Shown: positions 1 through 64,000 of the stretch, in pieces | Layout: each line of letters begins with the position of its first letter | How positions within the stretch are numbered: the stretch's first letter is position 1 | IMG/VR virus record: IMGVR_UViG_3300028393_000035 | Coordinates: 1 to 64,000 of that record | Source of the DNA: a virus | Length of the DNA stretch: 64,000 nucleotides | Reading direction: 5' to 3' (one strand) | Notes under the pieces: model-generated | Seen by the model: the letters and a program-made list of their open reading frames with translations, nothing else | What the model was told of the DNA's origin: nothing | Databases searched by the model: none | Position numbers and translations under genes: made by a program

Positions 1-1231
1 TAAATGTTCCATTATAACTGCCCGAGCCTGCTGCACCAAAACCAGCAATAACGACAGTTTCACCAACATAAAAATTATGTGAATTTTTTGTATAAGTTAC
101 ATAGCCTGCTGATGGAGAACTTGCAGTTAAAGTAAGACCGGTAACATCAGCGGCGGGAGTTAAAGTTAATGTTGTGCCGCTAAGAGCGACCGTTCCATCA
201 GTATAAGTTTGTGTAATTGGCAAATTATCACTTTCCCTAAATAGGAAAAGAGAAATGTCGGCAGTTCCATCAAAAGGAACACCATTAATTTTTCTAGGGG
301 TGGCGAGCGCATTTGCTTTATCAATAGTTGCACCACTTTGAAGCATAGCAGTTGTAATAGTTCCAGAATCAGCAGATGTAATTACATTAGCATTAGCACC
401 TACATTAGGAAAGGTAATAGTTTTACCAGTAGCTGTTTGAGCAGATGCAATTGTTGTTGTACCGCCGCTGCTGCCAGTAATCTTAGGCGTAGTTAATGAA
501 GGAGAGGTACCGAATACAAGTGATCCAGTTCCAGTTTCATCGCTAATAGCTCCGGCTAAAGTTGCAGAGGTTCCTTGAGCAGTTGAACTAAAAGTAACAA
601 GGTCTCCTAATCCAAGATTGGTACGAGCAGTTGATGCAGTTGCTGTAAGCTCACTAAGGTTGTTACTGGTTCTAAGTACTCCTGCATCGTAAACCCATGC
701 TGAAACACCATCTGTAATAAACCTTCTAAATGCATAAGCGACTCCAATAACAACAGCAGCGGTGCCTCCATTAATTGTATCGCTACCAGACTTATTAATA
801 CTAATAGTTTTACTAGCGTCTACATTACTGCCAGCTTGAATAATAATTTCGGTACCGGCAGCAAGTGCGTTAGCCGCTGGCAATGTCACAGTGCGAGCAG
901 CGGTCAATGTTGCAGTTTGTCTAATAATTGAAGATTTAGTTGCAACAATTGTATAATCAGCATTGGTTGACCAATTAATATCATTGAAATCAGGTGGACG
1001 ACCATCTGATAAACGAGTGTCACTTGCCACCACAAATTTAGAAGAACTTGTGTCTGATGACGATGCAATAGCAGCAGTGGCAATACCGGCAAATGGAATT
1101 TTAACTCCGCCAGCGGTTGCGTGATCGTGCAAATCAATTCTTACAAAGTTATCAACCAATTCAGACGAATCATATGGATCAGTAAGACTGTTCCATAAAG
1201 TGAGCGCTAAATTAGTAGTAATCTGTGACAT
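1..1231 (-). CDS. Tail fibre protein (runs off window start; not in ORF track)
   Basis: Manual translation from ATG at 1231: MSQITTNLALTLWNSLTDPYDSSELVDNF...; Thr/Ala/Gly-rich with fibre motifs RTVTLPAA, TARTNLGL, SDETGTGSLVF, LATPRKINGVPFDGTADI; no stop before the edge. Confidence 0.85.
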   Translation of the reverse strand, partial: MSQITTNLALTLWNSLTDPYDSSELVDNFVRIDLHDHATAGGVKIPFAGIATAAIASSSDTSSSKFVVASDTRLSDGRPPDFNDINWSTNADYTIVATKSSIIRQTATLTAARTVTLPAANALAAGTEIIIQAGSNVDASKTISINKSGSDTINGGTAAVVIGVAYAFRRFITDGVSAWVYDAGVLRTSNNLSELTATASTARTNLGLGDLVTFSSTAQGTSATLAGAISDETGTGSLVFGTSPSLTTPKITGSSGGTTTIASAQTATGKTITFPNVGANANVITSADSGTITTAMLQSGATIDKANALATPRKINGVPFDGTADISLFLFRESDNLPITQTYTDGTVALSGTTLTLTPAADVTGLTLTASSPSAGYVTYTKNSHNFYVGETVVIAGFGAAGSGSYNGTF

Positions 1232-1310
1232 TTATAAAATCCTCTTATATTAACTACTTGATCATGCCCGATAGAAAGCATTCATAGGACACAAAAGGAA
1301 TTGTATCATA

Positions 1311-1571
1311 TTACAATAAAATTTTCAAGGCAAGTTCGTGAGTACAACCAGCCTCAAGCATCTTATTAACTTTGTGCCATGAAAGAGGAAAACTGTAAGA
1401 ACAACCATTAATGACATCAACGTGCTTAGCCGCTGCAAGGGCCTTAGAATCTTTCTTAGAAAAACCAAGAGATTCAAACGTGGAAACCCGATGATCGGTA
1501 AGTTCGTCATTGCCAGTAGTGGTAGTTGACATAACTTCTGTCTCCTCGTATTTGTATAGCTTCTTATTCAT
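1311..1571 (-). CDS. Hypothetical protein, 86 aa
   Basis: ORF co-oriented with neighbours. Confidence 0.65.
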   Translation of the reverse strand: MNKKLYKYEETEVMSTTTTGNDELTDHRVSTFESLGFSKKDSKALAAAKHVDVINGCSYSFPLSWHKVNKMLEAGCTHELALKILL

Positions 1572-1592
1572 TAATTGCCGTTCTTTAGTATT

Positions 1593-2015
1593 TTACTTAT
1601 TTTGATTACGCCAGCGAAGCTTGAAACGATTATTGGTCGTCGTTGTATTATTAGATTCAAGCAATCTTTGATTTTTTTCATGATTAGAAGTTAAATCAGG
1701 ACTTGAATAACGATATTCGTCTTCCTTTGTATAAGGATGGGCAGGCCTATCTAATTGACCAAAGTAATCATCTGGCATAAAAACACCTTTAAGGTCAACC
1801 TTCTTGCCAATATTACGCTGACGAAAATAGCTAAGCTCTCTCTTAGTTGCCTCTAAAGCGATTGCCTGACTTTCTCCTTGATTGCGAAGAACATCAAGCT
1901 GATCCTGAAGGATGCTAATAGTATACTCTGCCTCCCAATACTTGCTTTCCATTAATTCAAGTTGATTAGACCAGTGCTTGGCTAACTCTTTCCAATACTT
2001 CTTATTCTTCTTCAT
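1593..2015 (-). CDS. Hypothetical coiled-coil protein
   Basis: Likely start MKKNKK at 2015 after GAGGAA-like SD, short overlap with upstream gene; heptad-like segment. Confidence 0.65.
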   Translation of the reverse strand: MKKNKKYWKELAKHWSNQLELMESKYWEAEYTISILQDQLDVLRNQGESQAIALEATKRELSYFRQRNIGKKVDLKGVFMPDDYFGQLDRPAHPYTKEDEYRYSSPDLTSNHEKNQRLLESNNTTTTNNRFKLRWRNQNK

Positions 2016-2382
2016 TATTTTCCTTTCTGCAACAACCGTCGCAGCCATGTATAGATACAACACTAGCGGCTCTAGGGCCAACATTACGAGACACCCAATT
2101 AATGTGATCTGGGTCGGGATGACCAACACCATGCTCGCAAATCCTCTCCATCATACCACAATCATCGCGCCAATGAGTGGGCCAATCTTTCATATTGTGA
2201 TCAGAGGGATTATGAATAGAGCAACCGTACTTGCTGCAATTTGCGGTTTCTTCATGAGTGTTAACAATTTTTTGTTTTGTGCCAGTAATATAAGTCATGC
2301 AAAACAGCATAGCAAAGTCCCAGCTATATTTCAAGCCGGGACCCGCTAGATAAGGATCACCCCCTAGGTAGTAGGAGAACAC
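2002..2382 (-). CDS. Cys/His-rich hypothetical protein, possibly metal-binding
   Basis: CSKYGCSIHNPSDH, MERICEHGVGHPDPD, HGCDGCC. Confidence 0.7.
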   Translation of the reverse strand: MFSYYLGGDPYLAGPGLKYSWDFAMLFCMTYITGTKQKIVNTHEETANCSKYGCSIHNPSDHNMKDWPTHWRDDCGMMERICEHGVGHPDPDHINWVSRNVGPRAASVVSIHGCDGCCRKENNEEE

Positions 2383-2388
2383 CCCCTA

Positions 2389-2595
2389 CTATGCCTTGGG
2401 GGGCAATGCTGAACGAATACCAACTGCTGATGCAAAAGCAATAACAGTTGTAAGAATCTTCTGTGCTGTCGTAGTAGCTGAGCCGCCAAGTACGCCAGAC
2501 TGAATAATAAACGTAGCCGCACCAACGATAATGCCAAAAGCAAATGATACCTTTGCCTTTGTGAGGTGACTGAGCCAATTAGTAAACTTTGTCAT
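2389..2595 (-). CDS. Holin-like small membrane protein
   Basis: Two hydrophobic helices; SD GAAAGGAGG before ATG 2595; downstream of endolysin. Confidence 0.65.
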   Translation of the reverse strand: MTKFTNWLSHLTKAKVSFAFGIIVGAATFIIQSGVLGGSATTTAQKILTTVIAFASAVGIRSALPPKA

Positions 2596-2629
2596 ATTAC
2601 CTCCTTTCAAATATTAGTGTCTGTAGTAA

Positions 2630-2702
2630 TGCCATGGACAGGGTTCGAACCTGTATAAAACCGATTATGAGTCGGGTGCCTAAACCATTCAGCCACCATG
2701 GC
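2630..2702 (-). tRNA. tRNA, anticodon CAT (elongator Met or Ile2)
   Basis: Acceptor GCCATGG/CCATGGC, anticodon loop CTCATAA, T-arm ACAGG-TTCGAAC-CCTGT; CCA not encoded. Confidence 0.9.
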
Positions 2703-2704
2703 CA

Positions 2705-2777
2705 TAGTCCTGCCGGGAGTCGAACCCGAGTCTGACACCTTATAAGAGTGTTGTGCTAACCGTTACACCACAGGACG
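2705..2777 (-). tRNA. tRNA-Ile(TAT)
   Basis: Anticodon arm ACACT-CTTATAA-GGTGT, T-arm TCGGG-TTCGACT-CCCGG, D-arm GTGT/GCAC; C1:T72 mismatch. Confidence 0.9.
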
Positions 2778-2786
2778 ATGTAACGA

Positions 2787-4136
2787 TTATATCAGAAAAC
2801 TCATGTCACAGTTGCCAATACCGCGAGCTTGCTTAGGCTCAATGCTGCCGGTAGTGCCATCCGTGTACTGACAAGCCCATAGATGCGATTTAGCAATTGC
2901 TGGGACGTTTGCCTGAGGATTCTTTGTATAGGCTGCATGCCAATATCTAAGAGGGTTACGAGTGTGGTCTGCGGGCCACTTAGTAATGGAAGCATCAAGG
3001 TATGGACCGTAGCTGTAAAGTACGCGAACCGTGTAGCCAAGGCGATAACAAGCCTCTACAAAATCAGCAACCCACTTGTCGCCGTTCTTGCCTTCAAATT
3101 TAGGATCTTCCCAATCAAGAACAAGGCGATCACTTGAATTAAGCTTACCAGCCGCCTTAATAGCGTCAGTAAAATTCTTTGCCTCTGCGAGGGGTGTATT
3201 ATTGCTTGGGCGAGCAAAATGATAAACAAAGCGAGTAAGACCAACATGACCTGCTTCACGGAAACGTGTTACAAAAGCCTGATCCTTAAAAGTTGCCCCC
3301 TCTGATGCCTTTAAAGCAATGAGTGGATAACCACCAAGTTTATACTGAGCAGCATTGAAAGGATCGTCTGCATAGATATCAGCAAAATGCTTTTCCTTAG
3401 GTTTAGCAGGAGTAGGAGGTTTAGGGGTTGGCTTAGGCTTAACTGGAGGTTTGACTGGAGGCTTGGGTGCTGGTTTTACAGGGCCAGCCTTAACAAGACC
3501 ATTTAATGCCTTCCAAGTACCAGCGCCAACAACACCATCAGCTTTGAGACCATAAGCCTTTTGAAATTTCTTTACCTGTTCAGTTGTACGACCACCAAAA
3601 CCAGCATTGTTAATTGGGTAAAGAGCAGGCCAATAACCATGCTTTTTAAGAAGTTTCTTTAGAAAGATGACGTAAGGACCCTTATCGTCTTGCTTAATAA
3701 TAGGATTGACCTTATACTTATCAACTGCTGAATAATGACCCTCCTTCCACTTAAAGTGCCAAGCTTCAGAAGGAGCATCACTCCACTCTTTCTTAAACCC
3801 AAAACTAGGGCCATAATTAGCAATAAGTTTTTGAGTCTGATAAGGAACGTCCAATGCAAGGCCTAAACCATGATTAGATGTACCGGGTTGAGCAGCAAGG
3901 TTGCCACCAGCCTGATAACGTTCCCAAGCAGCCCACTGACTCCAATTATTAGCTCGCCAATCACCGGGTTTACCAAGAGGGCGATAAGAGTCATTAACTT
4001 CCACTGTTTGATTGTGAACCTCTTTGCAATAACGAGCAAAAGCGTTCCATGCATCAGCGGCGTCATGACGAAGGCGACCTCCGCCAGTAATGTTAGTCAA
4101 TTCGCTGTCTTTAAGTTTACCGTTGGCGCTCATCAT
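2787..4136 (-). CDS. Modular endolysin: M15/VanY-like peptidase + peptidoglycan-binding domain + Pro/Lys linker + GH25 muramidase
   Basis: SYR...PGTSNHGLGLALD...EAWH (M15); VKKFQKAYGLKADGVVGAGTW (PGBD); LKASEG, YHFARP, LDWED (GH25). Confidence 0.9.
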   Translation of the reverse strand: MMSANGKLKDSELTNITGGGRLRHDAADAWNAFARYCKEVHNQTVEVNDSYRPLGKPGDWRANNWSQWAAWERYQAGGNLAAQPGTSNHGLGLALDVPYQTQKLIANYGPSFGFKKEWSDAPSEAWHFKWKEGHYSAVDKYKVNPIIKQDDKGPYVIFLKKLLKKHGYWPALYPINNAGFGGRTTEQVKKFQKAYGLKADGVVGAGTWKALNGLVKAGPVKPAPKPPVKPPVKPKPTPKPPTPAKPKEKHFADIYADDPFNAAQYKLGGYPLIALKASEGATFKDQAFVTRFREAGHVGLTRFVYHFARPSNNTPLAEAKNFTDAIKAAGKLNSSDRLVLDWEDPKFEGKNGDKWVADFVEACYRLGYTVRVLYSYGPYLDASITKWPADHTRNPLRYWHAAYTKNPQANVPAIAKSHLWACQYTDGTTGSIEPKQARGIGNCDMSFLI

Positions 4137-4163
4137 ATATTAACCTCTTGAAGTAGATGATTA

Positions 4164-4637
4164 TTAAGCCGTCATTTTGTTAGCGTACTTAGCCCATTGA
4201 ACATCAGACCTAGCAACAAGTGACTCAATGCTCTCGTTGTTAACAATCCAAGAACCATCATTACTAAATTCGCAATAAATGACAGATTCAACAACGCCAA
4301 GCAACTGACGACTACAAGAAATACAAGGTCTAGAACTAGTTGCAAAATTGCCCGTTCTGGTCAAAGTGACAATGCAAATGGTGTCTGCATTGTGATGATC
4401 TTTAGGAAGATTTAGCAAAGCATGATGTTCGGCATGAACAGAAGCAATAGCCATACCGCCGTCATGCTTATGAGCGCAACCCTTAGCTAAAATTTCGCAC
4501 TTCTTATCACTCTTAAAAACAACTGCTCCGGTTCTATGTCTCTTATGAGTAGAACGCATAGCTTGCTTAGTAGCCTCGTCCCAAATAGACATTGGAGCAT
4601 ATTCTGTCAATAGACTTGTTGATGGAATGTTTTTCAT
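4164..4637 (-). CDS. Cytidine/dCMP deaminase-family Zn protein
   Basis: HAE and RPCISC motifs; probable leaderless start ATG 4637, 6 nt after TGTTATACT. Confidence 0.85.
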   Translation of the reverse strand: MKNIPSTSLLTEYAPMSIWDEATKQAMRSTHKRHRTGAVVFKSDKKCEILAKGCAHKHDGGMAIASVHAEHHALLNLPKDHHNADTICIVTLTRTGNFATSSRPCISCSRQLLGVVESVIYCEFSNDGSWIVNNESIESLVARSDVQWAKYANKMTA

Positions 4638-4643
4638 ACCATC

Positions 4644-4652
4644 AGTATAACA
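4644..4652 (-). promoter_or_regulatory. Extended -10 promoter for leaderless deaminase mRNA
   Basis: TG-T-TATACT, 6 nt, then ATG with no SD. Confidence 0.6.
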
Positions 4653-4653
4653 C

Positions 4654-4690
4654 AAAGCCCCCGGCGGGGCAACCACGAACCGGGGGCTTT
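4654..4690. terminator. Intrinsic terminator, likely bidirectional
   Basis: AAAGCCCCCGG...CCGGGGGCTTT perfect inverted repeat. Confidence 0.75.
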
Positions 4691-4736
4691 ATTATATAAA
4701 GCCCGGTAAGCTTCAGTGAGAGGTTTATCCGGGGAA

Positions 4737-4809
4737 TAGCGGAGGCGGGATTCGAACCACACGACCTCTTGGATATGAACCAAGCGAGCTACCACTGCTC
4801 CACTCCGCG
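4737..4809 (-). tRNA. Initiator-type tRNA-fMet(CAT)
   Basis: 5' CGCGGAG with C1 mismatch, A11:T24, anticodon arm CTTGG-TTCATAT-CCAAG, T-loop TTCGAAT. Confidence 0.88.
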
Positions 4810-4816
4810 ATGTATT

Positions 4817-4845
4817 ATTATAACATAGTTGTAATAAATTTTCAA
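4817..4845 (-). promoter_or_regulatory. Sigma70/SigA-type promoter for tRNA-fMet
   Basis: TTGAAA-17 nt-TATAAT with TG extension. Confidence 0.8.
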
Positions 4846-4850
4846 GTTAA

Positions 4851-4943
4851 AGGGCCACCTACGCTTTTCCGCTTGCGTATAATGGATCATTGTCTATAAA
4901 TTAATTCCATTTTTTCATTTATAGATTAGGCGGTTTCATCAGT
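4851..4943 (-). ncRNA. Candidate small structured RNA between tRNA-Leu and tRNA-fMet
   Basis: Own TGTTATAAT box; stems CCGCCTA/TAGGTGG and TCTATAAAT/ATTTATAGA; possible pseudoknot AATGGA/TCCATT. Confidence 0.35.
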
Positions 4944-4973
4944 ATCTATTATAACACTCATGAGTGACCCTAG

Positions 4974-5056
4974 TACTCAGGAAGGGATTCGAACCCTTAA
5001 GGCCGCGTGGCCGGGAGATTTTGAGTCTCCTGTGTATACCGTTCCACCACCTGAGC
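4974..5056 (-). tRNA. tRNA-Leu(CAA)
   Basis: Anticodon arm GGAGA-CTCAAAA-TCTCC; long variable arm GGCC-ACGC-GGCC. Confidence 0.95.
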
Positions 5057-5062
5057 AAGTTA

Positions 5063-5221
5063 TTAACCTACAACTGATACTAGCATATATGTAGAGACCA
5101 TAGACCAAACAACTGCTACAACTACTCTATGCCATGTATGCTTGCAAAAACCACGGGCATAATAACCGCCAATGGCAGCCAGTCCTTCAAAGATCAAATG
5201 CGTTAGATAATTTGTAAACAT
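5063..5221 (-). CDS. Small membrane protein, 52 aa (below ORF-track cut-off)
   Basis: MFTNYLTHLIFEGLAAIGGYYARGFCKHTWHRVVVAVVWSMVSTYMLVSVVG; SD AAGGAAAG. Confidence 0.6.
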   Translation of the reverse strand: MFTNYLTHLIFEGLAAIGGYYARGFCKHTWHRVVVAVVWSMVSTYMLVSVVG

Positions 5222-5266
5222 TGACTTTCCTTTGTATTGACTTTACTACAGTGCAATATAGCATAC

Positions 5267-8188
5267 TTAGGTTCGTCCTTCTAGGGCAAGTAGTCCAGTA
5301 GCATACCCAAATCCGCCATTTCCATAAATAACGTCCGATTGCCTAGGATTAAAGTTATACAAACAACTTACATAATTTGTCGCACTTAACGCAATATTTA
5401 TTGGGTTAGATGGCGTGACGCTAATTGTGACTGTATTGCCATTTTTTGCAGTAATAATTGCACCCTTAGATGGAAAATTAGAAATCGTTCCATTTGCAAA
5501 AATATTAGAATTTACAGTCCACGTTGAAGGTATTCCCGCACTAAAAGTAAGCACATTTCCAGAACTTGTTAAAGTACCAGTTTTAATATCCGTATTTGAT
5601 GTTTTAGATTTAGAATTATAATAATAAATTAAACCTCTTGCATTTTCAACGCCCGGATTTAATCCATTTGTATAATCGGTTGCCCATTTGTAATACATTA
5701 CTTGGTCAATTGTCCAATTTTTAGTGTAAGAATATTTGTATTTATCTGTGACTAATTCAACGTAACTTTTAGAATATTTTTTAGTTAATGAATCGTAAAT
5801 TGGTGCTGCTTGTACGAACGGACCAACATATTGATTTTGACGAGTTTCGGTTGAATCAGCAGGACTTCCATGTTCGCTAATAATATAATTTGGAAAATTT
5901 TGTATTTCTGGTATTGTATTTCCAGACGCATTAATTAATTTAAAATAATTAGGTTCAATAATATCTGGAAGTAAAGTTCTTGTAATATTTGAAATCATGC
6001 GATAAGAATCGCTTGGATCTGTATTTTTTGCAGTTCTATATGTATTGCCTGAAAATTTATCAAATTTATTTTTACCATTTCCAAATTTAGGTTCAAAAAT
6101 AGCCTGATACGGCGAATTTTTTCCAATTGATTCGGTATTAGCATAAGTAGGAGCAATATAATTTGCGTCTGTGCCCTCGGCCATAGCTCCTAAAACAATT
6201 TTTGCTTTTGAATCAATTGAATGAGCCTCTAATTTAATTTTTTCAACAAGATCAATTACAGAAGGTGCCCAAGTGTAACCTTTATCAAGCAAAGTTTGCG
6301 TTTTAGTTGTTATCCTACATATATCAAAAATTTTATTAGTTACTGTTGACAAAGAAGGAAGGTCGCTCTTTTTGTCCCTATGCATCACAATTAATTCAGA
6401 ACTGCTAATAAATTTAATTTTATAAGCTCCTGAAAATCCGGAAACGTTTCCATTTTCTCCAATGCTAATTTCATCTCCTACATTGTATTTAGTAAAATAA
6501 CTTGCCAAATTTTTAAGTCCAGTAAATTTATAGCAAATTTGTCCGCTTGATGTATAAACTGTTGCATTTCCTGCTTCACCTATTTTTGTAACGCCGCTTA
6601 TTACCGTTTCATTTTTTCTGTGCTGAGGCCAGTTTGTTGCCATGTCTTCAGCTATAAAACAAAAACTGCGATTGATATCTTTAATATACGCAAAAATAGC
6701 ATTAGAATTATTTTGCAAATTAAATTCGTTATAAATTTGCCAATTAATAATTTTTGGATATTTTAATTTAATAGATATTGGTGTTCCGGAATATGTAGTT
6801 GTAATTGTGTTAGTAAGCGTAATATTTTTGCCGTTAATTGAAGAGACTCGGGTGTTTGGCAAAATATTAAATAAATTTTGATTTGTTTGAGCGGTTACTT
6901 CTTCAACAGTCATTCCAACAACTATGTTGGCAGCATCATTTACAGTTATAACATTAGTTACATCCGATGTTGTCCAAGATGCCGTTCTTGACAACGAATA
7001 ATTTCCTTCCCAAATTGCATCATTCCAAAAATTTCCGTTATTACCATATTTGTTTAATACAGCATTTGCAAAAGTGACAAAATTATTATAATTTTTTGGA
7101 ACAGTTCCGCCTTTGCGTTTAACATGTATTAAAAATATATTAAAATCATTTAAAGTTTCAAAAACAAATTGATCTGAAATTTGTCCCGGTGCCCCCGGTG
7201 TTCCGGTATTACTATATAATTTTTTATTAGTTGTTAATCCTTGATAATTGTTTTCATAAAATTGATTAATACCTGCGGTCATATTCAAAGACTGTGTTGG
7301 AGCAGCGTAGCTTCCAATATTTGCAGTTAAAGATTTATCAAATGTAATTGTATAAGCATTTGTACCCTTAGTTACATTCATAACTTTTGTTCCAGATTGA
7401 AAACCAGTTCCTGACAATATCATTCCCGTTTGAATCATAAATGCACGATTCATGTCTTCTACAACAACAGTTTTTGAATTATTATATCCGTTAGCTGTAA
7501 CTCGGACGCCTTGATATGGTAAGTATGAACCCGATTCAGAAGAATCTCTTGTTGAAAATGGGTTAGACAAATCTAGCCTATAATCATAGTCAACTTCCCA
7601 TGATGGAGGACCGCTTAATCGTGGCATTAACATAATGCCATTTTTGCTTGCCATATAAATAAACGCATCTAAATTATATTTAGAATTTGACCCCGCCGTT
7701 GTCCATGAATAAGTGTGACTTGTTCCAGATGGTTGAACCTTTTCAATAGCGTCCCAAGGCAACGAGAATCTTAAAGATTCAACTCCACTGGCTGCCATAG
7801 ATTCAATCTGGTATTCAACACTAAATGGATTTGTGTAAAAATTAACATACCCTCCGTCAATATCATTTGCTAAAGGCGAAGAAATTGTAATTCCATTTGC
7901 ATTGCCAGAAACTGTTATTGAATTTACTTTTGTTGGTATTGTAGAACTATCGACTGGAAGAATGTTAACTCCGGAAACATACTGACCAACTTTTACTCCT
8001 AATGAGGCCGGAGTACCTGATAGCGTCAGAGTAGTTGAACCTTTTAAACCAGTAACCCTAATTGATATCTTGACACCACCATTGTCAGTAGCATACAAAG
8101 AAAATCCATCATCAATATAGTTGGGAACTCCGCCTGACAAGACGTTGATATTGTTTCCTGCTGTTCCGTATGGTATTAATCTTGGCAT
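5267..8188 (-). CDS. Large clan GH-A (GH5/GH39-like) glycoside hydrolase with inserted beta-rich repeats; probably virion-associated
   Basis: GVESLRFSLPWDAIE, LSGPPSW, WQIYNEFN, AKIVLGAM, ISEHG motifs interleaved with fibre-like repeats. Confidence 0.7.
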   Translation of the reverse strand: MPRLIPYGTAGNNINVLSGGVPNYIDDGFSLYATDNGGVKISIRVTGLKGSTTLTLSGTPASLGVKVGQYVSGVNILPVDSSTIPTKVNSITVSGNANGITISSPLANDIDGGYVNFYTNPFSVEYQIESMAASGVESLRFSLPWDAIEKVQPSGTSHTYSWTTAGSNSKYNLDAFIYMASKNGIMLMPRLSGPPSWEVDYDYRLDLSNPFSTRDSSESGSYLPYQGVRVTANGYNNSKTVVVEDMNRAFMIQTGMILSGTGFQSGTKVMNVTKGTNAYTITFDKSLTANIGSYAAPTQSLNMTAGINQFYENNYQGLTTNKKLYSNTGTPGAPGQISDQFVFETLNDFNIFLIHVKRKGGTVPKNYNNFVTFANAVLNKYGNNGNFWNDAIWEGNYSLSRTASWTTSDVTNVITVNDAANIVVGMTVEEVTAQTNQNLFNILPNTRVSSINGKNITLTNTITTTYSGTPISIKLKYPKIINWQIYNEFNLQNNSNAIFAYIKDINRSFCFIAEDMATNWPQHRKNETVISGVTKIGEAGNATVYTSSGQICYKFTGLKNLASYFTKYNVGDEISIGENGNVSGFSGAYKIKFISSSELIVMHRDKKSDLPSLSTVTNKIFDICRITTKTQTLLDKGYTWAPSVIDLVEKIKLEAHSIDSKAKIVLGAMAEGTDANYIAPTYANTESIGKNSPYQAIFEPKFGNGKNKFDKFSGNTYRTAKNTDPSDSYRMISNITRTLLPDIIEPNYFKLINASGNTIPEIQNFPNYIISEHGSPADSTETRQNQYVGPFVQAAPIYDSLTKKYSKSYVELVTDKYKYSYTKNWTIDQVMYYKWATDYTNGLNPGVENARGLIYYYNSKSKTSNTDIKTGTLTSSGNVLTFSAGIPSTWTVNSNIFANGTISNFPSKGAIITAKNGNTVTISVTPSNPINIALSATNYVSCLYNFNPRQSDVIYGNGGFGYATGLLALEGRT

Positions 8189-8571
8189 TAATTATTATTT
8201 TTAATATATTGATGAACTTCTTTAGACAATTGATGAATCTCATTAGACATATTTATTAATTTTTGAAGTTCAATTGCTTGCAAACCAATAAGTTGATTTG
8301 TGTTTTGATCTGTCTCAAGATCAATTTGATCTCTTTTGCGATCTAGCGCCGCAATTTGCTCTCTATGTTCTTCGGCCCTTCTAGTAGCCATACCAACAAG
8401 AAGAGAAACAAAAACAGCTTCCATAGAAATAAAATCTAAAAATAGATGGTGATCGCCACCTTCAGAAAACCAAGCCGTTGCATATATTGCAACATGTAAC
8501 ATAAAACTTTGCCATGTAAAAATAAGTTTAGAAAAACAAACTGCAAAATTGTCCATTATTTTAGAAATCAT
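8188..8571 (-). CDS. DUF1003-like membrane protein with C-terminal coiled coil
   Basis: Two TM segments, FISMEAVFVSLLVGMATRR, coiled-coil tail. Confidence 0.6.
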   Translation of the reverse strand: MISKIMDNFAVCFSKLIFTWQSFMLHVAIYATAWFSEGGDHHLFLDFISMEAVFVSLLVGMATRRAEEHREQIAALDRKRDQIDLETDQNTNQLIGLQAIELQKLINMSNEIHQLSKEVHQYIKNNN

Positions 8572-8603
8572 CTTATATATTATAAGTTTGATTTATCTAA
8601 AAG

Positions 8604-8685
8604 TGGTGGGAGAAGGATTCGAACCTTCGAAGTCTGAGACAGCGGATTTACAGTCCGCCCCGTTTGGCCGCTTCGGTATCCCACC
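8604..8685 (-). tRNA. tRNA-Tyr(GTA)
   Basis: GGTGGGA acceptor; GCGGA-CTGTAAA-TCCGC; long variable arm. Confidence 0.95.
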
Positions 8686-8714
8686 ATAGTCTGCATAAAT
8701 TGTAAATGTACTAG

Positions 8715-8787
8715 CACCCCCGGCAGGATTCGAACCTGCGACAAACTGGATAGAAGCCAGATACTCTGTCCACTGAGCTACGGAGGC
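8715..8787 (-). tRNA. tRNA-Arg(TCT)
   Basis: Anticodon loop CTTCTAT; T-arm GCAGG-TTCGAAT-CCTGC; TGCTATACT box upstream at 8794-8802. Confidence 0.93.
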
Positions 8788-8808
8788 CTTGACAGTATAG
8801 CAAAACAA

Positions 8809-8833
8809 GAAAGGCTCCGCAAGGGAGCCTTTC
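8809..8833 (-). terminator. Intrinsic terminator after nrdJ
   Basis: GAAAGGCTCC...GGAGCCTTTC hairpin followed by T-rich tract on minus strand. Confidence 0.75.
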
Positions 8834-8864
8834 CATACTTCTTGTCTATATAATTAGACTAAGC

Positions 8865-10544
8865 TTAAATGCCGCAGGCCCCTCCCACACATTTGGCTTC
8901 ATCTTCCTCGTATACGACGCCAACCTTATCTTTAGCCTCTTCATAAGTGGAGATGGTAAAGGGTTGTCCGCCTCTTGACCCGTCAGGGTAACAAGTGATT
9001 CCACGCAATTGCGGTAGGTAGCCATACAGAAGATCTGCAAAATCAGCAACCTCTGTTGGGTCTGTGATTGGGTACGGAAGATTAATTGTTGAAGAAATGC
9101 CGTGATCGACATACTGCTGCATCCATGCCTGCATTGCGATCCTGCGCTCAACATCAAATGCAAGGGTATACGCATCCTCAATAGCTTCTGGGTCAACGCC
9201 CTCATCAATAAGGCGCTTGGCAGTAGGATCAATTACATACTGATAATTGACAATATCTTCTCCATTTGCCTGAGCTTCCTTGTAACGCCTCTTAAAGGCC
9301 ACACAGAAAATAGGTTCAACACCAGTGGTAGTTTCAGCAATGATACCGATTGTGCCAGTAGGAGCAATTGCACGGGTCTTAACAGGAGTATTAAGACTAT
9401 GCTTAGAAGCCCAATCGCTAGCAAAACGAGTTGATTGAGTGTAAACATCAAGCCAATCACCAAGTTCTGCGTCAGGAGCATACTTTTTGCCATTCTTAAG
9501 AAGCCATTCATGAACACCCATAACGCCTAGACCAAGACGACGATTCTTTGCACGAACTTCCTTAACCTTGTCATATGGAAGGTGCGAATAAACGGTTCCA
9601 GCAAGAAGGAACAAAGTGCCATACTTAACTACTTCGCGCATTTCATCAATATCAGTAATGCGAGCAAGGTTAATTGAACCAAGATTGCAAATATCTGAAT
9701 CGTCGCGTGAAGTTACCTCGCAGCAAGCGTTCCTGAGTGTTTCACCAGCGTTCTCACCAATGTCTACACTGAATCCGGGTTCAGCAGTCTTAACCATGTA
9801 CTGAACGCCAAGATGATAAATGTGATGAGCAAGCTTATGCTTCTCATGATTAGAATCCTCATAAGCCGCAAAGAATTCATCATCAAGAAGAATTGACACA
9901 TTGGTAAATTCCATATCTGCTGGGAAGTTAAAATCAACAGCCTTGATGTCTCTTACTTCCTGCCTCCAATCCTTAATACGAATAAACTCTTCACAGTCCG
10001 GATGTGACCAATTAAGGCCAGCCCAAATAGCTGAACGACGGGCGCCACCCTGCATTACACCGCGACCAATTTCATTAACCATCTTCATAAGAGGAATAGG
10101 GCCAGAAGCAACACCGCCAGTTCTCTTAATAGGAGTATTTGATGGACGAATATCGCTGTAATCAACACCAATACCAGCACCAGTCTGTAGTGCCATAGCT
10201 GACTTAGCTAGAAGATCAGCCCAACCCTCCCTTGAATCCTCTGCCTTAAGCAAAAGGCAATTCTGAGTCTGATGAAGATCTCTACCGGAAGCATAAAGAT
10301 AACGACCACCGGGAAGAAACTTACGATCTTTTACAAAATTATAAAGTTTGTCAAATTCTTCACTATCAGTTGAATAACCAAGAGCGCCAAGAACATTCTC
10401 AACTACACGATAGGCAGTATCAGACCAATCTTCGGTTACATTACCATTTTCATCTTTCCAAGCATACTTGGATTCATAGATAGTTTGAGCAAATTCACTC
10501 ATCTCAGTAGATGAAACATTACTACTTTCTTTTACTAAATTCAT
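8865..10544 (-). CDS. nrdJ: Class II (adenosylcobalamin-dependent) ribonucleotide reductase
   Basis: FLPGGRYL, QNCLL, GGARRSA, RNACCE, CNLGSINL, RRLGLGVMG, AIAPTGT, DHGISSTINLP, C-terminal CVGGAC; no beta subunit nearby. Confidence 0.92.
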   Translation of the reverse strand: MNLVKESSNVSSTEMSEFAQTIYESKYAWKDENGNVTEDWSDTAYRVVENVLGALGYSTDSEEFDKLYNFVKDRKFLPGGRYLYASGRDLHQTQNCLLLKAEDSREGWADLLAKSAMALQTGAGIGVDYSDIRPSNTPIKRTGGVASGPIPLMKMVNEIGRGVMQGGARRSAIWAGLNWSHPDCEEFIRIKDWRQEVRDIKAVDFNFPADMEFTNVSILLDDEFFAAYEDSNHEKHKLAHHIYHLGVQYMVKTAEPGFSVDIGENAGETLRNACCEVTSRDDSDICNLGSINLARITDIDEMREVVKYGTLFLLAGTVYSHLPYDKVKEVRAKNRRLGLGVMGVHEWLLKNGKKYAPDAELGDWLDVYTQSTRFASDWASKHSLNTPVKTRAIAPTGTIGIIAETTTGVEPIFCVAFKRRYKEAQANGEDIVNYQYVIDPTAKRLIDEGVDPEAIEDAYTLAFDVERRIAMQAWMQQYVDHGISSTINLPYPITDPTEVADFADLLYGYLPQLRGITCYPDGSRGGQPFTISTYEEAKDKVGVVYEEDEAKCVGGACGI

Positions 10545-10799
10545 AACTTTTCCTTTTTAAGTTTTTATTTGGTAGTGATTATATTCTTTGTTTATTGTTT
10601 GTCTTTAGTGGAAGCTTGAGTTAATACTATTAATCAATATAACCCCTGTTGTAGCCCTTCATCACAAGATGACACCGCCTCCCTGCTATCTACAATGTAG
10701 CAGATAGCAACACCTACCCATCTGACGGGTTAAGTGACGTTTGGCAAAATGTCGAGCTATTGGCTCTTTATTTTCAACGCCCGCTTCTCAGCGATGACG

Positions 10800-10828
10800 A
10801 GGATAACACACAAAAATAATAATTGCAA
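10800..10828 (-). promoter_or_regulatory. SigA-type promoter driving a ~250-nt nrdJ leader
   Basis: TTGCAA-17 nt-TATCCT with TG extension. Confidence 0.6.
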
Positions 10829-10855
10829 GCCAAGTTGATATAAAAACTAAATTCT

Positions 10856-10884
10856 TTGCAAAACAATGTTGAATGTGCTAAATT
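10856..10884 (+). promoter_or_regulatory. SigA-type promoter of replication operon (leaderless first gene)
   Basis: TTGCAA-17 nt-TAAATT with TG extension; ATG 10891 six nt downstream. Confidence 0.65.
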
Positions 10885-10890
10885 ACTCAC

Positions 10891-11196
10891 ATGGAAATCA
10901 AACCTTATCAAATTTGCGTATCCGCAGATGGCTGGTATCCCATTCGAATTGAGTCCAGCAATCAAGATCAATATTACACTGTCATGGTGTCTCCTTGGGG
11001 GGAACAGAATGATCACATTTGCGAATGCGCAGGATATACATATCGCGGTTCATGCCGCCATCAAGAAGCGGCTCAACGATATCGATGCGCTTGGAAAGAA
11101 AACGAGTCAGACGTAAAACAAACGGAAGATAAAAGAGAGGAAATGATTTGTCCTAGATGTGGTGGACCCACTAAATGGGCAATTGAGGTAAAATGA
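10891..11196 (+). CDS. SWIM zinc-finger protein with C-terminal Zn ribbon
   Basis: CEC-x8-CRH and CPRCGG. Confidence 0.8.
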   Translation: MEIKPYQICVSADGWYPIRIESSNQDQYYTVMVSPWGEQNDHICECAGYTYRGSCRHQEAAQRYRCAWKENESDVKQTEDKREEMICPRCGGPTKWAIEVK

Positions 11197-11738
11197 ACGA
11201 AGAACTTATTAATATAACTAGCGAACTTGGCGCTTCTTACAAAGAGGCCAAGAAGTGGGATAAATCAAAGAACGAGTGCAGAAAGAAGTTTTTTGAAATT
11301 GCTGAACAGCAGCATGGCACTTTGGCAGAAAAGATTGTCGCTGTTTCAGCAGCAAGTTTGGGCGATGCTATTTCACAAGCTGAAAAGTTGCATCCATCTT
11401 GGACTCCTCTTTCGGCAACAGAGACCGATAATGGATTTGATGTTAGAATTAGAGAAAACCCTGCATTTATGCCTTTTACTTTTGTAAACGATGAAGATGG
11501 CATGGTTTATCAAAAGCAGGTTGTTTCTGGACCCGTCATGTTTGATGACGAACGCTTTGAAAAAGATCACCCAACGCTTTATTATGTGGTGACTCATGTG
11601 CCAGAACCAAAGCGCGAACTTAGACCTTTAGAAGATCTTTCAGATGAGCAAATTGCTATCATTCAAGATTATATCTACGAAGGTAAGCCAGTTATTAAAC
11701 TTGCCGCCCCTAGAAAAGCTAAGGAAGACGAGATTTAA
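11193..11738 (+). CDS. Hypothetical protein
   Basis: ATGA overlap with upstream gene; 181 aa. Confidence 0.75.
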   Translation: MNEELINITSELGASYKEAKKWDKSKNECRKKFFEIAEQQHGTLAEKIVAVSAASLGDAISQAEKLHPSWTPLSATETDNGFDVRIRENPAFMPFTFVNDEDGMVYQKQVVSGPVMFDDERFEKDHPTLYYVVTHVPEPKRELRPLEDLSDEQIAIIQDYIYEGKPVIKLAAPRKAKEDEI

Positions 11739-11999
11739 ATGACAGGTAAATTTTCTTTCACCATTACAGACCTTGCTCGTTTTTTGGGTAAATCGTCTGT
11801 TACATTGAGAGGCTGGGAAAGAAAAGGTCTTTTTGATTTTCCCAGAGATCCAAGTGGTGATCGTAAATTTACTACTACTGATATTAGAGATGCGGCTCGC
11901 AAGGCAAGAGAATTAAAACGCATTTCTAATCAAAGGTTGCAATACATAGAGGCGTCTGTTACGATGCTTGAACTTATCGAAAGAGAGAATAATAAATGA
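11739..11999 (+). CDS. MerR-type HTH DNA-binding protein
   Basis: TITDLARFLGKSSVTLRGWERKGLF...RDPSGDRKF. Confidence 0.85.
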   Translation: MTGKFSFTITDLARFLGKSSVTLRGWERKGLFDFPRDPSGDRKFTTTDIRDAARKARELKRISNQRLQYIEASVTMLELIERENNK

Positions 12000-12649
12000 G
12001 AATAGGATTAATTGGCGTACCCGGTTCTGGCAAGACATTCCTTGCAGAATCATTAAAATCTGCATTTGAAAAAATTAATAACGAAGAACATTTGCCAGTT
12101 GCAATTGTAGATGGGTATGTAGAAGAATTACAAGATGAAGTTGATTTAGCTCTCAGTTGGATGGGAACGTATATTGGCAATTCACACATTGCTTTAAAAC
12201 GAGAAAGCAAAGAAAGAATTGCCGCAAAAGATCACAATGTTGTTATTAGTTGCGGAACTTTGTTTGAAACTTCATCATATACTGTTCAATATATGGATAG
12301 TCAATACCAGTTTATAGAAGATGATAATCAAGAAGCAAAATACGATTTTGTTTTAAAAATAGAAGCAATTACAAGATTTTTAGCCTGCTTATATGCGGAC
12401 ACTTTAAATTACGATTACATTTTTTATCTACCACCAGTTGAAGAGATTGAAGATGTGCGAATTAAAGAATTAGAGAAAAATTTGCAAGCGGCTTTTACCG
12501 GATTTAACCTATACCCGGTAACTAAGCTTTTTGTAGAGGGTGCTAATATGTTGGAAGTTACTGAAAATCGTGTCAAGGCTGTATTAAACGAGGTATTAAA
12601 TGCAAATAACATTAAGGAACAAGACGTACAACCTGAAGAATCTAACTGA
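11996..12649 (+). CDS. P-loop nucleotide kinase-like ATPase (AAA_28/NadR-like)
   Basis: MRIGLIGVPGSGKT Walker A; YDYIFYLPP. Confidence 0.75.
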   Translation: MRIGLIGVPGSGKTFLAESLKSAFEKINNEEHLPVAIVDGYVEELQDEVDLALSWMGTYIGNSHIALKRESKERIAAKDHNVVISCGTLFETSSYTVQYMDSQYQFIEDDNQEAKYDFVLKIEAITRFLACLYADTLNYDYIFYLPPVEEIEDVRIKELEKNLQAAFTGFNLYPVTKLFVEGANMLEVTENRVKAVLNEVLNANNIKEQDVQPEESN

Positions 12650-13430
12650 TCAAGAGTATAATTTGGCTATCAAGCTTGCAAAAAGCAAGCAACCATTAGA
12701 TCAGTGTCCAACTTGTGATTCTAAAATGGAGGCTATTCCCGGCTCCGGTGGAGTCAGAGAACGAGTTAATGGAAAGTACCGTTACATGGGAGAAGAGTAT
12801 CCATGTGAATGTGATGCTCAAATTGCTCTTAGAGCTAGGTACTTAGTAGCAAACATTGGTGAACAGTACCAACGTTTGTCATGGGACGAATGGGACGGTT
12901 GCGAAGATACTAGGAATGTAGTTGATACATATCTTGGTAGCTGGGAAAAGTTTTTTAAGCAGGGAATTGGTATTGAGTTTTACAGCTCCGCACTTGGAAC
13001 GGGTAAAACTTTTGCATCTACTCACATTGGTAAAGAGTTGATTAAAAAGGGTCAATCTGTTTATTTTATTCCGTTTATTGAAATGGTTGCAGCGTTTGAT
13101 AGACAGGATTCTGATTACATTGCAGGCAAAATTAGAGAATCAGGATTTGTAATCCTTGACGAAGTAACACCTCCAAATTCAGAGGCACAAAGGGCGTTTT
13201 TCTCAGTTCAGCTAGAAGCCCTTATTCGTCATCGAACAAATAATAACCTTCCTACAATAATGACAACGAATATGAGTCAAGAGATGCTAAACTCATCTTA
13301 CCCGCGCATTTATTCGCTGTTGTCTGCAAAGCAGATTAGGCAGGAAGTGAAGGGAACCGATAGGCGAGAGTTTATCGGAGTACAGGAAATGGAAATTATT
13401 GCAAACGGAGAAACGAGACCTATCACATGA
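12600..13430 (+). CDS. dnaC: DnaC/IstB-like helicase loader
   Basis: CPTC...CEC Zn motif; GTGKT; VILDE; IRHRTNNNLPTIMTTN. Confidence 0.85.
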   Translation: MQITLRNKTYNLKNLTDQEYNLAIKLAKSKQPLDQCPTCDSKMEAIPGSGGVRERVNGKYRYMGEEYPCECDAQIALRARYLVANIGEQYQRLSWDEWDGCEDTRNVVDTYLGSWEKFFKQGIGIEFYSSALGTGKTFASTHIGKELIKKGQSVYFIPFIEMVAAFDRQDSDYIAGKIRESGFVILDEVTPPNSEAQRAFFSVQLEALIRHRTNNNLPTIMTTNMSQEMLNSSYPRIYSLLSAKQIRQEVKGTDRREFIGVQEMEIIANGETRPIT

Positions 13431-14674
13431 GTATTACCGCGCCGTATCTTGATCTTGACGAAGAGATCCTTCATCATCTATCAGTTCCTGAATCGATTGG
13501 TTACATTCAGGCAGAACAAATTACTTCCGGTCTAATTGAAGATCAGTCAGTAAAAACTGTTTTTGATTGGCAAATGAATTACATTCGTGAGTATGGCAAA
13601 CATGCTACTCCAGCAGTAATTCAAGATGAATTTGGAATCGCTATATCTGAACCAGAGACCGTTATTGGGGATCTGATTAACAGACTTAGAGAACGTCATA
13701 TTCGCACATATGGTCGTGATATTATTCGTAACCTTGCTGAGATTGCAAATACGGAACCGCTTGCAGTATCTAAGGAAATGCTCAAGGCGGGTCGCGATCT
13801 TGCTGACCTAACACTTAAGCGCGGAGAAGTATTTGGTTCAGGCGATTATCATCGCGCAATGGCAATGTATGACAAGAGGGCGCTTAAGGGTAGAGGTCCA
13901 AGTCTTGGATTCCGTGAAATTGATGATCATTTTAATGGAATGCAGGGAGTAACTTTCCTAATCGCCGCTCCTAAAACTTATAAAAGTTGGATGACCATTA
14001 AGATGGTGCTGAATAACATCACTACTGAAGATGAGCATTTTCCATACTTGTACTCACTAGAACTTCCTGCCAATGAGAGCGATATGCGCCTTCGTTGCAT
14101 GGCTGCAAATGTTCCCTACTGGAAGTACCTTAAGAATTCTCTTATGCCAGAGGATAGGCGAGCAATTGAGGATGCATCTGAGCTAATGGATGAACGCGGT
14201 CAGTTCAGGATTGAAAAACCAGATCAGGGCGAGCGTGGAGTTCAGCGCATGGTAGAACGAGCAATTAATGCCGGTGCTAGCTGCATCTTTATTGATCAGC
14301 TTCAGTACATTGAAAATCGCAAGGGTCTAAACCTTGGTGCGCAAAACAACACTGGTGATTATTTTGAGGTAGTGAATGATCTTCGTAACTACTCTGATCA
14401 AATTCCTATTTTTGTAGTTCATCAGTTCAATCGTTCGGTTATGAATGCAAGCGAAATGCCGGAAATGCAGCAGGGTAAGGGTTCATCTGCAATTGAAGAA
14501 GTGGCAACCCTTTCACTTGGACTTTGGGCAAGCAAGGAAATGCGCAAGAGTAATACATTGCAGATTGGCACACTCGCATCTCGTAACTATTCGTACCAAA
14601 ATTGGGAAGTAGGAGTTCAGCTTTCTCACGGATGTCGGTTTGATATGATTGGTGCAGTGATCGACGATGAGTGA
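13427..14674 (+). CDS. dnaB: DnaB-like replicative helicase
   Basis: AAPKTYKS (variant Walker A), YSLEL, IFIDQLQYI, VHQFNR; between loader and primase. Confidence 0.85.
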   Translation: MSITAPYLDLDEEILHHLSVPESIGYIQAEQITSGLIEDQSVKTVFDWQMNYIREYGKHATPAVIQDEFGIAISEPETVIGDLINRLRERHIRTYGRDIIRNLAEIANTEPLAVSKEMLKAGRDLADLTLKRGEVFGSGDYHRAMAMYDKRALKGRGPSLGFREIDDHFNGMQGVTFLIAAPKTYKSWMTIKMVLNNITTEDEHFPYLYSLELPANESDMRLRCMAANVPYWKYLKNSLMPEDRRAIEDASELMDERGQFRIEKPDQGERGVQRMVERAINAGASCIFIDQLQYIENRKGLNLGAQNNTGDYFEVVNDLRNYSDQIPIFVVHQFNRSVMNASEMPEMQQGKGSSAIEEVATLSLGLWASKEMRKSNTLQIGTLASRNYSYQNWEVGVQLSHGCRFDMIGAVIDDE

Positions 14675-14870
14675 GTATCGTCAACAAAGAGCGTATGATC
14701 TAGCTTTGTCTTGTCGGCGCTGTGGACATCCTACTGACGCACAATTTAACCCAAAGACATCAAAGTGGATTACTTGGTGTGAATGCGGTAAAACAGGAAG
14801 TCATTTAGGATCTGATATTGATAAAGAAATTCAAGAACTTATTAAGACTATTCCTAATAAACGCAAGTGA
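14667..14870 (+). CDS. Small Zn-ribbon protein
   Basis: CRRCG...CECG; coupled overlaps. Confidence 0.65.
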   Translation: MSEYRQQRAYDLALSCRRCGHPTDAQFNPKTSKWITWCECGKTGSHLGSDIDKEIQELIKTIPNKRK

Positions 14871-15877
14871 AAAAATACTTTGACATTGTAAACACCATTG
14901 ATGTTGATGAGTTTGAGAACGCCATTGGTTTTGAGCCAATGGGTCGAAGCGAAAATGGTGAGGATTGGGGTCAATGCCCAGATCCGTGGAGCATGCACAA
15001 GCATGGCGATAGAACCGGCAAATTTTCAATCAATAGAGAAAAGAGGGTTTTTAATTGCTTTGTTTGTGGTGGCGGTAGCTTGCTTTCATTGACTATGGCT
15101 GTACGCGATTGCACTGAAAGTGATGCAATTAATTGGCTTCATCAATTTTCATCTAAAGTCAATCAAACTAATGAGGGTTTTCTTGAAGAGATCAGTCGAA
15201 TGTTGACTGATAAAGAGATTGAAGAGAAACCGAGCCTACCTTGGTTTAATCAAAACGTATTAAAGCAATGGGAAGGTCAAGATCATGAATGGTTTACAGA
15301 GCGTGGCATTACTGATCAAGTTCGACTTGAATATCATTTGGGAGTAAATACTAAAACGATAAGATCAAATAAAGATCAAACTTTTGAGTCTACGTCAATT
15401 GTTTTGCCGCATTTTTGGCAAGGCAAATTGGTAGGTTGGCAAAACCGTTGGATTGGTGAACGTCCTAAGTGGGTTCCTAAATACACAAATACTGGAGACT
15501 TTCCTAAGAAACCTACGCTTTATGGATTTGATCAAGTCGTTGACGCTAACCAGCCAGTAGTAGTTGTAGAGTCAGTGCCAACGGTTTTGTATTTAGCATC
15601 TTTGGGCATCCCCGCAGTTGCAACATTCGGAGCGACTGTTAGCAAGGATCAAATGGAGATATTAAGAGGTTTTCAACATGGAGTTATTCTTGCTAGGGAT
15701 AATGATGACGCTGGTTGGAAATGGCATAACGATCTTTCTGTATATCTAGAAAGATATATTCCAGTAATGGAAATGGAAGTAGTTTGGGAAGATGATATTG
15801 GAGAAACAAAAATGGTTGAAAACCCAGATGTAACGGTTTGGCTTTATCATAACCCTGTTTATTCCAATGTTCTCTAA
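14867..15877 (+). CDS. dnaG: DNA primase (CHC2 Zn finger + TOPRIM)
   Basis: CP..H..D...FNCFVCG; VVVES; DNDDAG. Confidence 0.92.
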   Translation: MKKYFDIVNTIDVDEFENAIGFEPMGRSENGEDWGQCPDPWSMHKHGDRTGKFSINREKRVFNCFVCGGGSLLSLTMAVRDCTESDAINWLHQFSSKVNQTNEGFLEEISRMLTDKEIEEKPSLPWFNQNVLKQWEGQDHEWFTERGITDQVRLEYHLGVNTKTIRSNKDQTFESTSIVLPHFWQGKLVGWQNRWIGERPKWVPKYTNTGDFPKKPTLYGFDQVVDANQPVVVVESVPTVLYLASLGIPAVATFGATVSKDQMEILRGFQHGVILARDNDDAGWKWHNDLSVYLERYIPVMEMEVVWEDDIGETKMVENPDVTVWLYHNPVYSNVL

Positions 15878-15890
15878 GGTAATACGTACA

Positions 15891-16055
15891 ATGCGTAAGT
15901 ATACAGGCACTGAAAAGACAGAGGTTTTATCTCCAGAAAATCATAAAGTGATTTCTGCTACACTTCGGCGTGTAGGTAAGACATCTATGCAGCAGCTTTC
16001 AGATGCAGAAAAACTTTCTTTATCAGACTCACTTGAATCTGATAAAGAAGTATGA
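15891..16055 (+). CDS. Small hypothetical protein
   Basis: ATG 15891 preceded by late-type motif TTC-N6-GTAATA. Confidence 0.55.
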   Translation: MRKYTGTEKTEVLSPENHKVISATLRRVGKTSMQQLSDAEKLSLSDSLESDKEV

Positions 16056-16061
16056 TATATT
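16033..16061 (+). promoter_or_regulatory. SigA-type promoter upstream of SSB/dnaE
   Basis: TTGAAT-17 nt-TATATT with TG extension. Confidence 0.6.
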
Positions 16062-16116
16062 TATAATTGTAATTGGCAAAGAGCCTCATTGTAGGCCATA
16101 ATACAAAGGAAACAAT

Positions 16117-17106
16117 ATGCCGAATTATCAGCCCCGTAGGGGTCTTGGTGCAGTTGAGCAGGCAGCCCAGCGCAAGGGCGGAACAAAGCTTAGGGGTTTT
16201 GCTCCTGAGATTCGCTGGCGTGAAGATGGTGAAAAGAAGTACATTTTGGTTCTCTCTAGTTTTGATGGAGATGATCCTAATGGCGTAGTTGTTGCAGACC
16301 TACATGAGTTTATTCCTGTAGGAAAGGCAGAGAAGGCAAACGGTGAAACATACACCAAGTATGAATCATTTGTATCTCGCAAGGATCCACTTGCAGGAAG
16401 TGAAAGCTATGATGATCTTGAGGATCGTCTTGGCAACAAGCCTCGCACTCGCTGCATCGGTGTAGCTCTTGAACTTGAACCTGAGTTTGAGACAATTAAT
16501 GGTCGTAAGAAGCCTGTAAGGTTTTCTGTTAAGACAGATAGCTTTACTCGTAAGACTGATGACGGAACTGAAGAAGTTGGTCAGCCCGCAATTGGTCTAA
16601 TTGCACAGTCGGCAGCCCTTATGTGGTCGCCGCTTGGTTCAATTGATGAGTCACAGGGACCGCTATGCGACCTCCCGCTTGAAGTTGTTCGTGTTGGCAA
16701 GGACGTAAATTCTCGCTACAACTTTGTTCAGTTCCCGAATATGGAAGTTGATCTATCAGGACTTTTTAATAATCTTGATGGAATCACTTACATTTCAGAT
16801 GAACTTGATGAGGTCAAGGGTGAGCTTATTGCCAAGGGTGATATTGAGGCAGCACAGCTTGTTGGGCAGATCCTTATGGATAAGCGCCTAAATGAGCTTT
16901 CAGATAAGGCTCGCTATGAAGAGCTTGTAGGACCCATTGAGCATATTGAGCAGCGTTTTGGTGGTGCAGGGCGCAAGCCCAAGCCCGCTGCTGTTGCTAG
17001 CAAGCCCGCTCCAACTTCTACTACCTCTGGTGTAGAAGCGAGCCGCGAAGCGTTTGATCGCCTTCGCAAGAATATGGCTGCTAACAGCGCCAATGGCAAT
17101 TCATAA
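16117..17106 (+). CDS. Putative single-stranded DNA-binding protein (gp32-like)
   Basis: Position between primase and polymerase, size, RVGKDVNSRYNF motif, low-complexity tail; strong SD. Confidence 0.6.
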   Translation: MPNYQPRRGLGAVEQAAQRKGGTKLRGFAPEIRWREDGEKKYILVLSSFDGDDPNGVVVADLHEFIPVGKAEKANGETYTKYESFVSRKDPLAGSESYDDLEDRLGNKPRTRCIGVALELEPEFETINGRKKPVRFSVKTDSFTRKTDDGTEEVGQPAIGLIAQSAALMWSPLGSIDESQGPLCDLPLEVVRVGKDVNSRYNFVQFPNMEVDLSGLFNNLDGITYISDELDEVKGELIAKGDIEAAQLVGQILMDKRLNELSDKARYEELVGPIEHIEQRFGGAGRKPKPAAVASKPAPTSTTSGVEASREAFDRLRKNMAANSANGNS

Positions 17107-17353
17107 ATCGAATCTCCTTTTTGCCATGGATCGCATCGATGATTTCGGTGCGGTCCATGCTAAGGAAGATTTAGAGAATAAACTTGATGCTCTAGAGATT
17201 ATGCTAGAGTCAATTGGTCTTGACGATTCCTCTGTACCATCAATGATGAATTGGATTCAAAGGAAGCATGGTCACGGACAAGAAGGTGGTTTTATTTTAG
17301 GAGTCATTATTGGTATAATGGCTTACGAACACATGATTGAACAGGAAAATTAA
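17093..17353 (+). CDS. Hypothetical protein
   Basis: Fills SSB-dnaE gap. Confidence 0.6.
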   Translation: MAIHKSNLLFAMDRIDDFGAVHAKEDLENKLDALEIMLESIGLDDSSVPSMMNWIQRKHGHGQEGGFILGVIIGIMAYEHMIEQEN

Positions 17354-20300
17354 TTGACAAGTTTTGCACCAATCCACAACCATACAGAGTATTCTGCGCT
17401 TGACGGTCTTGCAACGGCTAGAGAGATTGCCATTCGTTGCAAAGACATCGGATGCACATGTTGCGGCATTACAGATCACGGTACAGTAAGCGGTCATCTT
17501 GAGTTTGCAAAAACAATGGCTGAGTTTGATATTAAACCCGTTTTTGGTTGTGAGCTTTACCATGGTGTTAAAACAGAGTTTGGAAAACATGAACGCGATC
17601 AGTCGCACTTTATTGCCGGTGCAATGACTGATGAAGGTCTGCGTAACTTGTGGCGACTTGTTGATGACGCATCAACTAATTATAGGTTTGTCGGTCGTGT
17701 CAATTGGGATATGCTTAAGCATCGCAGCGAAGGTCTTTTTGCAACCTCTGCTTGCATTCAAGGTTTGATTGCTCAAGGCATCATGCACAGTGATCCTTAT
17801 GAACCGCTTAACAAGTATCTTGATATTTTTGGTGATAACTTTTACATGGAAATCCATACTTATCCCGGTGATGAGCATATGGCTCTTAATACTATTCTTG
17901 TTAGTCTCGCGCAGGAAAGAGGTATTCCGCTTATTTATGCAACAGATGCCCACTTTGCTAGCCCAGATCAATATGAGCTTCATGATGCTTTTGTTGCTAT
18001 GCAAACTGGCGAAAGTGTTTACATGCCAACCGAAGAACGTAAGATGTGGCATCCAAAGAGTCTTTACATTCAAGATGAGGCGCAGATTCGTCAATCTTTG
18101 TCATACTTGCCTGAATCAGCAGTAGATGAGGCTCTTAGAAACTCACAGGAGCTTGCTGACAAATGTAACGCGCAGCTACCAGAGGTAAAGCGTCACTTGC
18201 CTACATTTATTCCTAAGGACTCTCCATGGACTCAGAATGAAGGATCGGCAGCAGAGCTGTTCTTTGATCTTGTTGAAAAGGGTCTTGAGCGTCGTTATGG
18301 AGTAGATGCACCTACGGAGGTTTGGGAAAGAGCCGGTCGTGAAATGGAAGTGTTTATTGATGCAGGTCTTGAGCATTACTTCCTACAAGCGTGGGATTTC
18401 TGCGAGTTTTGTAATAAGAATAACATTAAGCGTGGCCCCGGTCGTGGTTCTGCCGCAGGCGCAATTGTGTCATACGCTCTTGGCATTACAGACATTGATC
18501 CGCTTAAGTATGGATTGATCTTTGAACGCTTTTACAATCCCGGTCGTGAAGACGGTTATCCAGATATTGATAATGACTTCCCGGTTGCAGATCGCAAACG
18601 TGTTGGTCAATACCTTATGGATCGTTGGGGTAAGGAAAACGTAAGAACGATTGGTACTATTACAAGACTTAAGCCAAAGGCTGCACTTGATCGCACTTAC
18701 AAGGCTTGTAACATTTCTTATGAAGAAAAAGAAGATCTTAAGAAGATTGTAGATAAGGTGCCAGACATTGACATTCTTGGCGCTGACTCTGTTGGTTGGT
18801 CAGAAGATGTAGACCCCGGCAAAACTGTTTATGTTATGGATCACGTTGGACAAGAGATTCTTGATTGGGCTGACAATGATCGTCGTCGTTATTGGCTTGA
18901 CATTGTTGAAACAATTACATCCCGCATTTCAGGATATGGTGTTCATCCGTCTGGTGTTGTTGTGTCTGATGTTTCACTTAATGATGAACTTCCTTGTATG
19001 TGGAATGCAAAGCAAGAGGTTCAAGTAACTTGTTTCCCAATGACCGATGTTGATAAAAGAATGTTTGTCAAGCAAGACCTTCTTGGACTTCGTAACCTTG
19101 ATACTTTGCAAGAGTGGGAAAATGAATCGGGCAATGTAATTGATTGGTCTAATCTTGATGATGGTCCAGAAGAGATGTGGGAAATGCTTGATCAAGGTCT
19201 TACTCTAGGCGTATTCCAAATTGAAAATGGATACGCTCGTCAATTGTGCAAGGGGTTCAAGCCACGTTCAATTGAAGATCTTGGAATTATCGTTTCGCTT
19301 AACCGTCCCGGTCCTATTCGCTCTGGTGCGCCTGATTCATTTATTCGTCGTCGTAATGGAGACGAAGAAGTAGCATACGATCATCCGATCCTTGAAGATA
19401 TTCTTGAGCCTACTTACGGTTGGTTCTTGTATCAGGAGCAAGTCATCGCATTCTTTAACAAGCTTGGGTATTCGCTTTCTGAGTCTGATGCCGTTCGTAA
19501 GATTCTTGGTAAGAAGAAGCCAGAGCAAATGCTTGCGCTTTACAATGGCGAAGGTGAATGGAAAGATCGTGGATTTGTGCAGGTTGCGCTTGAGAACGGA
19601 ATTGATCAAGCAACACTTGACACTATTTGGAATAAGCTAGAGGATTTTGCTAAATACTCATTTAACAAATCTCATGCTATTGCTTACGCCGTTATTGCAT
19701 TTAGAACGCTGTACGCTAAATACACTGCACCAGCAGAGTTTCTAATGGCTTGCATTCGAACCAACTCAGATGCTGCTGGAAACTACGTTGCCGAAGGTCG
19801 TAGAATGGGCATTAATGTTATGCCTCCAGACATTCTTAGATCTGAAGCAACGATTGCAGTTATTGACGATCAGATTCTCTTTGGATTCTCTGATGTCAAT
19901 GGCGTAGGGGCTGCTGCTGCAAACAAGATTGTAGAAATTAGGCAAAAATATGATATTTCATCCCCTGAGAAACTGTCAGATGCTATTAGTCACGAACAGG
20001 ATCTTTGGGAATGGGCAAAGCAGGATGCAAAGAAAAAGGGCGAACCATTTAAAACAAGGTCGCCTAAGCAAACGATTATGGCTAATAGACTTCCTACGCT
20101 TTATGATGCTGGCGCATGGGATAACTATGAAGATAGGGATATCCTTTTGTCAGAGAGGCAAAAGATGGAGCGTCAGTTACTAGGAGTCATTCTTACAGAT
20201 GAAAGTCATGAGATCTTTCAGGCGCACCAAGAGGTTATTGACGAATGCGACAGCTATTCAGATCTTGATTACAGTCAAGAAAATGAAAGTGTTACAATCC

Positions 20301-20524
20301 CCGGTACAATTACAAGCGTGGTTGAAAAGCTCACAAAGAAGGATAGTAAACCAATGGGTATTATTACCATTGAGTATCAGGGCGACGCCGTAGAATTTGT
20401 TATCTTCCCGAATGATTGGAGTAGATACAAGTTTATGCGCAAGGAAATGGCGGTTGGAATATTTAACTTGACAAAAACCGCCAGAGGTGTTAAATTTAAT
20501 AATGCAGAACTTCTAAGGAAATAA
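17354..20524 (+). CDS. dnaE: DNA polymerase III alpha subunit
   Basis: PHP HNHTEYSALDG, TDHG, TDAHF; GPGRGSAAG; PDIDND; FAKYSFNKSHA; C-terminal OB fold; TTG start. Confidence 0.97.
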   Translation: MTSFAPIHNHTEYSALDGLATAREIAIRCKDIGCTCCGITDHGTVSGHLEFAKTMAEFDIKPVFGCELYHGVKTEFGKHERDQSHFIAGAMTDEGLRNLWRLVDDASTNYRFVGRVNWDMLKHRSEGLFATSACIQGLIAQGIMHSDPYEPLNKYLDIFGDNFYMEIHTYPGDEHMALNTILVSLAQERGIPLIYATDAHFASPDQYELHDAFVAMQTGESVYMPTEERKMWHPKSLYIQDEAQIRQSLSYLPESAVDEALRNSQELADKCNAQLPEVKRHLPTFIPKDSPWTQNEGSAAELFFDLVEKGLERRYGVDAPTEVWERAGREMEVFIDAGLEHYFLQAWDFCEFCNKNNIKRGPGRGSAAGAIVSYALGITDIDPLKYGLIFERFYNPGREDGYPDIDNDFPVADRKRVGQYLMDRWGKENVRTIGTITRLKPKAALDRTYKACNISYEEKEDLKKIVDKVPDIDILGADSVGWSEDVDPGKTVYVMDHVGQEILDWADNDRRRYWLDIVETITSRISGYGVHPSGVVVSDVSLNDELPCMWNAKQEVQVTCFPMTDVDKRMFVKQDLLGLRNLDTLQEWENESGNVIDWSNLDDGPEEMWEMLDQGLTLGVFQIENGYARQLCKGFKPRSIEDLGIIVSLNRPGPIRSGAPDSFIRRRNGDEEVAYDHPILEDILEPTYGWFLYQEQVIAFFNKLGYSLSESDAVRKILGKKKPEQMLALYNGEGEWKDRGFVQVALENGIDQATLDTIWNKLEDFAKYSFNKSHAIAYAVIAFRTLYAKYTAPAEFLMACIRTNSDAAGNYVAEGRRMGINVMPPDILRSEATIAVIDDQILFGFSDVNGVGAAAANKIVEIRQKYDISSPEKLSDAISHEQDLWEWAKQDAKKKGEPFKTRSPKQTIMANRLPTLYDAGAWDNYEDRDILLSERQKMERQLLGVILTDESHEIFQAHQEVIDECDSYSDLDYSQENESVTIPGTITSVVEKLTKKDSKPMGIITIEYQGDAVEFVIFPNDWSRYKFMRKEMAVGIFNLTKTARGVKFNNAELLRK

Positions 20525-21604
20525 ATGACAGAAAACACTAAAAAAGCACAGGATCTAGCAGCCAGTCTTCAAAAGAAGTACGGAGAAAAGGCTGGATCAA
20601 TTGGAAGTACTAAATGGCCCCTTGACGTAATTCCAACAGGTTCATTGAGCCTTGATTACTCTCTTGGAGTAGGAGGGTGGCCAGTAGGTCATCTCATTGA
20701 AGTATTTGGTCCACCGGACATTGGTAAGTCATCTGTGATTGGTCTTAATGCTATTGCTAATGCACAGAAGATGGGTAAGTTCTGCGCCATTGTTGCTGTA
20801 GAACCCGGATTTGATGAAGAGTGGGCAAGAAAACATGGAGTCAATACTGACGATCTTGCTATTGCTCGTCCAGACAATGGACAAGATGCGTTTAATATGC
20901 TTGCGCAGATTGTTAATACGCCGGGAGTAGGCTTTGTTCTTTTTGATTCAGTTGGCGCATTGCTTCGTGAGTCAGAGGCAGAGGTTGATGGTAAGCCTGC
21001 TCAGGGTGGTCGCTCTGGACTAATCACTTGGGGCGTTCATAATGTTCTTCAGCCTGCATGGAAGAACAACGTTTCAATCATGTTTATTAACCAAATCAGA
21101 GACAAGATGAATTCTCGTATGCCGGGTGTTGTTGATTCTCCGGGCGGTCATGCTCTTAAGCACACTTGCAGCATTCGTGTTCAACTTAAGGCTGCCGAGT
21201 ATTATCGTGAAAAGATTGGCAAAGAAGATGTAGAAGTTGGTCATAGACTTAAGGCTACTATTCTTCGTAACAAATTCAGTGAAGGATCAAGGCGTACAGC
21301 AGAGTTTGATTACTACAAGATGACTACGCCGATTCATGAAGTTGGTATTGATAAGGGCGCAGACATTATTGATGTGGCCACTAGGCTTGGTTGTATTCAA
21401 CCAGCAGGCGCTTGGTATAAGCACCCTTCGTTTCCCGGAGAAAAGAATCAGATTCAAGGTAAAGCTGCCGTTGGTGAGTTTGTTATGAACAACCCTAAGA
21501 TCCAAGAGCAGTTGCGTCAAGAAGTACTTGAAGCAATGATTAAGGAAACTGGTCCGATTGATAACGTCAAGCCAATAGAGGACGTTATTGAAAATGGCTC
21601 GTAA
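20525..21604 (+). CDS. recA: RecA recombinase
   Basis: IPTGSLSLD, EVFGPPDIGKS, FDSVGAL, FINQIR, SPGGHALK. Confidence 0.95.
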   Translation: MTENTKKAQDLAASLQKKYGEKAGSIGSTKWPLDVIPTGSLSLDYSLGVGGWPVGHLIEVFGPPDIGKSSVIGLNAIANAQKMGKFCAIVAVEPGFDEEWARKHGVNTDDLAIARPDNGQDAFNMLAQIVNTPGVGFVLFDSVGALLRESEAEVDGKPAQGGRSGLITWGVHNVLQPAWKNNVSIMFINQIRDKMNSRMPGVVDSPGGHALKHTCSIRVQLKAAEYYREKIGKEDVEVGHRLKATILRNKFSEGSRRTAEFDYYKMTTPIHEVGIDKGADIIDVATRLGCIQPAGAWYKHPSFPGEKNQIQGKAAVGEFVMNNPKIQEQLRQEVLEAMIKETGPIDNVKPIEDVIENGS

Positions 21605-21962
21605 AGGAACTAATAAAGCAAGGTCGGTAGAACATGAAGAGTTTATTGCAAAGTGTTATCAGGGTCGTAGATCCCCAAGTTCAGGTGCAGCGGATCATGA
21701 TGCTGGCGATGTCAAGGTCGGCAGCGCTAGAATTGGCGGCATACTCTTTGAATGCAAGACCACAGGAGATGCTGAGAAACCTGCTAAGACAACCTTAGTA
21801 ACTAGGATGGAAAAGATCGCAGACGAAGCTTGGGCGGCAGGTTTAGAACCGGCCCTTGCTCTTCGTTTTTATAAACCAGACTCACGACTAGCAGACAGTA
21901 AAGGATTTATTGATCTGGTAGTTCGTAGGGTCGCTGATGATACGGAATCATATGGCAATTAA
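21594..21962 (+). CDS. PD-(D/E)XK Holliday junction resolvase-like nuclease
   Basis: SSGA...GDV...FECKT. Confidence 0.75.
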   Translation: MARKGTNKARSVEHEEFIAKCYQGRRSPSSGAADHDAGDVKVGSARIGGILFECKTTGDAEKPAKTTLVTRMEKIADEAWAAGLEPALALRFYKPDSRLADSKGFIDLVVRRVADDTESYGN

Positions 21963-22695
21963 ACTTACAAAGCACAGCATGGCTCGCAAGCTTGTTACTA
22001 AGACAAAGCTTGCCGTTCACCTTGATCGCATTATTGAACAGAAGGGCGATTTTGAATGGACATACAATTATGAATCAAAGAAGGGCGATGATGCTTGGCA
22101 TCCATCCGGCGATTGCACACTAACTCCTAGAGAGCTATTTGATAAAGTTACTGGAGCAACTGAGCGTGATCCTATTGGCGCAGGTCTTAGAAAAACCTTT
22201 CAGGTTGGCCACTTTTGGCATGGCTATCTACAAGAGATCGTAGTCAATCAACTTGGGTACGCCGATGCAGATGCAATTGAGCGTCCCGGTCAAAAGGTTT
22301 GGGCAGAAGAAAACGGCAAGCCCAAGGCATATCATTGGTGTAGAGGATCTGCCGACGTTGCTCCAATTAGCATTCCCGGCCAAGGCGAGTTTCTTGTTGA
22401 CTTTAAGACAATGGGCAGTTTTGATTTCAAGCGCTCAACATTGCCAGATTGGTCCGCAGCTAAGTATGAGTGTCAGATGAATATCTACATGGATTTCTTT
22501 GATCTTGAACAAACAATTGTTCTTTGTATTAACAAGAATTCTCCACATGAGTTTAAAGAGTTCATTTTTAATCGAAACCAACCGTTAATTGATACCATTT
22601 ATGAAAAGTGGCATTACGTCAGTGATTGTTTGGACAATGGAAATATTCCAGATCCATCTGAAAATTGGGAGCTTCCCATTAGAGGGTCTTTGTGA
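21952..22695 (+). CDS. Cas4/RecB-family exonuclease
   Basis: HPS, GHFWH, GSAD, VDFKT, QMNIYM. Confidence 0.8.
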   Translation: MAIKLTKHSMARKLVTKTKLAVHLDRIIEQKGDFEWTYNYESKKGDDAWHPSGDCTLTPRELFDKVTGATERDPIGAGLRKTFQVGHFWHGYLQEIVVNQLGYADADAIERPGQKVWAEENGKPKAYHWCRGSADVAPISIPGQGEFLVDFKTMGSFDFKRSTLPDWSAAKYECQMNIYMDFFDLEQTIVLCINKNSPHEFKEFIFNRNQPLIDTIYEKWHYVSDCLDNGNIPDPSENWELPIRGSL

Positions 22696-23237
22696 GAGTT
22701 TTAGCATTTGATCCCGGCGCTGATCGCATGGGTTATGCTTTACTTGAAACTGGACCCAAAGAAGTTTTTTCAGGAACTGAGTCTTTTCCAACATCCGGCA
22801 TTAAAGGTGTTTTAAAAGAAGATCAAGAGACTTATCAAGATCATAAACTTAGGATTATTGAATATTGGGCGCATACAGCAAATGATTTGATTAAATTATT
22901 TAAACCTGATATGATAGCCAATGAGATTGTTCCTCCGACTGGAGGAAATATTGGAAATCTTATTCACAGACAAAAAGCCATGACCGCAATTACTGCGGTA
23001 CAGGTGGTAGCCATTCAAAGTGGTATTGAAATCAAGCAAATTGCAGCATCAACAGTTAAAAAGAACATTGGTGGTAGTGGAAAGGCTACAAAGGTTGCCG
23101 TTAGAAACGGTGTCATTGAGCTTCTTCCGTCCACAGAACGGTTTAAACCAGAGTGGAAGAAAGTGTTCGATCATTGCGATGCATTCGCAGTTGGCCTTAC
23201 AGCATTAGGATATAAAATTGAAAAAAGAACTAAGTGA
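22692..23237 (+). CDS. ruvC: RuvC-like Holliday junction resolvase
   Basis: LAFDPG, VKKNIGGSGKATK, DHCDAFAV. Confidence 0.9.
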   Translation: MRVLAFDPGADRMGYALLETGPKEVFSGTESFPTSGIKGVLKEDQETYQDHKLRIIEYWAHTANDLIKLFKPDMIANEIVPPTGGNIGNLIHRQKAMTAITAVQVVAIQSGIEIKQIAASTVKKNIGGSGKATKVAVRNGVIELLPSTERFKPEWKKVFDHCDAFAVGLTALGYKIEKRTK

Positions 23238-23601
23238 ACCAATTCCAAAGCATCGGGTATTAAGAGAAGTATATAGACACTATTATACTTTTAAAGAATT
23301 ATACGCAAGTCAAGGAACCCATGTCATTGAGCATTCGTATTGGGTATATAATGATGATGGCACAAAAAGCAAAGAGACCATTAACATCTCACTATGGGAT
23401 TTAGATCATGGATTGCAAACCCTGTCTGCTCGTAAGCGAGAAGCAGTTTACTATAATGTCATTTTAGACAAGAAGCAAAAAGATGTTGCTGACATCATGG
23501 GTATCACAACAGTTTCAGTTGGTCAGTATGTAGAGCAGGCCATGATGCAATTAGCAGAAGAGTACTTTGCAGAGGAGAAGGTTGAAAATGGCGTGGCATA
23601 G
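23218..23601 (+). CDS. Sigma-70 region-4-like HTH protein
   Basis: LSARKREAVYY...KQKDVADIMGITTVSVGQYVEQAMMQL. Confidence 0.8.
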   Translation: MKKELSEPIPKHRVLREVYRHYYTFKELYASQGTHVIEHSYWVYNDDGTKSKETINISLWDLDHGLQTLSARKREAVYYNVILDKKQKDVADIMGITTVSVGQYVEQAMMQLAEEYFAEEKVENGVA

Positions 23602-24064
23602 TCGATGGAATAATTACGAAGAAGGTCTTGAGTATGAAGACGGTCGTAAGTACACCAATACCCAACTTAATCAATTAGCAGATGATTTTCTTAGGGAAGA
23701 TGCTAAGAATGAAATTTGTCGTGAATGCGAAGAGCAGGGCAAGGAAACAGGTAATTTTAATCCGACCTCTCAAAGCGTTGCAGACGAAGAGGGCAATGAG
23801 TTAATCATTGACTTTCCTGAGTTTGAATGCAAGAATGGTCACAAGTGGTATCAGGGCGAAGGCAAGGTCAAGGGAATCAAGGGCGATGCTCCAATTCTTT
23901 TTGAAGAGCATCTTCATCAGCGTCGTCGTAGAGAAATTTACACTACTATTGGAACGCCAGATCCTTCTATTGTCGCAGGAATTTACAATAGAACTCACCC
24001 AGATGGTCGTAAGGTCAACAGTCCCGAACAACGTAAATCTAATGGAGCCTCATACTATCGCTAG
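23588..24064 (+). CDS. Hypothetical Zn-binding protein
   Basis: CREC...CKNGH. Confidence 0.7.
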   Translation: MAWHSRWNNYEEGLEYEDGRKYTNTQLNQLADDFLREDAKNEICRECEEQGKETGNFNPTSQSVADEEGNELIIDFPEFECKNGHKWYQGEGKVKGIKGDAPILFEEHLHQRRRREIYTTIGTPDPSIVAGIYNRTHPDGRKVNSPEQRKSNGASYYR

Positions 24065-24083
24065 TGTTACGCGGTATTAAATT

Positions 24084-24677
24084 ATGCCTCAATTTAATAA
24101 ACCACAATTTGATAACAACAAGCCTGAAAAGGTTGTAGTTAAGACCCCTGTGCATCACAGAGATCCTAGGTGCAATGTTTGCTCTAGTGATTTCTCTAAA
24201 GCCATTGATCGAATGATTGCGCTTGGCACAAGTTATTCTGAGATTAGTAGGATCTTTGATATTAATCGTCAGTCTATTGGTCGTCATGCTAAAAACCATT
24301 TGAATTATGAAGAGGCTGCCATTCGCCAGATTATTGCTGCCGAAGCAGAAGAGGCTCAGGCTAATGTTGAAGAGGGCATTAATGGAGCTATTGCTAGGCG
24401 TGTATATATTGATGTAGCTATTCAGAAGGGTTTTGAAGCTCTTCTCAATGGCGATGTTCCAGTTGAGGTTAAGGATGTTGCTACACTGATCCAGCTTAAG
24501 GAAAAGATGGACTCTGGAACAGAAGGCGCAGCCCTTGATGAGATTAGAACTCAGTTCAATGCTTTCATGCAGGCTATTAGAGAAGTTGCTCCTCCAGAGA
24601 TGTGGGAAAAGATTCTTGGTCGAACCAAAGAACTGTTGCAAACTCCGGGCTTGCCCGCTGCTAAACAAGAGCAATGA
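24084..24677 (+). CDS. HTH protein, possible terminase small subunit
   Basis: CNVC + HTH + HAKNH then helical region; late-type motif directly upstream. Confidence 0.55.
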   Translation: MPQFNKPQFDNNKPEKVVVKTPVHHRDPRCNVCSSDFSKAIDRMIALGTSYSEISRIFDINRQSIGRHAKNHLNYEEAAIRQIIAAEAEEAQANVEEGINGAIARRVYIDVAIQKGFEALLNGDVPVEVKDVATLIQLKEKMDSGTEGAALDEIRTQFNAFMQAIREVAPPEMWEKILGRTKELLQTPGLPAAKQEQ

Positions 24678-26569
24678 AACTACTTACATCCGAATTACTA
24701 TTTGAACTTGATGAGAAGGGCGAGGATCACAGAAGCAATTTTGTAATCCTTGACCCTCATCCTGATTTTGTAGATCAATGGCTCGTTAATGCTTTTGATG
24801 AATCTTTCTTTTATGAAGTTGATGAATACATTGGCAGGTACAGGTCTGTATCAACAGCACGGATTGATGGATTTCTTTCTCTTTGCAAAGATCTAAACAA
24901 AGAAGTGGTTTGGACGCAAGATCCAACGCCAAATATTGATCAGTATTTATCATTAGATAATGTACCCGAAGTTAAGATTGAATCGCCATTTGATAATACG
25001 ATCAATGGTTTTCTTCCTTTTCAGGTTCAAGGGTTTAACTTTCTTAAAGATCTTAAGGGCGGAGTAGTTGAATGGTCTACTGGAACAGGCAAAACTGTTA
25101 TCGCTTCAGCACTGCTCAAATATCACTACGACCAAGACAATTTTGACTTAGCATTGTTTGTGGTAAAGAGCCACAACACTATTAACACCCAGAGAAGCCT
25201 AGAGAGGCTTGTAGGAATTGATTCAACCGTCATTCGGGGTAATAGAGCTAAAAGAGAAAAACTTTATTCAGAGGTCTCTTCTGATAAGACAGTACTCATT
25301 CTCAACTATGAGAAGTTTAGAGTAGACACAGAAGAACTGAAGAACATAATCGGAGGCAAGCGCGTCTTTATCATTTGGGATGAGATGCCAACTAAACTAA
25401 AAACCAGATCGTCCCAAAATTATAAAGGTGTAGTTGAGTGTCTTTATACGACACCACCCCCGCAAGTATCGAAAGATAAAGAGCGGGCTGAGCTACGGCA
25501 ATACATGCTGTCAGCAACACCAATTGAAAACAATCCAGAGGATTTTTTCAACTGCATTAGGATTATTGATCCAGATGTTTACGGAACAGTCAAAGAGTTT
25601 CGTAACGAATACGTCGCAAGGTACGATTACTTTGATCGCAATAAACCAGCGGCATGGCACAACCTAGACAAAATGGGACTTAAGGCTTCTCATATTGTTC
25701 ATCAGGTAGATAAGCACGATCAAGACATTGCAAAGATGTTTCCTAATGTTATATCTGAGCCATACTTTATTGATTGGAATGATAAGCAGCGCAGTCTTTA
25801 TGATTCAGTGCGCAAAGAAGCTCGTAAGGTTGATCCGGACGACGTAAACATCCTTGCAATTATTACAATACTTCAGATGATCTGCAATATGCCATCAATG
25901 GTTCTTAATTCTGCTGCTGCATTTGAAGCATTTGAGGCGGCAGTGCAAGAGGCATTTGATTTGGGTGCCAGTGCGCCTGACAAGTCGGGATCAGAGGTTG
26001 CAGCTAAGCTAATGGATGTTATTAAACCTGAGAAGTTTACTAATGATGGTCATGCAAAGTTAGAGGTGCTTAAATCTCTTATTACAGAAACGCACCCTGA
26101 CGAAAAGATAACTGTATTTTCTGCATTCAATAATGGATTAATGCCAGATTTGCGCAAGTACTTTGACGAGTGGGGCGTATCTCATGTTTACTATGGCGGC
26201 ACGGCAAAGCAGAGACAAGAGGCAGAGGATAAGTTTAAGACAAATCCAAATATTCAAGTGTTTTTGTCTTCGGATGCAGGTTCAGATTCTATTAACCTTG
26301 AAGTTGGTTCCGTATGCATTCATTACGACTTGCCATGGAAGTGGTCTACTTATACTCAGCGCGAGAATCGCATTCACCGAGTAACATCTAACTTTGAAAC
26401 CGTCAGATTTTACACACTGCTAATGGCAAACTCAGTAGAAGACAGAAAACTTAAAGTTGTTCTTGACAAAATGGGATATCATGATGCCATCTTTAAGGGA
26501 GCTATTGCCGATCAAGCAATTAGCCAAAGGATGAGCAAAAAAGACTTTATGTATATTCTGGGAAATTAA
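24674..26569 (+). CDS. SNF2-family (SF2) helicase
   Basis: TGTGKT, WDE, LSATPIEN, SINL, YDLPW, QRENRIHR. Confidence 0.9.
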   Translation: MKLLTSELLFELDEKGEDHRSNFVILDPHPDFVDQWLVNAFDESFFYEVDEYIGRYRSVSTARIDGFLSLCKDLNKEVVWTQDPTPNIDQYLSLDNVPEVKIESPFDNTINGFLPFQVQGFNFLKDLKGGVVEWSTGTGKTVIASALLKYHYDQDNFDLALFVVKSHNTINTQRSLERLVGIDSTVIRGNRAKREKLYSEVSSDKTVLILNYEKFRVDTEELKNIIGGKRVFIIWDEMPTKLKTRSSQNYKGVVECLYTTPPPQVSKDKERAELRQYMLSATPIENNPEDFFNCIRIIDPDVYGTVKEFRNEYVARYDYFDRNKPAAWHNLDKMGLKASHIVHQVDKHDQDIAKMFPNVISEPYFIDWNDKQRSLYDSVRKEARKVDPDDVNILAIITILQMICNMPSMVLNSAAAFEAFEAAVQEAFDLGASAPDKSGSEVAAKLMDVIKPEKFTNDGHAKLEVLKSLITETHPDEKITVFSAFNNGLMPDLRKYFDEWGVSHVYYGGTAKQRQEAEDKFKTNPNIQVFLSSDAGSDSINLEVGSVCIHYDLPWKWSTYTQRENRIHRVTSNFETVRFYTLLMANSVEDRKLKVVLDKMGYHDAIFKGAIADQAISQRMSKKDFMYILGN

Positions 26570-27018
26570 GACGAAGGCGTATAAAGATAAATAGTTTTAT
26601 ACGCCCGCACATGACGTTGATATTGATCAATTGCTGTTAAGGTTGCAATAAAACAAGTTGTAGTTGTTGAAACGGGAACTAATCCAGAATCGTAAGTATG
26701 ATATATAGATCCATCATTACCCGCAGCCAAAGGACTCATTATTAAAGCGGTGCGCCCGTCTCCAAAACTCCATTTATGTTGGATAATTTTGTTATTTGAT
26801 GGTAAGTTAGCAAAATTAGGAGTAAACTTAATTGGAGTATTAACCGGCACTGTAAAGGCTTGTCCGCCCGAAAGAAGATTGAATGTTTGACTACCATTAG
26901 TCGCTCCACTTTTACCATTCCACGATAAAACGTAATCAGACAAAGTTCCACCATCTTTAGTAATAGAAAAACCAATTGATGGAGGATAAGTGCCAATTGT
27001 ATTAATTACTGAACTCAT
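26566..27018 (-). CDS. PKD-domain virion protein
   Basis: KWSFGDG...HTY...ATLTAID. Confidence 0.75.
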   Translation of the reverse strand: MSSVINTIGTYPPSIGFSITKDGGTLSDYVLSWNGKSGATNGSQTFNLLSGGQAFTVPVNTPIKFTPNFANLPSNNKIIQHKWSFGDGRTALIMSPLAAGNDGSIYHTYDSGLVPVSTTTTCFIATLTAIDQYQRHVRAYKTIYLYTPSS

Positions 27019-29783
27019 GATATGTTATCTTTCCAAATAAAATTACCGGGCGTTGCGTACTTAGGTTGAACATCAAAAAGATGAATTTCAACAAATTGAT
27101 TTAATGCTTGAGCGCGAACTTGCAATTCAGTGTCAGATTTTGCAAATACCATTCCGTCATTACTATTCATAGTATCTGTAAATTTATTAACTGGTATCAA
27201 ATTGACAAAGTGGTTATTAATCCAGTCTCTGTCTCCAATTTCCCAACCGCCATCTATAAAAGAACGACCTTGCCAATTAATAGCGCGTTGTTTAACAGAG
27301 ACGTTCTTAATACTCCAAGCGCTACTATTGTTATAACCATCTTCTACAATAACTAGGCTATAATTACCCGGTAAAACTTTATCGCTGTAAGGAGTTAATT
27401 TAATTGATTGCCATTGACCCAATGTAAAAGAGGGAACGTTTAATTCAAATAATTTATTACGATCTCTATCATATAAAAATGCAGCAATGTTATTATCAGT
27501 AGATGAAAAATTAAGATCAAAAGTTATATAAATATCTTCAAAATTTTCAATTTTAAATTTATTAGTTTCTACGCCTTGCCAAGCACTAGTGTTAGCATCA
27601 CTAATTGTATAAATTTTAATTGGTTTTTTAATATCTTTATTATCAATTTTTGCTGAAAGTGCGCCAGTGTTCGTCGTCCATTGATTTGATTTAAGATCTT
27701 CTGTAATTAATTCTTTTTCATCAGTTTGATTGGCAAAAATTTGAGCACCCTTGACAGGTGTAATACTATTCATAATGCTAGATTTATATTCACCATAAAT
27801 CATGCGATTTGAACGTATGCTTTGAATTTGAGTTTGACCGTCCTTTAGATCTGCCGACCAACCAAATGACCCCCGAGTATTATGAAAAAACATGCTTTCA
27901 ATAACTCCAGTATCATAAAACGGAACGAGTTCATTATTTTTTAATTCAAATAATTTACATTGAATTGTGTTATCAAGTACTGTTGCTTTAAAAACAAGAA
28001 CTTTGTTAGTTTGCCAATAAGACAATGCATTTGTAATATTAAACACAAATAAAGAAGATAGTTCATCATTTATTCTAATTGTAAATTGTAAATTGTTGTC
28101 GTTTTTATACCATTCAAGGGTGGTCGCCAAATAAGCAATATTTTTTGTAGTAATTTGTTCAATTTGAGATTGAAGTTGACCGGCTGCACTGGCTGCACTA
28201 TTTGGATTTTCCTGATAAATTTGAGTAGTAGAAGGAGTACATTTGCCACTCAAAGATGAAGTTGCAAATGTGCCCGGAATAACGCTCAAATCAACTTGAG
28301 TTTTTCCACTTGAGTTTTCTGAATTGCTTGCGTTTACTTGATATGTGCCTGATAACGGAGATGGCAACGTTAAACTTGCTTTATTTCCGGGAATTTTACT
28401 TAAATCTTTTTGAGTAATTTGAATATCATTTGGAACCGCATCATTTACATTAGATAAACTATTTAAATCTCTTTGCAATTTTTTATTTAACTCTAGTTGA
28501 GTTACCGGTCTTCCGTCATTTCTAAAATAAAAAGAAAATACATTTGGTTCAATAGATGTTGAATTATTACCAATAGACGTACTGGTATTAATAACTGCAT
28601 AAACGGATCCATTTAAAATTTTAGGATCATTATCTGATGTACCACCCTGATCATCAAAAGTCCTATATAACAATGGCCATCTTGAAGGCAAATTGCTACT
28701 ATTTGGATTTATTGGATAATTAAAATTATAATAAACAACGCTTTCACCTGCAACATGATCTTTTAAAGTTCCTAGGGATCCATCTGATGCAATTGTATAA
28801 TTACTATTATATACTCCGCGAGTAATTCCAGTTAATGTATTAGAACTACCTTTTCCGGTGTAACTAATGTATTCAGAATTACTTACTAATATTATTCCAC
28901 TAGTAGGAAAATTAGAAGTATCGGCAAGAGTAATTGAAGTTGGCGCAGCGGTGTTAATTGCGCTTCCTAATGTGCTAGAGATAAGTGCGCCATTAGGCGG
29001 GACGGTTTTAACTACAACCTTTTCAAGTGTGTTAATATCAAGCGGAGCGTACTTCCAATCTGATGAAACGCATCGCACAGCCGCACAAGAAAAAGTGTCG
29101 GTGCCAGTTGACAATTGAATTGTAAATTTAATACCTGTTATTAAACCTTTATTTGTATTAGTTAAATTTAATACATTAGTTAATAAATTTAAAGGTATTC
29201 TAAATTCGACATTGTTATTAGGAGACTCGTTAGTATAAGTTGTCCCTACTGCATCAAAAGTAATTACGTCTGTTTGATTTACATCAAATCCACTAGCGGT
29301 AGTATCAGTAGTTAATGATATAGACGAATTAGTTTTATCAATAGCGCTGGGAACACTTGGCAATGAAACAAGAATGTAATCGGTCGATTGATACGCATTA
29401 ATATCAATTGAACTATTTTTAGAATAAACCGTTGTAGGCGTAGCACTACAACTGAATTGTAATTTTTTCCAACCTCCTGTGGTTACAATGCTTCCAGCGC
29501 TCCAAGTTTCTCCGGCCCTAACCAAAATTTGAGCATTGATATTATCCATAGACACGGTTGCCAATTGATCCATTGTTTTTGAAGACAGATCAACAATATA
29601 TGGATTTTTATAAACGGCTGGATAAAAAGATTTTAAATCAGTGTGTTTTTGATTAATTAAGCTAATTCTTTGACCAATGTCGGCAGTTCCATAATTTGAC
29701 CATTGACCGAATGCGCTATCAAAGTAATCAGAAATAATTTCTTGTTGATTGGCTTTAGCGGTATCGTATGTAATATAACTCAT
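27015..29783 (-). CDS. Large baseplate/minor tail protein
   Basis: Beta-rich, ATGA-coupled within baseplate operon. Confidence 0.75.
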   Translation of the reverse strand: MSYITYDTAKANQQEIISDYFDSAFGQWSNYGTADIGQRISLINQKHTDLKSFYPAVYKNPYIVDLSSKTMDQLATVSMDNINAQILVRAGETWSAGSIVTTGGWKKLQFSCSATPTTVYSKNSSIDINAYQSTDYILVSLPSVPSAIDKTNSSISLTTDTTASGFDVNQTDVITFDAVGTTYTNESPNNNVEFRIPLNLLTNVLNLTNTNKGLITGIKFTIQLSTGTDTFSCAAVRCVSSDWKYAPLDINTLEKVVVKTVPPNGALISSTLGSAINTAAPTSITLADTSNFPTSGIILVSNSEYISYTGKGSSNTLTGITRGVYNSNYTIASDGSLGTLKDHVAGESVVYYNFNYPINPNSSNLPSRWPLLYRTFDDQGGTSDNDPKILNGSVYAVINTSTSIGNNSTSIEPNVFSFYFRNDGRPVTQLELNKKLQRDLNSLSNVNDAVPNDIQITQKDLSKIPGNKASLTLPSPLSGTYQVNASNSENSSGKTQVDLSVIPGTFATSSLSGKCTPSTTQIYQENPNSAASAAGQLQSQIEQITTKNIAYLATTLEWYKNDNNLQFTIRINDELSSLFVFNITNALSYWQTNKVLVFKATVLDNTIQCKLFELKNNELVPFYDTGVIESMFFHNTRGSFGWSADLKDGQTQIQSIRSNRMIYGEYKSSIMNSITPVKGAQIFANQTDEKELITEDLKSNQWTTNTGALSAKIDNKDIKKPIKIYTISDANTSAWQGVETNKFKIENFEDIYITFDLNFSSTDNNIAAFLYDRDRNKLFELNVPSFTLGQWQSIKLTPYSDKVLPGNYSLVIVEDGYNNSSAWSIKNVSVKQRAINWQGRSFIDGGWEIGDRDWINNHFVNLIPVNKFTDTMNSNDGMVFAKSDTELQVRAQALNQFVEIHLFDVQPKYATPGNFIWKDNIS

Positions 29784-32281
29784 GAAACTGACCACCCATC
29801 AGAGGACGAAGTAAAATCAGAATAGGCGTAATTTTTATTATCGCCCGGAACAAATTTATAAAGTTCCTGATCACTAATTACGGTGTGGTTATTGCGTTCA
29901 AATCTAATTTCTTTGATTTTAACAAAGTAAGCTTTATTGTTTTCAAACTTAGCATAGGCTTCCATGTAAGCGTGTCTACAAGTTGGATAAAAATACATTG
30001 TGGGCATACTTTTTTCTAAAAGCAAATGATTGCGGTCTGTACTAGATACATCTACAGTATTTGCCCTTGCAGAAGAAAGACGTTCAACTGAATAATTGAA
30101 ATACTCTTCAATTGATTTTAAGTTAGCTGCTTTGCCAACTACTCCATCTAACCTAGCATTATAACCGGGATGTTTTTGAAATTGATCAAAAGATGCCTTA
30201 ATGTTAGTTAAACTAGTTAAATCGTAATCTTGCAATTCAACAGTTGCATTTTTTAAAAGATTGGTAACAATATTGTTTTGACTGTTAGTGTCCTCAATTA
30301 CAACTGGGGCGCGAGTTGTGTTTATAATGTCGCCCCTGTAGTAGTTAAAAGCTAATTTTAACAAATCGTATCTAAGATTTGTTTGACCTGCAATAAACGG
30401 ATCTTCTGTTTTGTTATACTGCATATCATAAATTGATAGAAAATAATTAACAACCCAACTGGGGTATTTGTAATAATAAATAGGTTTAGCGTTTTTGCCG
30501 GGGTTGTAATACTCTGCCTGCAAAGAAGAAAATTCTATTTTGATATACTTGGCAGTAATTGGGTTAGGCAAAATATAACTTTGACGAGTAGTTGCCTTGA
30601 AAGTTTTAGGAACGTGATGCCACAAAAGATTATTCCAAGAATCAGTATCCGTCCCCGGACCATTATCATCAGTTGAATAGTAAACATTAAAGTTAACACC
30701 GGGAGAAGCCGAATCAAGATAAACCGCATCGACTACAGCAGAATCGCCAGTAGCATCAGAAACGTCAAAATAAAGACTTTCAACTCCATATTTTGATGGA
30801 TTAGGCTTAGAGGACCAAAAATCATTATCGCCAGCTAATAACCCTTCAACATTGTAATTAGAAACAACTGATCTAAATTTATTAGATAAAAAGTCGGTTC
30901 CTTCGTTTGCTACTGCCGCAAGTACTCTTATCATTGCTGATGATGTGGCACCAGACACAAGCGCAGTGTTATCCGCCTTATAAGCAGTTGCGTTACTTGG
31001 CAATGCGCTAGGCGTATTATAATAAATTTTATTAATTCCTGCGCCTTCAATAACAATTTTAAATTTTTGCCCAACCCAATTATCAGATATTTCAACTGGT
31101 TTAAATTTGATGTCTAGCCATTGATCACCTGTAGTTGAAGCAGTTGCCTCTCCCTCAACAACGCCAACCCAGCCAACCTCAGAATCATATCTTGCATCAA
31201 CTGCAAGTGGTTCTTTATAATAAGCTTCGCCTTCATCAAAAGATATATTCGAATGAATGATCTCAGTTATTGTTCTTTTAGTTATCGGTGCCCAAATCTC
31301 TGAATAATATTCATCAAGAAAAGGTCCCTTTATATATTTTGTTTGATTTTTTAAATGCAAATAACCTTTAAAACCTTCTCGAATTCCTTTTTTACCTTTT
31401 TGACCATATACTATTCTTTGATACTCATCTTTAGTACGTTGATTAATGTCATACACATTTATAATCATTTTATTTTTTTTAAAATGTACATTTTTAACTG
31501 TTAATTCATCATATAATATATTATTTGCTTTTAACCTTTTATCTAACCTTACTAACAAACTATTTTTTGGTATTTTAATTTTTTTGTCGTAAACAAAAGT
31601 TCCATGCCACCAAGCTGTACTAGATAAATCATCATAATTTATCAATTTCCATTTATAACTAATCTCATCTTTGTCTAATAAAGTTCCAATTTTGATATAA
31701 GGAACGCCATTATTTTTTAAATATTTTGAACTACGAGGCGGCCTAGCAATTTTTGCAACGGTTGTACTTTGATTACCCGAAGTTGTATTAGCAACTTTGA
31801 ATGTGGTTGTAGAAGGAACATCAGTAATAATAAATGGACCGTTAAATCCTGTAGTTGTAAATCCTTCAATGTTTACATAATCTCCAACTTCTAGTTGATG
31901 TTTAGTAATAGTGGTGTAAGTAACTTTAGTCCCACTATCACTACTAATTGCATTAGTAATATCAATAGAGGTTAAGTACCTAGGGTTTAAAGATTTGTCA
32001 TATCTATAAATACGATATTTGACTTTGCTATTAGCTGTAGCATTAAGATAAACCTGTGCTCCGGTTAAGTCAGGAGTTTTATCAACTCTGGTATAATCAT
32101 TCGGCAGATAAAATTCTTGCGTTAATGATGTAATGTTTGCAAAAGATGATCTCTTGTTTTGTTCTACAACAACGCCGCTAAGATTTTTAGTTATATCATT
32201 GGCTGTTTCGGCAGGAGGACATACGGCAACATGCGCCCCACCCTTTATGTATAATTTTGAACTTCCCGTTTTGTCTGCCAT
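29780..32281 (-). CDS. Baseplate/minor tail protein with discoidin-like region
   Basis: FWSSKPNP...LYFDV...FNVYYS...AKYIKIEF. Confidence 0.75.
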   Translation of the reverse strand: MADKTGSSKLYIKGGAHVAVCPPAETANDITKNLSGVVVEQNKRSSFANITSLTQEFYLPNDYTRVDKTPDLTGAQVYLNATANSKVKYRIYRYDKSLNPRYLTSIDITNAISSDSGTKVTYTTITKHQLEVGDYVNIEGFTTTGFNGPFIITDVPSTTTFKVANTTSGNQSTTVAKIARPPRSSKYLKNNGVPYIKIGTLLDKDEISYKWKLINYDDLSSTAWWHGTFVYDKKIKIPKNSLLVRLDKRLKANNILYDELTVKNVHFKKNKMIINVYDINQRTKDEYQRIVYGQKGKKGIREGFKGYLHLKNQTKYIKGPFLDEYYSEIWAPITKRTITEIIHSNISFDEGEAYYKEPLAVDARYDSEVGWVGVVEGEATASTTGDQWLDIKFKPVEISDNWVGQKFKIVIEGAGINKIYYNTPSALPSNATAYKADNTALVSGATSSAMIRVLAAVANEGTDFLSNKFRSVVSNYNVEGLLAGDNDFWSSKPNPSKYGVESLYFDVSDATGDSAVVDAVYLDSASPGVNFNVYYSTDDNGPGTDTDSWNNLLWHHVPKTFKATTRQSYILPNPITAKYIKIEFSSLQAEYYNPGKNAKPIYYYKYPSWVVNYFLSIYDMQYNKTEDPFIAGQTNLRYDLLKLAFNYYRGDIINTTRAPVVIEDTNSQNNIVTNLLKNATVELQDYDLTSLTNIKASFDQFQKHPGYNARLDGVVGKAANLKSIEEYFNYSVERLSSARANTVDVSSTDRNHLLLEKSMPTMYFYPTCRHAYMEAYAKFENNKAYFVKIKEIRFERNNHTVISDQELYKFVPGDNKNYAYSDFTSSSDGWSVS

Positions 32282-34176
32282 TAGACGATATTCCTTCCAA
32301 CCCTAAGGTTTTTAACAACAATTGGCCATGGGCTAGCCTCAGCAGGAGTCTTAGATGTATCAACAAGAAATCGTTCTTGATTTAAATAAACATCGGTATT
32401 TCTTGTAAATTTAATTTTTACAAATCTGCCAAAAACCATATCAAATGTAAAAGCTGAAATTCCCCACTTGTTTAAACTAGTTCCTTGATAATCTAACAAT
32501 GTATGATTTGGATACAGTGGATCAAACACAACTGGTTGATAAGTCCAGACGTTTTTAACTACTTTGACCTTGGTTATATTTGCTGTTTGAGACGGATTAG
32601 CAATATTTCCCTGTACAGTAAATGATGATGTAGTTGGGGTACCTCTAATGGTAAACGTTCCATTGTAACAAGTTGCCCCGCTAACTTCTGTAATAGTTAC
32701 AGAATCACCAACTTGCAAATTATGATCGCTTACAAATGTGTATGTGTAAGTTGTGCTTCCCGCTTCACTACCACAAGTGATTGAAGAAAGGTTAGGCAAA
32801 GATGTGTCTTGAATATCATCCGCATATGAAATTTCAATATCAATGGGAGCATTAAGTATTTCAAATATCAAAAAGTTTACACTTTGAGTACTGCCTAAAT
32901 CAATTATTAAATAATCATCGCCCGAAGTTTTTAATTCAGATATCCAAAGTTTATCACGTTGATAAGTAACTGTCGGAACATTATTAAGACTCAAATAATC
33001 AATTGGATATTCATGGTTAACAAAGCTTGTATTTGTATTTGCGTTTTGACGAGTGACAGAGATAGGTTCAGGATAATCCGCCAATGCTTTGTCCGCAGAC
33101 CACACAGCTCCGCTAGAAAGGTTTTTTAAAGCAGGAAACTTTGTAATTAATGCTGAATAATTATCTAAACTACCAACGGCGTATGACGAAGCAGTAACAA
33201 GATTTGGTTTATAAAATCCTTGATAGTGTTGCTGAAAATCATTATGATTTCTAGGAGCTTCTTTCTCAACATCTGCTTCAACCCAATAGATAGAATTAAA
33301 ATCATTGCCAGATTGAGTCGGCCAATTAATATTACTATTTCCTGTAACAAATTTAGTAACTTGATAAAATTCACTACTAGCGGAAACTGATTTGATATCT
33401 ATAGGGTGAGAATCTGCCTGTCCTAAACTAGTATTTAAAACAGTGTTCATTGGCTTAAGGTTTTCAACAGCATCCCGAAGTAAGCGCATAGTTTGCGCAT
33501 CAACTTCTTTAAGATTTTCAGCATTAGCAAAAACGCTAAGAACTTCATTAATGCTATCTGATTTTAAATTAGAGGGGGCAGGATCATTAGGAACGACTGT
33601 AAACTCTTCAGTGTTATAATATCCATTCCTATTTGCATTAATATTAAAATTATAATTTAATATTTGATCTGTATGCTGATTAAAAATGTGTTGATAATTT
33701 TCAATAATTCTTGTATTGTAACCAAGCGCTGATTTAGCGGCTAATCTCATTCCCTCAACTGTTGGTCCCAATCGTGCAGCATAAAAATAATCAATCGCTC
33801 TTTGTCTGTATGCTTCATCAAGAGATTTAATCAAAGCCCAAGAGTCAGCATCAAGAATGTTTTTTGAATTTTCTAAATACGATTCATCAAAATTTCTTGC
33901 AAATCGAAATGGGTTGCCGTACAATTTGTCAAGCTGATCAAAATTAAATCCATGTTCTTCTAATTGAAGTCGTGCATAAAAATAATTTAACTTTAAAAAG
34001 CTAACTCCAGCGGGACCAATTAAAGTATATAAAAATTTGTAAAGCCTAGAATCGGGCGAAGTATTAAAAACTTCTTCTGGAAAATTGTCTAGATAACTAA
34101 CAATGTTACCAGAGCTAGTTAATGCTTCAACTAAATACTGTTCATCTACTAGGGCATCATAAGTTGGTCTACTCAT
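32281..34176 (-). CDS. Baseplate wedge protein (gpI-like N-terminus) with discoidin-like domain
   Basis: DEAYRQR...LGPTVEGM; YLIIDLGSTQSVN; follows baseplate J. Confidence 0.75.
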   Translation of the reverse strand: MSRPTYDALVDEQYLVEALTSSGNIVSYLDNFPEEVFNTSPDSRLYKFLYTLIGPAGVSFLKLNYFYARLQLEEHGFNFDQLDKLYGNPFRFARNFDESYLENSKNILDADSWALIKSLDEAYRQRAIDYFYAARLGPTVEGMRLAAKSALGYNTRIIENYQHIFNQHTDQILNYNFNINANRNGYYNTEEFTVVPNDPAPSNLKSDSINEVLSVFANAENLKEVDAQTMRLLRDAVENLKPMNTVLNTSLGQADSHPIDIKSVSASSEFYQVTKFVTGNSNINWPTQSGNDFNSIYWVEADVEKEAPRNHNDFQQHYQGFYKPNLVTASSYAVGSLDNYSALITKFPALKNLSSGAVWSADKALADYPEPISVTRQNANTNTSFVNHEYPIDYLSLNNVPTVTYQRDKLWISELKTSGDDYLIIDLGSTQSVNFLIFEILNAPIDIEISYADDIQDTSLPNLSSITCGSEAGSTTYTYTFVSDHNLQVGDSVTITEVSGATCYNGTFTIRGTPTTSSFTVQGNIANPSQTANITKVKVVKNVWTYQPVVFDPLYPNHTLLDYQGTSLNKWGISAFTFDMVFGRFVKIKFTRNTDVYLNQERFLVDTSKTPAEASPWPIVVKNLRVGRNIV

Positions 34177-37100
34177 AGTACGCTATTCCAAGTATTTTGA
34201 GACTTAACCCTAATAGTCATAACCGATGATATGTCAGTGACTCCGCCAGATAACACTCCTTCCGGAAGGGCTGCAAGTTCGTCATCACCAATTTGAAAAT
34301 CTTCATTATATGCGCCATAACCAGTATTAACATTTATTCCTACGACCGCTAATACGTCCTTATCGGTTTTACTATTATATGTAATTGTAATCGGATAATT
34401 AAATGATGGATCAACTTTAAAATCTACGGAACTTGAAGCAGTAATCAATGTATAATTACTATTCATTTTAGCCGTAAATCCAATTTTGTTTACGGTGTCA
34501 ACCTTCCAAGAGTTTGTATCGGTAGAAGGGTTGGCTCCAACATTGTTATCAACAAGAGATTGATAGTATGTAGATCCATACAATACAACATCGTTCATTG
34601 AATAACTGAAATTTGCATCGTATATTTGAATTCTAAAATCATCAAATTCAATTACTTCAGGTTCATTTTTACCGTACTGAACTTTAAAATTACTTACGAC
34701 ATAATTTTTGCTTATATTAGTTAAAGCTGTATTAATTGCTGGAGGAACTTCACCGGTTAAAGTTACAGATCCATCATCAATATATGAAAGTTCATCATAA
34801 ATTTCATCTAGTAAAAGACTTCCACTTGTCCATGAATTAGATGTATTGCGATAAATTTTATAACCAGTGGCTTCATTAACTCTATCCCAAGTTAATTTAA
34901 TTGACCTACTTGTTACCGATGGAGTCACAGTAACATAACTTGATGCAGTAGTTTGACCATTTGCATTAATTGCAGTAATTTTATAATAATAAGCCACATT
35001 TAGTAATGCGCCAGTGGAATATTCAACGGCAGTTAAATTACTTGGAGCAAGAAGACCGGTTGCGTCTTGTTTTGGCAAATATGGAAGGTAAAGATTATAC
35101 TGCGTTGCCGTGCGACCATCTCCAATGTTAATCAAATCAAGTACTGGTTTACTAATCGATTGACCGTATTTATTTGTTTCAGTTAACCTAACCCGTGAAC
35201 TTTCAGTGTTATCGTACTCGGTTTTATTTTGATCTAATACGTCTTTAGACCAACGCACATTGTCAACTCCGCCAACGTTATGAATAGTTTGAATAATGTC
35301 TGATAATTGAATTTCATTTCCAAAATAAACATTGTCAAAATACCTCATTAAAGCAAGTCGAATTGATTCATTGACCGATGCTTTGTTAGCGCCAGTTGAA
35401 TACATTACAGTAATATCGGGTTTAAAATATCTTACTTTGGCTTTATGAGCAAGAACGTCGGTAGTTACTTGTTTATTTGTTTCTAATAAAGATTGAAGCG
35501 CGATAATATTACTATCATATTGATAATTATTAACATCGATAGAGGGATCAATAGTTGATAACAATAATGCAATGGTAGAATTGGCGTTATGCGAATTTAC
35601 ATAACTGCCATTTGCACCCCTGAGTTTAATTTGAAGCAGTGAACTTGGTTTATTTGGAAGCAAGGAGTATTGAATTTGCTCTGAATCTATAAGCAAGTAA
35701 TCATTGTCAGGAAATTGCCTTGTTGTGGTTGACGCAACTTCCATCAAAACATTTACAATTGCACCAGAAGCAGTAATTGCAGCAGCCGTAGTTCCAAATT
35801 GCCCCCTATTGATGCCGGTAAATGTATTTGACGTTTTTGCACTGTAACTAATAATTTCACTGCCAATTAAAATATATCCTGAGGCTGGGAATGGATCAGT
35901 TGAAGTAACTTTGATTGCAGTTAAGTTAGTAGCTGCTATGGTAACCAAAGTCACTTTGCCCGTATTAGCATCTCCGGTCAAAGTTCCAGTTATACTGTAC
36001 TTGATTGTACTACCGGCGGTTCCGGTAGTACAAACTGCTGAAGTTAAATTAAGTGCTGTACTTCCTGTAATTCCACTAATTTTAATTGTGTCGCCAACAT
36101 TTAAATTATGAGCGGCTGAAGTTGTCAATGTGGCAGTGCCGTCCGTTGCTGACGAAGTTGATACTGATATTTGATTACCGGAATCAGAAGCATTGGTAGT
36201 TGTTGATACGGCAGAAGAATTTGGCAACGCGGTTGCTAACGTAGCCATTGATAAAGAACTAGTGTTAATGTATGGACCTGTATATGGACCGCCGGTAACA
36301 TCTCCTGAACCCTGCGACGGAATAGTTGTAGACCATTCAATGCCGTTCCTCGCCCTTATTGTTCCATTTAAATCTGTTACCTCTTCTACTAACCAATAAT
36401 GTTCATCTTTATTAAAAGTTCCATTACTTAAACTAATTTGATCTGGCAAATCGATAACTGGTTGATGATATAAAGGAGTTAATACATTTCCTTTAACGGG
36501 TCGCCTACCCGGCTCACCCATTCGTCTATAATTATCAATATAAAACGCGCTAGTCGTATCATCAGTAAATTGAAATGTTGGAACAGAACTTCCGGGACGA
36601 GGAATTGTTACATTGCCGGTCGTTGCATCCTCTCCATTAACGTAAACATCAACGCAATTTAAAATGTTTCGATCATAGTCATTGCGAGATGCTGTAGACA
36701 TATAAGAATGTTCAAATAAAAGAACGTCGCCCGGAGCGATTGCGTTACTTGGACGGGTGCTAATATTGCCTATATAAACATTGGTAAATGTTATATTGGG
36801 TTGATACAATACTGGGGACTCAGTTGAGGTAGGATCAACCGTCCCAATATTGCGAGCGGCGTCACCCTTGTTTTTATCTTGAGGTAAGATGTTTAAAAGA
36901 TAATCATAACCGGAAGTATAATAAATTGGCGACAAACCTGAATCATTAGCAACAAAATATGGTAAATTATCATAAATATGTTTCGAATTATTATTATTTG
37001 ATAAATTAGTTGTAAATTGATGAATTTTATCAGATGGACCATTGCCTCCCGACGTTGTATCAGAAACGCTGGGAACTTGAATGTATTCGCTATATTTAGA

Positions 37101-37775
37101 AATTGGACCGACGACATTTGCTTTCTTTGATTTAGTCGAAAGCGCAAGTGATAAAAATTGATCTTTGGTACCAGCGAGGTTTCTAAAAGGACCGGCGGTA
37201 GTAAACCTTGCTTTAAGTTCAGTGTCTGACTCGCTATCTGTTCCACCGGTAATTGGGTATTCGTTATTTACCGCAGTAATGCCATAAACGGGCGCTCCAA
37301 CTGTTTCAGTAATAGTATTTGCAGCCACATTACCAATGATGCCGCCTTGAATAGCTTCAATAGGGGCAATAACTTCAGTAGTTCCGGCCTGCAATGTTAC
37401 AGTTGTGGTAGTTCTAAATACTACGCTTGTATTTCCATCACCACCATTAGGGGTAAAGACTGTGGTGCCAGATCGAATAATAACTGGATTTGTTGTAGCG
37501 GTTTCTCTTGAAAATGTTACGTAACCCGTTGCGCGATTACCAGCTTGACGACCAAATCCAAGAATGGCCAGCATATTGTCAAGATCAGTTCCAAATTTTG
37601 CATCAATATCAAATGCCCCATTTAACACATTAAGATCGACTTGAGCATCTGCTATTGCTTGCGCAACAGTATCAATAATCCTACGCTCTGGGGTTCCCAC
37701 TTCCGCAGAAATAGAAGGATCAAGCGCCCTTAATTGGGTAATCATACTTTGTGAAATTTGATCTTGTGTAGCCAT
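34173..37775 (-). CDS. Baseplate J-like protein with accessory insertions
   Basis: ATGYVTFSR, GNVAANTI, GGTDSESDTELKARF, VGGVDNV. Confidence 0.9.
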   Translation of the reverse strand: MATQDQISQSMITQLRALDPSISAEVGTPERRIIDTVAQAIADAQVDLNVLNGAFDIDAKFGTDLDNMLAILGFGRQAGNRATGYVTFSRETATTNPVIIRSGTTVFTPNGGDGNTSVVFRTTTTVTLQAGTTEVIAPIEAIQGGIIGNVAANTITETVGAPVYGITAVNNEYPITGGTDSESDTELKARFTTAGPFRNLAGTKDQFLSLALSTKSKKANVVGPISKYSEYIQVPSVSDTTSGGNGPSDKIHQFTTNLSNNNNSKHIYDNLPYFVANDSGLSPIYYTSGYDYLLNILPQDKNKGDAARNIGTVDPTSTESPVLYQPNITFTNVYIGNISTRPSNAIAPGDVLLFEHSYMSTASRNDYDRNILNCVDVYVNGEDATTGNVTIPRPGSSVPTFQFTDDTTSAFYIDNYRRMGEPGRRPVKGNVLTPLYHQPVIDLPDQISLSNGTFNKDEHYWLVEEVTDLNGTIRARNGIEWSTTIPSQGSGDVTGGPYTGPYINTSSLSMATLATALPNSSAVSTTTNASDSGNQISVSTSSATDGTATLTTSAAHNLNVGDTIKISGITGSTALNLTSAVCTTGTAGSTIKYSITGTLTGDANTGKVTLVTIAATNLTAIKVTSTDPFPASGYILIGSEIISYSAKTSNTFTGINRGQFGTTAAAITASGAIVNVLMEVASTTTRQFPDNDYLLIDSEQIQYSLLPNKPSSLLQIKLRGANGSYVNSHNANSTIALLLSTIDPSIDVNNYQYDSNIIALQSLLETNKQVTTDVLAHKAKVRYFKPDITVMYSTGANKASVNESIRLALMRYFDNVYFGNEIQLSDIIQTIHNVGGVDNVRWSKDVLDQNKTEYDNTESSRVRLTETNKYGQSISKPVLDLINIGDGRTATQYNLYLPYLPKQDATGLLAPSNLTAVEYSTGALLNVAYYYKITAINANGQTTASSYVTVTPSVTSRSIKLTWDRVNEATGYKIYRNTSNSWTSGSLLLDEIYDELSYIDDGSVTLTGEVPPAINTALTNISKNYVVSNFKVQYGKNEPEVIEFDDFRIQIYDANFSYSMNDVVLYGSTYYQSLVDNNVGANPSTDTNSWKVDTVNKIGFTAKMNSNYTLITASSSVDFKVDPSFNYPITITYNSKTDKDVLAVVGINVNTGYGAYNEDFQIGDDELAALPEGVLSGGVTDISSVMTIRVKSQNTWNSVL

Positions 37776-37776
37776 A

Positions 37777-38226
37777 TTATAAAGATACTGATAGTTTTAT
37801 TGGATAAGCTTCGGGGTTTGCTTTTGCAGTTATGAAATTAATTTCAACATTAGCAGCGGTTAAATTTTGCTCTAATTTAGTAATTTGAAAATCTATTACT
37901 ACTTCTCTGGCAGTTAAAGTTGCCTTACCAAATGACATTTTATCTACTTTGGCTCTTGATAATTGACGAGCTTTATAACGATTGACAACTGCTGCTATTT
38001 CTGTTTCAATTTGTAAATGTAAATCGTTAAGAGAATTTGGCGTAGTTCCTATAATTTTATTTTCTAAACTACTGCCGTAATTTTCATTGAATCGATTAGA
38101 TCCTCTTTTTTCAAGTAATTCGCATTTAATATCTTGCATTAATTTTTGTTCATTGGCAACTTTGGCAAGGCCTTTGCTGCCAAGGGCTAAATCACCGTCT
38201 TCTGTTAATCCTATGCTCCAAGTCAT
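37777..38226 (-). CDS. Baseplate gp25/gpW-like protein
   Basis: DGDLAL...KLMQDI...RGSNRFNENYGS. Confidence 0.8.
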   Translation of the reverse strand: MTWSIGLTEDGDLALGSKGLAKVANEQKLMQDIKCELLEKRGSNRFNENYGSSLENKIIGTTPNSLNDLHLQIETEIAAVVNRYKARQLSRAKVDKMSFGKATLTAREVVIDFQITKLEQNLTAANVEINFITAKANPEAYPIKLSVSL

Positions 38227-38253
38227 ATCTATATATTACATGATAGAAGTTGG

Positions 38254-38757
38254 TTAACCTACAGCGCTCCAACCAATATTTGATTCGCCAGATGTTTTTG
38301 CATACAAGGTGCTTCCTGCCGCACCATCTTTTCTAAGAAATAAACTACCAATCGGTGCTGTAGTAACGCCCTCAGGACCTCCGGTTCCTATAACAATCTT
38401 AATCGACCCAACTTCAATTACATTAGTTTTATCTATTGTTACCAAAGATGATCCGCTAGGAGTCTTAATAACTTCAGCCGCAACCTTGGCTTCTCCGGGA
38501 GCTAAATGCACAACTTGAGTGTCATCAACATTATCAAATTTAGTATCAAGTTTCCAATACCCTCCATCTTGACGGACGATCCAATATTCACCTTCTTTGG
38601 GCCAAACAAAAAATGATGGAACGTCAAATAATGAAATTTGAATATTACCTCCGTCTTTTAATTGAGCTTCAATTTTGCGGGTATCCGTATGCACTGTATG
38701 AATTCGCGCAGAATGCCTAGGACCAAACGCAGGATTAATATGATTGCGAATTGACAT
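38254..38757 (-). CDS. Baseplate spike-like protein (gpV position)
   Basis: OB-fold-like WPKEGEYW; C-terminal GPEGVTTAPIGSLFLRKDG...GW motif; between hub and gp25. Confidence 0.6.
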   Translation of the reverse strand: MSIRNHINPAFGPRHSARIHTVHTDTRKIEAQLKDGGNIQISLFDVPSFFVWPKEGEYWIVRQDGGYWKLDTKFDNVDDTQVVHLAPGEAKVAAEVIKTPSGSSLVTIDKTNVIEVGSIKIVIGTGGPEGVTTAPIGSLFLRKDGAAGSTLYAKTSGESNIGWSAVG

Positions 38758-38760
38758 TAT

Positions 38761-40263
38761 TTATTTCTTATCCGATTTAGATGGATCTTTATCCGTTGCA
38801 TCTTTAAATGTACCAACGGCATCTGTAGTAGGCCAAGCTCTAATCATTCCTGCATGAACCCAAGATTTATCTGGATCTGCTGGAGTCCCGTCTCCATTTT
38901 TATATGCCGCAGGAGCCATTAACTCCGCTGTAGTGGTGAAACCATTTTCATACGAGCAGTTATGAGTCACAGAACTGACATAGCACTGCAATCCATGTTC
39001 GGGAAACGCTACGATACCGCCGGGAAAAAGCTCGGGCATAAATGTAAATTGAAATTGAGTTTTAAATTGTTGAGACCAATATAAACAAAATTTTTGATAT
39101 GCTAAAAATGCTTCATAAATTGGTGCCCTAACCATAGGGGCTGGCTCATAATGCGGTCTTGCTCCGTATTTGCGCAAAAAGTTAATTGCATCTTCTTGTT
39201 TAACAAGCGTCGGATATTTTTTAGGATCTACGCCTTTAAGATCACCTTTTGCATCTACGCCATTAAGAAAGTCGGCCATAAAAGCATTGAATACACTAAC
39301 CACTCCGCCTGTATTTATTTTATCATAAACATCTACGTTGCCACTACCACTGGCCGCACCAGATGGAGGTCCAACAATATCTCCAACTACATAAACGTGA
39401 GTATATAATTCATCATCTGATAATTCGATGCTGCCACTAATAATTTCAATATCTTCAATAAACCAATAAGGAGTTTTTCCTAAACCGCCAAAGTAATCTG
39501 GGTAAAAAGCAAAAAAGTCTCCACTCGGAGTGGACATGAACTGCCTTAGACAAGCCATGGACAATTGCTGAATAAAAGGCATTAGAGGAGTATCATTCAT
39601 TAAACTTCTTTGACCAGTTAATGAATTTGATTCTATTGTGCTAACGAATCCGGGCATAGAAAAAAATGTTGAATAAGCAGCAGCTTTAGCAATTGCCCCA
39701 ACGTCAATGGTTTCTCCGCTTGGTTGAGTACCGGGTAAAATTGTTTGATCCGTTGGAGTACCAGTAGGATCACTAGCAATTGGATTACCGTTTTCGTCTG
39801 CATTGCCAAGTGAAAAATCTACAAATTTTCTTGGGGAAACGGCTCCGTTTGTTGTAGGTTCACCGCCTAGTGCAAACTCAGGTTTCATAACTACGCGAAC
39901 CCGATTACTTTGAGTAACCCATCCTTCGGAAACGCCTTTATTAACCGGTTTCCATTGTCCGTCACCAAGATTTACACTTGACGAAATGGGACCCAAAGCA
40001 ATACTGTCGTTTTCTTTAAAAATACCAATGGTTTCTTTAAATTGAAGGATCAGTGTTCTTTCATTGGCGTTATTCATGCCCCAAGTCCATCGAGATTTAA
40101 CTGGGGCGCTGATGGTAATGGTACCATTGCTAATACCATAAATTTGACTTTTCATTAATCCATGGGCTGCGCTTTGATTTCCATACTCAGTAATTGTATG
40201 TAAACCAGATGAAGTTGCATTTGGAAATATTGGTGCTGGTTTTTTAGCTTGTGATCCGGGCAT
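38761..40263 (-). CDS. Baseplate hub, C-terminal half
   Basis: SLMNDTPLMPFIQQL...STPSGDFFAFYPDYFG, FLRKYGARP, FMPELFPG, YVSSVTH...GFTTTAEL (late-control-D/gp27-like C-terminus). Confidence 0.8.
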   Translation of the reverse strand: MPGSQAKKPAPIFPNATSSGLHTITEYGNQSAAHGLMKSQIYGISNGTITISAPVKSRWTWGMNNANERTLILQFKETIGIFKENDSIALGPISSSVNLGDGQWKPVNKGVSEGWVTQSNRVRVVMKPEFALGGEPTTNGAVSPRKFVDFSLGNADENGNPIASDPTGTPTDQTILPGTQPSGETIDVGAIAKAAAYSTFFSMPGFVSTIESNSLTGQRSLMNDTPLMPFIQQLSMACLRQFMSTPSGDFFAFYPDYFGGLGKTPYWFIEDIEIISGSIELSDDELYTHVYVVGDIVGPPSGAASGSGNVDVYDKINTGGVVSVFNAFMADFLNGVDAKGDLKGVDPKKYPTLVKQEDAINFLRKYGARPHYEPAPMVRAPIYEAFLAYQKFCLYWSQQFKTQFQFTFMPELFPGGIVAFPEHGLQCYVSSVTHNCSYENGFTTTAELMAPAAYKNGDGTPADPDKSWVHAGMIRAWPTTDAVGTFKDATDKDPSKSDKK

Positions 40264-40317
40264 GATTAAACTACCTTTACTTGTCTTTTATTAATTGAGC
40301 GATATTGAAACATTTGA

Positions 40318-41457
40318 TTAATCAACTAATCTAATTTCCACATTACCCGTACCGTCTTGGGTAAAGTTTAAAGCATCCGCAGCGTCTCTCCATAAATCAA
40401 TAGCTCTATTGGGACTGCCGCTTCCGTATCCTCTATCGGTTTTTGATGCAATAATAGATTTTCCTTTGTATCTAATTTCGACTTTTGTAAACATTGGCAA
40501 TTCGCCAGATCGACCAAAAAGAGCAGCCATGTAACCTTGATTGGTAGCCAAACCATTACTTGTTGCAGTACCCAACTCTGCATAATTATAAAGCCCACCG
40601 GGAGCATTACCCAATTTTCCTGACGCTCCGGGAGGTGGATCATCAAACCAAGAGGCCTCTGTTGTCTTCCATCCTGACCCCCCAGTTGAAGGTTGAGCGG
40701 CACCTCCGCCTCCTCCACTTGTTGTAGTTGAAGTTGAAAATTTACCATAATCACCACGACCAATAATTTCTCTGACAAATTTGGCAACTTCTTCGTTAAT
40801 GTTTGAGTTATCTTTTTTGAATTCATCAAAAAGGTTTCCAACAACTTTTTCTATGTTACGAGGAAGTGATTGAATGTAAATATTATCATTGTTCCAACCG
40901 CCAATTTCATTAAGAACTCCATAAAGAAGATTACCAATACTGGAATCATTTAATCTATTAACTTTATTAATTTTTTGATTATCAGTATCTGCCGTACCAG
41001 CTTTACCATTAGACTTATCTAAGTTCCAACCGTAAGCTTTCATAAAATCGTTTACAAAAGAAAGTCCCGGATCAAAGTAAGTGTAATTTAATCGCTTTAA
41101 TGTACAAGAAGCTTTAATTTTGGCGGTCCCCGGAAACAATTGAACATCGGGAGTTGTGTCGCAATAACCTGTAAATACCTGAATGGGCTTGCCCGCAATT
41201 CTTTCAAGGATAATTGTTATCGGATCCATTGGATGAAAAACGGGAAGAACTTTGCCATCAGCTTCGCGTTCTGTAAACAAGAACCTAGGTTTATTGTCTT
41301 TAAGTACTTTTGGATTGCGAAATTCTAATTCAGCCGTACTGATGTTATCAATGACTCTGTAAACGTCACATTTGATTATGTACGGACTTAAATCGACTAT
41401 GCCAGAGTCAGTTTTGATCCAAGCTTTGATTGATGGAGAGTAAACTAATCTTTTCAT
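40318..41457 (-). CDS. Hub N-terminal half, paralog 3, + RlpA-like DPBB lytic transglycosylase
   Basis: Shared MKRLVYSPS... domain; ASWF, LPMFTKVEI, TDRG, RAIDLWRDAADAL. Confidence 0.85.
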   Translation of the reverse strand: MKRLVYSPSIKAWIKTDSGIVDLSPYIIKCDVYRVIDNISTAELEFRNPKVLKDNKPRFLFTEREADGKVLPVFHPMDPITIILERIAGKPIQVFTGYCDTTPDVQLFPGTAKIKASCTLKRLNYTYFDPGLSFVNDFMKAYGWNLDKSNGKAGTADTDNQKINKVNRLNDSSIGNLLYGVLNEIGGWNNDNIYIQSLPRNIEKVVGNLFDEFKKDNSNINEEVAKFVREIIGRGDYGKFSTSTTTSGGGGGAAQPSTGGSGWKTTEASWFDDPPPGASGKLGNAPGGLYNYAELGTATSNGLATNQGYMAALFGRSGELPMFTKVEIRYKGKSIIASKTDRGYGSGSPNRAIDLWRDAADALNFTQDGTGNVEIRLVD

Positions 41458-42735
41458 TTAAAAACCTTGAATGTGTCTAGGTGTAAATCCTTCTGTTGTA
41501 TGTGCATGCCACCATACAGTGTGCCCAGCGGGTGCGCTACTAGCAGTTCCAACAAATCTATTAGCAGCATCCGAATTGGCTAATTCAAAAAATACATGGC
41601 CACTGGGTCCAGCAGGCCCCTTTGTCCAAACAGTAAGATACTGTCCTCTACCCGGCTCTCCCCAAGTTAAAAATTCATCAGAGCTTGGAGCGTAATTAAA
41701 ACCTAATTTACCAATAAAATGAAGCATATAAGATACAAAGCTAGAGCAGTCAAACATTAAAGCACCGTCGCCGTCTACAGGAGGATTATTAAGATAATTG
41801 CCCTCTCTTTCACTACTAGCTCCTCCCGGTATATCGCCATCTCCACCAGAAACGTATCTTGTTTTGGCAGAAACAATTCTGTCAACTTCAGCTTTCCAAC
41901 GTCTAATTAGATCTGGAGCCTGCGACGGTAAGACTGGAGTAGGACCTGCGGCAGTACTAGAATCTGCAAGTGGTTGAGTAGACAATTGTCCGTATCCACC
42001 ACTACCAATAATACCCTTGACAAATTTGGCAACTTCCTCGTTGACTTTAGAATTGTCTTTTTTAAATTCATCAAAAAGATTTCCAACGACTTTGGCTATG
42101 TTGCCGGGGATCGGTTGAATATAAATATTATTGTTATTCCATCCGCCAATTTCATTAAGCGCAGCATAAAGTAAATTGCCAATACTGGAATCATGTAATT
42201 GAACTGATGAAGTTGGCACTTGTTTTGGATTTTCATCTTTTGTTGCTTGTTTTTCATTAACCGCAGTACCATTAGATACATTAATTATCCAACCATAATT
42301 GCGCATAAAATCTTGTACAAAATTTAATCCCGGATCAAAGTAGGTGTAGTTTAATCTTTTTAAAGTGCAAGACGCTTTGATACGAGCGGTACCCGGAAAT
42401 AACTGTACATATGGAGTTGTGTCACAATAGCCAGTAAAAACCTGAATGGGTTTACCCGCAATACGTTCAAGTACAATAGTTATTGGATCCATAGGATGAA
42501 AAACCGGTCTTATTGAAGTGCTACCATCTGAACCCGTATATTCGTTTTCAGTAAACAAAAATCTTGGTTTACCATTTTTAAGCACTTTTGGATTACGAAA
42601 TTGAATTTCAGCATTGCTAAGGTCATCAACTTTTCTTACAACCGTGCATTCGGTTACATATGGACTCAAATCAATAACCCCCGAGTCTGTTTTTACCCAA
42701 ACCTTGATTGACGGGGAGTAAGCTAATCTTTTCAT
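41458..42735 (-). CDS. Hub N-terminal half, paralog 2, + NlpC/P60 peptidase
   Basis: Shared N-domain; YVSGG, FDCSSFVSY, GHVF. Confidence 0.85.
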   Translation of the reverse strand: MKRLAYSPSIKVWVKTDSGVIDLSPYVTECTVVRKVDDLSNAEIQFRNPKVLKNGKPRFLFTENEYTGSDGSTSIRPVFHPMDPITIVLERIAGKPIQVFTGYCDTTPYVQLFPGTARIKASCTLKRLNYTYFDPGLNFVQDFMRNYGWIINVSNGTAVNEKQATKDENPKQVPTSSVQLHDSSIGNLLYAALNEIGGWNNNNIYIQPIPGNIAKVVGNLFDEFKKDNSKVNEEVAKFVKGIIGSGGYGQLSTQPLADSSTAAGPTPVLPSQAPDLIRRWKAEVDRIVSAKTRYVSGGDGDIPGGASSEREGNYLNNPPVDGDGALMFDCSSFVSYMLHFIGKLGFNYAPSSDEFLTWGEPGRGQYLTVWTKGPAGPSGHVFFELANSDAANRFVGTASSAPAGHTVWWHAHTTEGFTPRHIQGF

Positions 42736-44600
42736 TACTGCCCGCCTTGAATCGCTTTTGCTTTATTTATAATTTTATTTATCGGCAGGTTTCCCGGACA
42801 GTCTGGATGATCTCCGCCTCTTGATCCTAATTCGCCGTGTCCACAAATTCCATTTGTTGTAGACCTAACAAGCGGAATGTTAAATTTAGTAGACCAATAG
42901 GCAACCCATTGAGCAGATTTATTAATTTGCGCATCTGTAAATGCAGATACACTTTGACTTGCATATCCTATATGCTCAATTCCTAATGAATCTTTTGATC
43001 TATACCCGCAATGATGAGCTTGATTTTGATCATTAACAAAGCGAGCAGAGTTACCTTCATTATCAACTCCAACATGAACGGAAATTCCTCGATTTGGTAT
43101 GCCGTGCGCAGTCGCCCAATCACTTCTTCTCATTAATCCATCTTTCAAGTTTCGCAAATCTGCCGTTCCAGCAATATTATCAGTTTGAGTAACATGCAAA
43201 ACAATAATTTTTGGATTATTATTTGATTCCCAATAATTTAAACCGTCTCCATTTTGAGGAATTGGAAGACTTATATGCTCAGGCTCTGAACCCGGATTAG
43301 AAGCTGTTGCAACAGGTCTTAATGTGTTAACAACATCTGCAATAGTTTTTGCAAATACTAACTTGCCATGAGTAGTTGGATGAGGCTGATTATTTGGATC
43401 AATTTCTGCTTTTGAAGCCCAATCAGCAATTGACAAATTAGAATGTTTTGAATGTGCTTCTCTAATTGCTTCATTAACATGATTATTAGTTGTTACAGTA
43501 ACAAAAACTGCTTTTCGATTAGATCCAATATTAGCCATCGCTTTATCAATAGATCTTAAAAAGGTAGCTTTAGAATTATCTTCATCGTTTGTACCAAGTG
43601 CAACAATAACTATTCCGCCAAGAGATAATTTATTATTTTTTAAGATTTTTAATCCAGAATCTCCGCCCATAGTCGAAGATCCATAACCATCTGGACCCCA
43701 TGCCATATGTTTTGAATTTTCTGCATAAATAGTAATTCCCGGCATTGCAGCTTCAAGTTCGGTTCTACTCATGTTAGTAATACTGTCTCCAACCATGGTT
43801 ACTCCTGTTCCAGTAACGCCGTTAGAATCAGTGCTATTGCTAAGTAATTTACCGTAATCTCCATTGCCAATAATTTCTCTAACGAATTTGGCAATTTCTT
43901 CGTTAACGTTTTTATTATCTTTGGCAAATTCATCAAAAAGTTTTCCTACTATTTGAGATATGTTATTAGGAAGTGATTGAATATAAATATTGTCATTGTT
44001 CCAACCACCAATTTCGTTTAATACGGCATAAAGTAAATACCCAATGCTAGAATCATTTACATTGGTTGATTTAACAGCTTTACTGATTTGAGAATCTGTG
44101 ATGACACTGGCAGTACCGCTATTTCCTGCCCCGCCTTTTTTAACAACTCCATTTCCTCCTAATTGCCAACCATATTGACTCATAAAATCCATAACAAAAG
44201 GAAGTCCCGGATCAAAATATGTATAGTTTAATCGTTTAAGTGTGCAAGAAGCAGTTAACCGCGCAGTACCCGGAAATAGTTGAACATATGGAACGGTATC
44301 GCAGTAACCAGTAAAAACCTGAATGGGTTTACCTGCTATGCGTTCAAAGATGACTGTTATTGGATCCATTGGATGGAAAACTGGCCCAATGTTTCCATCT
44401 TTTTGAACTCTTTGAGTAAACAAAAATCTTGGTTTTCCATCTTGTAAAACTTTGGGATTGCGAAATACAACGTCTAAAGAACTAAGATCGTTTACTTTAC
44501 GCTGAACCCTGCACTCTGTAATGTGAGGACTTAAATCAACAACACCAAAGTCTGTTTTTACCCAAATCTTTACTGATGGGCTATACACTAGTCTTTTCAC
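42735..44600 (-). CDS. Hub N-terminal half, paralog 1, + SGNH esterase + Amidase_2
   Basis: Shared N-domain; GDS, LGTND, PHP; IVLHVT, SLGIE, CGH, DCPG; GTG start. Confidence 0.85.
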   Translation of the reverse strand: MKRLVYSPSVKIWVKTDFGVVDLSPHITECRVQRKVNDLSSLDVVFRNPKVLQDGKPRFLFTQRVQKDGNIGPVFHPMDPITVIFERIAGKPIQVFTGYCDTVPYVQLFPGTARLTASCTLKRLNYTYFDPGLPFVMDFMSQYGWQLGGNGVVKKGGAGNSGTASVITDSQISKAVKSTNVNDSSIGYLLYAVLNEIGGWNNDNIYIQSLPNNISQIVGKLFDEFAKDNKNVNEEIAKFVREIIGNGDYGKLLSNSTDSNGVTGTGVTMVGDSITNMSRTELEAAMPGITIYAENSKHMAWGPDGYGSSTMGGDSGLKILKNNKLSLGGIVIVALGTNDEDNSKATFLRSIDKAMANIGSNRKAVFVTVTTNNHVNEAIREAHSKHSNLSIADWASKAEIDPNNQPHPTTHGKLVFAKTIADVVNTLRPVATASNPGSEPEHISLPIPQNGDGLNYWESNNNPKIIVLHVTQTDNIAGTADLRNLKDGLMRRSDWATAHGIPNRGISVHVGVDNEGNSARFVNDQNQAHHCGYRSKDSLGIEHIGYASQSVSAFTDAQINKSAQWVAYWSTKFNIPLVRSTTNGICGHGELGSRGGDHPDCPGNLPINKIINKAKAIQGGQ

Positions 44601-44605
44601 GATAA

Positions 44606-45520
44606 TTAATTTCCGTTTGCGTCTGTTAAATCAAATTGACTATTAATTCCAATTTGTACACCATTTCCACGATGGTTGATTTGTGCGCCCGTAAAAGCTG
44701 TATCTGATATGCCACCGTTTGCGCTAATGTGCTTACCATTACTGATGGCATCGTTATATTGACCCTGAAGAATATTTTTTCTAATTTGAGCGCCATTTTT
44801 TGCTCCAAAGTCATCCTTGCGAAAAAGAGTCATCCAGTCCGTAATTTTAGATCCTGAACTTAAATCATTACCAAAAATGCCTTTATTTCCATCGGATTGG
44901 GCAATAACAAAATCAATGGTAAATTGAGGAGCAAAATTAAATTTAGTTCCGCCAGCAGCAATAGACTTAATGTAACCCTCTAATTGCATACCCTTTCTTG
45001 CACCCTTTTGATTTCTGGGTCGTCCCTCTACAGACCGTGGATTCATAATTAATGTTACGGTAGGAAGGGGAATTGTTGAATCGTCGCCATAATGTTTTAA
45101 ATAAAGATTTGATTTTTCACTGGCATTTGATTGAGGTCGTATATCACCATTCACATTTAAAGCTTCTGAATGAGATTCTCTAACAAAAGCGGCTAATTTG
45201 TTATACTCTCTTTGATTTGGCATTATTCCAGCCATTTTTAAAATAGGTTGATCAAATGAATGAGGGTAAAATTCTCTTTTCCAACGACTTTGACCAGTGC
45301 TACCAGTCATAGAAAAATCAATTGAAGCTTCTTCTACCCAAAGGTTCAAGTATTTATTATTTGTTTTAATAAGTCGAACGGTCCAATTATCTAATTTATT
45401 AGGATCGACATCGGGCGTACTAACTGCATATCCTGTGTCAACTCTAGGACCAGCTTGCCTATTTAATTTAGCTGCATTCTCAGCAGAATAAGGAATGGGA
45501 TCAATTGGATTATTAGCCAT
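44606..45520 (-). CDS. Minor tail/baseplate protein (tube-initiator-like)
   Basis: Likely start MANNPID at 45520, short overlap with upstream gene. Confidence 0.65.
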   Translation of the reverse strand: MANNPIDPIPYSAENAAKLNRQAGPRVDTGYAVSTPDVDPNKLDNWTVRLIKTNNKYLNLWVEEASIDFSMTGSTGQSRWKREFYPHSFDQPILKMAGIMPNQREYNKLAAFVRESHSEALNVNGDIRPQSNASEKSNLYLKHYGDDSTIPLPTVTLIMNPRSVEGRPRNQKGARKGMQLEGYIKSIAAGGTKFNFAPQFTIDFVIAQSDGNKGIFGNDLSSGSKITDWMTLFRKDDFGAKNGAQIRKNILQGQYNDAISNGKHISANGGISDTAFTGAQINHRGNGVQIGINSQFDLTDANGN

Positions 45521-46292
45521 TATTTTTATTGTCCTCAGATGGAGCTTTTCCATCACCGTTTTTACCGTTTCCAGTATTTTGAAACGCAGCGTTATATGCA
45601 GGTTTAGACCAATTGGCTCCCAATGCCTCCGTTGCTGCTGCACCGCTTGAACCGGGAAGCCAAGATTTAATAAACGAGTTATATGGGCCATTTGCACCAC
45701 TAAGCTCGCTATAATAATCTTGAGTTGCGCCAGCCTTATAAGCCTTGCCCGTGTTAGGAGTTGTCCAAGGGTTAAATTGATGAAATCCGATACGAGCCGT
45801 AGCGGTTCCAAAAGGTTTAAAACTAGGATCATCGACTTGAGCTTGAGCTTCTGTTTTAATTAACTGCTCAAAACTTTCTGGACTTTCAACAACTGCCGCG
45901 CTAATACTCCAAGTAGGAGCAACGACATCTTTACCATACCTAAATCCGGGCGCTGATTTAGGTTGAATAAGAAATTTCCAACCGCGAGCTGGATATTCAA
46001 AAGTAACAGGTGTGGTATCATAAGCCTGTGTTTTACCCTGAGTGGCAAGCTGCATGTAGGAAACAAACCATTGATAAATTGTTTCCATTTTACTGTATGA
46101 TGAAATGGTTCCTGTGATGGTCATGTCCTCAATAAACATTGAAAGAATTTGAACAACTTCGCCGCCAAAAGTTTGATAATTTTGAGTATTTAATCCATAA
46201 GACCAAACAATAGAATCAGGGTTGACTGATAATTTTAAATCAGGCAAAGCTTGAGTTGGATGAGAAAATATAATTTTTGCAGTATTAGCCAT
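45513..46292 (-). CDS. Tail tube initiator-like protein
   Basis: LSVNPDSI...QTFGGEVVQ...MTITGT; follows tape measure. Confidence 0.7.
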   Translation of the reverse strand: MANTAKIIFSHPTQALPDLKLSVNPDSIVWSYGLNTQNYQTFGGEVVQILSMFIEDMTITGTISSYSKMETIYQWFVSYMQLATQGKTQAYDTTPVTFEYPARGWKFLIQPKSAPGFRYGKDVVAPTWSISAAVVESPESFEQLIKTEAQAQVDDPSFKPFGTATARIGFHQFNPWTTPNTGKAYKAGATQDYYSELSGANGPYNSFIKSWLPGSSGAAATEALGANWSKPAYNAAFQNTGNGKNGDGKAPSEDNKNNG

Positions 46293-46297
46293 TATTA

Positions 46298-48172
46298 TCA
46301 CGTATTATTTTTTCCGCCGCCGTCTTTTCCTTGAGCGTCCTTAAGTCCCCTAGCAGCTTGCGCAGCAGTGTCTAATGAATTAACCAATTTATCAAAATTG
46401 TCTCTAGATATGTCTTGTTTATTATCTGGTCCGCGAGCTTTGTCTAAATCTCTTAATAATTTCTTTTCCCAATCAGCATTTAATATCCAATCGTGTCCTC
46501 CGCGTCTGCGATCTTTAGCAACTCCGGAGGTTACCAAATCCCTTTTAATTTCCTCCATTTGCTTAGGATCTTTGATTCCTGCACTCTTAAGAATTTTATT
46601 AATTTCGCTCTCGTTGGCCTGCTTTCCAGACACTGCGGGTAAATCATACCAACTTCCAGAATGAGTTTTAATACCTTTAACATTTGCAATTATTTCGCCG
46701 TTTTTATTTTTATTAAAATATTTTGATTCTGCTTTATCAATTGCAGATCTTTGCGGCGCATAATCAATAACATTTTTTATTTCTTCGGGCGAATAACCTT
46801 GAAAACCATAAAGATTAATCATATCACTAATTGCTAATTCTCCGGGTTTAGAATTTAAAAATTTGGAATTAACCTGTCCAATGGATTTACCAGTTAAATT
46901 TTGAAAAACAGATCCCATGGCGGATGTTAAAGCCCGTTGTTGTTCCGAAGGGGACATAGCGCCAGCTTGATAAGGCATGTAACCCATTTTCATAACTTGC
47001 TGTTGCGCCATGGGGTTATTCATTAGCGTTTGCAAATTTTTTGTAGGATCTATTCCCGGCATTGTGCGAGCCAATTCCGCTCCTTGAGGAATTGAATAAG
47101 CGGACGATACGCCTGATTGCCCTGCAAGTTGAGCATATGCTCCAAGTTGCTGTGTTAATTGTTCAGTCGAAACATTTGCACCTGCTGCTACTGCGTTAAG
47201 ATTATTAATAGTGCGAGTCAAATGAGCCACTTCATTTACGTTTCCAAATCGCAAAGTTTGATCTAATAGCGCACCCGCCTGCTGAGGTCTAATTGAAGGA
47301 TTAAAACGAGTAATGTTTTCTAATGCCATTTCACCTGTTTTAAATTGATTATTATTAAAATTAAATCCCATTCCCATTAAAGTGTTATCTATTTCTGCCA
47401 TTTGCTGCATATTAACGCCAGATCGAACAGCCTGACCCATTTGATGAAACTTCATATCCAACCCTTTTTCAAAAGCGCTATTAAAAGGATTTCTAAAACC
47501 AAACCCTCCAATTTCAATATTGCCGCCTACTTCACCACCAATTTGAGTTGCCCCATAATTTGATAAACCCTGCATGGCGCGATAAGTAGGTTGAACGTAT
47601 TGCTGAAACATCTTTTTGCCAGCTTCGTAATTAGGAATGACCTCATTGGCAAAAAAGTTTGCTCTGCGGCCAGATCGTATATATGCTTTTTGCTCATCAC
47701 TATCTGGCTCAGCCCTAGCCGCCTTTTCTAAATTTCTAAGCATTGCTGCTTTAGCTAAGTTTTGAGCAGTAATTCCGCCTTTTAATGGACCAAAGCTAGG
47801 AGGAATAGTATAATATTGTTGACCAAAAACGTCTTCAAAGGGTTTATCGCCGCGCAAACCGGCTCCAACTCTACCCAAAAGGCTTTTAGCATCTGAAGCA
47901 TGCTTGGATGGTCCATCACCAGCGCTTACCGGAGCATCTGGTGCTGTTGCCTCTTCCCACCTTTTCCAACTAATATCTTCTGCTTGCTTAGCTCTTTTTT
48001 CATATCCAAAGGTACTGGCACGACTACTAGTTAAATCATCAAACCTTTTTCTTTCACTGCTCTCAGTAAACCGTGCAATTAGGTTATCTAACTCAGGGCC
48101 GCCCAAAGCCTGTTTAAGTCCCCTTTCAACGGCGGCTGCAATTTCATCAATATTTGGATTATCTTCGGGCAT
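46298..48172 (-). CDS. Tape measure protein (short)
   Basis: Ala/Gln/Met-rich helical; follows tail chaperones. Confidence 0.75.
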   Translation of the reverse strand: MPEDNPNIDEIAAAVERGLKQALGGPELDNLIARFTESSERKRFDDLTSSRASTFGYEKRAKQAEDISWKRWEEATAPDAPVSAGDGPSKHASDAKSLLGRVGAGLRGDKPFEDVFGQQYYTIPPSFGPLKGGITAQNLAKAAMLRNLEKAARAEPDSDEQKAYIRSGRRANFFANEVIPNYEAGKKMFQQYVQPTYRAMQGLSNYGATQIGGEVGGNIEIGGFGFRNPFNSAFEKGLDMKFHQMGQAVRSGVNMQQMAEIDNTLMGMGFNFNNNQFKTGEMALENITRFNPSIRPQQAGALLDQTLRFGNVNEVAHLTRTINNLNAVAAGANVSTEQLTQQLGAYAQLAGQSGVSSAYSIPQGAELARTMPGIDPTKNLQTLMNNPMAQQQVMKMGYMPYQAGAMSPSEQQRALTSAMGSVFQNLTGKSIGQVNSKFLNSKPGELAISDMINLYGFQGYSPEEIKNVIDYAPQRSAIDKAESKYFNKNKNGEIIANVKGIKTHSGSWYDLPAVSGKQANESEINKILKSAGIKDPKQMEEIKRDLVTSGVAKDRRRGGHDWILNADWEKKLLRDLDKARGPDNKQDISRDNFDKLVNSLDTAAQAARGLKDAQGKDGGGKNNT

Positions 48173-48220
48173 ATAAATCTTCTTGATTATTAAGGGGTCG
48201 TATGTTACTATCTAACTACT

Positions 48221-48538
48221 ATGAACACATTTGAACATCAAGCTATTAAAACAGCGAAAGCATTTAGCATTGAAGGAGAGATAAGTTGGAGTCAACTTAT
48301 TATTCTTTCACCTATTATTATACCTACCGCAATTGTTTGGGGAATCCTTGATTTTGTATTTGGCACTTTGCCAGATATGCTATTAGGTTTTGAACCACCA
48401 TCTTCTCAACCAAAACGAACTCCAGAAGAAATGCAATTACTTCATCAGAAGTATCTTCAAAAGCAAGAAGCACTTAAGCAAAAGAGAATTGATGAAATTA
48501 AAGCAGATCTTTGGCCTGAAAAATACTCTAATCGATAA
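48221..48538 (+). CDS. Small membrane protein, antisense within tail operon
   Basis: LIILSPIIIPTAIVWGILDFVF hydrophobic segment; only sizeable ORF in the gap. Confidence 0.65.
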   Translation: MNTFEHQAIKTAKAFSIEGEISWSQLIILSPIIIPTAIVWGILDFVFGTLPDMLLGFEPPSSQPKRTPEEMQLLHQKYLQKQEALKQKRIDEIKADLWPEKYSNR

Positions 48539-49291
48539 CCCCAACTTGTTTAAGTTCACGCATTAATTTATTAAAATCAGACGTACTATCTGGAACAACA
48601 TGCTCTAATTCCTCTTCAGGGGCGTATTGAGCCTCTTCTCCAAATAGTTTACTATACAGTTGAGGGTTATTAGCAAATACGTTATTTTTTAATTCATCTT
48701 CTCTTAATTCATGTTGCATTTGCTCATCGCGCTGCATCATATACATCATGAGTCTGCGTTGAACGGAATTAAGTCCTCCGGACCTTCCTCCAGATAATCC
48801 ATTATCTCCGCTTCCGATGTTGAATCGGCCCTCTTTATCGAGGAGTCGGGCGAGGCCATAAAGGAAATCCGACCCTCTTTCGATAAATTTTCCATTTCTC
48901 TTAAAATGGATTCTTGTCTTTCTATTAATTCTACATATTTCATATAAATGTAATTAATGGTAGGTTCATACCAATTCTTGCTTACATACTGAAATCTTGC
49001 TCTAGCAAAATCCTTCTTATTAGGACCAGCTTGAGGACAAAAGTCTTCATTTCCGTCAACAGAAATTAATGCCATACCAACTTGAGCAGCGACCCAAGCC
49101 TTGGCCTGAGAGATAGAATCTTTGTAGTCCTTAGCTGCATAACCTGCAACCATTTCATCTTCAAGTTTTAATGTGCGAATCACAAATTCGTGACCGCAAA
49201 ACTCAAAAGAATCTTCTAAAAACCCTAGCCATAAAAGACCATCAACGTCATCAGCGACTTCATCAGGGAAGCCGTCATTACTTTCCATCAT
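48528..49291 (-). CDS. Tail assembly chaperone GT (-1 frameshift fusion)
   Basis: Slippery A AAT TTA at 48884-48890; -1 frame is open into the 48528-48749 ORF. Confidence 0.8.
48746..49291 (-). CDS. Tail assembly chaperone G
   Basis: GHEFVIRTL; between tube and tape measure. Confidence 0.8.
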   Translation of the reverse strand: MMESNDGFPDEVADDVDGLLWLGFLEDSFEFCGHEFVIRTLKLEDEMVAGYAAKDYKDSISQAKAWVAAQVGMALISVDGNEDFCPQAGPNKKDFARARFQYVSKNWYEPTINYIYMKYVELIERQESILREMENLSKEGRISFMASPDSSIKRADSTSEAEIMDYLEEGPEDLIPFNADS

Positions 49292-49351
49292 AAAACACTC
49301 CTTTAACTTTCCGCCTAAACGGAATCTTACTTATAAATTAAAGGACGGATC

Positions 49352-49969
49352 TTAAGTAAATGACGTAGTTGTTGAGTTACTGACTCCACCAAGATTGGCA
49401 GATCTAGTACCATCAACAACAGGGTTAACTCCACCGCGAGTCATGTAAGTGTAATTAACAGAAATTTGCTTAATGATTTCCATTGTACCGACAGAGATAC
49501 GCTCACCATCAATAACATTAGAAATAACGCAGTTGTGATATTCTTCTGTATAAGGAGCCATTTTCTTGCCGCGAATTGCAGGTGGGCGAACATACTTAAC
49601 GATACGGATAGGATTAGGAGTATTAGCTACTGCACGGAAGATTCCAACAATATCAACTGGACCCTTGCCAGTACCAGTAATTTTAGAATCGCCACCAAGA
49701 TAAGATGCAAGGCGTTCCCAAACCTGCGCTCCATAAAGTTCATAAAGCTCAAGAGTAATCTGACCCATATTAGCAGCCTGAGGAGTAATAAGCTCAACAG
49801 GATAAGGCTCATCCATTGGGTGAATTGGCACGGTAGGAGCGACTGGAGTAGGAGAGGTATGCTCAATCTGCTGAGCAAAAAGAATTGGCTTGTTTTCCCA
49901 TGTGAAAACGGTAAAACCTGAGCCTGCTACTCTTGCGCGATTTTGTGCTCCATTAAGTGGTCCAGCCAT
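49352..49969 (-). CDS. Tail tube protein
   Basis: Follows sheath; GQITLELYE, EEYHNCVIS. Confidence 0.85.
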   Translation of the reverse strand: MAGPLNGAQNRARVAGSGFTVFTWENKPILFAQQIEHTSPTPVAPTVPIHPMDEPYPVELITPQAANMGQITLELYELYGAQVWERLASYLGGDSKITGTGKGPVDIVGIFRAVANTPNPIRIVKYVRPPAIRGKKMAPYTEEYHNCVISNVIDGERISVGTMEIIKQISVNYTYMTRGGVNPVVDGTRSANLGGVSNSTTTSFT

Positions 49970-49972
49970 TTA

Positions 49973-51823
49973 TTATGCTCCTATATTTGTTTGGTTAGTC
50001 GTGGTAACCGAAGTAATTCCACTAGTTAAGTCAACGGCAAACTTGATATTTACATAATTAACTGCAAACGCTGGACGATAATTAAATCTAATGCCGATTT
50101 GTGTAGGATCAATAGAATCAAACTGACCCTGAACCGAATCAAATTGAACAATAACGCCGTCATCTTGAAGAGTTCTAAGTGTTGATGCAATAGTGGTAGC
50201 AATTGTAAGAGGTGCAGAATCGTCAGCAATAGTGCTACCAATAACTTGAGTATCAATTGTTTGACGAAGAGACCTGATCATGTAATGCTTTGCACGAATT
50301 GCATTAAGCTCTGCCTTGGCAACTGAAGTTTTATCAGTTGTTAGAGCGTGACGAACAAAGATTGAATTGTCATTTTTATTTTGTTCAATAACAAAGAGTC
50401 CTACGCCTGAATCTTGAGTCTTCTGTGGCTTTGTGCTAGTGTCAACTATCTTCTTAAATCCAGCCAAAGTTTTTCTTGTCAAAGAAATTTGAGGTTCATA
50501 AGAAACAACCTTGCCTGCAACTGCTGCGGCTGCATACTGACCACCAAGAATTACTGAGGTGGTTGCGCTAGCTGTTGATGGGCGCTCAAATTTAGTTTGA
50601 GCAATAAATACCATGCGCTCATTGAAACTTGTATTATTAGAAGTATATGCTTGAAGGCTTATTAGATGACTTCTAACAGTGTCTCTGCTTGCATAAGTGC
50701 TGCCCGATGGAGGATTGGTTGAATCTTCACCAATCACACCAATGATGAGTTGATCATAGTTTGAATCCATAAAGGCGATGTGACCTTGCAAGGACTGAAA
50801 AATATTTAATTGCGCCGTATCATTTAAAACTGAAGAGCTTCCAGTTCCATAATTGTAAGTTGCATTTTGTCCAATAACTGGAACAATGATTCCAATGTTT
50901 TCTTCATTTTGAAGCGCTCTAAACGTCTTGTTCCATGTGTTTGATGTATTTATACTGTCACTATTAGCTGGCTGAGTACGAGTAGGCATTGGACCAGTAA
51001 TATCCTCAGTGTTATAAAAAAGTGGCTGAAGTACAAGGTCTTGAGCGCCATTTTCAATAGCAATCTTTGCAGCTAAAGTCAGTGGAGAGTTGACGGTCAC
51101 TCCATCATCTGCAATTGCCTTACCAAAACGAGTTTCAATGTTTGAAAAATCGTTTCCAGATACATAATAAGGTGTAAAATAATCTGATGGTGTGTATGTA
51201 TATGTTACATATACTTGACGATTATCAGGAATGACAAAACCGTATTTAACTTGAGAGCTAGCCGCTGTATGAACAGCCGCCGTAGTATTATTTGCTCCGC
51301 GAGTTAAACCAGTAAATGTAATTGTACCGGCATTTAAAGTTGCAGAAGTGTACTGAATTTGTTCGTTATCTACGATAACCGCTCCGCCCGTGCTGGGGAA
51401 AGGACTTAACACAGAGGCGGTAGCCGTCATTGTAGTTGCGGTTGCGCTTAGTGTTGTGTCTGCAAGGGGAATGGAAGTAACCGATGCAACGCGAGCAATG
51501 GTGTGATCTGTAGCATTAAAAGTATAAGAACCCGGAATGTATCCACCGTTTGAAGTATAAGCCGCATTTGAACTTTGGGCGCTACTTGAATCATAATCAG
51601 CTACAAATGTAATGCTTGTTGGGGTCATTAAATCTGTCGCTTTGACTCCTTTAAGCGAAGACGCTGTAGTACCGCTTAAAGTTACGGCTTCAGTGACTGT
51701 TACGCTACCACTAGCGGGTCCAACAAGGCAAAGTAAGTCGGGCGTAGCAATAATTGGGTTGATACCAGCCTGAGTAGTCTCAGTGATGGTTACGCCGGGT
51801 GGTCTAATGTAAGCTCTGGCCAT
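49973..51823 (-). CDS. Tail sheath protein
   Basis: YIRPPGVTITE, AAAVAG, VRHALTT, FNYRPAFAVNYV. Confidence 0.92.
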   Translation of the reverse strand: MARAYIRPPGVTITETTQAGINPIIATPDLLCLVGPASGSVTVTEAVTLSGTTASSLKGVKATDLMTPTSITFVADYDSSSAQSSNAAYTSNGGYIPGSYTFNATDHTIARVASVTSIPLADTTLSATATTMTATASVLSPFPSTGGAVIVDNEQIQYTSATLNAGTITFTGLTRGANNTTAAVHTAASSQVKYGFVIPDNRQVYVTYTYTPSDYFTPYYVSGNDFSNIETRFGKAIADDGVTVNSPLTLAAKIAIENGAQDLVLQPLFYNTEDITGPMPTRTQPANSDSINTSNTWNKTFRALQNEENIGIIVPVIGQNATYNYGTGSSSVLNDTAQLNIFQSLQGHIAFMDSNYDQLIIGVIGEDSTNPPSGSTYASRDTVRSHLISLQAYTSNNTSFNERMVFIAQTKFERPSTASATTSVILGGQYAAAAVAGKVVSYEPQISLTRKTLAGFKKIVDTSTKPQKTQDSGVGLFVIEQNKNDNSIFVRHALTTDKTSVAKAELNAIRAKHYMIRSLRQTIDTQVIGSTIADDSAPLTIATTIASTLRTLQDDGVIVQFDSVQGQFDSIDPTQIGIRFNYRPAFAVNYVNIKFAVDLTSGITSVTTTNQTNIGA

Positions 51824-51881
51824 AAGTAAATACTCTTTCAGAAATTATGAGTTAGTGAATTGAAGAAAGAAAGGTCTGGAC

Positions 51882-52559
51882 CTAAGTCCATTCCGATCCA
51901 TGCGGTAATCCGGTTGGTATTTTGTCTATACCCTTGATATATGGATATAGAAAAACTTTAGAAACATATTCGTATGAAGCATCTTGTGGAAGACTGTAAA
52001 ACTCTCCCCAAATATCAACACGATAAGACGTTGAATAACTAAGATCGTTTTCTGCTCCCCAAGGAACAGGTGTTGAAGTTTCATTAAACCCTTGTATTCT
52101 ATCAGCATTGATATTAATAAAATGACCAATTGAATCAGGAAATGCATCAGAGTCAGCAGGGTAAATTCGTTCAAAAAAGTTATTTGTATAATCTGCAAGG
52201 TCGCCCATTGCAATAGTCTGAACAATGGTGTCAGCAATTAAATCCCGATCTAACGATGATAATGCATAAATCATGAATTCAATATTACCTTTATAAAAGT
52301 AATGTTTAAATTTCCAAACTTTATTATCGGCATCAGCAATTGCTTCTTCATGACCTACGCCAGCATTAAAAATTTCGCTTTCGTATAATCTAATTACGAT
52401 TGCTGGAAAAGATTGCCTTTCTTTAGGCATATCAATAACAACTTTAGTTTCTTGTAATTTAGGATCTACATGTTCATGAAAAACAGGTTTTAATGATTCA
52501 ACCAAAGCTGTTTTAATATAAGTCTTGTACTTAATTGTTTTTTCGGGTAAATAAGTCAT
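51882..52559 (-). CDS. Tail terminator/neck protein
   Basis: FPAIVIR, YALSSLDRD; position before sheath. Confidence 0.7.
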   Translation of the reverse strand: MTYLPEKTIKYKTYIKTALVESLKPVFHEHVDPKLQETKVVIDMPKERQSFPAIVIRLYESEIFNAGVGHEEAIADADNKVWKFKHYFYKGNIEFMIYALSSLDRDLIADTIVQTIAMGDLADYTNNFFERIYPADSDAFPDSIGHFININADRIQGFNETSTPVPWGAENDLSYSTSYRVDIWGEFYSLPQDASYEYVSKVFLYPYIKGIDKIPTGLPHGSEWT

Positions 52560-53347
52560 CGATCAATCTCAACATTCATTAAAATATGATTGGTTGGTAA
52601 AAGTGTAATTGGGTACTGTTGATTAACCGTGTGACGATTGCCAAAATCGGCACCCTTTTCCTTTTTACCCCTACGATCAAGCCCACGAATAGTTACTGGG
52701 TTAGTCATTTTTGCTTGATATCTACGATCCGAATCTACAACGTGGCCATAATCATCTAATTCAACATTAATAATTAAATCACCATCGTTTACAGCAGGAA
52801 ACCAACCCATCGTAACATCGGCTGTTTGAACCTGCATCATTGCGCCTTGAGGTGTCAATGTAAAAAAGTCCTGCGGAGCATCTGGCTCAATTAAATAAGT
52901 CACAATGCTGGGACCAAATCCACGATATTTTGGAGCCTTAGGCCAACTGGCATCAGGGGTATAATCCGATCTTACAATTTCGCCAGTTGAAAGGTTAATC
53001 CACTCATCATCTGATTTTTCTCTTGAAACAAAACCGTTACCCCAAGAAAGGTCATCATTGTTGCGAGTTTGACCATAAATAGAATCGTAATTTGGAGAGC
53101 GCTCTGCATATCCGCTTTCAACATCTTTAATAGTTAACATTTTTTTAATAATTACAGGTTGACCCATACGGCGCATCATGTCATGAACTTGACGACGAAG
53201 ACGTTTAATGTCTTGAGGGCAATTTTCTTCGCCAACATATTTGGTGGCATATAAAAGGTTGTTATAAACTTTGGTATAAAAACCTAATGACACTGCAAGA
53301 TTTGCAGTTGCATTTAATAAGGAAGTTTTAGTATAATTAGTTGGCAT
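52556..53347 (-). CDS. Head closure/neck protein
   Basis: SWGNGFV, WFPAVNDGDLII; position. Confidence 0.65.
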   Translation of the reverse strand: MPTNYTKTSLLNATANLAVSLGFYTKVYNNLLYATKYVGEENCPQDIKRLRRQVHDMMRRMGQPVIIKKMLTIKDVESGYAERSPNYDSIYGQTRNNDDLSWGNGFVSREKSDDEWINLSTGEIVRSDYTPDASWPKAPKYRGFGPSIVTYLIEPDAPQDFFTLTPQGAMMQVQTADVTMGWFPAVNDGDLIINVELDDYGHVVDSDRRYQAKMTNPVTIRGLDRRGKKEKGADFGNRHTVNQQYPITLLPTNHILMNVEIDR

Positions 53348-53356
53348 GTCAACCCC

Positions 53357-53818
53357 TTATCCAAGGGTTAACGTTAAACTATTCGCTAGAATTGTAAATG
53401 TGTCGCCGGTAGTTAAAGTAATTGATGTGGACAAAGGTCCAAACCAAAGAAGATTGCCTGATCCAACTGTTAAATTATCAAAAATGCATATAGTAGTAAT
53501 ATTACTGCTTAAACCACCCGTCCAATTAGATCCAATGACTGGGCTGACTCCCCATTTAATTTCTGCGCTATTTTTAATTGAAGATGAATTAGTTAAATCA
53601 GTGCTTGCAGTTGAATCGCCCCAAGTAATTGATTTGCGCGTATAACCAGTGCCAGATACTTCTACTCCATCTTCTGCTGTAGTATCAAGGTAGTTTACTG
53701 ATGGCGGCGTTATAAAAAGAGCGGCATAAGTGCTACCGGGCGGAGTAAAACCAGTTACAGACTTGCCTACACTGTAACCAAGTAAACCTTTTTCTAAATA
53801 TTTTGTAATGTTTGCCAT
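53357..53818 (-). CDS. Small structural protein of a widespread phage fibre/neck-associated family
   Basis: MANITKYLE...YAALF...EVSGTGYTR...GNLLWFG...GDTF. Confidence 0.75.
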   Translation of the reverse strand: MANITKYLEKGLLGYSVGKSVTGFTPPGSTYAALFITPPSVNYLDTTAEDGVEVSGTGYTRKSITWGDSTASTDLTNSSSIKNSAEIKWGVSPVIGSNWTGGLSSNITTICIFDNLTVGSGNLLWFGPLSTSITLTTGDTFTILANSLTLTLG

Positions 53819-53841
53819 TGTATATATTAAGTGTCGTAATA

Positions 53842-54738
53842 CTACCAATAACCGCGTCCAACCGACCTTGCTCGCATAGGAGCAGGAATAAGACGACCGG
53901 CTTTGGCGGAAACAAGAAGTTTGCTATGACCAAGCTGAAGAAAGCCACGCTTGTAAAGAGCAACCCAACGATCATACTGAGCCTTTTCAAGAGTATGCAT
54001 TGTTTCCCAGCGCTGAAGATAATCGCGACGATCTTGATAGGCAACTTGCGCACCAGTCGGCATAGGTTGTTCAACATAAGAGCGCATGATGTGACGAAGA
54101 ACTTGAATAAAGATGCCCTGAACAAGAAGTGGATAAGTATCAGTAACGGTATTATCCGCATTTACAAAAGTGCTAATACCTAAAGCGGTAGGGGGATTTT
54201 GATAATTAATGTCAAAAAGGGCATCTGCAATAAATTTTTCCATTTTTTCTTCACGAAAAAAGTGCAAAGTCATATCTTGAACCCAAGGACCTTCGTTTTC
54301 AGCATCAAAGCAATCTTCAAGTTTAGTCCAAACTCCATCTGCTACAACGCGAATTGGAGTATCAACAATTTCAAATGGATCAAAAACTTCAAAATCAACC
54401 CTTGTTGATTGAGTAGTGCCATCAACAAGTTCAAAGGTTGCAACTGCAATATAATGACCTAAACGAGTAGTGTCATCATAAATTAAAACTCCGGTGCCAT
54501 CTTCTAAAACTTCTCCATCCATAGTTACTTTTTCAGCAGGATTTGCATACTCTGAATTCTTTTTATTATCTGATGGATCATCATTTGCGCGACTAGCGGG
54601 CAGTTGAATAGTAAAGGTCACCGATCCAAGATCTTCATAAGAATATAATTGGTCTTTATCGTCATAAAGACGAGCAACAAGGCGGGCAGAATCGCCCAAT
54701 GCAACAATCTTAAGTTGTCTATCATAACCAAGGCTCAT
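53842..54738 (-). CDS. Head-to-tail adaptor with N-terminal Ig-like domain
   Basis: ALFDINYQNP, DRRDYLQRW; ATG 54738 follows late-type motif. Confidence 0.7.
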   Translation of the reverse strand: MSLGYDRQLKIVALGDSARLVARLYDDKDQLYSYEDLGSVTFTIQLPASRANDDPSDNKKNSEYANPAEKVTMDGEVLEDGTGVLIYDDTTRLGHYIAVATFELVDGTTQSTRVDFEVFDPFEIVDTPIRVVADGVWTKLEDCFDAENEGPWVQDMTLHFFREEKMEKFIADALFDINYQNPPTALGISTFVNADNTVTDTYPLLVQGIFIQVLRHIMRSYVEQPMPTGAQVAYQDRRDYLQRWETMHTLEKAQYDRWVALYKRGFLQLGHSKLLVSAKAGRLIPAPMRARSVGRGYW

Positions 54739-54775
54739 GCAACTATTAACTGTTGGCAATAAGGAATCTTAAAAT

Positions 54776-54802
54776 AAAAAGAGCCGCACAAGGCGGCTCT
54801 TT
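54776..54802 (-). terminator. Intrinsic terminator
   Basis: AAAGAGCCGC...GCGGCTCTTT + T tract. Confidence 0.8.
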
Positions 54803-54821
54803 CATTAAAACATTGATAAAT

Positions 54822-55163
54822 TTACTTATTTGACTCTTCAGTTGCAGGCGCAGTTTTCTTAGCGGCAGCCTTCTTAGGAGCGGCCTTCTTGACCTCTTCC
54901 TTAACTACTTCTACAGTTTCTTCAACTTTTGCTGCAACTTCTTCTACCTTTTCAACAACTGTTTCTGCAACAGCCTGTACTGCCTCTGTTGAATCAACAG
55001 CAAACTGCTTAAGCTTATTTGTAACTTCTTTCAATTGTTCATCATAAGAAGCTAAATCTGCCTTTGCCCAATCAATTAGTCGAACAAGACCATCTAAACG
55101 AGCTTTAAGCGCATCTTCAGTAATTAACTGATCAATTTCAATTTTTTTACTAAAAGTGTCCAT
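54822..55163 (-). CDS. Glu/Lys/Ala-rich coiled-coil protein
   Basis: KKAAPKKAAAKK tail. Confidence 0.7.
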   Translation of the reverse strand: MDTFSKKIEIDQLITEDALKARLDGLVRLIDWAKADLASYDEQLKEVTNKLKQFAVDSTEAVQAVAETVVEKVEEVAAKVEETVEVVKEEVKKAAPKKAAAKKTAPATEESNK

Positions 55164-55182
55164 ATTTTTCCTTGTTTATAAA

Positions 55183-55755
55183 TTAGTTACTATAATAATC
55201 AGTTCCATCACTACCGGGAACTGCAACAACGCGAGGGCCAACGCTACTGCGAGTAATCTCAGTCGCTCTTTCCTCATTTGGACGACCCTCTACTTCATTA
55301 AGATGACCGATTGTAATACTTTTTTCTGTATTTGACTTATCTAGACCTGTGAAATTACCAGCGTTACCAAGCTGATCGGTAAGAATGTCTTCTGGGCGAG
55401 GTTGTGATAAAGTGGATGCATTAGTCATCTGCTTTTCACGAATTTCCTGCGCATCAGCGGCAGAAATGACCTCGTAAAGACTACCAAGGTTATTAAGGAA
55501 GATAGGATCGTCTAGCTCATCCTTACTAATTGCGGTCATGTCATTGCGCTGACCTCTAGGAGCAAGTTCAATCTTGCGACCAGTATCAAATGTAACGCGA
55601 ACATTAACGCCGCGAACATTGCGAACATACTTGTTTGTTGACGTACTCCTCTTAGGAGCAGCCTTGGGTTTTGCGGCAGGCTTGCGAGTTGCAGCAATCT
55701 TTGCTCCAACGGGTTCAGCAGCCTGACCATTTGGGGTTAGCTTCTTAGGTGGCAT
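55183..55755 (-). CDS. Hypothetical protein, head region
   Basis: 190 aa; YVRN...LAPRGQRND. Confidence 0.75.
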   Translation of the reverse strand: MPPKKLTPNGQAAEPVGAKIAATRKPAAKPKAAPKRSTSTNKYVRNVRGVNVRVTFDTGRKIELAPRGQRNDMTAISKDELDDPIFLNNLGSLYEVISAADAQEIREKQMTNASTLSQPRPEDILTDQLGNAGNFTGLDKSNTEKSITIGHLNEVEGRPNEERATEITRSSVGPRVVAVPGSDGTDYYSN

Positions 55756-56038
55756 AATTTATTCTCTCTTTCTATAACAATATAAGACTTGACTTAAAAC
55801 TACAACGAGACTTGCCACTGATTAAGACAGGGATTCGATATAGTAATTAGGGAAGCCAAACCAAAGCTTGCTCGTTTTGACTATCTGATATAGTCTACGT
55901 ATAAGCTACAGTTTGGCTTTTTATATAATCCAACGAAAGGAGTTGTTTCCACTGGTCTCACTCAGCCCGTTAAGTTGTTAAGTAAGAGGGCTTGCGAAGT
56001 CAATGTAGGACAAATGAGTGTGTTCCAAGGATGTATTT

Positions 56039-56689
56039 ATGCTTAATCATAAAACACTAATATTATTCGCGCTAGTTGCGGCGATAGCACTTGCTATGAT
56101 TTGCCCATCAAATGCGAAAGCGGATCTTCCGCAAGCAAATAAAGAAGTTGTTCAATTGTTTGACAATGGTGGGGTTATTCCAGAGCAAAAACCCCCCGCC
56201 CCAATTGAAAAATGGACCGGCAAAGTAAGAATTGCTGGAATAATAAAGAAGATCAATACCGATAGCCCTTCTAAGCCTGTTGTAGAGGGTTCTAAGGCAA
56301 TTGTATATAAAGGAGAGGCCTATGCTCCAAAAGACGCACCTAAAATTGTAAAAGGCGTTATTTGGGCTGGCAACAAAATTCGTAATTTGCCCTATGTTTG
56401 GGGCGGAGGTCACGGATCATTTAGCGCATCTGGGTATGACTGCTCTGGATCAGTATCATATGCCCTTCATGGAGCTAAATTACTAGATACAACAATGACA
56501 TCCGGTGACCTAGCATCATGGGGTAGATCGGGTCCGGGTAAATGGATTACTATTTACGCCAATTCGGGTCATGTATACATGCATGTAGCCGGTATTAGGT
56601 TTGATACATCAGGAGCCAATCCTTCAAGGTGGCAGTCTGATTTAAGACCTAGTTCTGAATATTTGCTTAGACATCCAAGTAATTTATAA
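56039..56689 (+). CDS. Secreted NlpC/P60 cell-wall peptidase
   Basis: Signal peptide ending AKA; PYVWGGGH, YDCSGSVSYAL, YANSGHVY. Confidence 0.9.
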   Translation: MLNHKTLILFALVAAIALAMICPSNAKADLPQANKEVVQLFDNGGVIPEQKPPAPIEKWTGKVRIAGIIKKINTDSPSKPVVEGSKAIVYKGEAYAPKDAPKIVKGVIWAGNKIRNLPYVWGGGHGSFSASGYDCSGSVSYALHGAKLLDTTMTSGDLASWGRSGPGKWITIYANSGHVYMHVAGIRFDTSGANPSRWQSDLRPSSEYLLRHPSNL

Positions 56690-56693
56690 ATTT

Positions 56694-56717
56694 AAGGCCC
56701 TCGCAAGAGGGCCTTTT
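56694..56717 (+). terminator. Intrinsic terminator
   Basis: GGCCCTC-GCAA-GAGGGCC-TTTT. Confidence 0.85.
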
Positions 56718-56774
56718 CTTTACACTTTAATCTATTTTTTAATATATGATCAACTTAATTAACAAAGGGTAACT

Positions 56775-57347
56775 ATGGCAAAGAAAATAGGCGTAAACGA
56801 CAATGGCAGGGCTTGGATTAGTCCAGCTATAATTAAAACTCATCTTCCTTTAGGACCGGGACCATGGCGAACAGATTATAAAAATCCAACGGTAAGCGTT
56901 AAAGACATTAATTCACACAGTTACAAAGTTTTAAAAGATATTATTAATAGAGGTAATGCTATTTGTTTTAGGCCTTATAGAATGGGCGGAGGTCATGGTT
57001 TAAATTTAAATAACCATGGAGCGGTTAAGCGAAACGGCGCATGGGACTGTTCATCATCGGCTTCATGCATATTGCATCCTCATTTATATAAACCAAGTCT
57101 TGCTTGCGTCTCAGACACTTTTGCAACACTGCAAGGGTTTACGTCTAGAGGTCGTGTCAATAAACAAAAGTCTATTGTAATATATGCAAATTCAGAGCAT
57201 GTGTTTTTAGATATATGGTGGCAAGGAAGCAGAATCACTTGGGATAATTGGGGTGGCAGGGGTAGTCACACTCCATGGTACCCATCATCAGGCAGTCCTG
57301 ATAGTCCATCTGCTTACAAATATAAAATTGTACACAAAAATTTATAA
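56775..57347 (+). CDS. Second NlpC/P60-like protein, no signal peptide
   Basis: PYRMGGGH, WDCSSSAS, YANSEHVF. Confidence 0.8.
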   Translation: MAKKIGVNDNGRAWISPAIIKTHLPLGPGPWRTDYKNPTVSVKDINSHSYKVLKDIINRGNAICFRPYRMGGGHGLNLNNHGAVKRNGAWDCSSSASCILHPHLYKPSLACVSDTFATLQGFTSRGRVNKQKSIVIYANSEHVFLDIWWQGSRITWDNWGGRGSHTPWYPSSGSPDSPSAYKYKIVHKNL

Positions 57348-57365
57348 AATAATATAAATACAAAT

Positions 57366-57395
57366 AAAAAGGCCCCCATTTCTGGGGGCCTTTTC
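57366..57395. terminator. Bidirectional terminator between convergent genes
   Basis: AAAAGGCCCCCA...TGGGGGCCTTTT. Confidence 0.85.
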
Positions 57396-57420
57396 TTTAC
57401 CTCAAAGAGGAAAACTAGGA

Positions 57421-58497
57421 TCAGGCGAGGCCTGAGATGTCTAGCTTCTTGCTTGTTGTAGTGGTTGTGTAATCAGAGATTGCACCGCCCTTAACAATAC
57501 GTGAAAGGCCGCGAGCGTTAAGGATAAGCATACCAATAAGCTCGTCCATGACCCAACCCTTCCAGAATGTTTCAACATTGTGGTTCTCTTCAACGTCAAG
57601 TGAGTACATGACGGGCATAACACCGACGTAATCAGGCTCAGCGGTAAGGAATACCTCGCCCTGTGGGACGATGATTGAGCGCTGGATCTGGAATTCACCG
57701 AATGTGGTGATCTTCTCTCCACCGAATACCTTATCCTTGAACTCAAAGCCAGTTACGTTAAGATCCCAGTTGTAGAAATCGCGAGCGTCAGCAGGGTGAA
57801 TGATGACACGGCGAGCTTCAAGCTGGTTGATCTCGATCTGTGAAACAGCGCTGTAAAAGTCGCTAGGCTCAAGTGGGTTACCAGCACCGATAAGAACGGT
57901 CTGCTCACCTGATGAACCAGCGGCAATACCAGTCTGAATACCACCGGTTGGGGCGGTACCAACTGTGTTATTGTTACGTGCAGTACCAAGCTCAGCAATA
58001 GCAGCCTCAAGAAGAAGGATAAGACGGGCGTCCTCCTGCTTCTGGATTGCCTGACGGCTCTCGTCCTGCGCGAATTCAACAGCGTTTACGCGAAGGTAGT
58101 AGAGATCTTCCTTACGGATACGAGGGAACGTAGCGATACGGAAAAGCTGAGGGAAAGCCTGCTTGCCCTCAAATGGTGTGATCTTAACTTCCGAGTCGGT
58201 CTGGTTAAGGATATAAGCCCTGCCCAGATCGTCAAGGATGTCGTAAGGCATAAGTGGACCGCGCTCAAGAGTATCTTCAATAAGAACATTACGAGTAATA
58301 CCCTCATAACGAAGACGAATCTGAATGGGACCGATCATACCCTGACCGATGCGGCGCATTGCGTTCGATGAATCCTTTAGGATTGACTGAAGCTTCTGAG
58401 CCTTTGCTTCCTTGGTAAGCTTAGGTGCGTTAGCAAGCTTAGCCTCGTAGTCGGCTGATGAAACAGCCTTGCGTGATGTAATTTCCATATTAATCAT
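57421..58497 (-). CDS. Major capsid protein (HK97 fold, Bxz1-like)
   Basis: MIGPIQIRLRYEGITRNVLIED...YDILDDLG...ITPFEGK...KEDLYYLR, recalled as cluster-C-type MCP. Confidence 0.92.
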   Translation of the reverse strand: MINMEITSRKAVSSADYEAKLANAPKLTKEAKAQKLQSILKDSSNAMRRIGQGMIGPIQIRLRYEGITRNVLIEDTLERGPLMPYDILDDLGRAYILNQTDSEVKITPFEGKQAFPQLFRIATFPRIRKEDLYYLRVNAVEFAQDESRQAIQKQEDARLILLLEAAIAELGTARNNNTVGTAPTGGIQTGIAAGSSGEQTVLIGAGNPLEPSDFYSAVSQIEINQLEARRVIIHPADARDFYNWDLNVTGFEFKDKVFGGEKITTFGEFQIQRSIIVPQGEVFLTAEPDYVGVMPVMYSLDVEENHNVETFWKGWVMDELIGMLILNARGLSRIVKGGAISDYTTTTTSKKLDISGLA

Positions 58498-58506
58498 ATT
58501 CCTTTC

Positions 58507-59136
58507 TTATACCATTAGGTCCACGATAATACGGGATGTGCTAGGTACTTCAATTAAACGAGCGACTGGAATTGAACCAACGCCATCGTCGGTATTACGA
58601 ACAGCATCGTCATTAGCATAGCTACGAGTGCCGGGCTTAGCAGTAACGGGAGTAGTTGTAAGACGACCATCGGCACCGGCATAAAGGTAAACGTTACCAC
58701 TGGTACCATCTACTGTTGGTGCTGCAATAGTGCCAAAGGCAGGAGCAAGAATCTCAAAAGTTGAATCAGGACCGCGCCAAGCGCCAACCTGATTCTGTAG
58801 TGAGTCACCTGCAAAACCTTCATCAAGGTCTCCACCAACAAAGTTGGCAAGAAGGCCAAATGGACGCTCGCCTACTGCTCCAGTGGCGATTGTTACCTGA
58901 TCAGTTCCCTTAACGCGAACAAGAACGATACCGGCAGGAACTGAGTTAGCTCCTGAACCAGCGGCCTTGTATGCGCCAGAAGGAATCTGAAGCGAACCAT
59001 CAGCGGCACGAAATCCTGCTGAGCCGTCTGACTTTGTGTACAGAGTCGCAGCATAAGGCGTAGCCTGAGTATTTGCATACAATGGCCGACAAGTGCGCTT
59101 CTGATACTTATTAGCTAGATTCTTTAGTCTAAGCAT
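58507..59136 (-). CDS. Capsid decoration/minor capsid protein
   Basis: RPLYANTQATPYA, PFGLLANFV; directly upstream of MCP. Confidence 0.7.
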   Translation of the reverse strand: MLRLKNLANKYQKRTCRPLYANTQATPYAATLYTKSDGSAGFRAADGSLQIPSGAYKAAGSGANSVPAGIVLVRVKGTDQVTIATGAVGERPFGLLANFVGGDLDEGFAGDSLQNQVGAWRGPDSTFEILAPAFGTIAAPTVDGTSGNVYLYAGADGRLTTTPVTAKPGTRSYANDDAVRNTDDGVGSIPVARLIEVPSTSRIIVDLMV

Positions 59137-59253
59137 ATTATGTATTTTCCTATTTTGTCTTTGTGATTTTAGTTTCACGCCTTGTGGGCGCTACGCCGTT
59201 TCAATTGTTTCTAGACGGCGGATTGTAAAAATAAAGTATTATTTCCTTTTTTC

Positions 59254-61950
59254 TTACATAAACAGAGCAGAATCATCAGAATCTGCTTGAGTTGTTGCAG
59301 GAGCAGTACTTGCCTCCCTAACTAGAGACGGAAGTCTCTTAGCTGTCCGCGCCGACTTCTTAAGGCCCGCTGTCTTAACGCGATTAGCGTAAGCCAGTGA
59401 AGCCTCAACAATTGCGGGCGCTGCCTTTTCAAGCTCAGCAACTCTTGCATACTTCTGTGAAGCGTCAAGAATGCCAAGTTCGATCTCAGTATCAGCCAGC
59501 TTGAAAGCTGACATGATGTGAGCGGTGCTATCATTACCATCACCAAAAGCGTGATCCTTAGAATCAACACCAGTTGGGTAAAATTCCTTACTATTCTGAT
59601 CGTGGTAAAAACTCTTGCTTGAAGGGTCTACTGGATCAGCTTGACGAGTAACCGCGCTATTGCCATCTGGGAAAGTAGCCGTTGGGCCAGAATCCTGAGT
59701 GGTAATTGCATATGGTCCCTTGTCATCTGTTACACTAATGCGGTCATCGGCCTTACCAATTGGATCGGAAGGCTCTGCACCGCGAACATCTGATACAACC
59801 CATGATGAAGCCTTTGCTGCTGGCTCATGCATTGTAAGAGGCGTAGCGCTATCTGAATTAAATACCTGATAGCTACTTACGTCAGTTACAGGGTCATGCT
59901 GACCAAGTGAGTCACCCTTATCGCCATGGAAAGTATCCGTATGGATAGCTTCAATGTTCTTTGAGTGTTCATCGCCCTGATCAACTTCTACTGTCTTTTC
60001 ATCGCCAGTGCCAACACCGGAAATGCCACCGATATCGGTAACATTAACCTGAGCGTCAGCCTTGGATGCGTCTTCATTTGAAGCTCCACCAACGCCACCA
60101 GTTCCGACTACATCAGTATTGTAGTCAGGCTTGGCAACAGCCGGTGCGCTTGTCATTGCGTCAGCGATATGTGTTTCCATGTTGTTCCTTTTTCTGTTAC
60201 CAGCAGCCGCAAGGAAATCCGATGCGGTGCGAACTGATGATGTGACGGGCTTTTGAGGGTCCTTCACAACATAGTCTTGCGGCTCATTAGACGCTGGTGG
60301 CGTCTGAACCGGAAGTATTGGTCGTTCAATTTTATTGATTTGTGAAATTTTTGTATCGGATACTGTCCATCCGGCATCTGTTACATGAGAGAGCGTAGGC
60401 AAATTATTAGTATCAACGTCTAAAGTTGATAAAGATTCTTCATTTGCCTCTTCTGATTCGTCATGCCTTTTAGCGGCAGTAAGATCAGGATCGCCAAAAC
60501 CTTCAGGTTCTGCTTCATAACCACAAACGTCGCACTGTGGACCATCCATAATTTCGCCACAAATATCGCAAACCTTATCCTCGCGCAAAGTATCTACTTC
60601 TTCAGGAGCGCGAGTTTTAGTGATCTGTGGCTTATCATTAGAAGTTTTTTCACTCTTATCATGACCGACCTCTTTGCCAACAACGGATTCGGCCCAAGAA
60701 CGACCTGAATCTCCGCCCCAAAGCATCCAAGCAGTCTTCCAAGGTGAGTTGCCCTTGCCGCCATCATCTGGGCGAGTCTTGTCATGACGCTCAAAGAATG
60801 AATGCATACGCTTAACATGATCAAGGCTTAGAGCCTTGCCTGAAGCGATATCATGAGCGCGACCCTTGGTTGCAGATTCAAGACCGTCGCCAGCCTCGCC
60901 AGCTTCAACCATTTCAAGGCCGCGCTTAGCATTGTTCTGTACGGACTCTGGTGGAACAAATCCTTCAGATGAGTTCTTTTCCTGTTTATTCTTTTTCTTA
61001 TTCATTGTTGCGTAAAAAACTTCCTTGCCTTTTTCTTCACCATACTGATCAATCATTGAATCGTAAGCCTTCTTAGCAGCACCTGTGCCGCCAAAGTATT
61101 TGTCATACTCACTAATTGGAGCAAATTTATTCATTGAAGCTTCCTTTACATTTGAGCGAACCTCGCGGATAAGAGCAGTCTCATCGGCGGGATCAAATAC
61201 TGCTGAAATCTCAAAGAACTTAATGCCGTAGCAATCCTCATATGATTTCTTTGAAGTTTTATGACCCGTCTCAGGATCGATGTAATCGCACATAGCGCCC
61301 TTCATGCGAACATGGTTACAAAATTCATCAGGAGTAGTAGCAGAGTTTTTGCAAATATTGCAAACGGAGCGCTCAACGTCGCATCCCATTGAGAATCCAT
61401 CAATGCCGCTCTTAGCATTCTTTGATCCATCAATGATTGCCTTAGCAAGCTTGGGAAATGATTTAGCATCAACTTCAAGAAGAAGCTCAACCCAAGTTGG
61501 AGGAGTATGATTAGCTGGGGCATCGCGATAATAAGAATCTTTTTGAGCAGCAGTCTTATGATCGTCTACATGAAGCTTGGCATCAACAATGACTCCACGG
61601 GCGCGTGAAGGATCAGAGTTATGATGATCGACAAAGATTGGCTTGCCAAGGAAAGTAGAAAAACCATACTGATCGCTGGCATTAGCATTAACAGTAAATC
61701 CGCCAGTAGAAGAAGTATGACGATCAAAAACATCTTGGCCGCCAGCAAGCTCTACTGAGGGCCAACCATCATGATTTTTATTAACCCTTGAAGAAATGGC
61801 ACGAATACGAGCGTAAAGATAACCATCTTCAGTACGATAATCCTCAAAAGCAGCAATCTTAGAAAGAGAAGCAGAAGCGTCGCGCTCTGCGGAACCCTTG
61901 ATCTCTAAAACTTTGCTAACCTCTAAAGAGGCGTATTTTGTGAATGCCAT
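59254..61950 (-). CDS. Capsid maturation protease-scaffold fusion
   Basis: NKNHDGW, TFLGKPIFVDH, FSMGC..CNIC..C.H, FFEISAVFDPADETA; long acidic tail. Confidence 0.85.
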   Translation of the reverse strand: MAFTKYASLEVSKVLEIKGSAERDASASLSKIAAFEDYRTEDGYLYARIRAISSRVNKNHDGWPSVELAGGQDVFDRHTSSTGGFTVNANASDQYGFSTFLGKPIFVDHHNSDPSRARGVIVDAKLHVDDHKTAAQKDSYYRDAPANHTPPTWVELLLEVDAKSFPKLAKAIIDGSKNAKSGIDGFSMGCDVERSVCNICKNSATTPDEFCNHVRMKGAMCDYIDPETGHKTSKKSYEDCYGIKFFEISAVFDPADETALIREVRSNVKEASMNKFAPISEYDKYFGGTGAAKKAYDSMIDQYGEEKGKEVFYATMNKKKNKQEKNSSEGFVPPESVQNNAKRGLEMVEAGEAGDGLESATKGRAHDIASGKALSLDHVKRMHSFFERHDKTRPDDGGKGNSPWKTAWMLWGGDSGRSWAESVVGKEVGHDKSEKTSNDKPQITKTRAPEEVDTLREDKVCDICGEIMDGPQCDVCGYEAEPEGFGDPDLTAAKRHDESEEANEESLSTLDVDTNNLPTLSHVTDAGWTVSDTKISQINKIERPILPVQTPPASNEPQDYVVKDPQKPVTSSVRTASDFLAAAGNRKRNNMETHIADAMTSAPAVAKPDYNTDVVGTGGVGGASNEDASKADAQVNVTDIGGISGVGTGDEKTVEVDQGDEHSKNIEAIHTDTFHGDKGDSLGQHDPVTDVSSYQVFNSDSATPLTMHEPAAKASSWVVSDVRGAEPSDPIGKADDRISVTDDKGPYAITTQDSGPTATFPDGNSAVTRQADPVDPSSKSFYHDQNSKEFYPTGVDSKDHAFGDGNDSTAHIMSAFKLADTEIELGILDASQKYARVAELEKAAPAIVEASLAYANRVKTAGLKKSARTAKRLPSLVREASTAPATTQADSDDSALFM

Positions 61951-61979
61951 ATCGCCTCTTAAGTGTGGGATAAACTAAA

Positions 61980-62156
61980 TTATTTAGTTACAATATCCCG
62001 AATTGACTTTTCTGCGTCATAAGTTAATGACTTAAAGGTAGCCTTGCAACCCTTTTCTTGACGCTCAGGGAGACCCCAAGATTCAATAAGACCTAGAACC
62101 CGACCCCGAAGAGTATTAAACTCTTTAATAATAATTTCTTCAGAGTCAAGGCTCAT
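61980..62156 (-). CDS. Small hypothetical protein, 58 aa (not in ORF track)
   Basis: MSLDSEEIIIKEFNTLRGRVLGLIESWGLPERQEKGCKATFKSLTYDAEKSIRDIVTK; abuts upstream stop. Confidence 0.65.
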   Translation of the reverse strand: MSLDSEEIIIKEFNTLRGRVLGLIESWGLPERQEKGCKATFKSLTYDAEKSIRDIVTK

Positions 62157-62157
62157 T

Positions 62158-63162
62158 TTATCGAGTCACTAAAGCGTGAATATAATCCCCGTCACGCTTA
62201 ATGCGAGCAACGCGGAAACCCTTGTAAGTATTTTCAAGCTGAGCCTTAGCCATTCTAATGCTTACATCGCGATTAGGATCGGCCTTGGAGGCTGTAAATG
62301 ACATCACTGGGCCTGAAGCTGAAGGTGATGCAGGAGCCATTGCATTTGATCCTGTTGAAGCTCCGCAAGAGCATGGACGACCGGGAGGGCAAGTGCAGCT
62401 TTGACTGGCCATAGGAGCGCCTACTGGACCTGAGGCAGTGCCTGTAGCAGGAGTTGCGGGAGTCATTGGAGCATTAGCTTCGCGCTTGCTGTCGCAATGC
62501 TCGCAAGAACCCTTTTCGCATTCGCCTTCGCAATTAGCAGTCTTAACTGAAGCAAATGCGGGTGAGCCAACAGGGGTCATACCGGGCTTATTAGGAACCT
62601 CACCGGGCTTAAGCTTTGCGCCAGATCCGGGAGGAAGTGGATCTGGCTTTTTAGGACCCTTAGGTGCAGGTGCAGCAGGAAGATCAGCAGAAGGACCCTC
62701 TGGCATTTCATCCATATCTTCGCCCTTTTCGCTAATTCCAAGAGCATCAAGAAGAAGGTCAATCTTCTTTTCAAGTTCAGCAATCTTCTTATCCTCTGAG
62801 CGCTCATGCTTTTCTTCATGATCCTCATGCTCATGCTCTTCAATCTCTTCAAGAGGGGATTCGCTCATTTCGTGTTTATCCTCATGAAGATCGGCGGGCG
62901 ATTCATCAATATCTTCAAACGCGCCAGCGGCAGTCTTTTTGCAATGCTGACAACCCTTATCTTCGCAATGCTCGCAAGGCTTTACATCTTCGCTGGAAGT
63001 CTTAGGAACGAGGAGCTTGGCAACCCAATGACCACCTTGATTATGAATGCTAGCAATCTTGGTTCCGGGCTGGAACTGACGATGATTTTGAAGCGAAAGA
63101 AGAGCCTCATTTTGAGTGAGTCCTGAAGCGGACTTAACGATACGGGTTGTATAATTCATCAC
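62158..63162 (-). CDS. Low-complexity head-region protein with Cys clusters and His/Glu tract
   Basis: CEHCEDKGCQHC, CEGECEKGSCEHC, CTCPPGRPCSC, EHEHEDHEEKHE. Confidence 0.7.
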   Translation of the reverse strand: MMNYTTRIVKSASGLTQNEALLSLQNHRQFQPGTKIASIHNQGGHWVAKLLVPKTSSEDVKPCEHCEDKGCQHCKKTAAGAFEDIDESPADLHEDKHEMSESPLEEIEEHEHEDHEEKHERSEDKKIAELEKKIDLLLDALGISEKGEDMDEMPEGPSADLPAAPAPKGPKKPDPLPPGSGAKLKPGEVPNKPGMTPVGSPAFASVKTANCEGECEKGSCEHCDSKREANAPMTPATPATGTASGPVGAPMASQSCTCPPGRPCSCGASTGSNAMAPASPSASGPVMSFTASKADPNRDVSIRMAKAQLENTYKGFRVARIKRDGDYIHALVTR

Positions 63163-63194
63163 TTGTTATCCTTTAGATTTAAGTTGTTTTAAAG

Positions 63195-64000
63195 TCAGCA
63201 ACCGAAAAGAAAATAATCGGGATCTGAATCGGCATAGTGAGTGCCTTCTAAATTAAGTTTGTCTGCATTGCGAGCTTCGCCATACTCATCAATAAGTTCG
63301 CGCTGCTGCATTGGAGTGTAATGTTTTCCAGCAACCTTACTTCCAATTTGAATATGAGGTGTTGAAAGGTCAGTTGATTCGCCGGGAACCGGCACTGGCT
63401 TAGAATCCATATTTTCTTCAATGCCAGCAGGATTCTCTTCTGATCCAAAATCAGTTGAAACAAAACGATAACCGTTAAGATCTGCTTCTTGACGATCAAT
63501 TTCAATTGTGGTACGAAGCCCGCCATTAGATTCAATTTCATAAACGATGGAATCGGGCTTAACTTCAACTACGCGACCAACATCTGGAATTTCATAGTTA
63601 TGAGCATAAATTTCATACTCTTTACCTTCTTCAAGAGGTTCGCCAGAATCGTCTGCCCAAGTATGAGTAGAATCATCCTCTTCCAATTCTTCAGGCTCGC
63701 TAAAAGAATCAACAGATCCGGGCATAACTTCCATTGGACCTTCATCAAGATTTAAAGCCTGATAAAAGCTAGAAGTTGTGCTTGTATCGGTTGAAGTACC
63801 ATCGGAAGGAATTAAGTTTTTATCATTCCATTTATGACCGCATGAACGGCATTCGCATTTACCAGTAGACTGATTTACAACACCAGTAGTGTGACCATCG
63901 CACTTAGGACATGTACTAGCGGCAGAATCAGCAGCATGCTTAAGAATAGATTTAAGCATATCGTTTCTTACGCTAGACATGATTGGAGGCGGCATTGCAC
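63195..64000 (-). CDS. Acidic head-region protein with Zn ribbon (probably 5'-partial)
   Basis: CPKC...CRSCGHKW; frame open to window edge. Confidence 0.7.
   Translation of the reverse strand, partial: AMPPPIMSSVRNDMLKSILKHAADSAASTCPKCDGHTTGVVNQSTGKCECRSCGHKWNDKNLIPSDGTSTDTSTTSSFYQALNLDEGPMEVMPGSVDSFSEPEELEEDDSTHTWADDSGEPLEEGKEYEIYAHNYEIPDVGRVVEVKPDSIVYEIESNGGLRTTIEIDRQEADLNGYRFVSTDFGSEENPAGIEENMDSKPVPVPGESTDLSTPHIQIGSKVAGKHYTPMQQRELIDEYGEARNADKLNLEGTHYADSDPDYFLFGC

Follow-up and report, generated by a model that had tools for sequence, protein, structure and literature searches.

Tail-tip hubs are usually taken to be homotrimers of one protein, and those of the T4 gp27, Mu gp44, P2 gpD and pyocin type each consist of one chain with no enzyme tethered to it; the T4 lysozyme is located on the spike protein gp5 and not on the hub. 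A locus of a large, uncultured contractile-tailed phage, with a genome of roughly 160 kb, raises the question of how a hub is put together when it is encoded in pieces and one piece exists in three versions. The window analysed here is 64,000 nucleotides long and corresponds to positions 1 to 64,000 of the IMG/VR record IMGVR_UViG_3300028393_000035 (97.5 kb, completeness about 61%), and the genes in question encode three N-half paralogues, N1, N2 and N3, and one C-half (Table 1). The explanation that we favour, with moderate confidence, is a split hub in which three paralogous, enzyme-bearing N-halves are interchangeable and enter mixed trimers.

Gene order of the tail module

The genes follow the order seen in Mycobacterium phage Alice, with sheath, tube, chaperone, tape-measure position, hub, gp25-like and J-like genes, and the presence of a tail sheath gene indicates a contractile tail. 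The hub genes are placed between the tape-measure position and the gp25-like and J-like wedge genes, as are hubs of the gp27, Mu gp44 and gpD type. The 624-aa gene in the tape-measure position has no family match and is named by its location between the chaperone and a phrog_2786 gene, as in Alice. The hub genes are immediately followed by the gene of a candidate central spike or hub-docking protein of 167 aa, a position that we take to be like that of Mu gp45 after gp44; this protein weakly matches the N-terminal end of phrog_2952 (minor tail protein), and Atlas leads point to spike families with a score of only 0.76. Over its first 109 aa, it shares 85% identity with a protein of 574 aa in the relative L006, while the remainder is unrelated. 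Megablast of the region against the phage collection gave no match.

Open reading frame coordinates and the N1/N2 and N2/N3 junctions given in the earlier, sequence-only reading agree with the rechecked sequence, where the N1 stop and N2 start overlap by one base (TAATG) and the N3 ATG directly follows the N2 stop.

Table 1. Hub genes, their domains and neighbouring tail genes (positions in the window)
Feature	Position	Strand	Basis or remark
N1, hub N-half paralogue, 621 aa, GTG start	42735-44600	-	phrog_2810, E 1e-35
N1 N-domain	about 43851-44600	-	
N1 SGNH-like module	about 43311-43796	-	GDS/GTND motifs
N1 Amidase_2	42792-43223	-	residues 460-603
N2, hub N-half paralogue, 425 aa	41458-42735	-	phrog_2810, E 5.5e-30
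N2 N-domain	about 41992-42735	-	
N2 probable NlpC/P60-CHAP clan cysteine peptidase module	about 41461-41868	-	
N3, hub N-half paralogue, 379 aa	40318-41457	-	phrog_2810, E 1.5e-33
N3 N-domain	about 40744-41457	-	
N3 RlpA-like DPBB module	about 40333-40512	-	
Spacer N3/C-half, 54 nt	40264-40317	-	32-nt stretch identical in L006 and L026
C-half, 500 aa	38761-40263	-	phrog_2810, E 2.5e-55
Degenerate M23/LytM domain of C-half, residues 6-160	about 39784-40248	-	fold match
Hub C-domain of C-half, residues 187-463	about 38875-39705	-	phrog_2810 positions 651-920
167-aa protein, candidate central spike or hub-docking	38254-38757	-	directly after hub genes
gp25/W-like baseplate protein	37777-38226	-	phrog_2669, E 2e-13
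Baseplate J-like wedge protein, 1200 aa	34173-37775	-	Pfam Baseplate_J 64.8 bits; phrog_6
624-aa gene, tape-measure position	46298-48172	-	position only
Chaperone	48746-49291		phrog_2792
Tail sheath	49973-51823	-	phrog_2839, E 2.5e-41; Phage_sheath_1C

The four proteins as probable parts of a hub

A single profile, phrog_2810, spans both halves, where its positions 47-266 match the N-domains (E 5.5e-30 to 1e-35) and positions 651-920 match the C-half. In Alice, the fused protein gp129 (948 aa) aligns to the N-domain through residues 48-264 and to C-half residues 174-452 through residues 650-915 (37% identity), with an NlpC/P60 domain between the two matching parts, in agreement with the earlier statement that Bxz1-like phages encode an N part, a hydrolase insert and a C part in one polypeptide.

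When PDB sequences were searched with the C-half, the three complete N-halves and a profile of the N-domain, nothing meaningful was returned, and the link to solved hubs came from fold comparison only. N residues 1-126, in the N3 model, superpose on the N-terminal barrels of the pyocin R2 hub (6u5h_A 1-103; Z 9.4, rmsd 2.9, 99 aligned), the phi812 hub (1-127; Z 8.8), gp27 (1k28_D 4-118; Z 7.6) and Mu gp44 (1wru 3-92; Z 7.0), values in the middling range of the tool's own scale (Z 7-9.6), and this match alone is not hub-specific because a tube-like barrel is common to tube and distal tail proteins. C residues 220-453, within the same middling range, superpose on the phi812 hub (9eug_E 174-622; Z 9.6), the pyocin hub (6u5h_A 149-325; Z 9.2), gp27 (1k28_D 163-365; Z 9.0) and Mu gp44 (1wru 144-337; Z 8.4, 162 aligned), and Foldseek places the C-half with 3d37_A (E 3.8e-6) and Mu gp44 9ki1_G (E 3.1e-5). 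Fold comparison thus assigns the N-domain and the 500-aa protein to complementary stretches within the same solved chains of hubs, which together with the split phrog_2810 matches upholds the proposal of a gp27/Mu gp44-type hub cut at the enzyme insertion.

It is therefore well supported that the four genes encode the central baseplate hub of the T4 gp27/Mu gp44/P2 gpD type in pieces. This identifies as hub halves a widespread family of 'hypothetical proteins' from freshwater and soil metagenomes, which comprises 689 clusters at 50% identity. With the T4 gp27, Mu gp44, P2 gpD and R-type pyocin hubs, these proteins share the fold in model comparison but no detectable sequence similarity, and the same role, as a trimeric ring on which the spike docks, would be expected; a trimeric state of the hub is suggested by fold likeness only.

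Predicted binding of N- and C-halves

Modelling of an N+C heterodimer, the only complex modelled, gave a score of 0.73 as compared with 0.00 for the best control, and passed a binding mark that 58 of the 80 solved complexes and 2 of the 110 mismatched pairs attained, although this pass may partly reflect fold likeness because the halves resemble solved single-chain hubs. The runs had at least 76% of contacts in common, with a partner pLDDT of at least 71. The model supports, short of demonstrating, binding of N- and C-halves to each other. At the predicted interface, 44 of 59 positions are invariant among the three paralogues, versus 102 of 179 elsewhere (Fisher p 0.011).

These contacts bear on whether all three N-halves belong to the hub. 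Only one N-half might be structural, the others being accessory proteins, either decoys or soluble or ejected lysins that dock elsewhere through the N-domain. Other locations are conceivable, as tube, initiator and distal tail proteins have the tube-like barrel too, but the predicted C-half contact residues are kept in all three N-halves, their dN/dS is equally low, and outside such genes the N-domain is known only at the start of fused hub proteins, so that this explanation is quite improbable.

Enzyme modules of the N-halves

The N-domain of about 240 aa is common to N1, N2 and N3 (68-73% amino-acid and 69-73% nucleotide identity) and is followed by low-complexity Gly/Ser/Thr-rich linkers, which in the N3 model (mf9d0d61b7dfe) have a pLDDT below 50, and then by unrelated C-terminal modules. 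The architecture described for the three tandem genes was thus confirmed, while the names given to the modules stand in part. Amidase_2 (PF01510) in N1 exceeds its Pfam cut-off (58.7 bits versus 26, E 1e-15), whereas the SGNH, NlpC/P60 and DPBB assignments lie below curated thresholds. For N3, DPBB_1 (PF03330) scores 25.7 bits, under the cut-off of 28.8, and residues 318-378 superpose on the PA4485 structure 4avr_A (Z 6.2, rmsd 2.0, 59 aligned, 25% identity).

In N1, the SGNH-like module shows visible GDS and GTND motifs and has no Pfam match at E <= 0.1; the module of the L007 orthologue, 55% identical to it, has a weak Lipase_GDSL_2 match (22.8 bits versus a cut-off of 32.9). The N2 module has no Pfam match in the N2 copy itself, but an alignment of 7 homologues of the module shows an invariant Cys, in a DCS motif, and an invariant His, its relatives in L006 and L013 have weak NLPC_P60 matches (E 0.009 and 0.0014), and Atlas leads point to the NlpC/P60-CHAP clan. 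Comparison of this module family with the Alice NlpC/P60 region by hhalign gave only 20% probability. As to the suggested four muralytic activities at the tail tip, one module only is assigned above a curated threshold; moreover, the SGNH module would act as an esterase and not as a glycan or peptide cutter.

The C-half

The hub C-domain is present in one copy in the 97.5-kb record (about 61% complete), in agreement with the earlier statement that the hub C-terminal region is encoded once, at 38761-40263. That the 500-aa protein is the C-half is correct for this domain, while its first ~160 residues were overlooked and have an M23/LytM fold, giving a layout of M23/LytM fold, disordered linker and hub C-domain. 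Some contigs hold several C-half paralogues.

The M23 domain has no Pfam match and superposes on lysostaphin 4qpb_A (Z 10.5, rmsd 2.7, 123 aligned). Its metal-binding and catalytic residues (HxxxD, HxH) are lost, where HAGID, GWGH and HVHF of relatives are replaced at the same sites by SQIYG, ALGP and VRVV, and its dN/dS is relaxed (0.37); judged from these substitutions, the domain is catalytically dead. EnvC, NlpD and DipM are cellular regulators of Amidase_3-type amidases. These degenerate LytM factors have an M23 fold without metal ligands, like C-half residues 6-160, and the DipM LytM domain is among the fold matches (Z 8.6), whereas in the present phage the dead domain shares a chain with a virion hub part, and the amidase belongs to the Amidase_2 type.

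Age and distribution of the paralogues

The N-domains of the paralogues differ with a dS of 1.2-1.5 and share a longest exact nucleotide match of 26 nt. Together with the 69-73% identity, these values reject recent gene conversion or high nucleotide identity among the paralogues, and an assembly artefact, raised earlier as a possible source of the triplication, is excluded by the same values and by an identical layout on independent contigs from other samples. Comparison of orthologues gave dN/dS values of 0.06-0.08 (each N-domain) and 0.054 (C-domain), and all three N-paralogues are old and under purifying selection.

A survey of relatives found both fused and split alleles and a varying copy number. 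The fused form is one polypeptide, in one copy per genome, in about 80 surveyed contigs, while this locus and 14 others have distinct genes for the N and C parts; among the loci surveyed, the split ones belong to one metagenomic clade only. The split layouts include 3N+1C in 9 contigs, 1N+1C in 3, and also 2N+2C, 2N+3C and N+C+fused, with a maximum per surveyed locus of three of either half. The 3N+1C layout occurs in at least five sub-lineages with diverged N-domains; N-domain clustering follows phage lineage and not gene position, and paralogues are closer to one another than to the positional counterparts of other lineages.

One explanation for three N-halves is an obligate heterotrimer, with one each of N1, N2 and N3 and three C-halves, which would give a symmetry-broken tip with a defined enzyme set. 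Several observations agree with it, including the recurrence of 3N+1C in 9 contigs of at least five sub-lineages with diverged N-domains, the ceiling of three copies for either half, the strong purifying selection on each paralogue, the tight coupling of the N genes with a conserved spacer before the C-half, a protein that would be required at three times the amount, and the precedent of VgrG heterotrimers (PMC8668125). However, relatives of the same clade have 1 or 2 N-halves and 2 or 3 C-halves, one N-half in the 3N locus L009 is without any enzyme module, and no feature was found that enforces one of each, with a single kind of C-half flanking every N site. The lineage-wise clustering of paralogues is also the opposite of what fixed slots predict. 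As N- and C-half numbers vary among relatives (1, 2 or 3 of each), a fixed design of three different subunits, as in the 1:1:1:3 stoichiometry proposed earlier, is not general. Three N-halves in at least five sub-lineages, and never more than three, would fit a one-of-each design as well, but we regard the obligate heterotrimer as unlikely. There is a correspondingly small chance that every virion carries a fixed esterase, amidase, endopeptidase and glycan-strand lyase, with the dead M23 domain binding the wall or positioning the enzymes.

Comparison of the window with L006 showed that the N-domains are 88-93% identical, while the modules are 72% identical, 41% identical or unrelated, and enzyme modules thus swap among close relatives. 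Such fast swapping would suit adaptation to host walls, in keeping with hubs that are homotrimers, each with three copies of one N-half per tail (for example through co-translational assembly), so that a burst would hold three kinds of virion with different wall-cutting tools, a form of bet-hedging across hosts or wall types. The data do not demand different N-halves in one particle. Against homotrimers, the interface residues are largely alike in the three paralogues, leaving no visible basis for self-sorting, and translation of the three genes is coupled, their products presumably arising together; this explanation appears rather doubtful.

A model of interchangeable N-halves

Because copy number varies and N-halves would be expected to touch C-halves only, we favour interchangeable N-halves and mixed trimers. 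In most relatives, the hub is one protein of ~950 aa, in which peptidoglycan hydrolases are inserted between an N-terminal and a C-terminal hub part, and here the gene is cut within this enzyme insert. Each N-half consists of a tube-like barrel and helical subdomain, carrying different enzyme modules on flexible linkers, and the single C-half of the dead M23 domain followed by the remainder of the hub fold. The halves would re-associate non-covalently, mirroring the two parts of the fused chain, and three N sites and three C sites may form a ring closing the tail tube, by analogy with solved hubs. As in gp27-type rings, the N-barrels would be expected to contact C-halves and not one another, and since the C-half is of one kind only, the N-halves are probably interchangeable.

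On the assumption that all three N-halves are present in virions, these would contain mixed trimers with a composition set by expression levels, perhaps one of each on average and not a fixed 1:1:1. Once the sheath has contracted, local wall cutting by these tethered enzymes would follow, possibly in the order of de-O-acetylation (SGNH), stem-peptide removal (amidase), cross-link cleavage (peptidase) and cleavage of bared glycan (RlpA-like), an order drawn from the behaviour of these families elsewhere. Homology, fold mapping, the predicted binding of N to C, the selection acting on the single copies and the comparison of copy numbers are computed results, while the trimer state, the mixing, the enzyme specificities and the order of action are inferred.

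If this is true, several wall-degrading activities would be placed on three structural slots and swapped as cassettes, leaving the assembly interface untouched. The locus would provide a naturally occurring example, open to testing, of virion parts that are hetero-oligomeric, and the N-domain with its linker could serve as a scaffold for phage tails that display selected enzymes in laboratory studies of phages and hosts. Were the obligate heterotrimer true instead, hub-gene fission and paralogue expansion of either half, up to the three trimer slots, would multiply the tail-tip enzymes.

Relation to known systems

The fused hub-lysin of cluster C actinobacteriophages (Bxz1-like, Alice gp129, phrog_2810) is a true homologue of both halves (29-37% identity) and is alike in its tail-module position and in having hydrolase(s) between the N and C hub parts. 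It differs in being one polypeptide in one copy, whereas here the hub is split in the insert and the N-half is present three times with different enzyme sets.

In type VI secretion, paralogous evolved VgrG subunits with different C-terminal effectors can share a trimer (PMC8668125). The likeness drawn earlier to evolved VgrG effectors holds in concept, as the N-halves are likewise paralogous and hub-type, but not as family membership. VgrG joins gp27 and gp5 parts, has a beta-helical spike and bears its effector at the far C-terminus, while here there is no fused spike part, the split runs through the hub itself and the N-half alone has been multiplied. Membership of the VgrG family was rejected in that none of the four proteins has a gp5-like OB fold or beta-helix spike part, and the fold matches end within the gp27-like part of VgrG 4mtk_A (5-100 and 146-350). 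Another partial parallel is found in the phiKZ tail fibre paralogues gp131-gp135, where a common N-terminal anchor and differing C-terminal parts form a hetero-oligomer in the virion (PMC13250141), although these are peripheral fibres without enzymes and unrelated proteins. The literature searched, which is incomplete and gives no proof of absence, contained no account of a phage hub that is split or expanded into paralogues.

The spacer before the C-half gene

A late-type motif of its own had been attributed to the C-half gene at 40291-40303. With up to 3 mismatches, this motif has 9 matches in the window versus 6.3 expected and is thus not recurrent beyond chance, and scans for sigma-70 and terminator consensus over 37500-49500 remained at shuffle level. 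The spacer itself is conserved in close relatives.

Organization of the tail module

The hub genes belong to the tail module, on the minus strand, of a 97.5-kb viral record from IMG/VR (completeness estimated at about 61%). The junctions described in the sequence-only reading are borne out, with TAATG joining N1 to N2 and the N2 stop abutting the ATG of N3.

Tail-module features of the window in transcription order
Feature	Position	Strand	Remark
Sheath	49973-51823	-	
Tube-position protein	49352-49969	-	
Tail chaperone	48746-49291	-	
624-aa gene	46298-48172	-	tape-measure position
phrog_2786 protein, then one further gene		-	between tape-measure position and N1
N1 (hub N-half)	42735-44600	-	
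N2 (hub N-half)	41458-42735	-	
N3 (hub N-half)	40318-41457	-	
Spacer, 54 nt	40264-40317		between N3 and C-half
C-half gene, 500 aa	38761-40263	-	
167-aa gene	38254-38757	-	after C-half, before gp25-like
gp25-like protein	37777-38226	-	
Baseplate_J protein, 1200 aa	34173-37775	-	

A hub in two parts

That the hub of this phage is made in two parts follows from five concordant lines of evidence. Of the 952 positions of the phrog_2810 profile, the N-domains align to 47-266 and the C-half to 651-920, and in cluster C actinobacteriophages both parts lie within a single protein. In Alice gp129, the fused hub-lysin of a Bxz1-like Mycobacterium phage (948 aa), residues 48-264 align with the N-domain and residues 650-915 with C-half residues 174-452, an NlpC/P60 domain lies between the hub parts, and the gene has the same position in the tail module as the window's hub genes. 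The AlphaFold model of N3 has pLDDT > 85 across most of residues 1-126, and residues 240-460 of the C-half model are mostly at pLDDT 80-88. In fold comparisons, where Z values were moderate and the barrel fold is also common to tube proteins, N residues 1-126 fall on the first ~100-127 residues of solved hub chains (pyocin R2 hub, Z 9.4; phi812 hub, Z 8.8; VgrG1, Z 7.9; gp27, Z 7.6; Mu gp44, Z 7.0), and C-half residues 220-453 fall on phi812 hub 174-622 (Z 9.6), pyocin hub 149-325 (Z 9.2), gp27 163-365 (Z 9.0) and Mu gp44 ~145-340 (Z 8.4), in line with the proposal that the N-domain and the 500-aa protein correspond to complementary halves of one hub fold. Foldseek comparison with gpD/gp44-type proteins gave E values of 3.8e-6 to 3.1e-5. 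The case for a split hub rests on this complementary mapping together with phrog_2810, the Alice homologue and gene order.

When N-domain residues 1-240 were modelled as a complex with residues 171-500 of the C-half, the score was 0.73 (best control, 0.00), a mark attained by 58/80 solved complexes and 2/110 mismatched pairs; agreement between runs was 76% of contacts or better, and partner pLDDT was 71 or higher. This model supports, rather than shows, binding of the N-domain to the C-half, and its pass may derive partly from likeness to two parts of solved single-chain hubs. Residues at the predicted interface are more often invariant across the three paralogues (44/59) than those elsewhere (102/179; p 0.011).

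The closest relatives are the Bxz1-like fused hub-lysins, which are true homologues with another architecture, while the gp27, Mu gp44 and gpD hubs belong to the same group by fold. Evolved VgrG proteins can form heterotrimers (PMC8668125) and are similar in their working, but the split hub has no spike portion and does not count as a VgrG. A conceptual parallel to the N-halves is seen in the phiKZ fibre paralogues, which have an N-terminal anchor in common and co-assemble (PMC13250141). No published description of a split hub with multiplied halves was found in a literature search of incomplete coverage, and this solid finding is an unusual one.

The site of the cut and the M23 domain

The gene had been proposed to have split at the enzyme insertion, and the split does lie at the insert, but the 500-aa protein is more than a C-half, beginning with an M23/LytM fold (lysostaphin, Z 10.5; the phage phi29 cell-wall-degrading tail enzyme, PDB 3csq, Z 10.0). 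Relatives of ~500 aa have recognisable Peptidase_M23, Amidase_2, NlpC/P60 or Amidase_5 domains at the same position, and the fused relative in locus L015 has an M23 domain directly N-terminal of the C-domain. Since such enzyme domains precede the C-domain, the cut lies inside the insert and not at its edge. In the window's C-half, the residues found at HxxxD, the central His and HxH are SQIYG, ALGP and VRV, Pfam gave no Peptidase_M23 match, and dN/dS of the domain is 0.37. This is a dead enzyme domain, and one may guess at a role in wall binding or positioning.

The 54-nt spacer before the C-half is non-coding, and 32 nt of it are identical in two related loci, L006 and L026, despite a dS of 0.5-1.3 for the genes on either side, which suggests a functional element; it perhaps serves a higher demand for the C-half. 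The late-type motif noted here in the sequence-only reading does not recur elsewhere in the window more often than expected by chance.

Three N-halves with different enzymes

The phage has three functional versions of the N-half with different enzyme modules. N1, N2 and N3 have ~240 N-terminal residues in common (68-73% identity), followed by Gly/Ser/Thr-rich linkers and mutually unrelated modules. In N1, Amidase_2 is firmly assigned from its sequence (58.7 bits, cut-off 26), and an SGNH module is probable from its motifs and a weak GDSL match in a 55%-identical orthologue. The N2 module, in which DCS and His are invariant, is probably a cysteine peptidase; its relatives match NLPC_P60 weakly, and there are Atlas leads. 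The DPBB of N3 falls just under the Pfam cut-off (25.7 bits vs 28.8) and has a fold match to 4avr_A (Z 6.2). From what these families do elsewhere, the enzymes would act in the order esterase, amidase, peptidase and RlpA-like cleavage of the bared glycan.

An assembly artefact is ruled out as the source of the triplication by the divergence of the paralogues (nucleotide identity 69-73%, longest exact match 26 nt, dS 1.2-1.5, dN/dS ~0.16) and by the same layout in L006, which comes from a different sample and whose C-half is 77% identical. Between the window and L006, dN/dS is 0.06-0.08 for each N-domain and 0.054 for the C-domain, so that each paralogue is kept by selection.

Enzyme modules are exchanged independently of the N-domain that carries them. 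The N-domains of the window and L006 are 88-93% identical but their modules differ: N1 carries SGNH + Amidase_2 in the window and Amidase_2 + SLT in L006, the N2 modules are 41% identical, and those of N3 are unrelated. A P60-like module is found on N-halves in some phages and on a C-half in locus L013.

Copy number and stoichiometry

An exhaustive profile search placed the N-domain in 689 clusters at 50% identity, with bimodal protein lengths (~360-620 and ~830-1100 aa). The count of hub parts in each locus covered 20 + 51 + 73 loci, with many duplicates among them, and both fused and split alleles and a variable number of paralogues were seen. About 80 contigs have a single fused gene, nine have three N-halves and one C-half (the window, L006, L026, L007, L008, L009, L010, L011 and L029), three have one of each (L012, L032 and L071), and single contigs have two N and two C (L033, 3913-9151), two N and three C (L013, 7534-14330), or a split pair beside a complete fused gene (L015, 5419-10969). 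L013, L033 and L015 are mirror-image layouts, and the three C-halves of L013 each have their own M23 or P60-like domain. One N-half of L009 (6285-7022) has only 246 aa, an N-domain without an enzyme module, where its L008 orthologue carries SLT.

Going by its fold, the hub would be trimeric. In gp27-type rings, as in the T4 structure, two barrel domains alternate, so that each N-barrel should be flanked by C-halves, which here are all identical. The N-halves would be interchangeable, forming with the C-half trimers of mixed N-half make-up, a reading that we favour at slightly better than even confidence over three rivals, as subunits that can replace one another account better than three fixed slots for the variable copy numbers and for the within-lineage likeness of the N-domains. 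All split layouts fall within one clade. In a tree of N-domains, the paralogues cluster with phage lineage rather than gene position, and loci with one or two N-halves are nested among those with three, some nodes having only 84-88% bootstrap. An obligate 1:1:1 heterotrimer of N-halves, the most striking claim, gained nothing beyond plausibility: exactly three recurs, and the counted loci have at most three N or three C, a real pattern that fits a three-slot structure whether the trimers are obligate or mixed, but copy numbers vary, N-domains group by lineage, and no feature enforcing one of each was found, leaving it unlikely. Homotrimers in separate virions are somewhat less probable still, and a single structural paralogue is the most doubtful of the three.

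Neighbouring genes

The 167-aa protein encoded after the hub and its 574-aa counterpart in L006 (11495-13219) have only the first 109 residues in common (85% identical); it resembles the N-domain of a spike or hub-docking protein whose distal part has been replaced or truncated, spike being a weak lead only. The Baseplate_J protein and the next, a 631-aa DUF7297 protein (together 32281-37775, -), both weakly match E1_FCCH, which may reflect a common small beta-domain repeat. Upstream of N1, the ORFs at 44606-45832 and 45513-46301 (-) share 320 nt as listed; the former has no family match, and its true start is probably near 45530, since its L006 orthologue has 307 aa. At 48528-49291 (-) a 181-aa chaperone ORF overlaps a 73-aa ORF that comes after it, the usual arrangement of a frameshifted tail chaperone, as in Alice gp123/124, annotated as joined. 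Six tRNA genes (Met, Ile(tat), Met, Leu, Tyr and Arg(tct)) are clustered at 2630-8787 (-).
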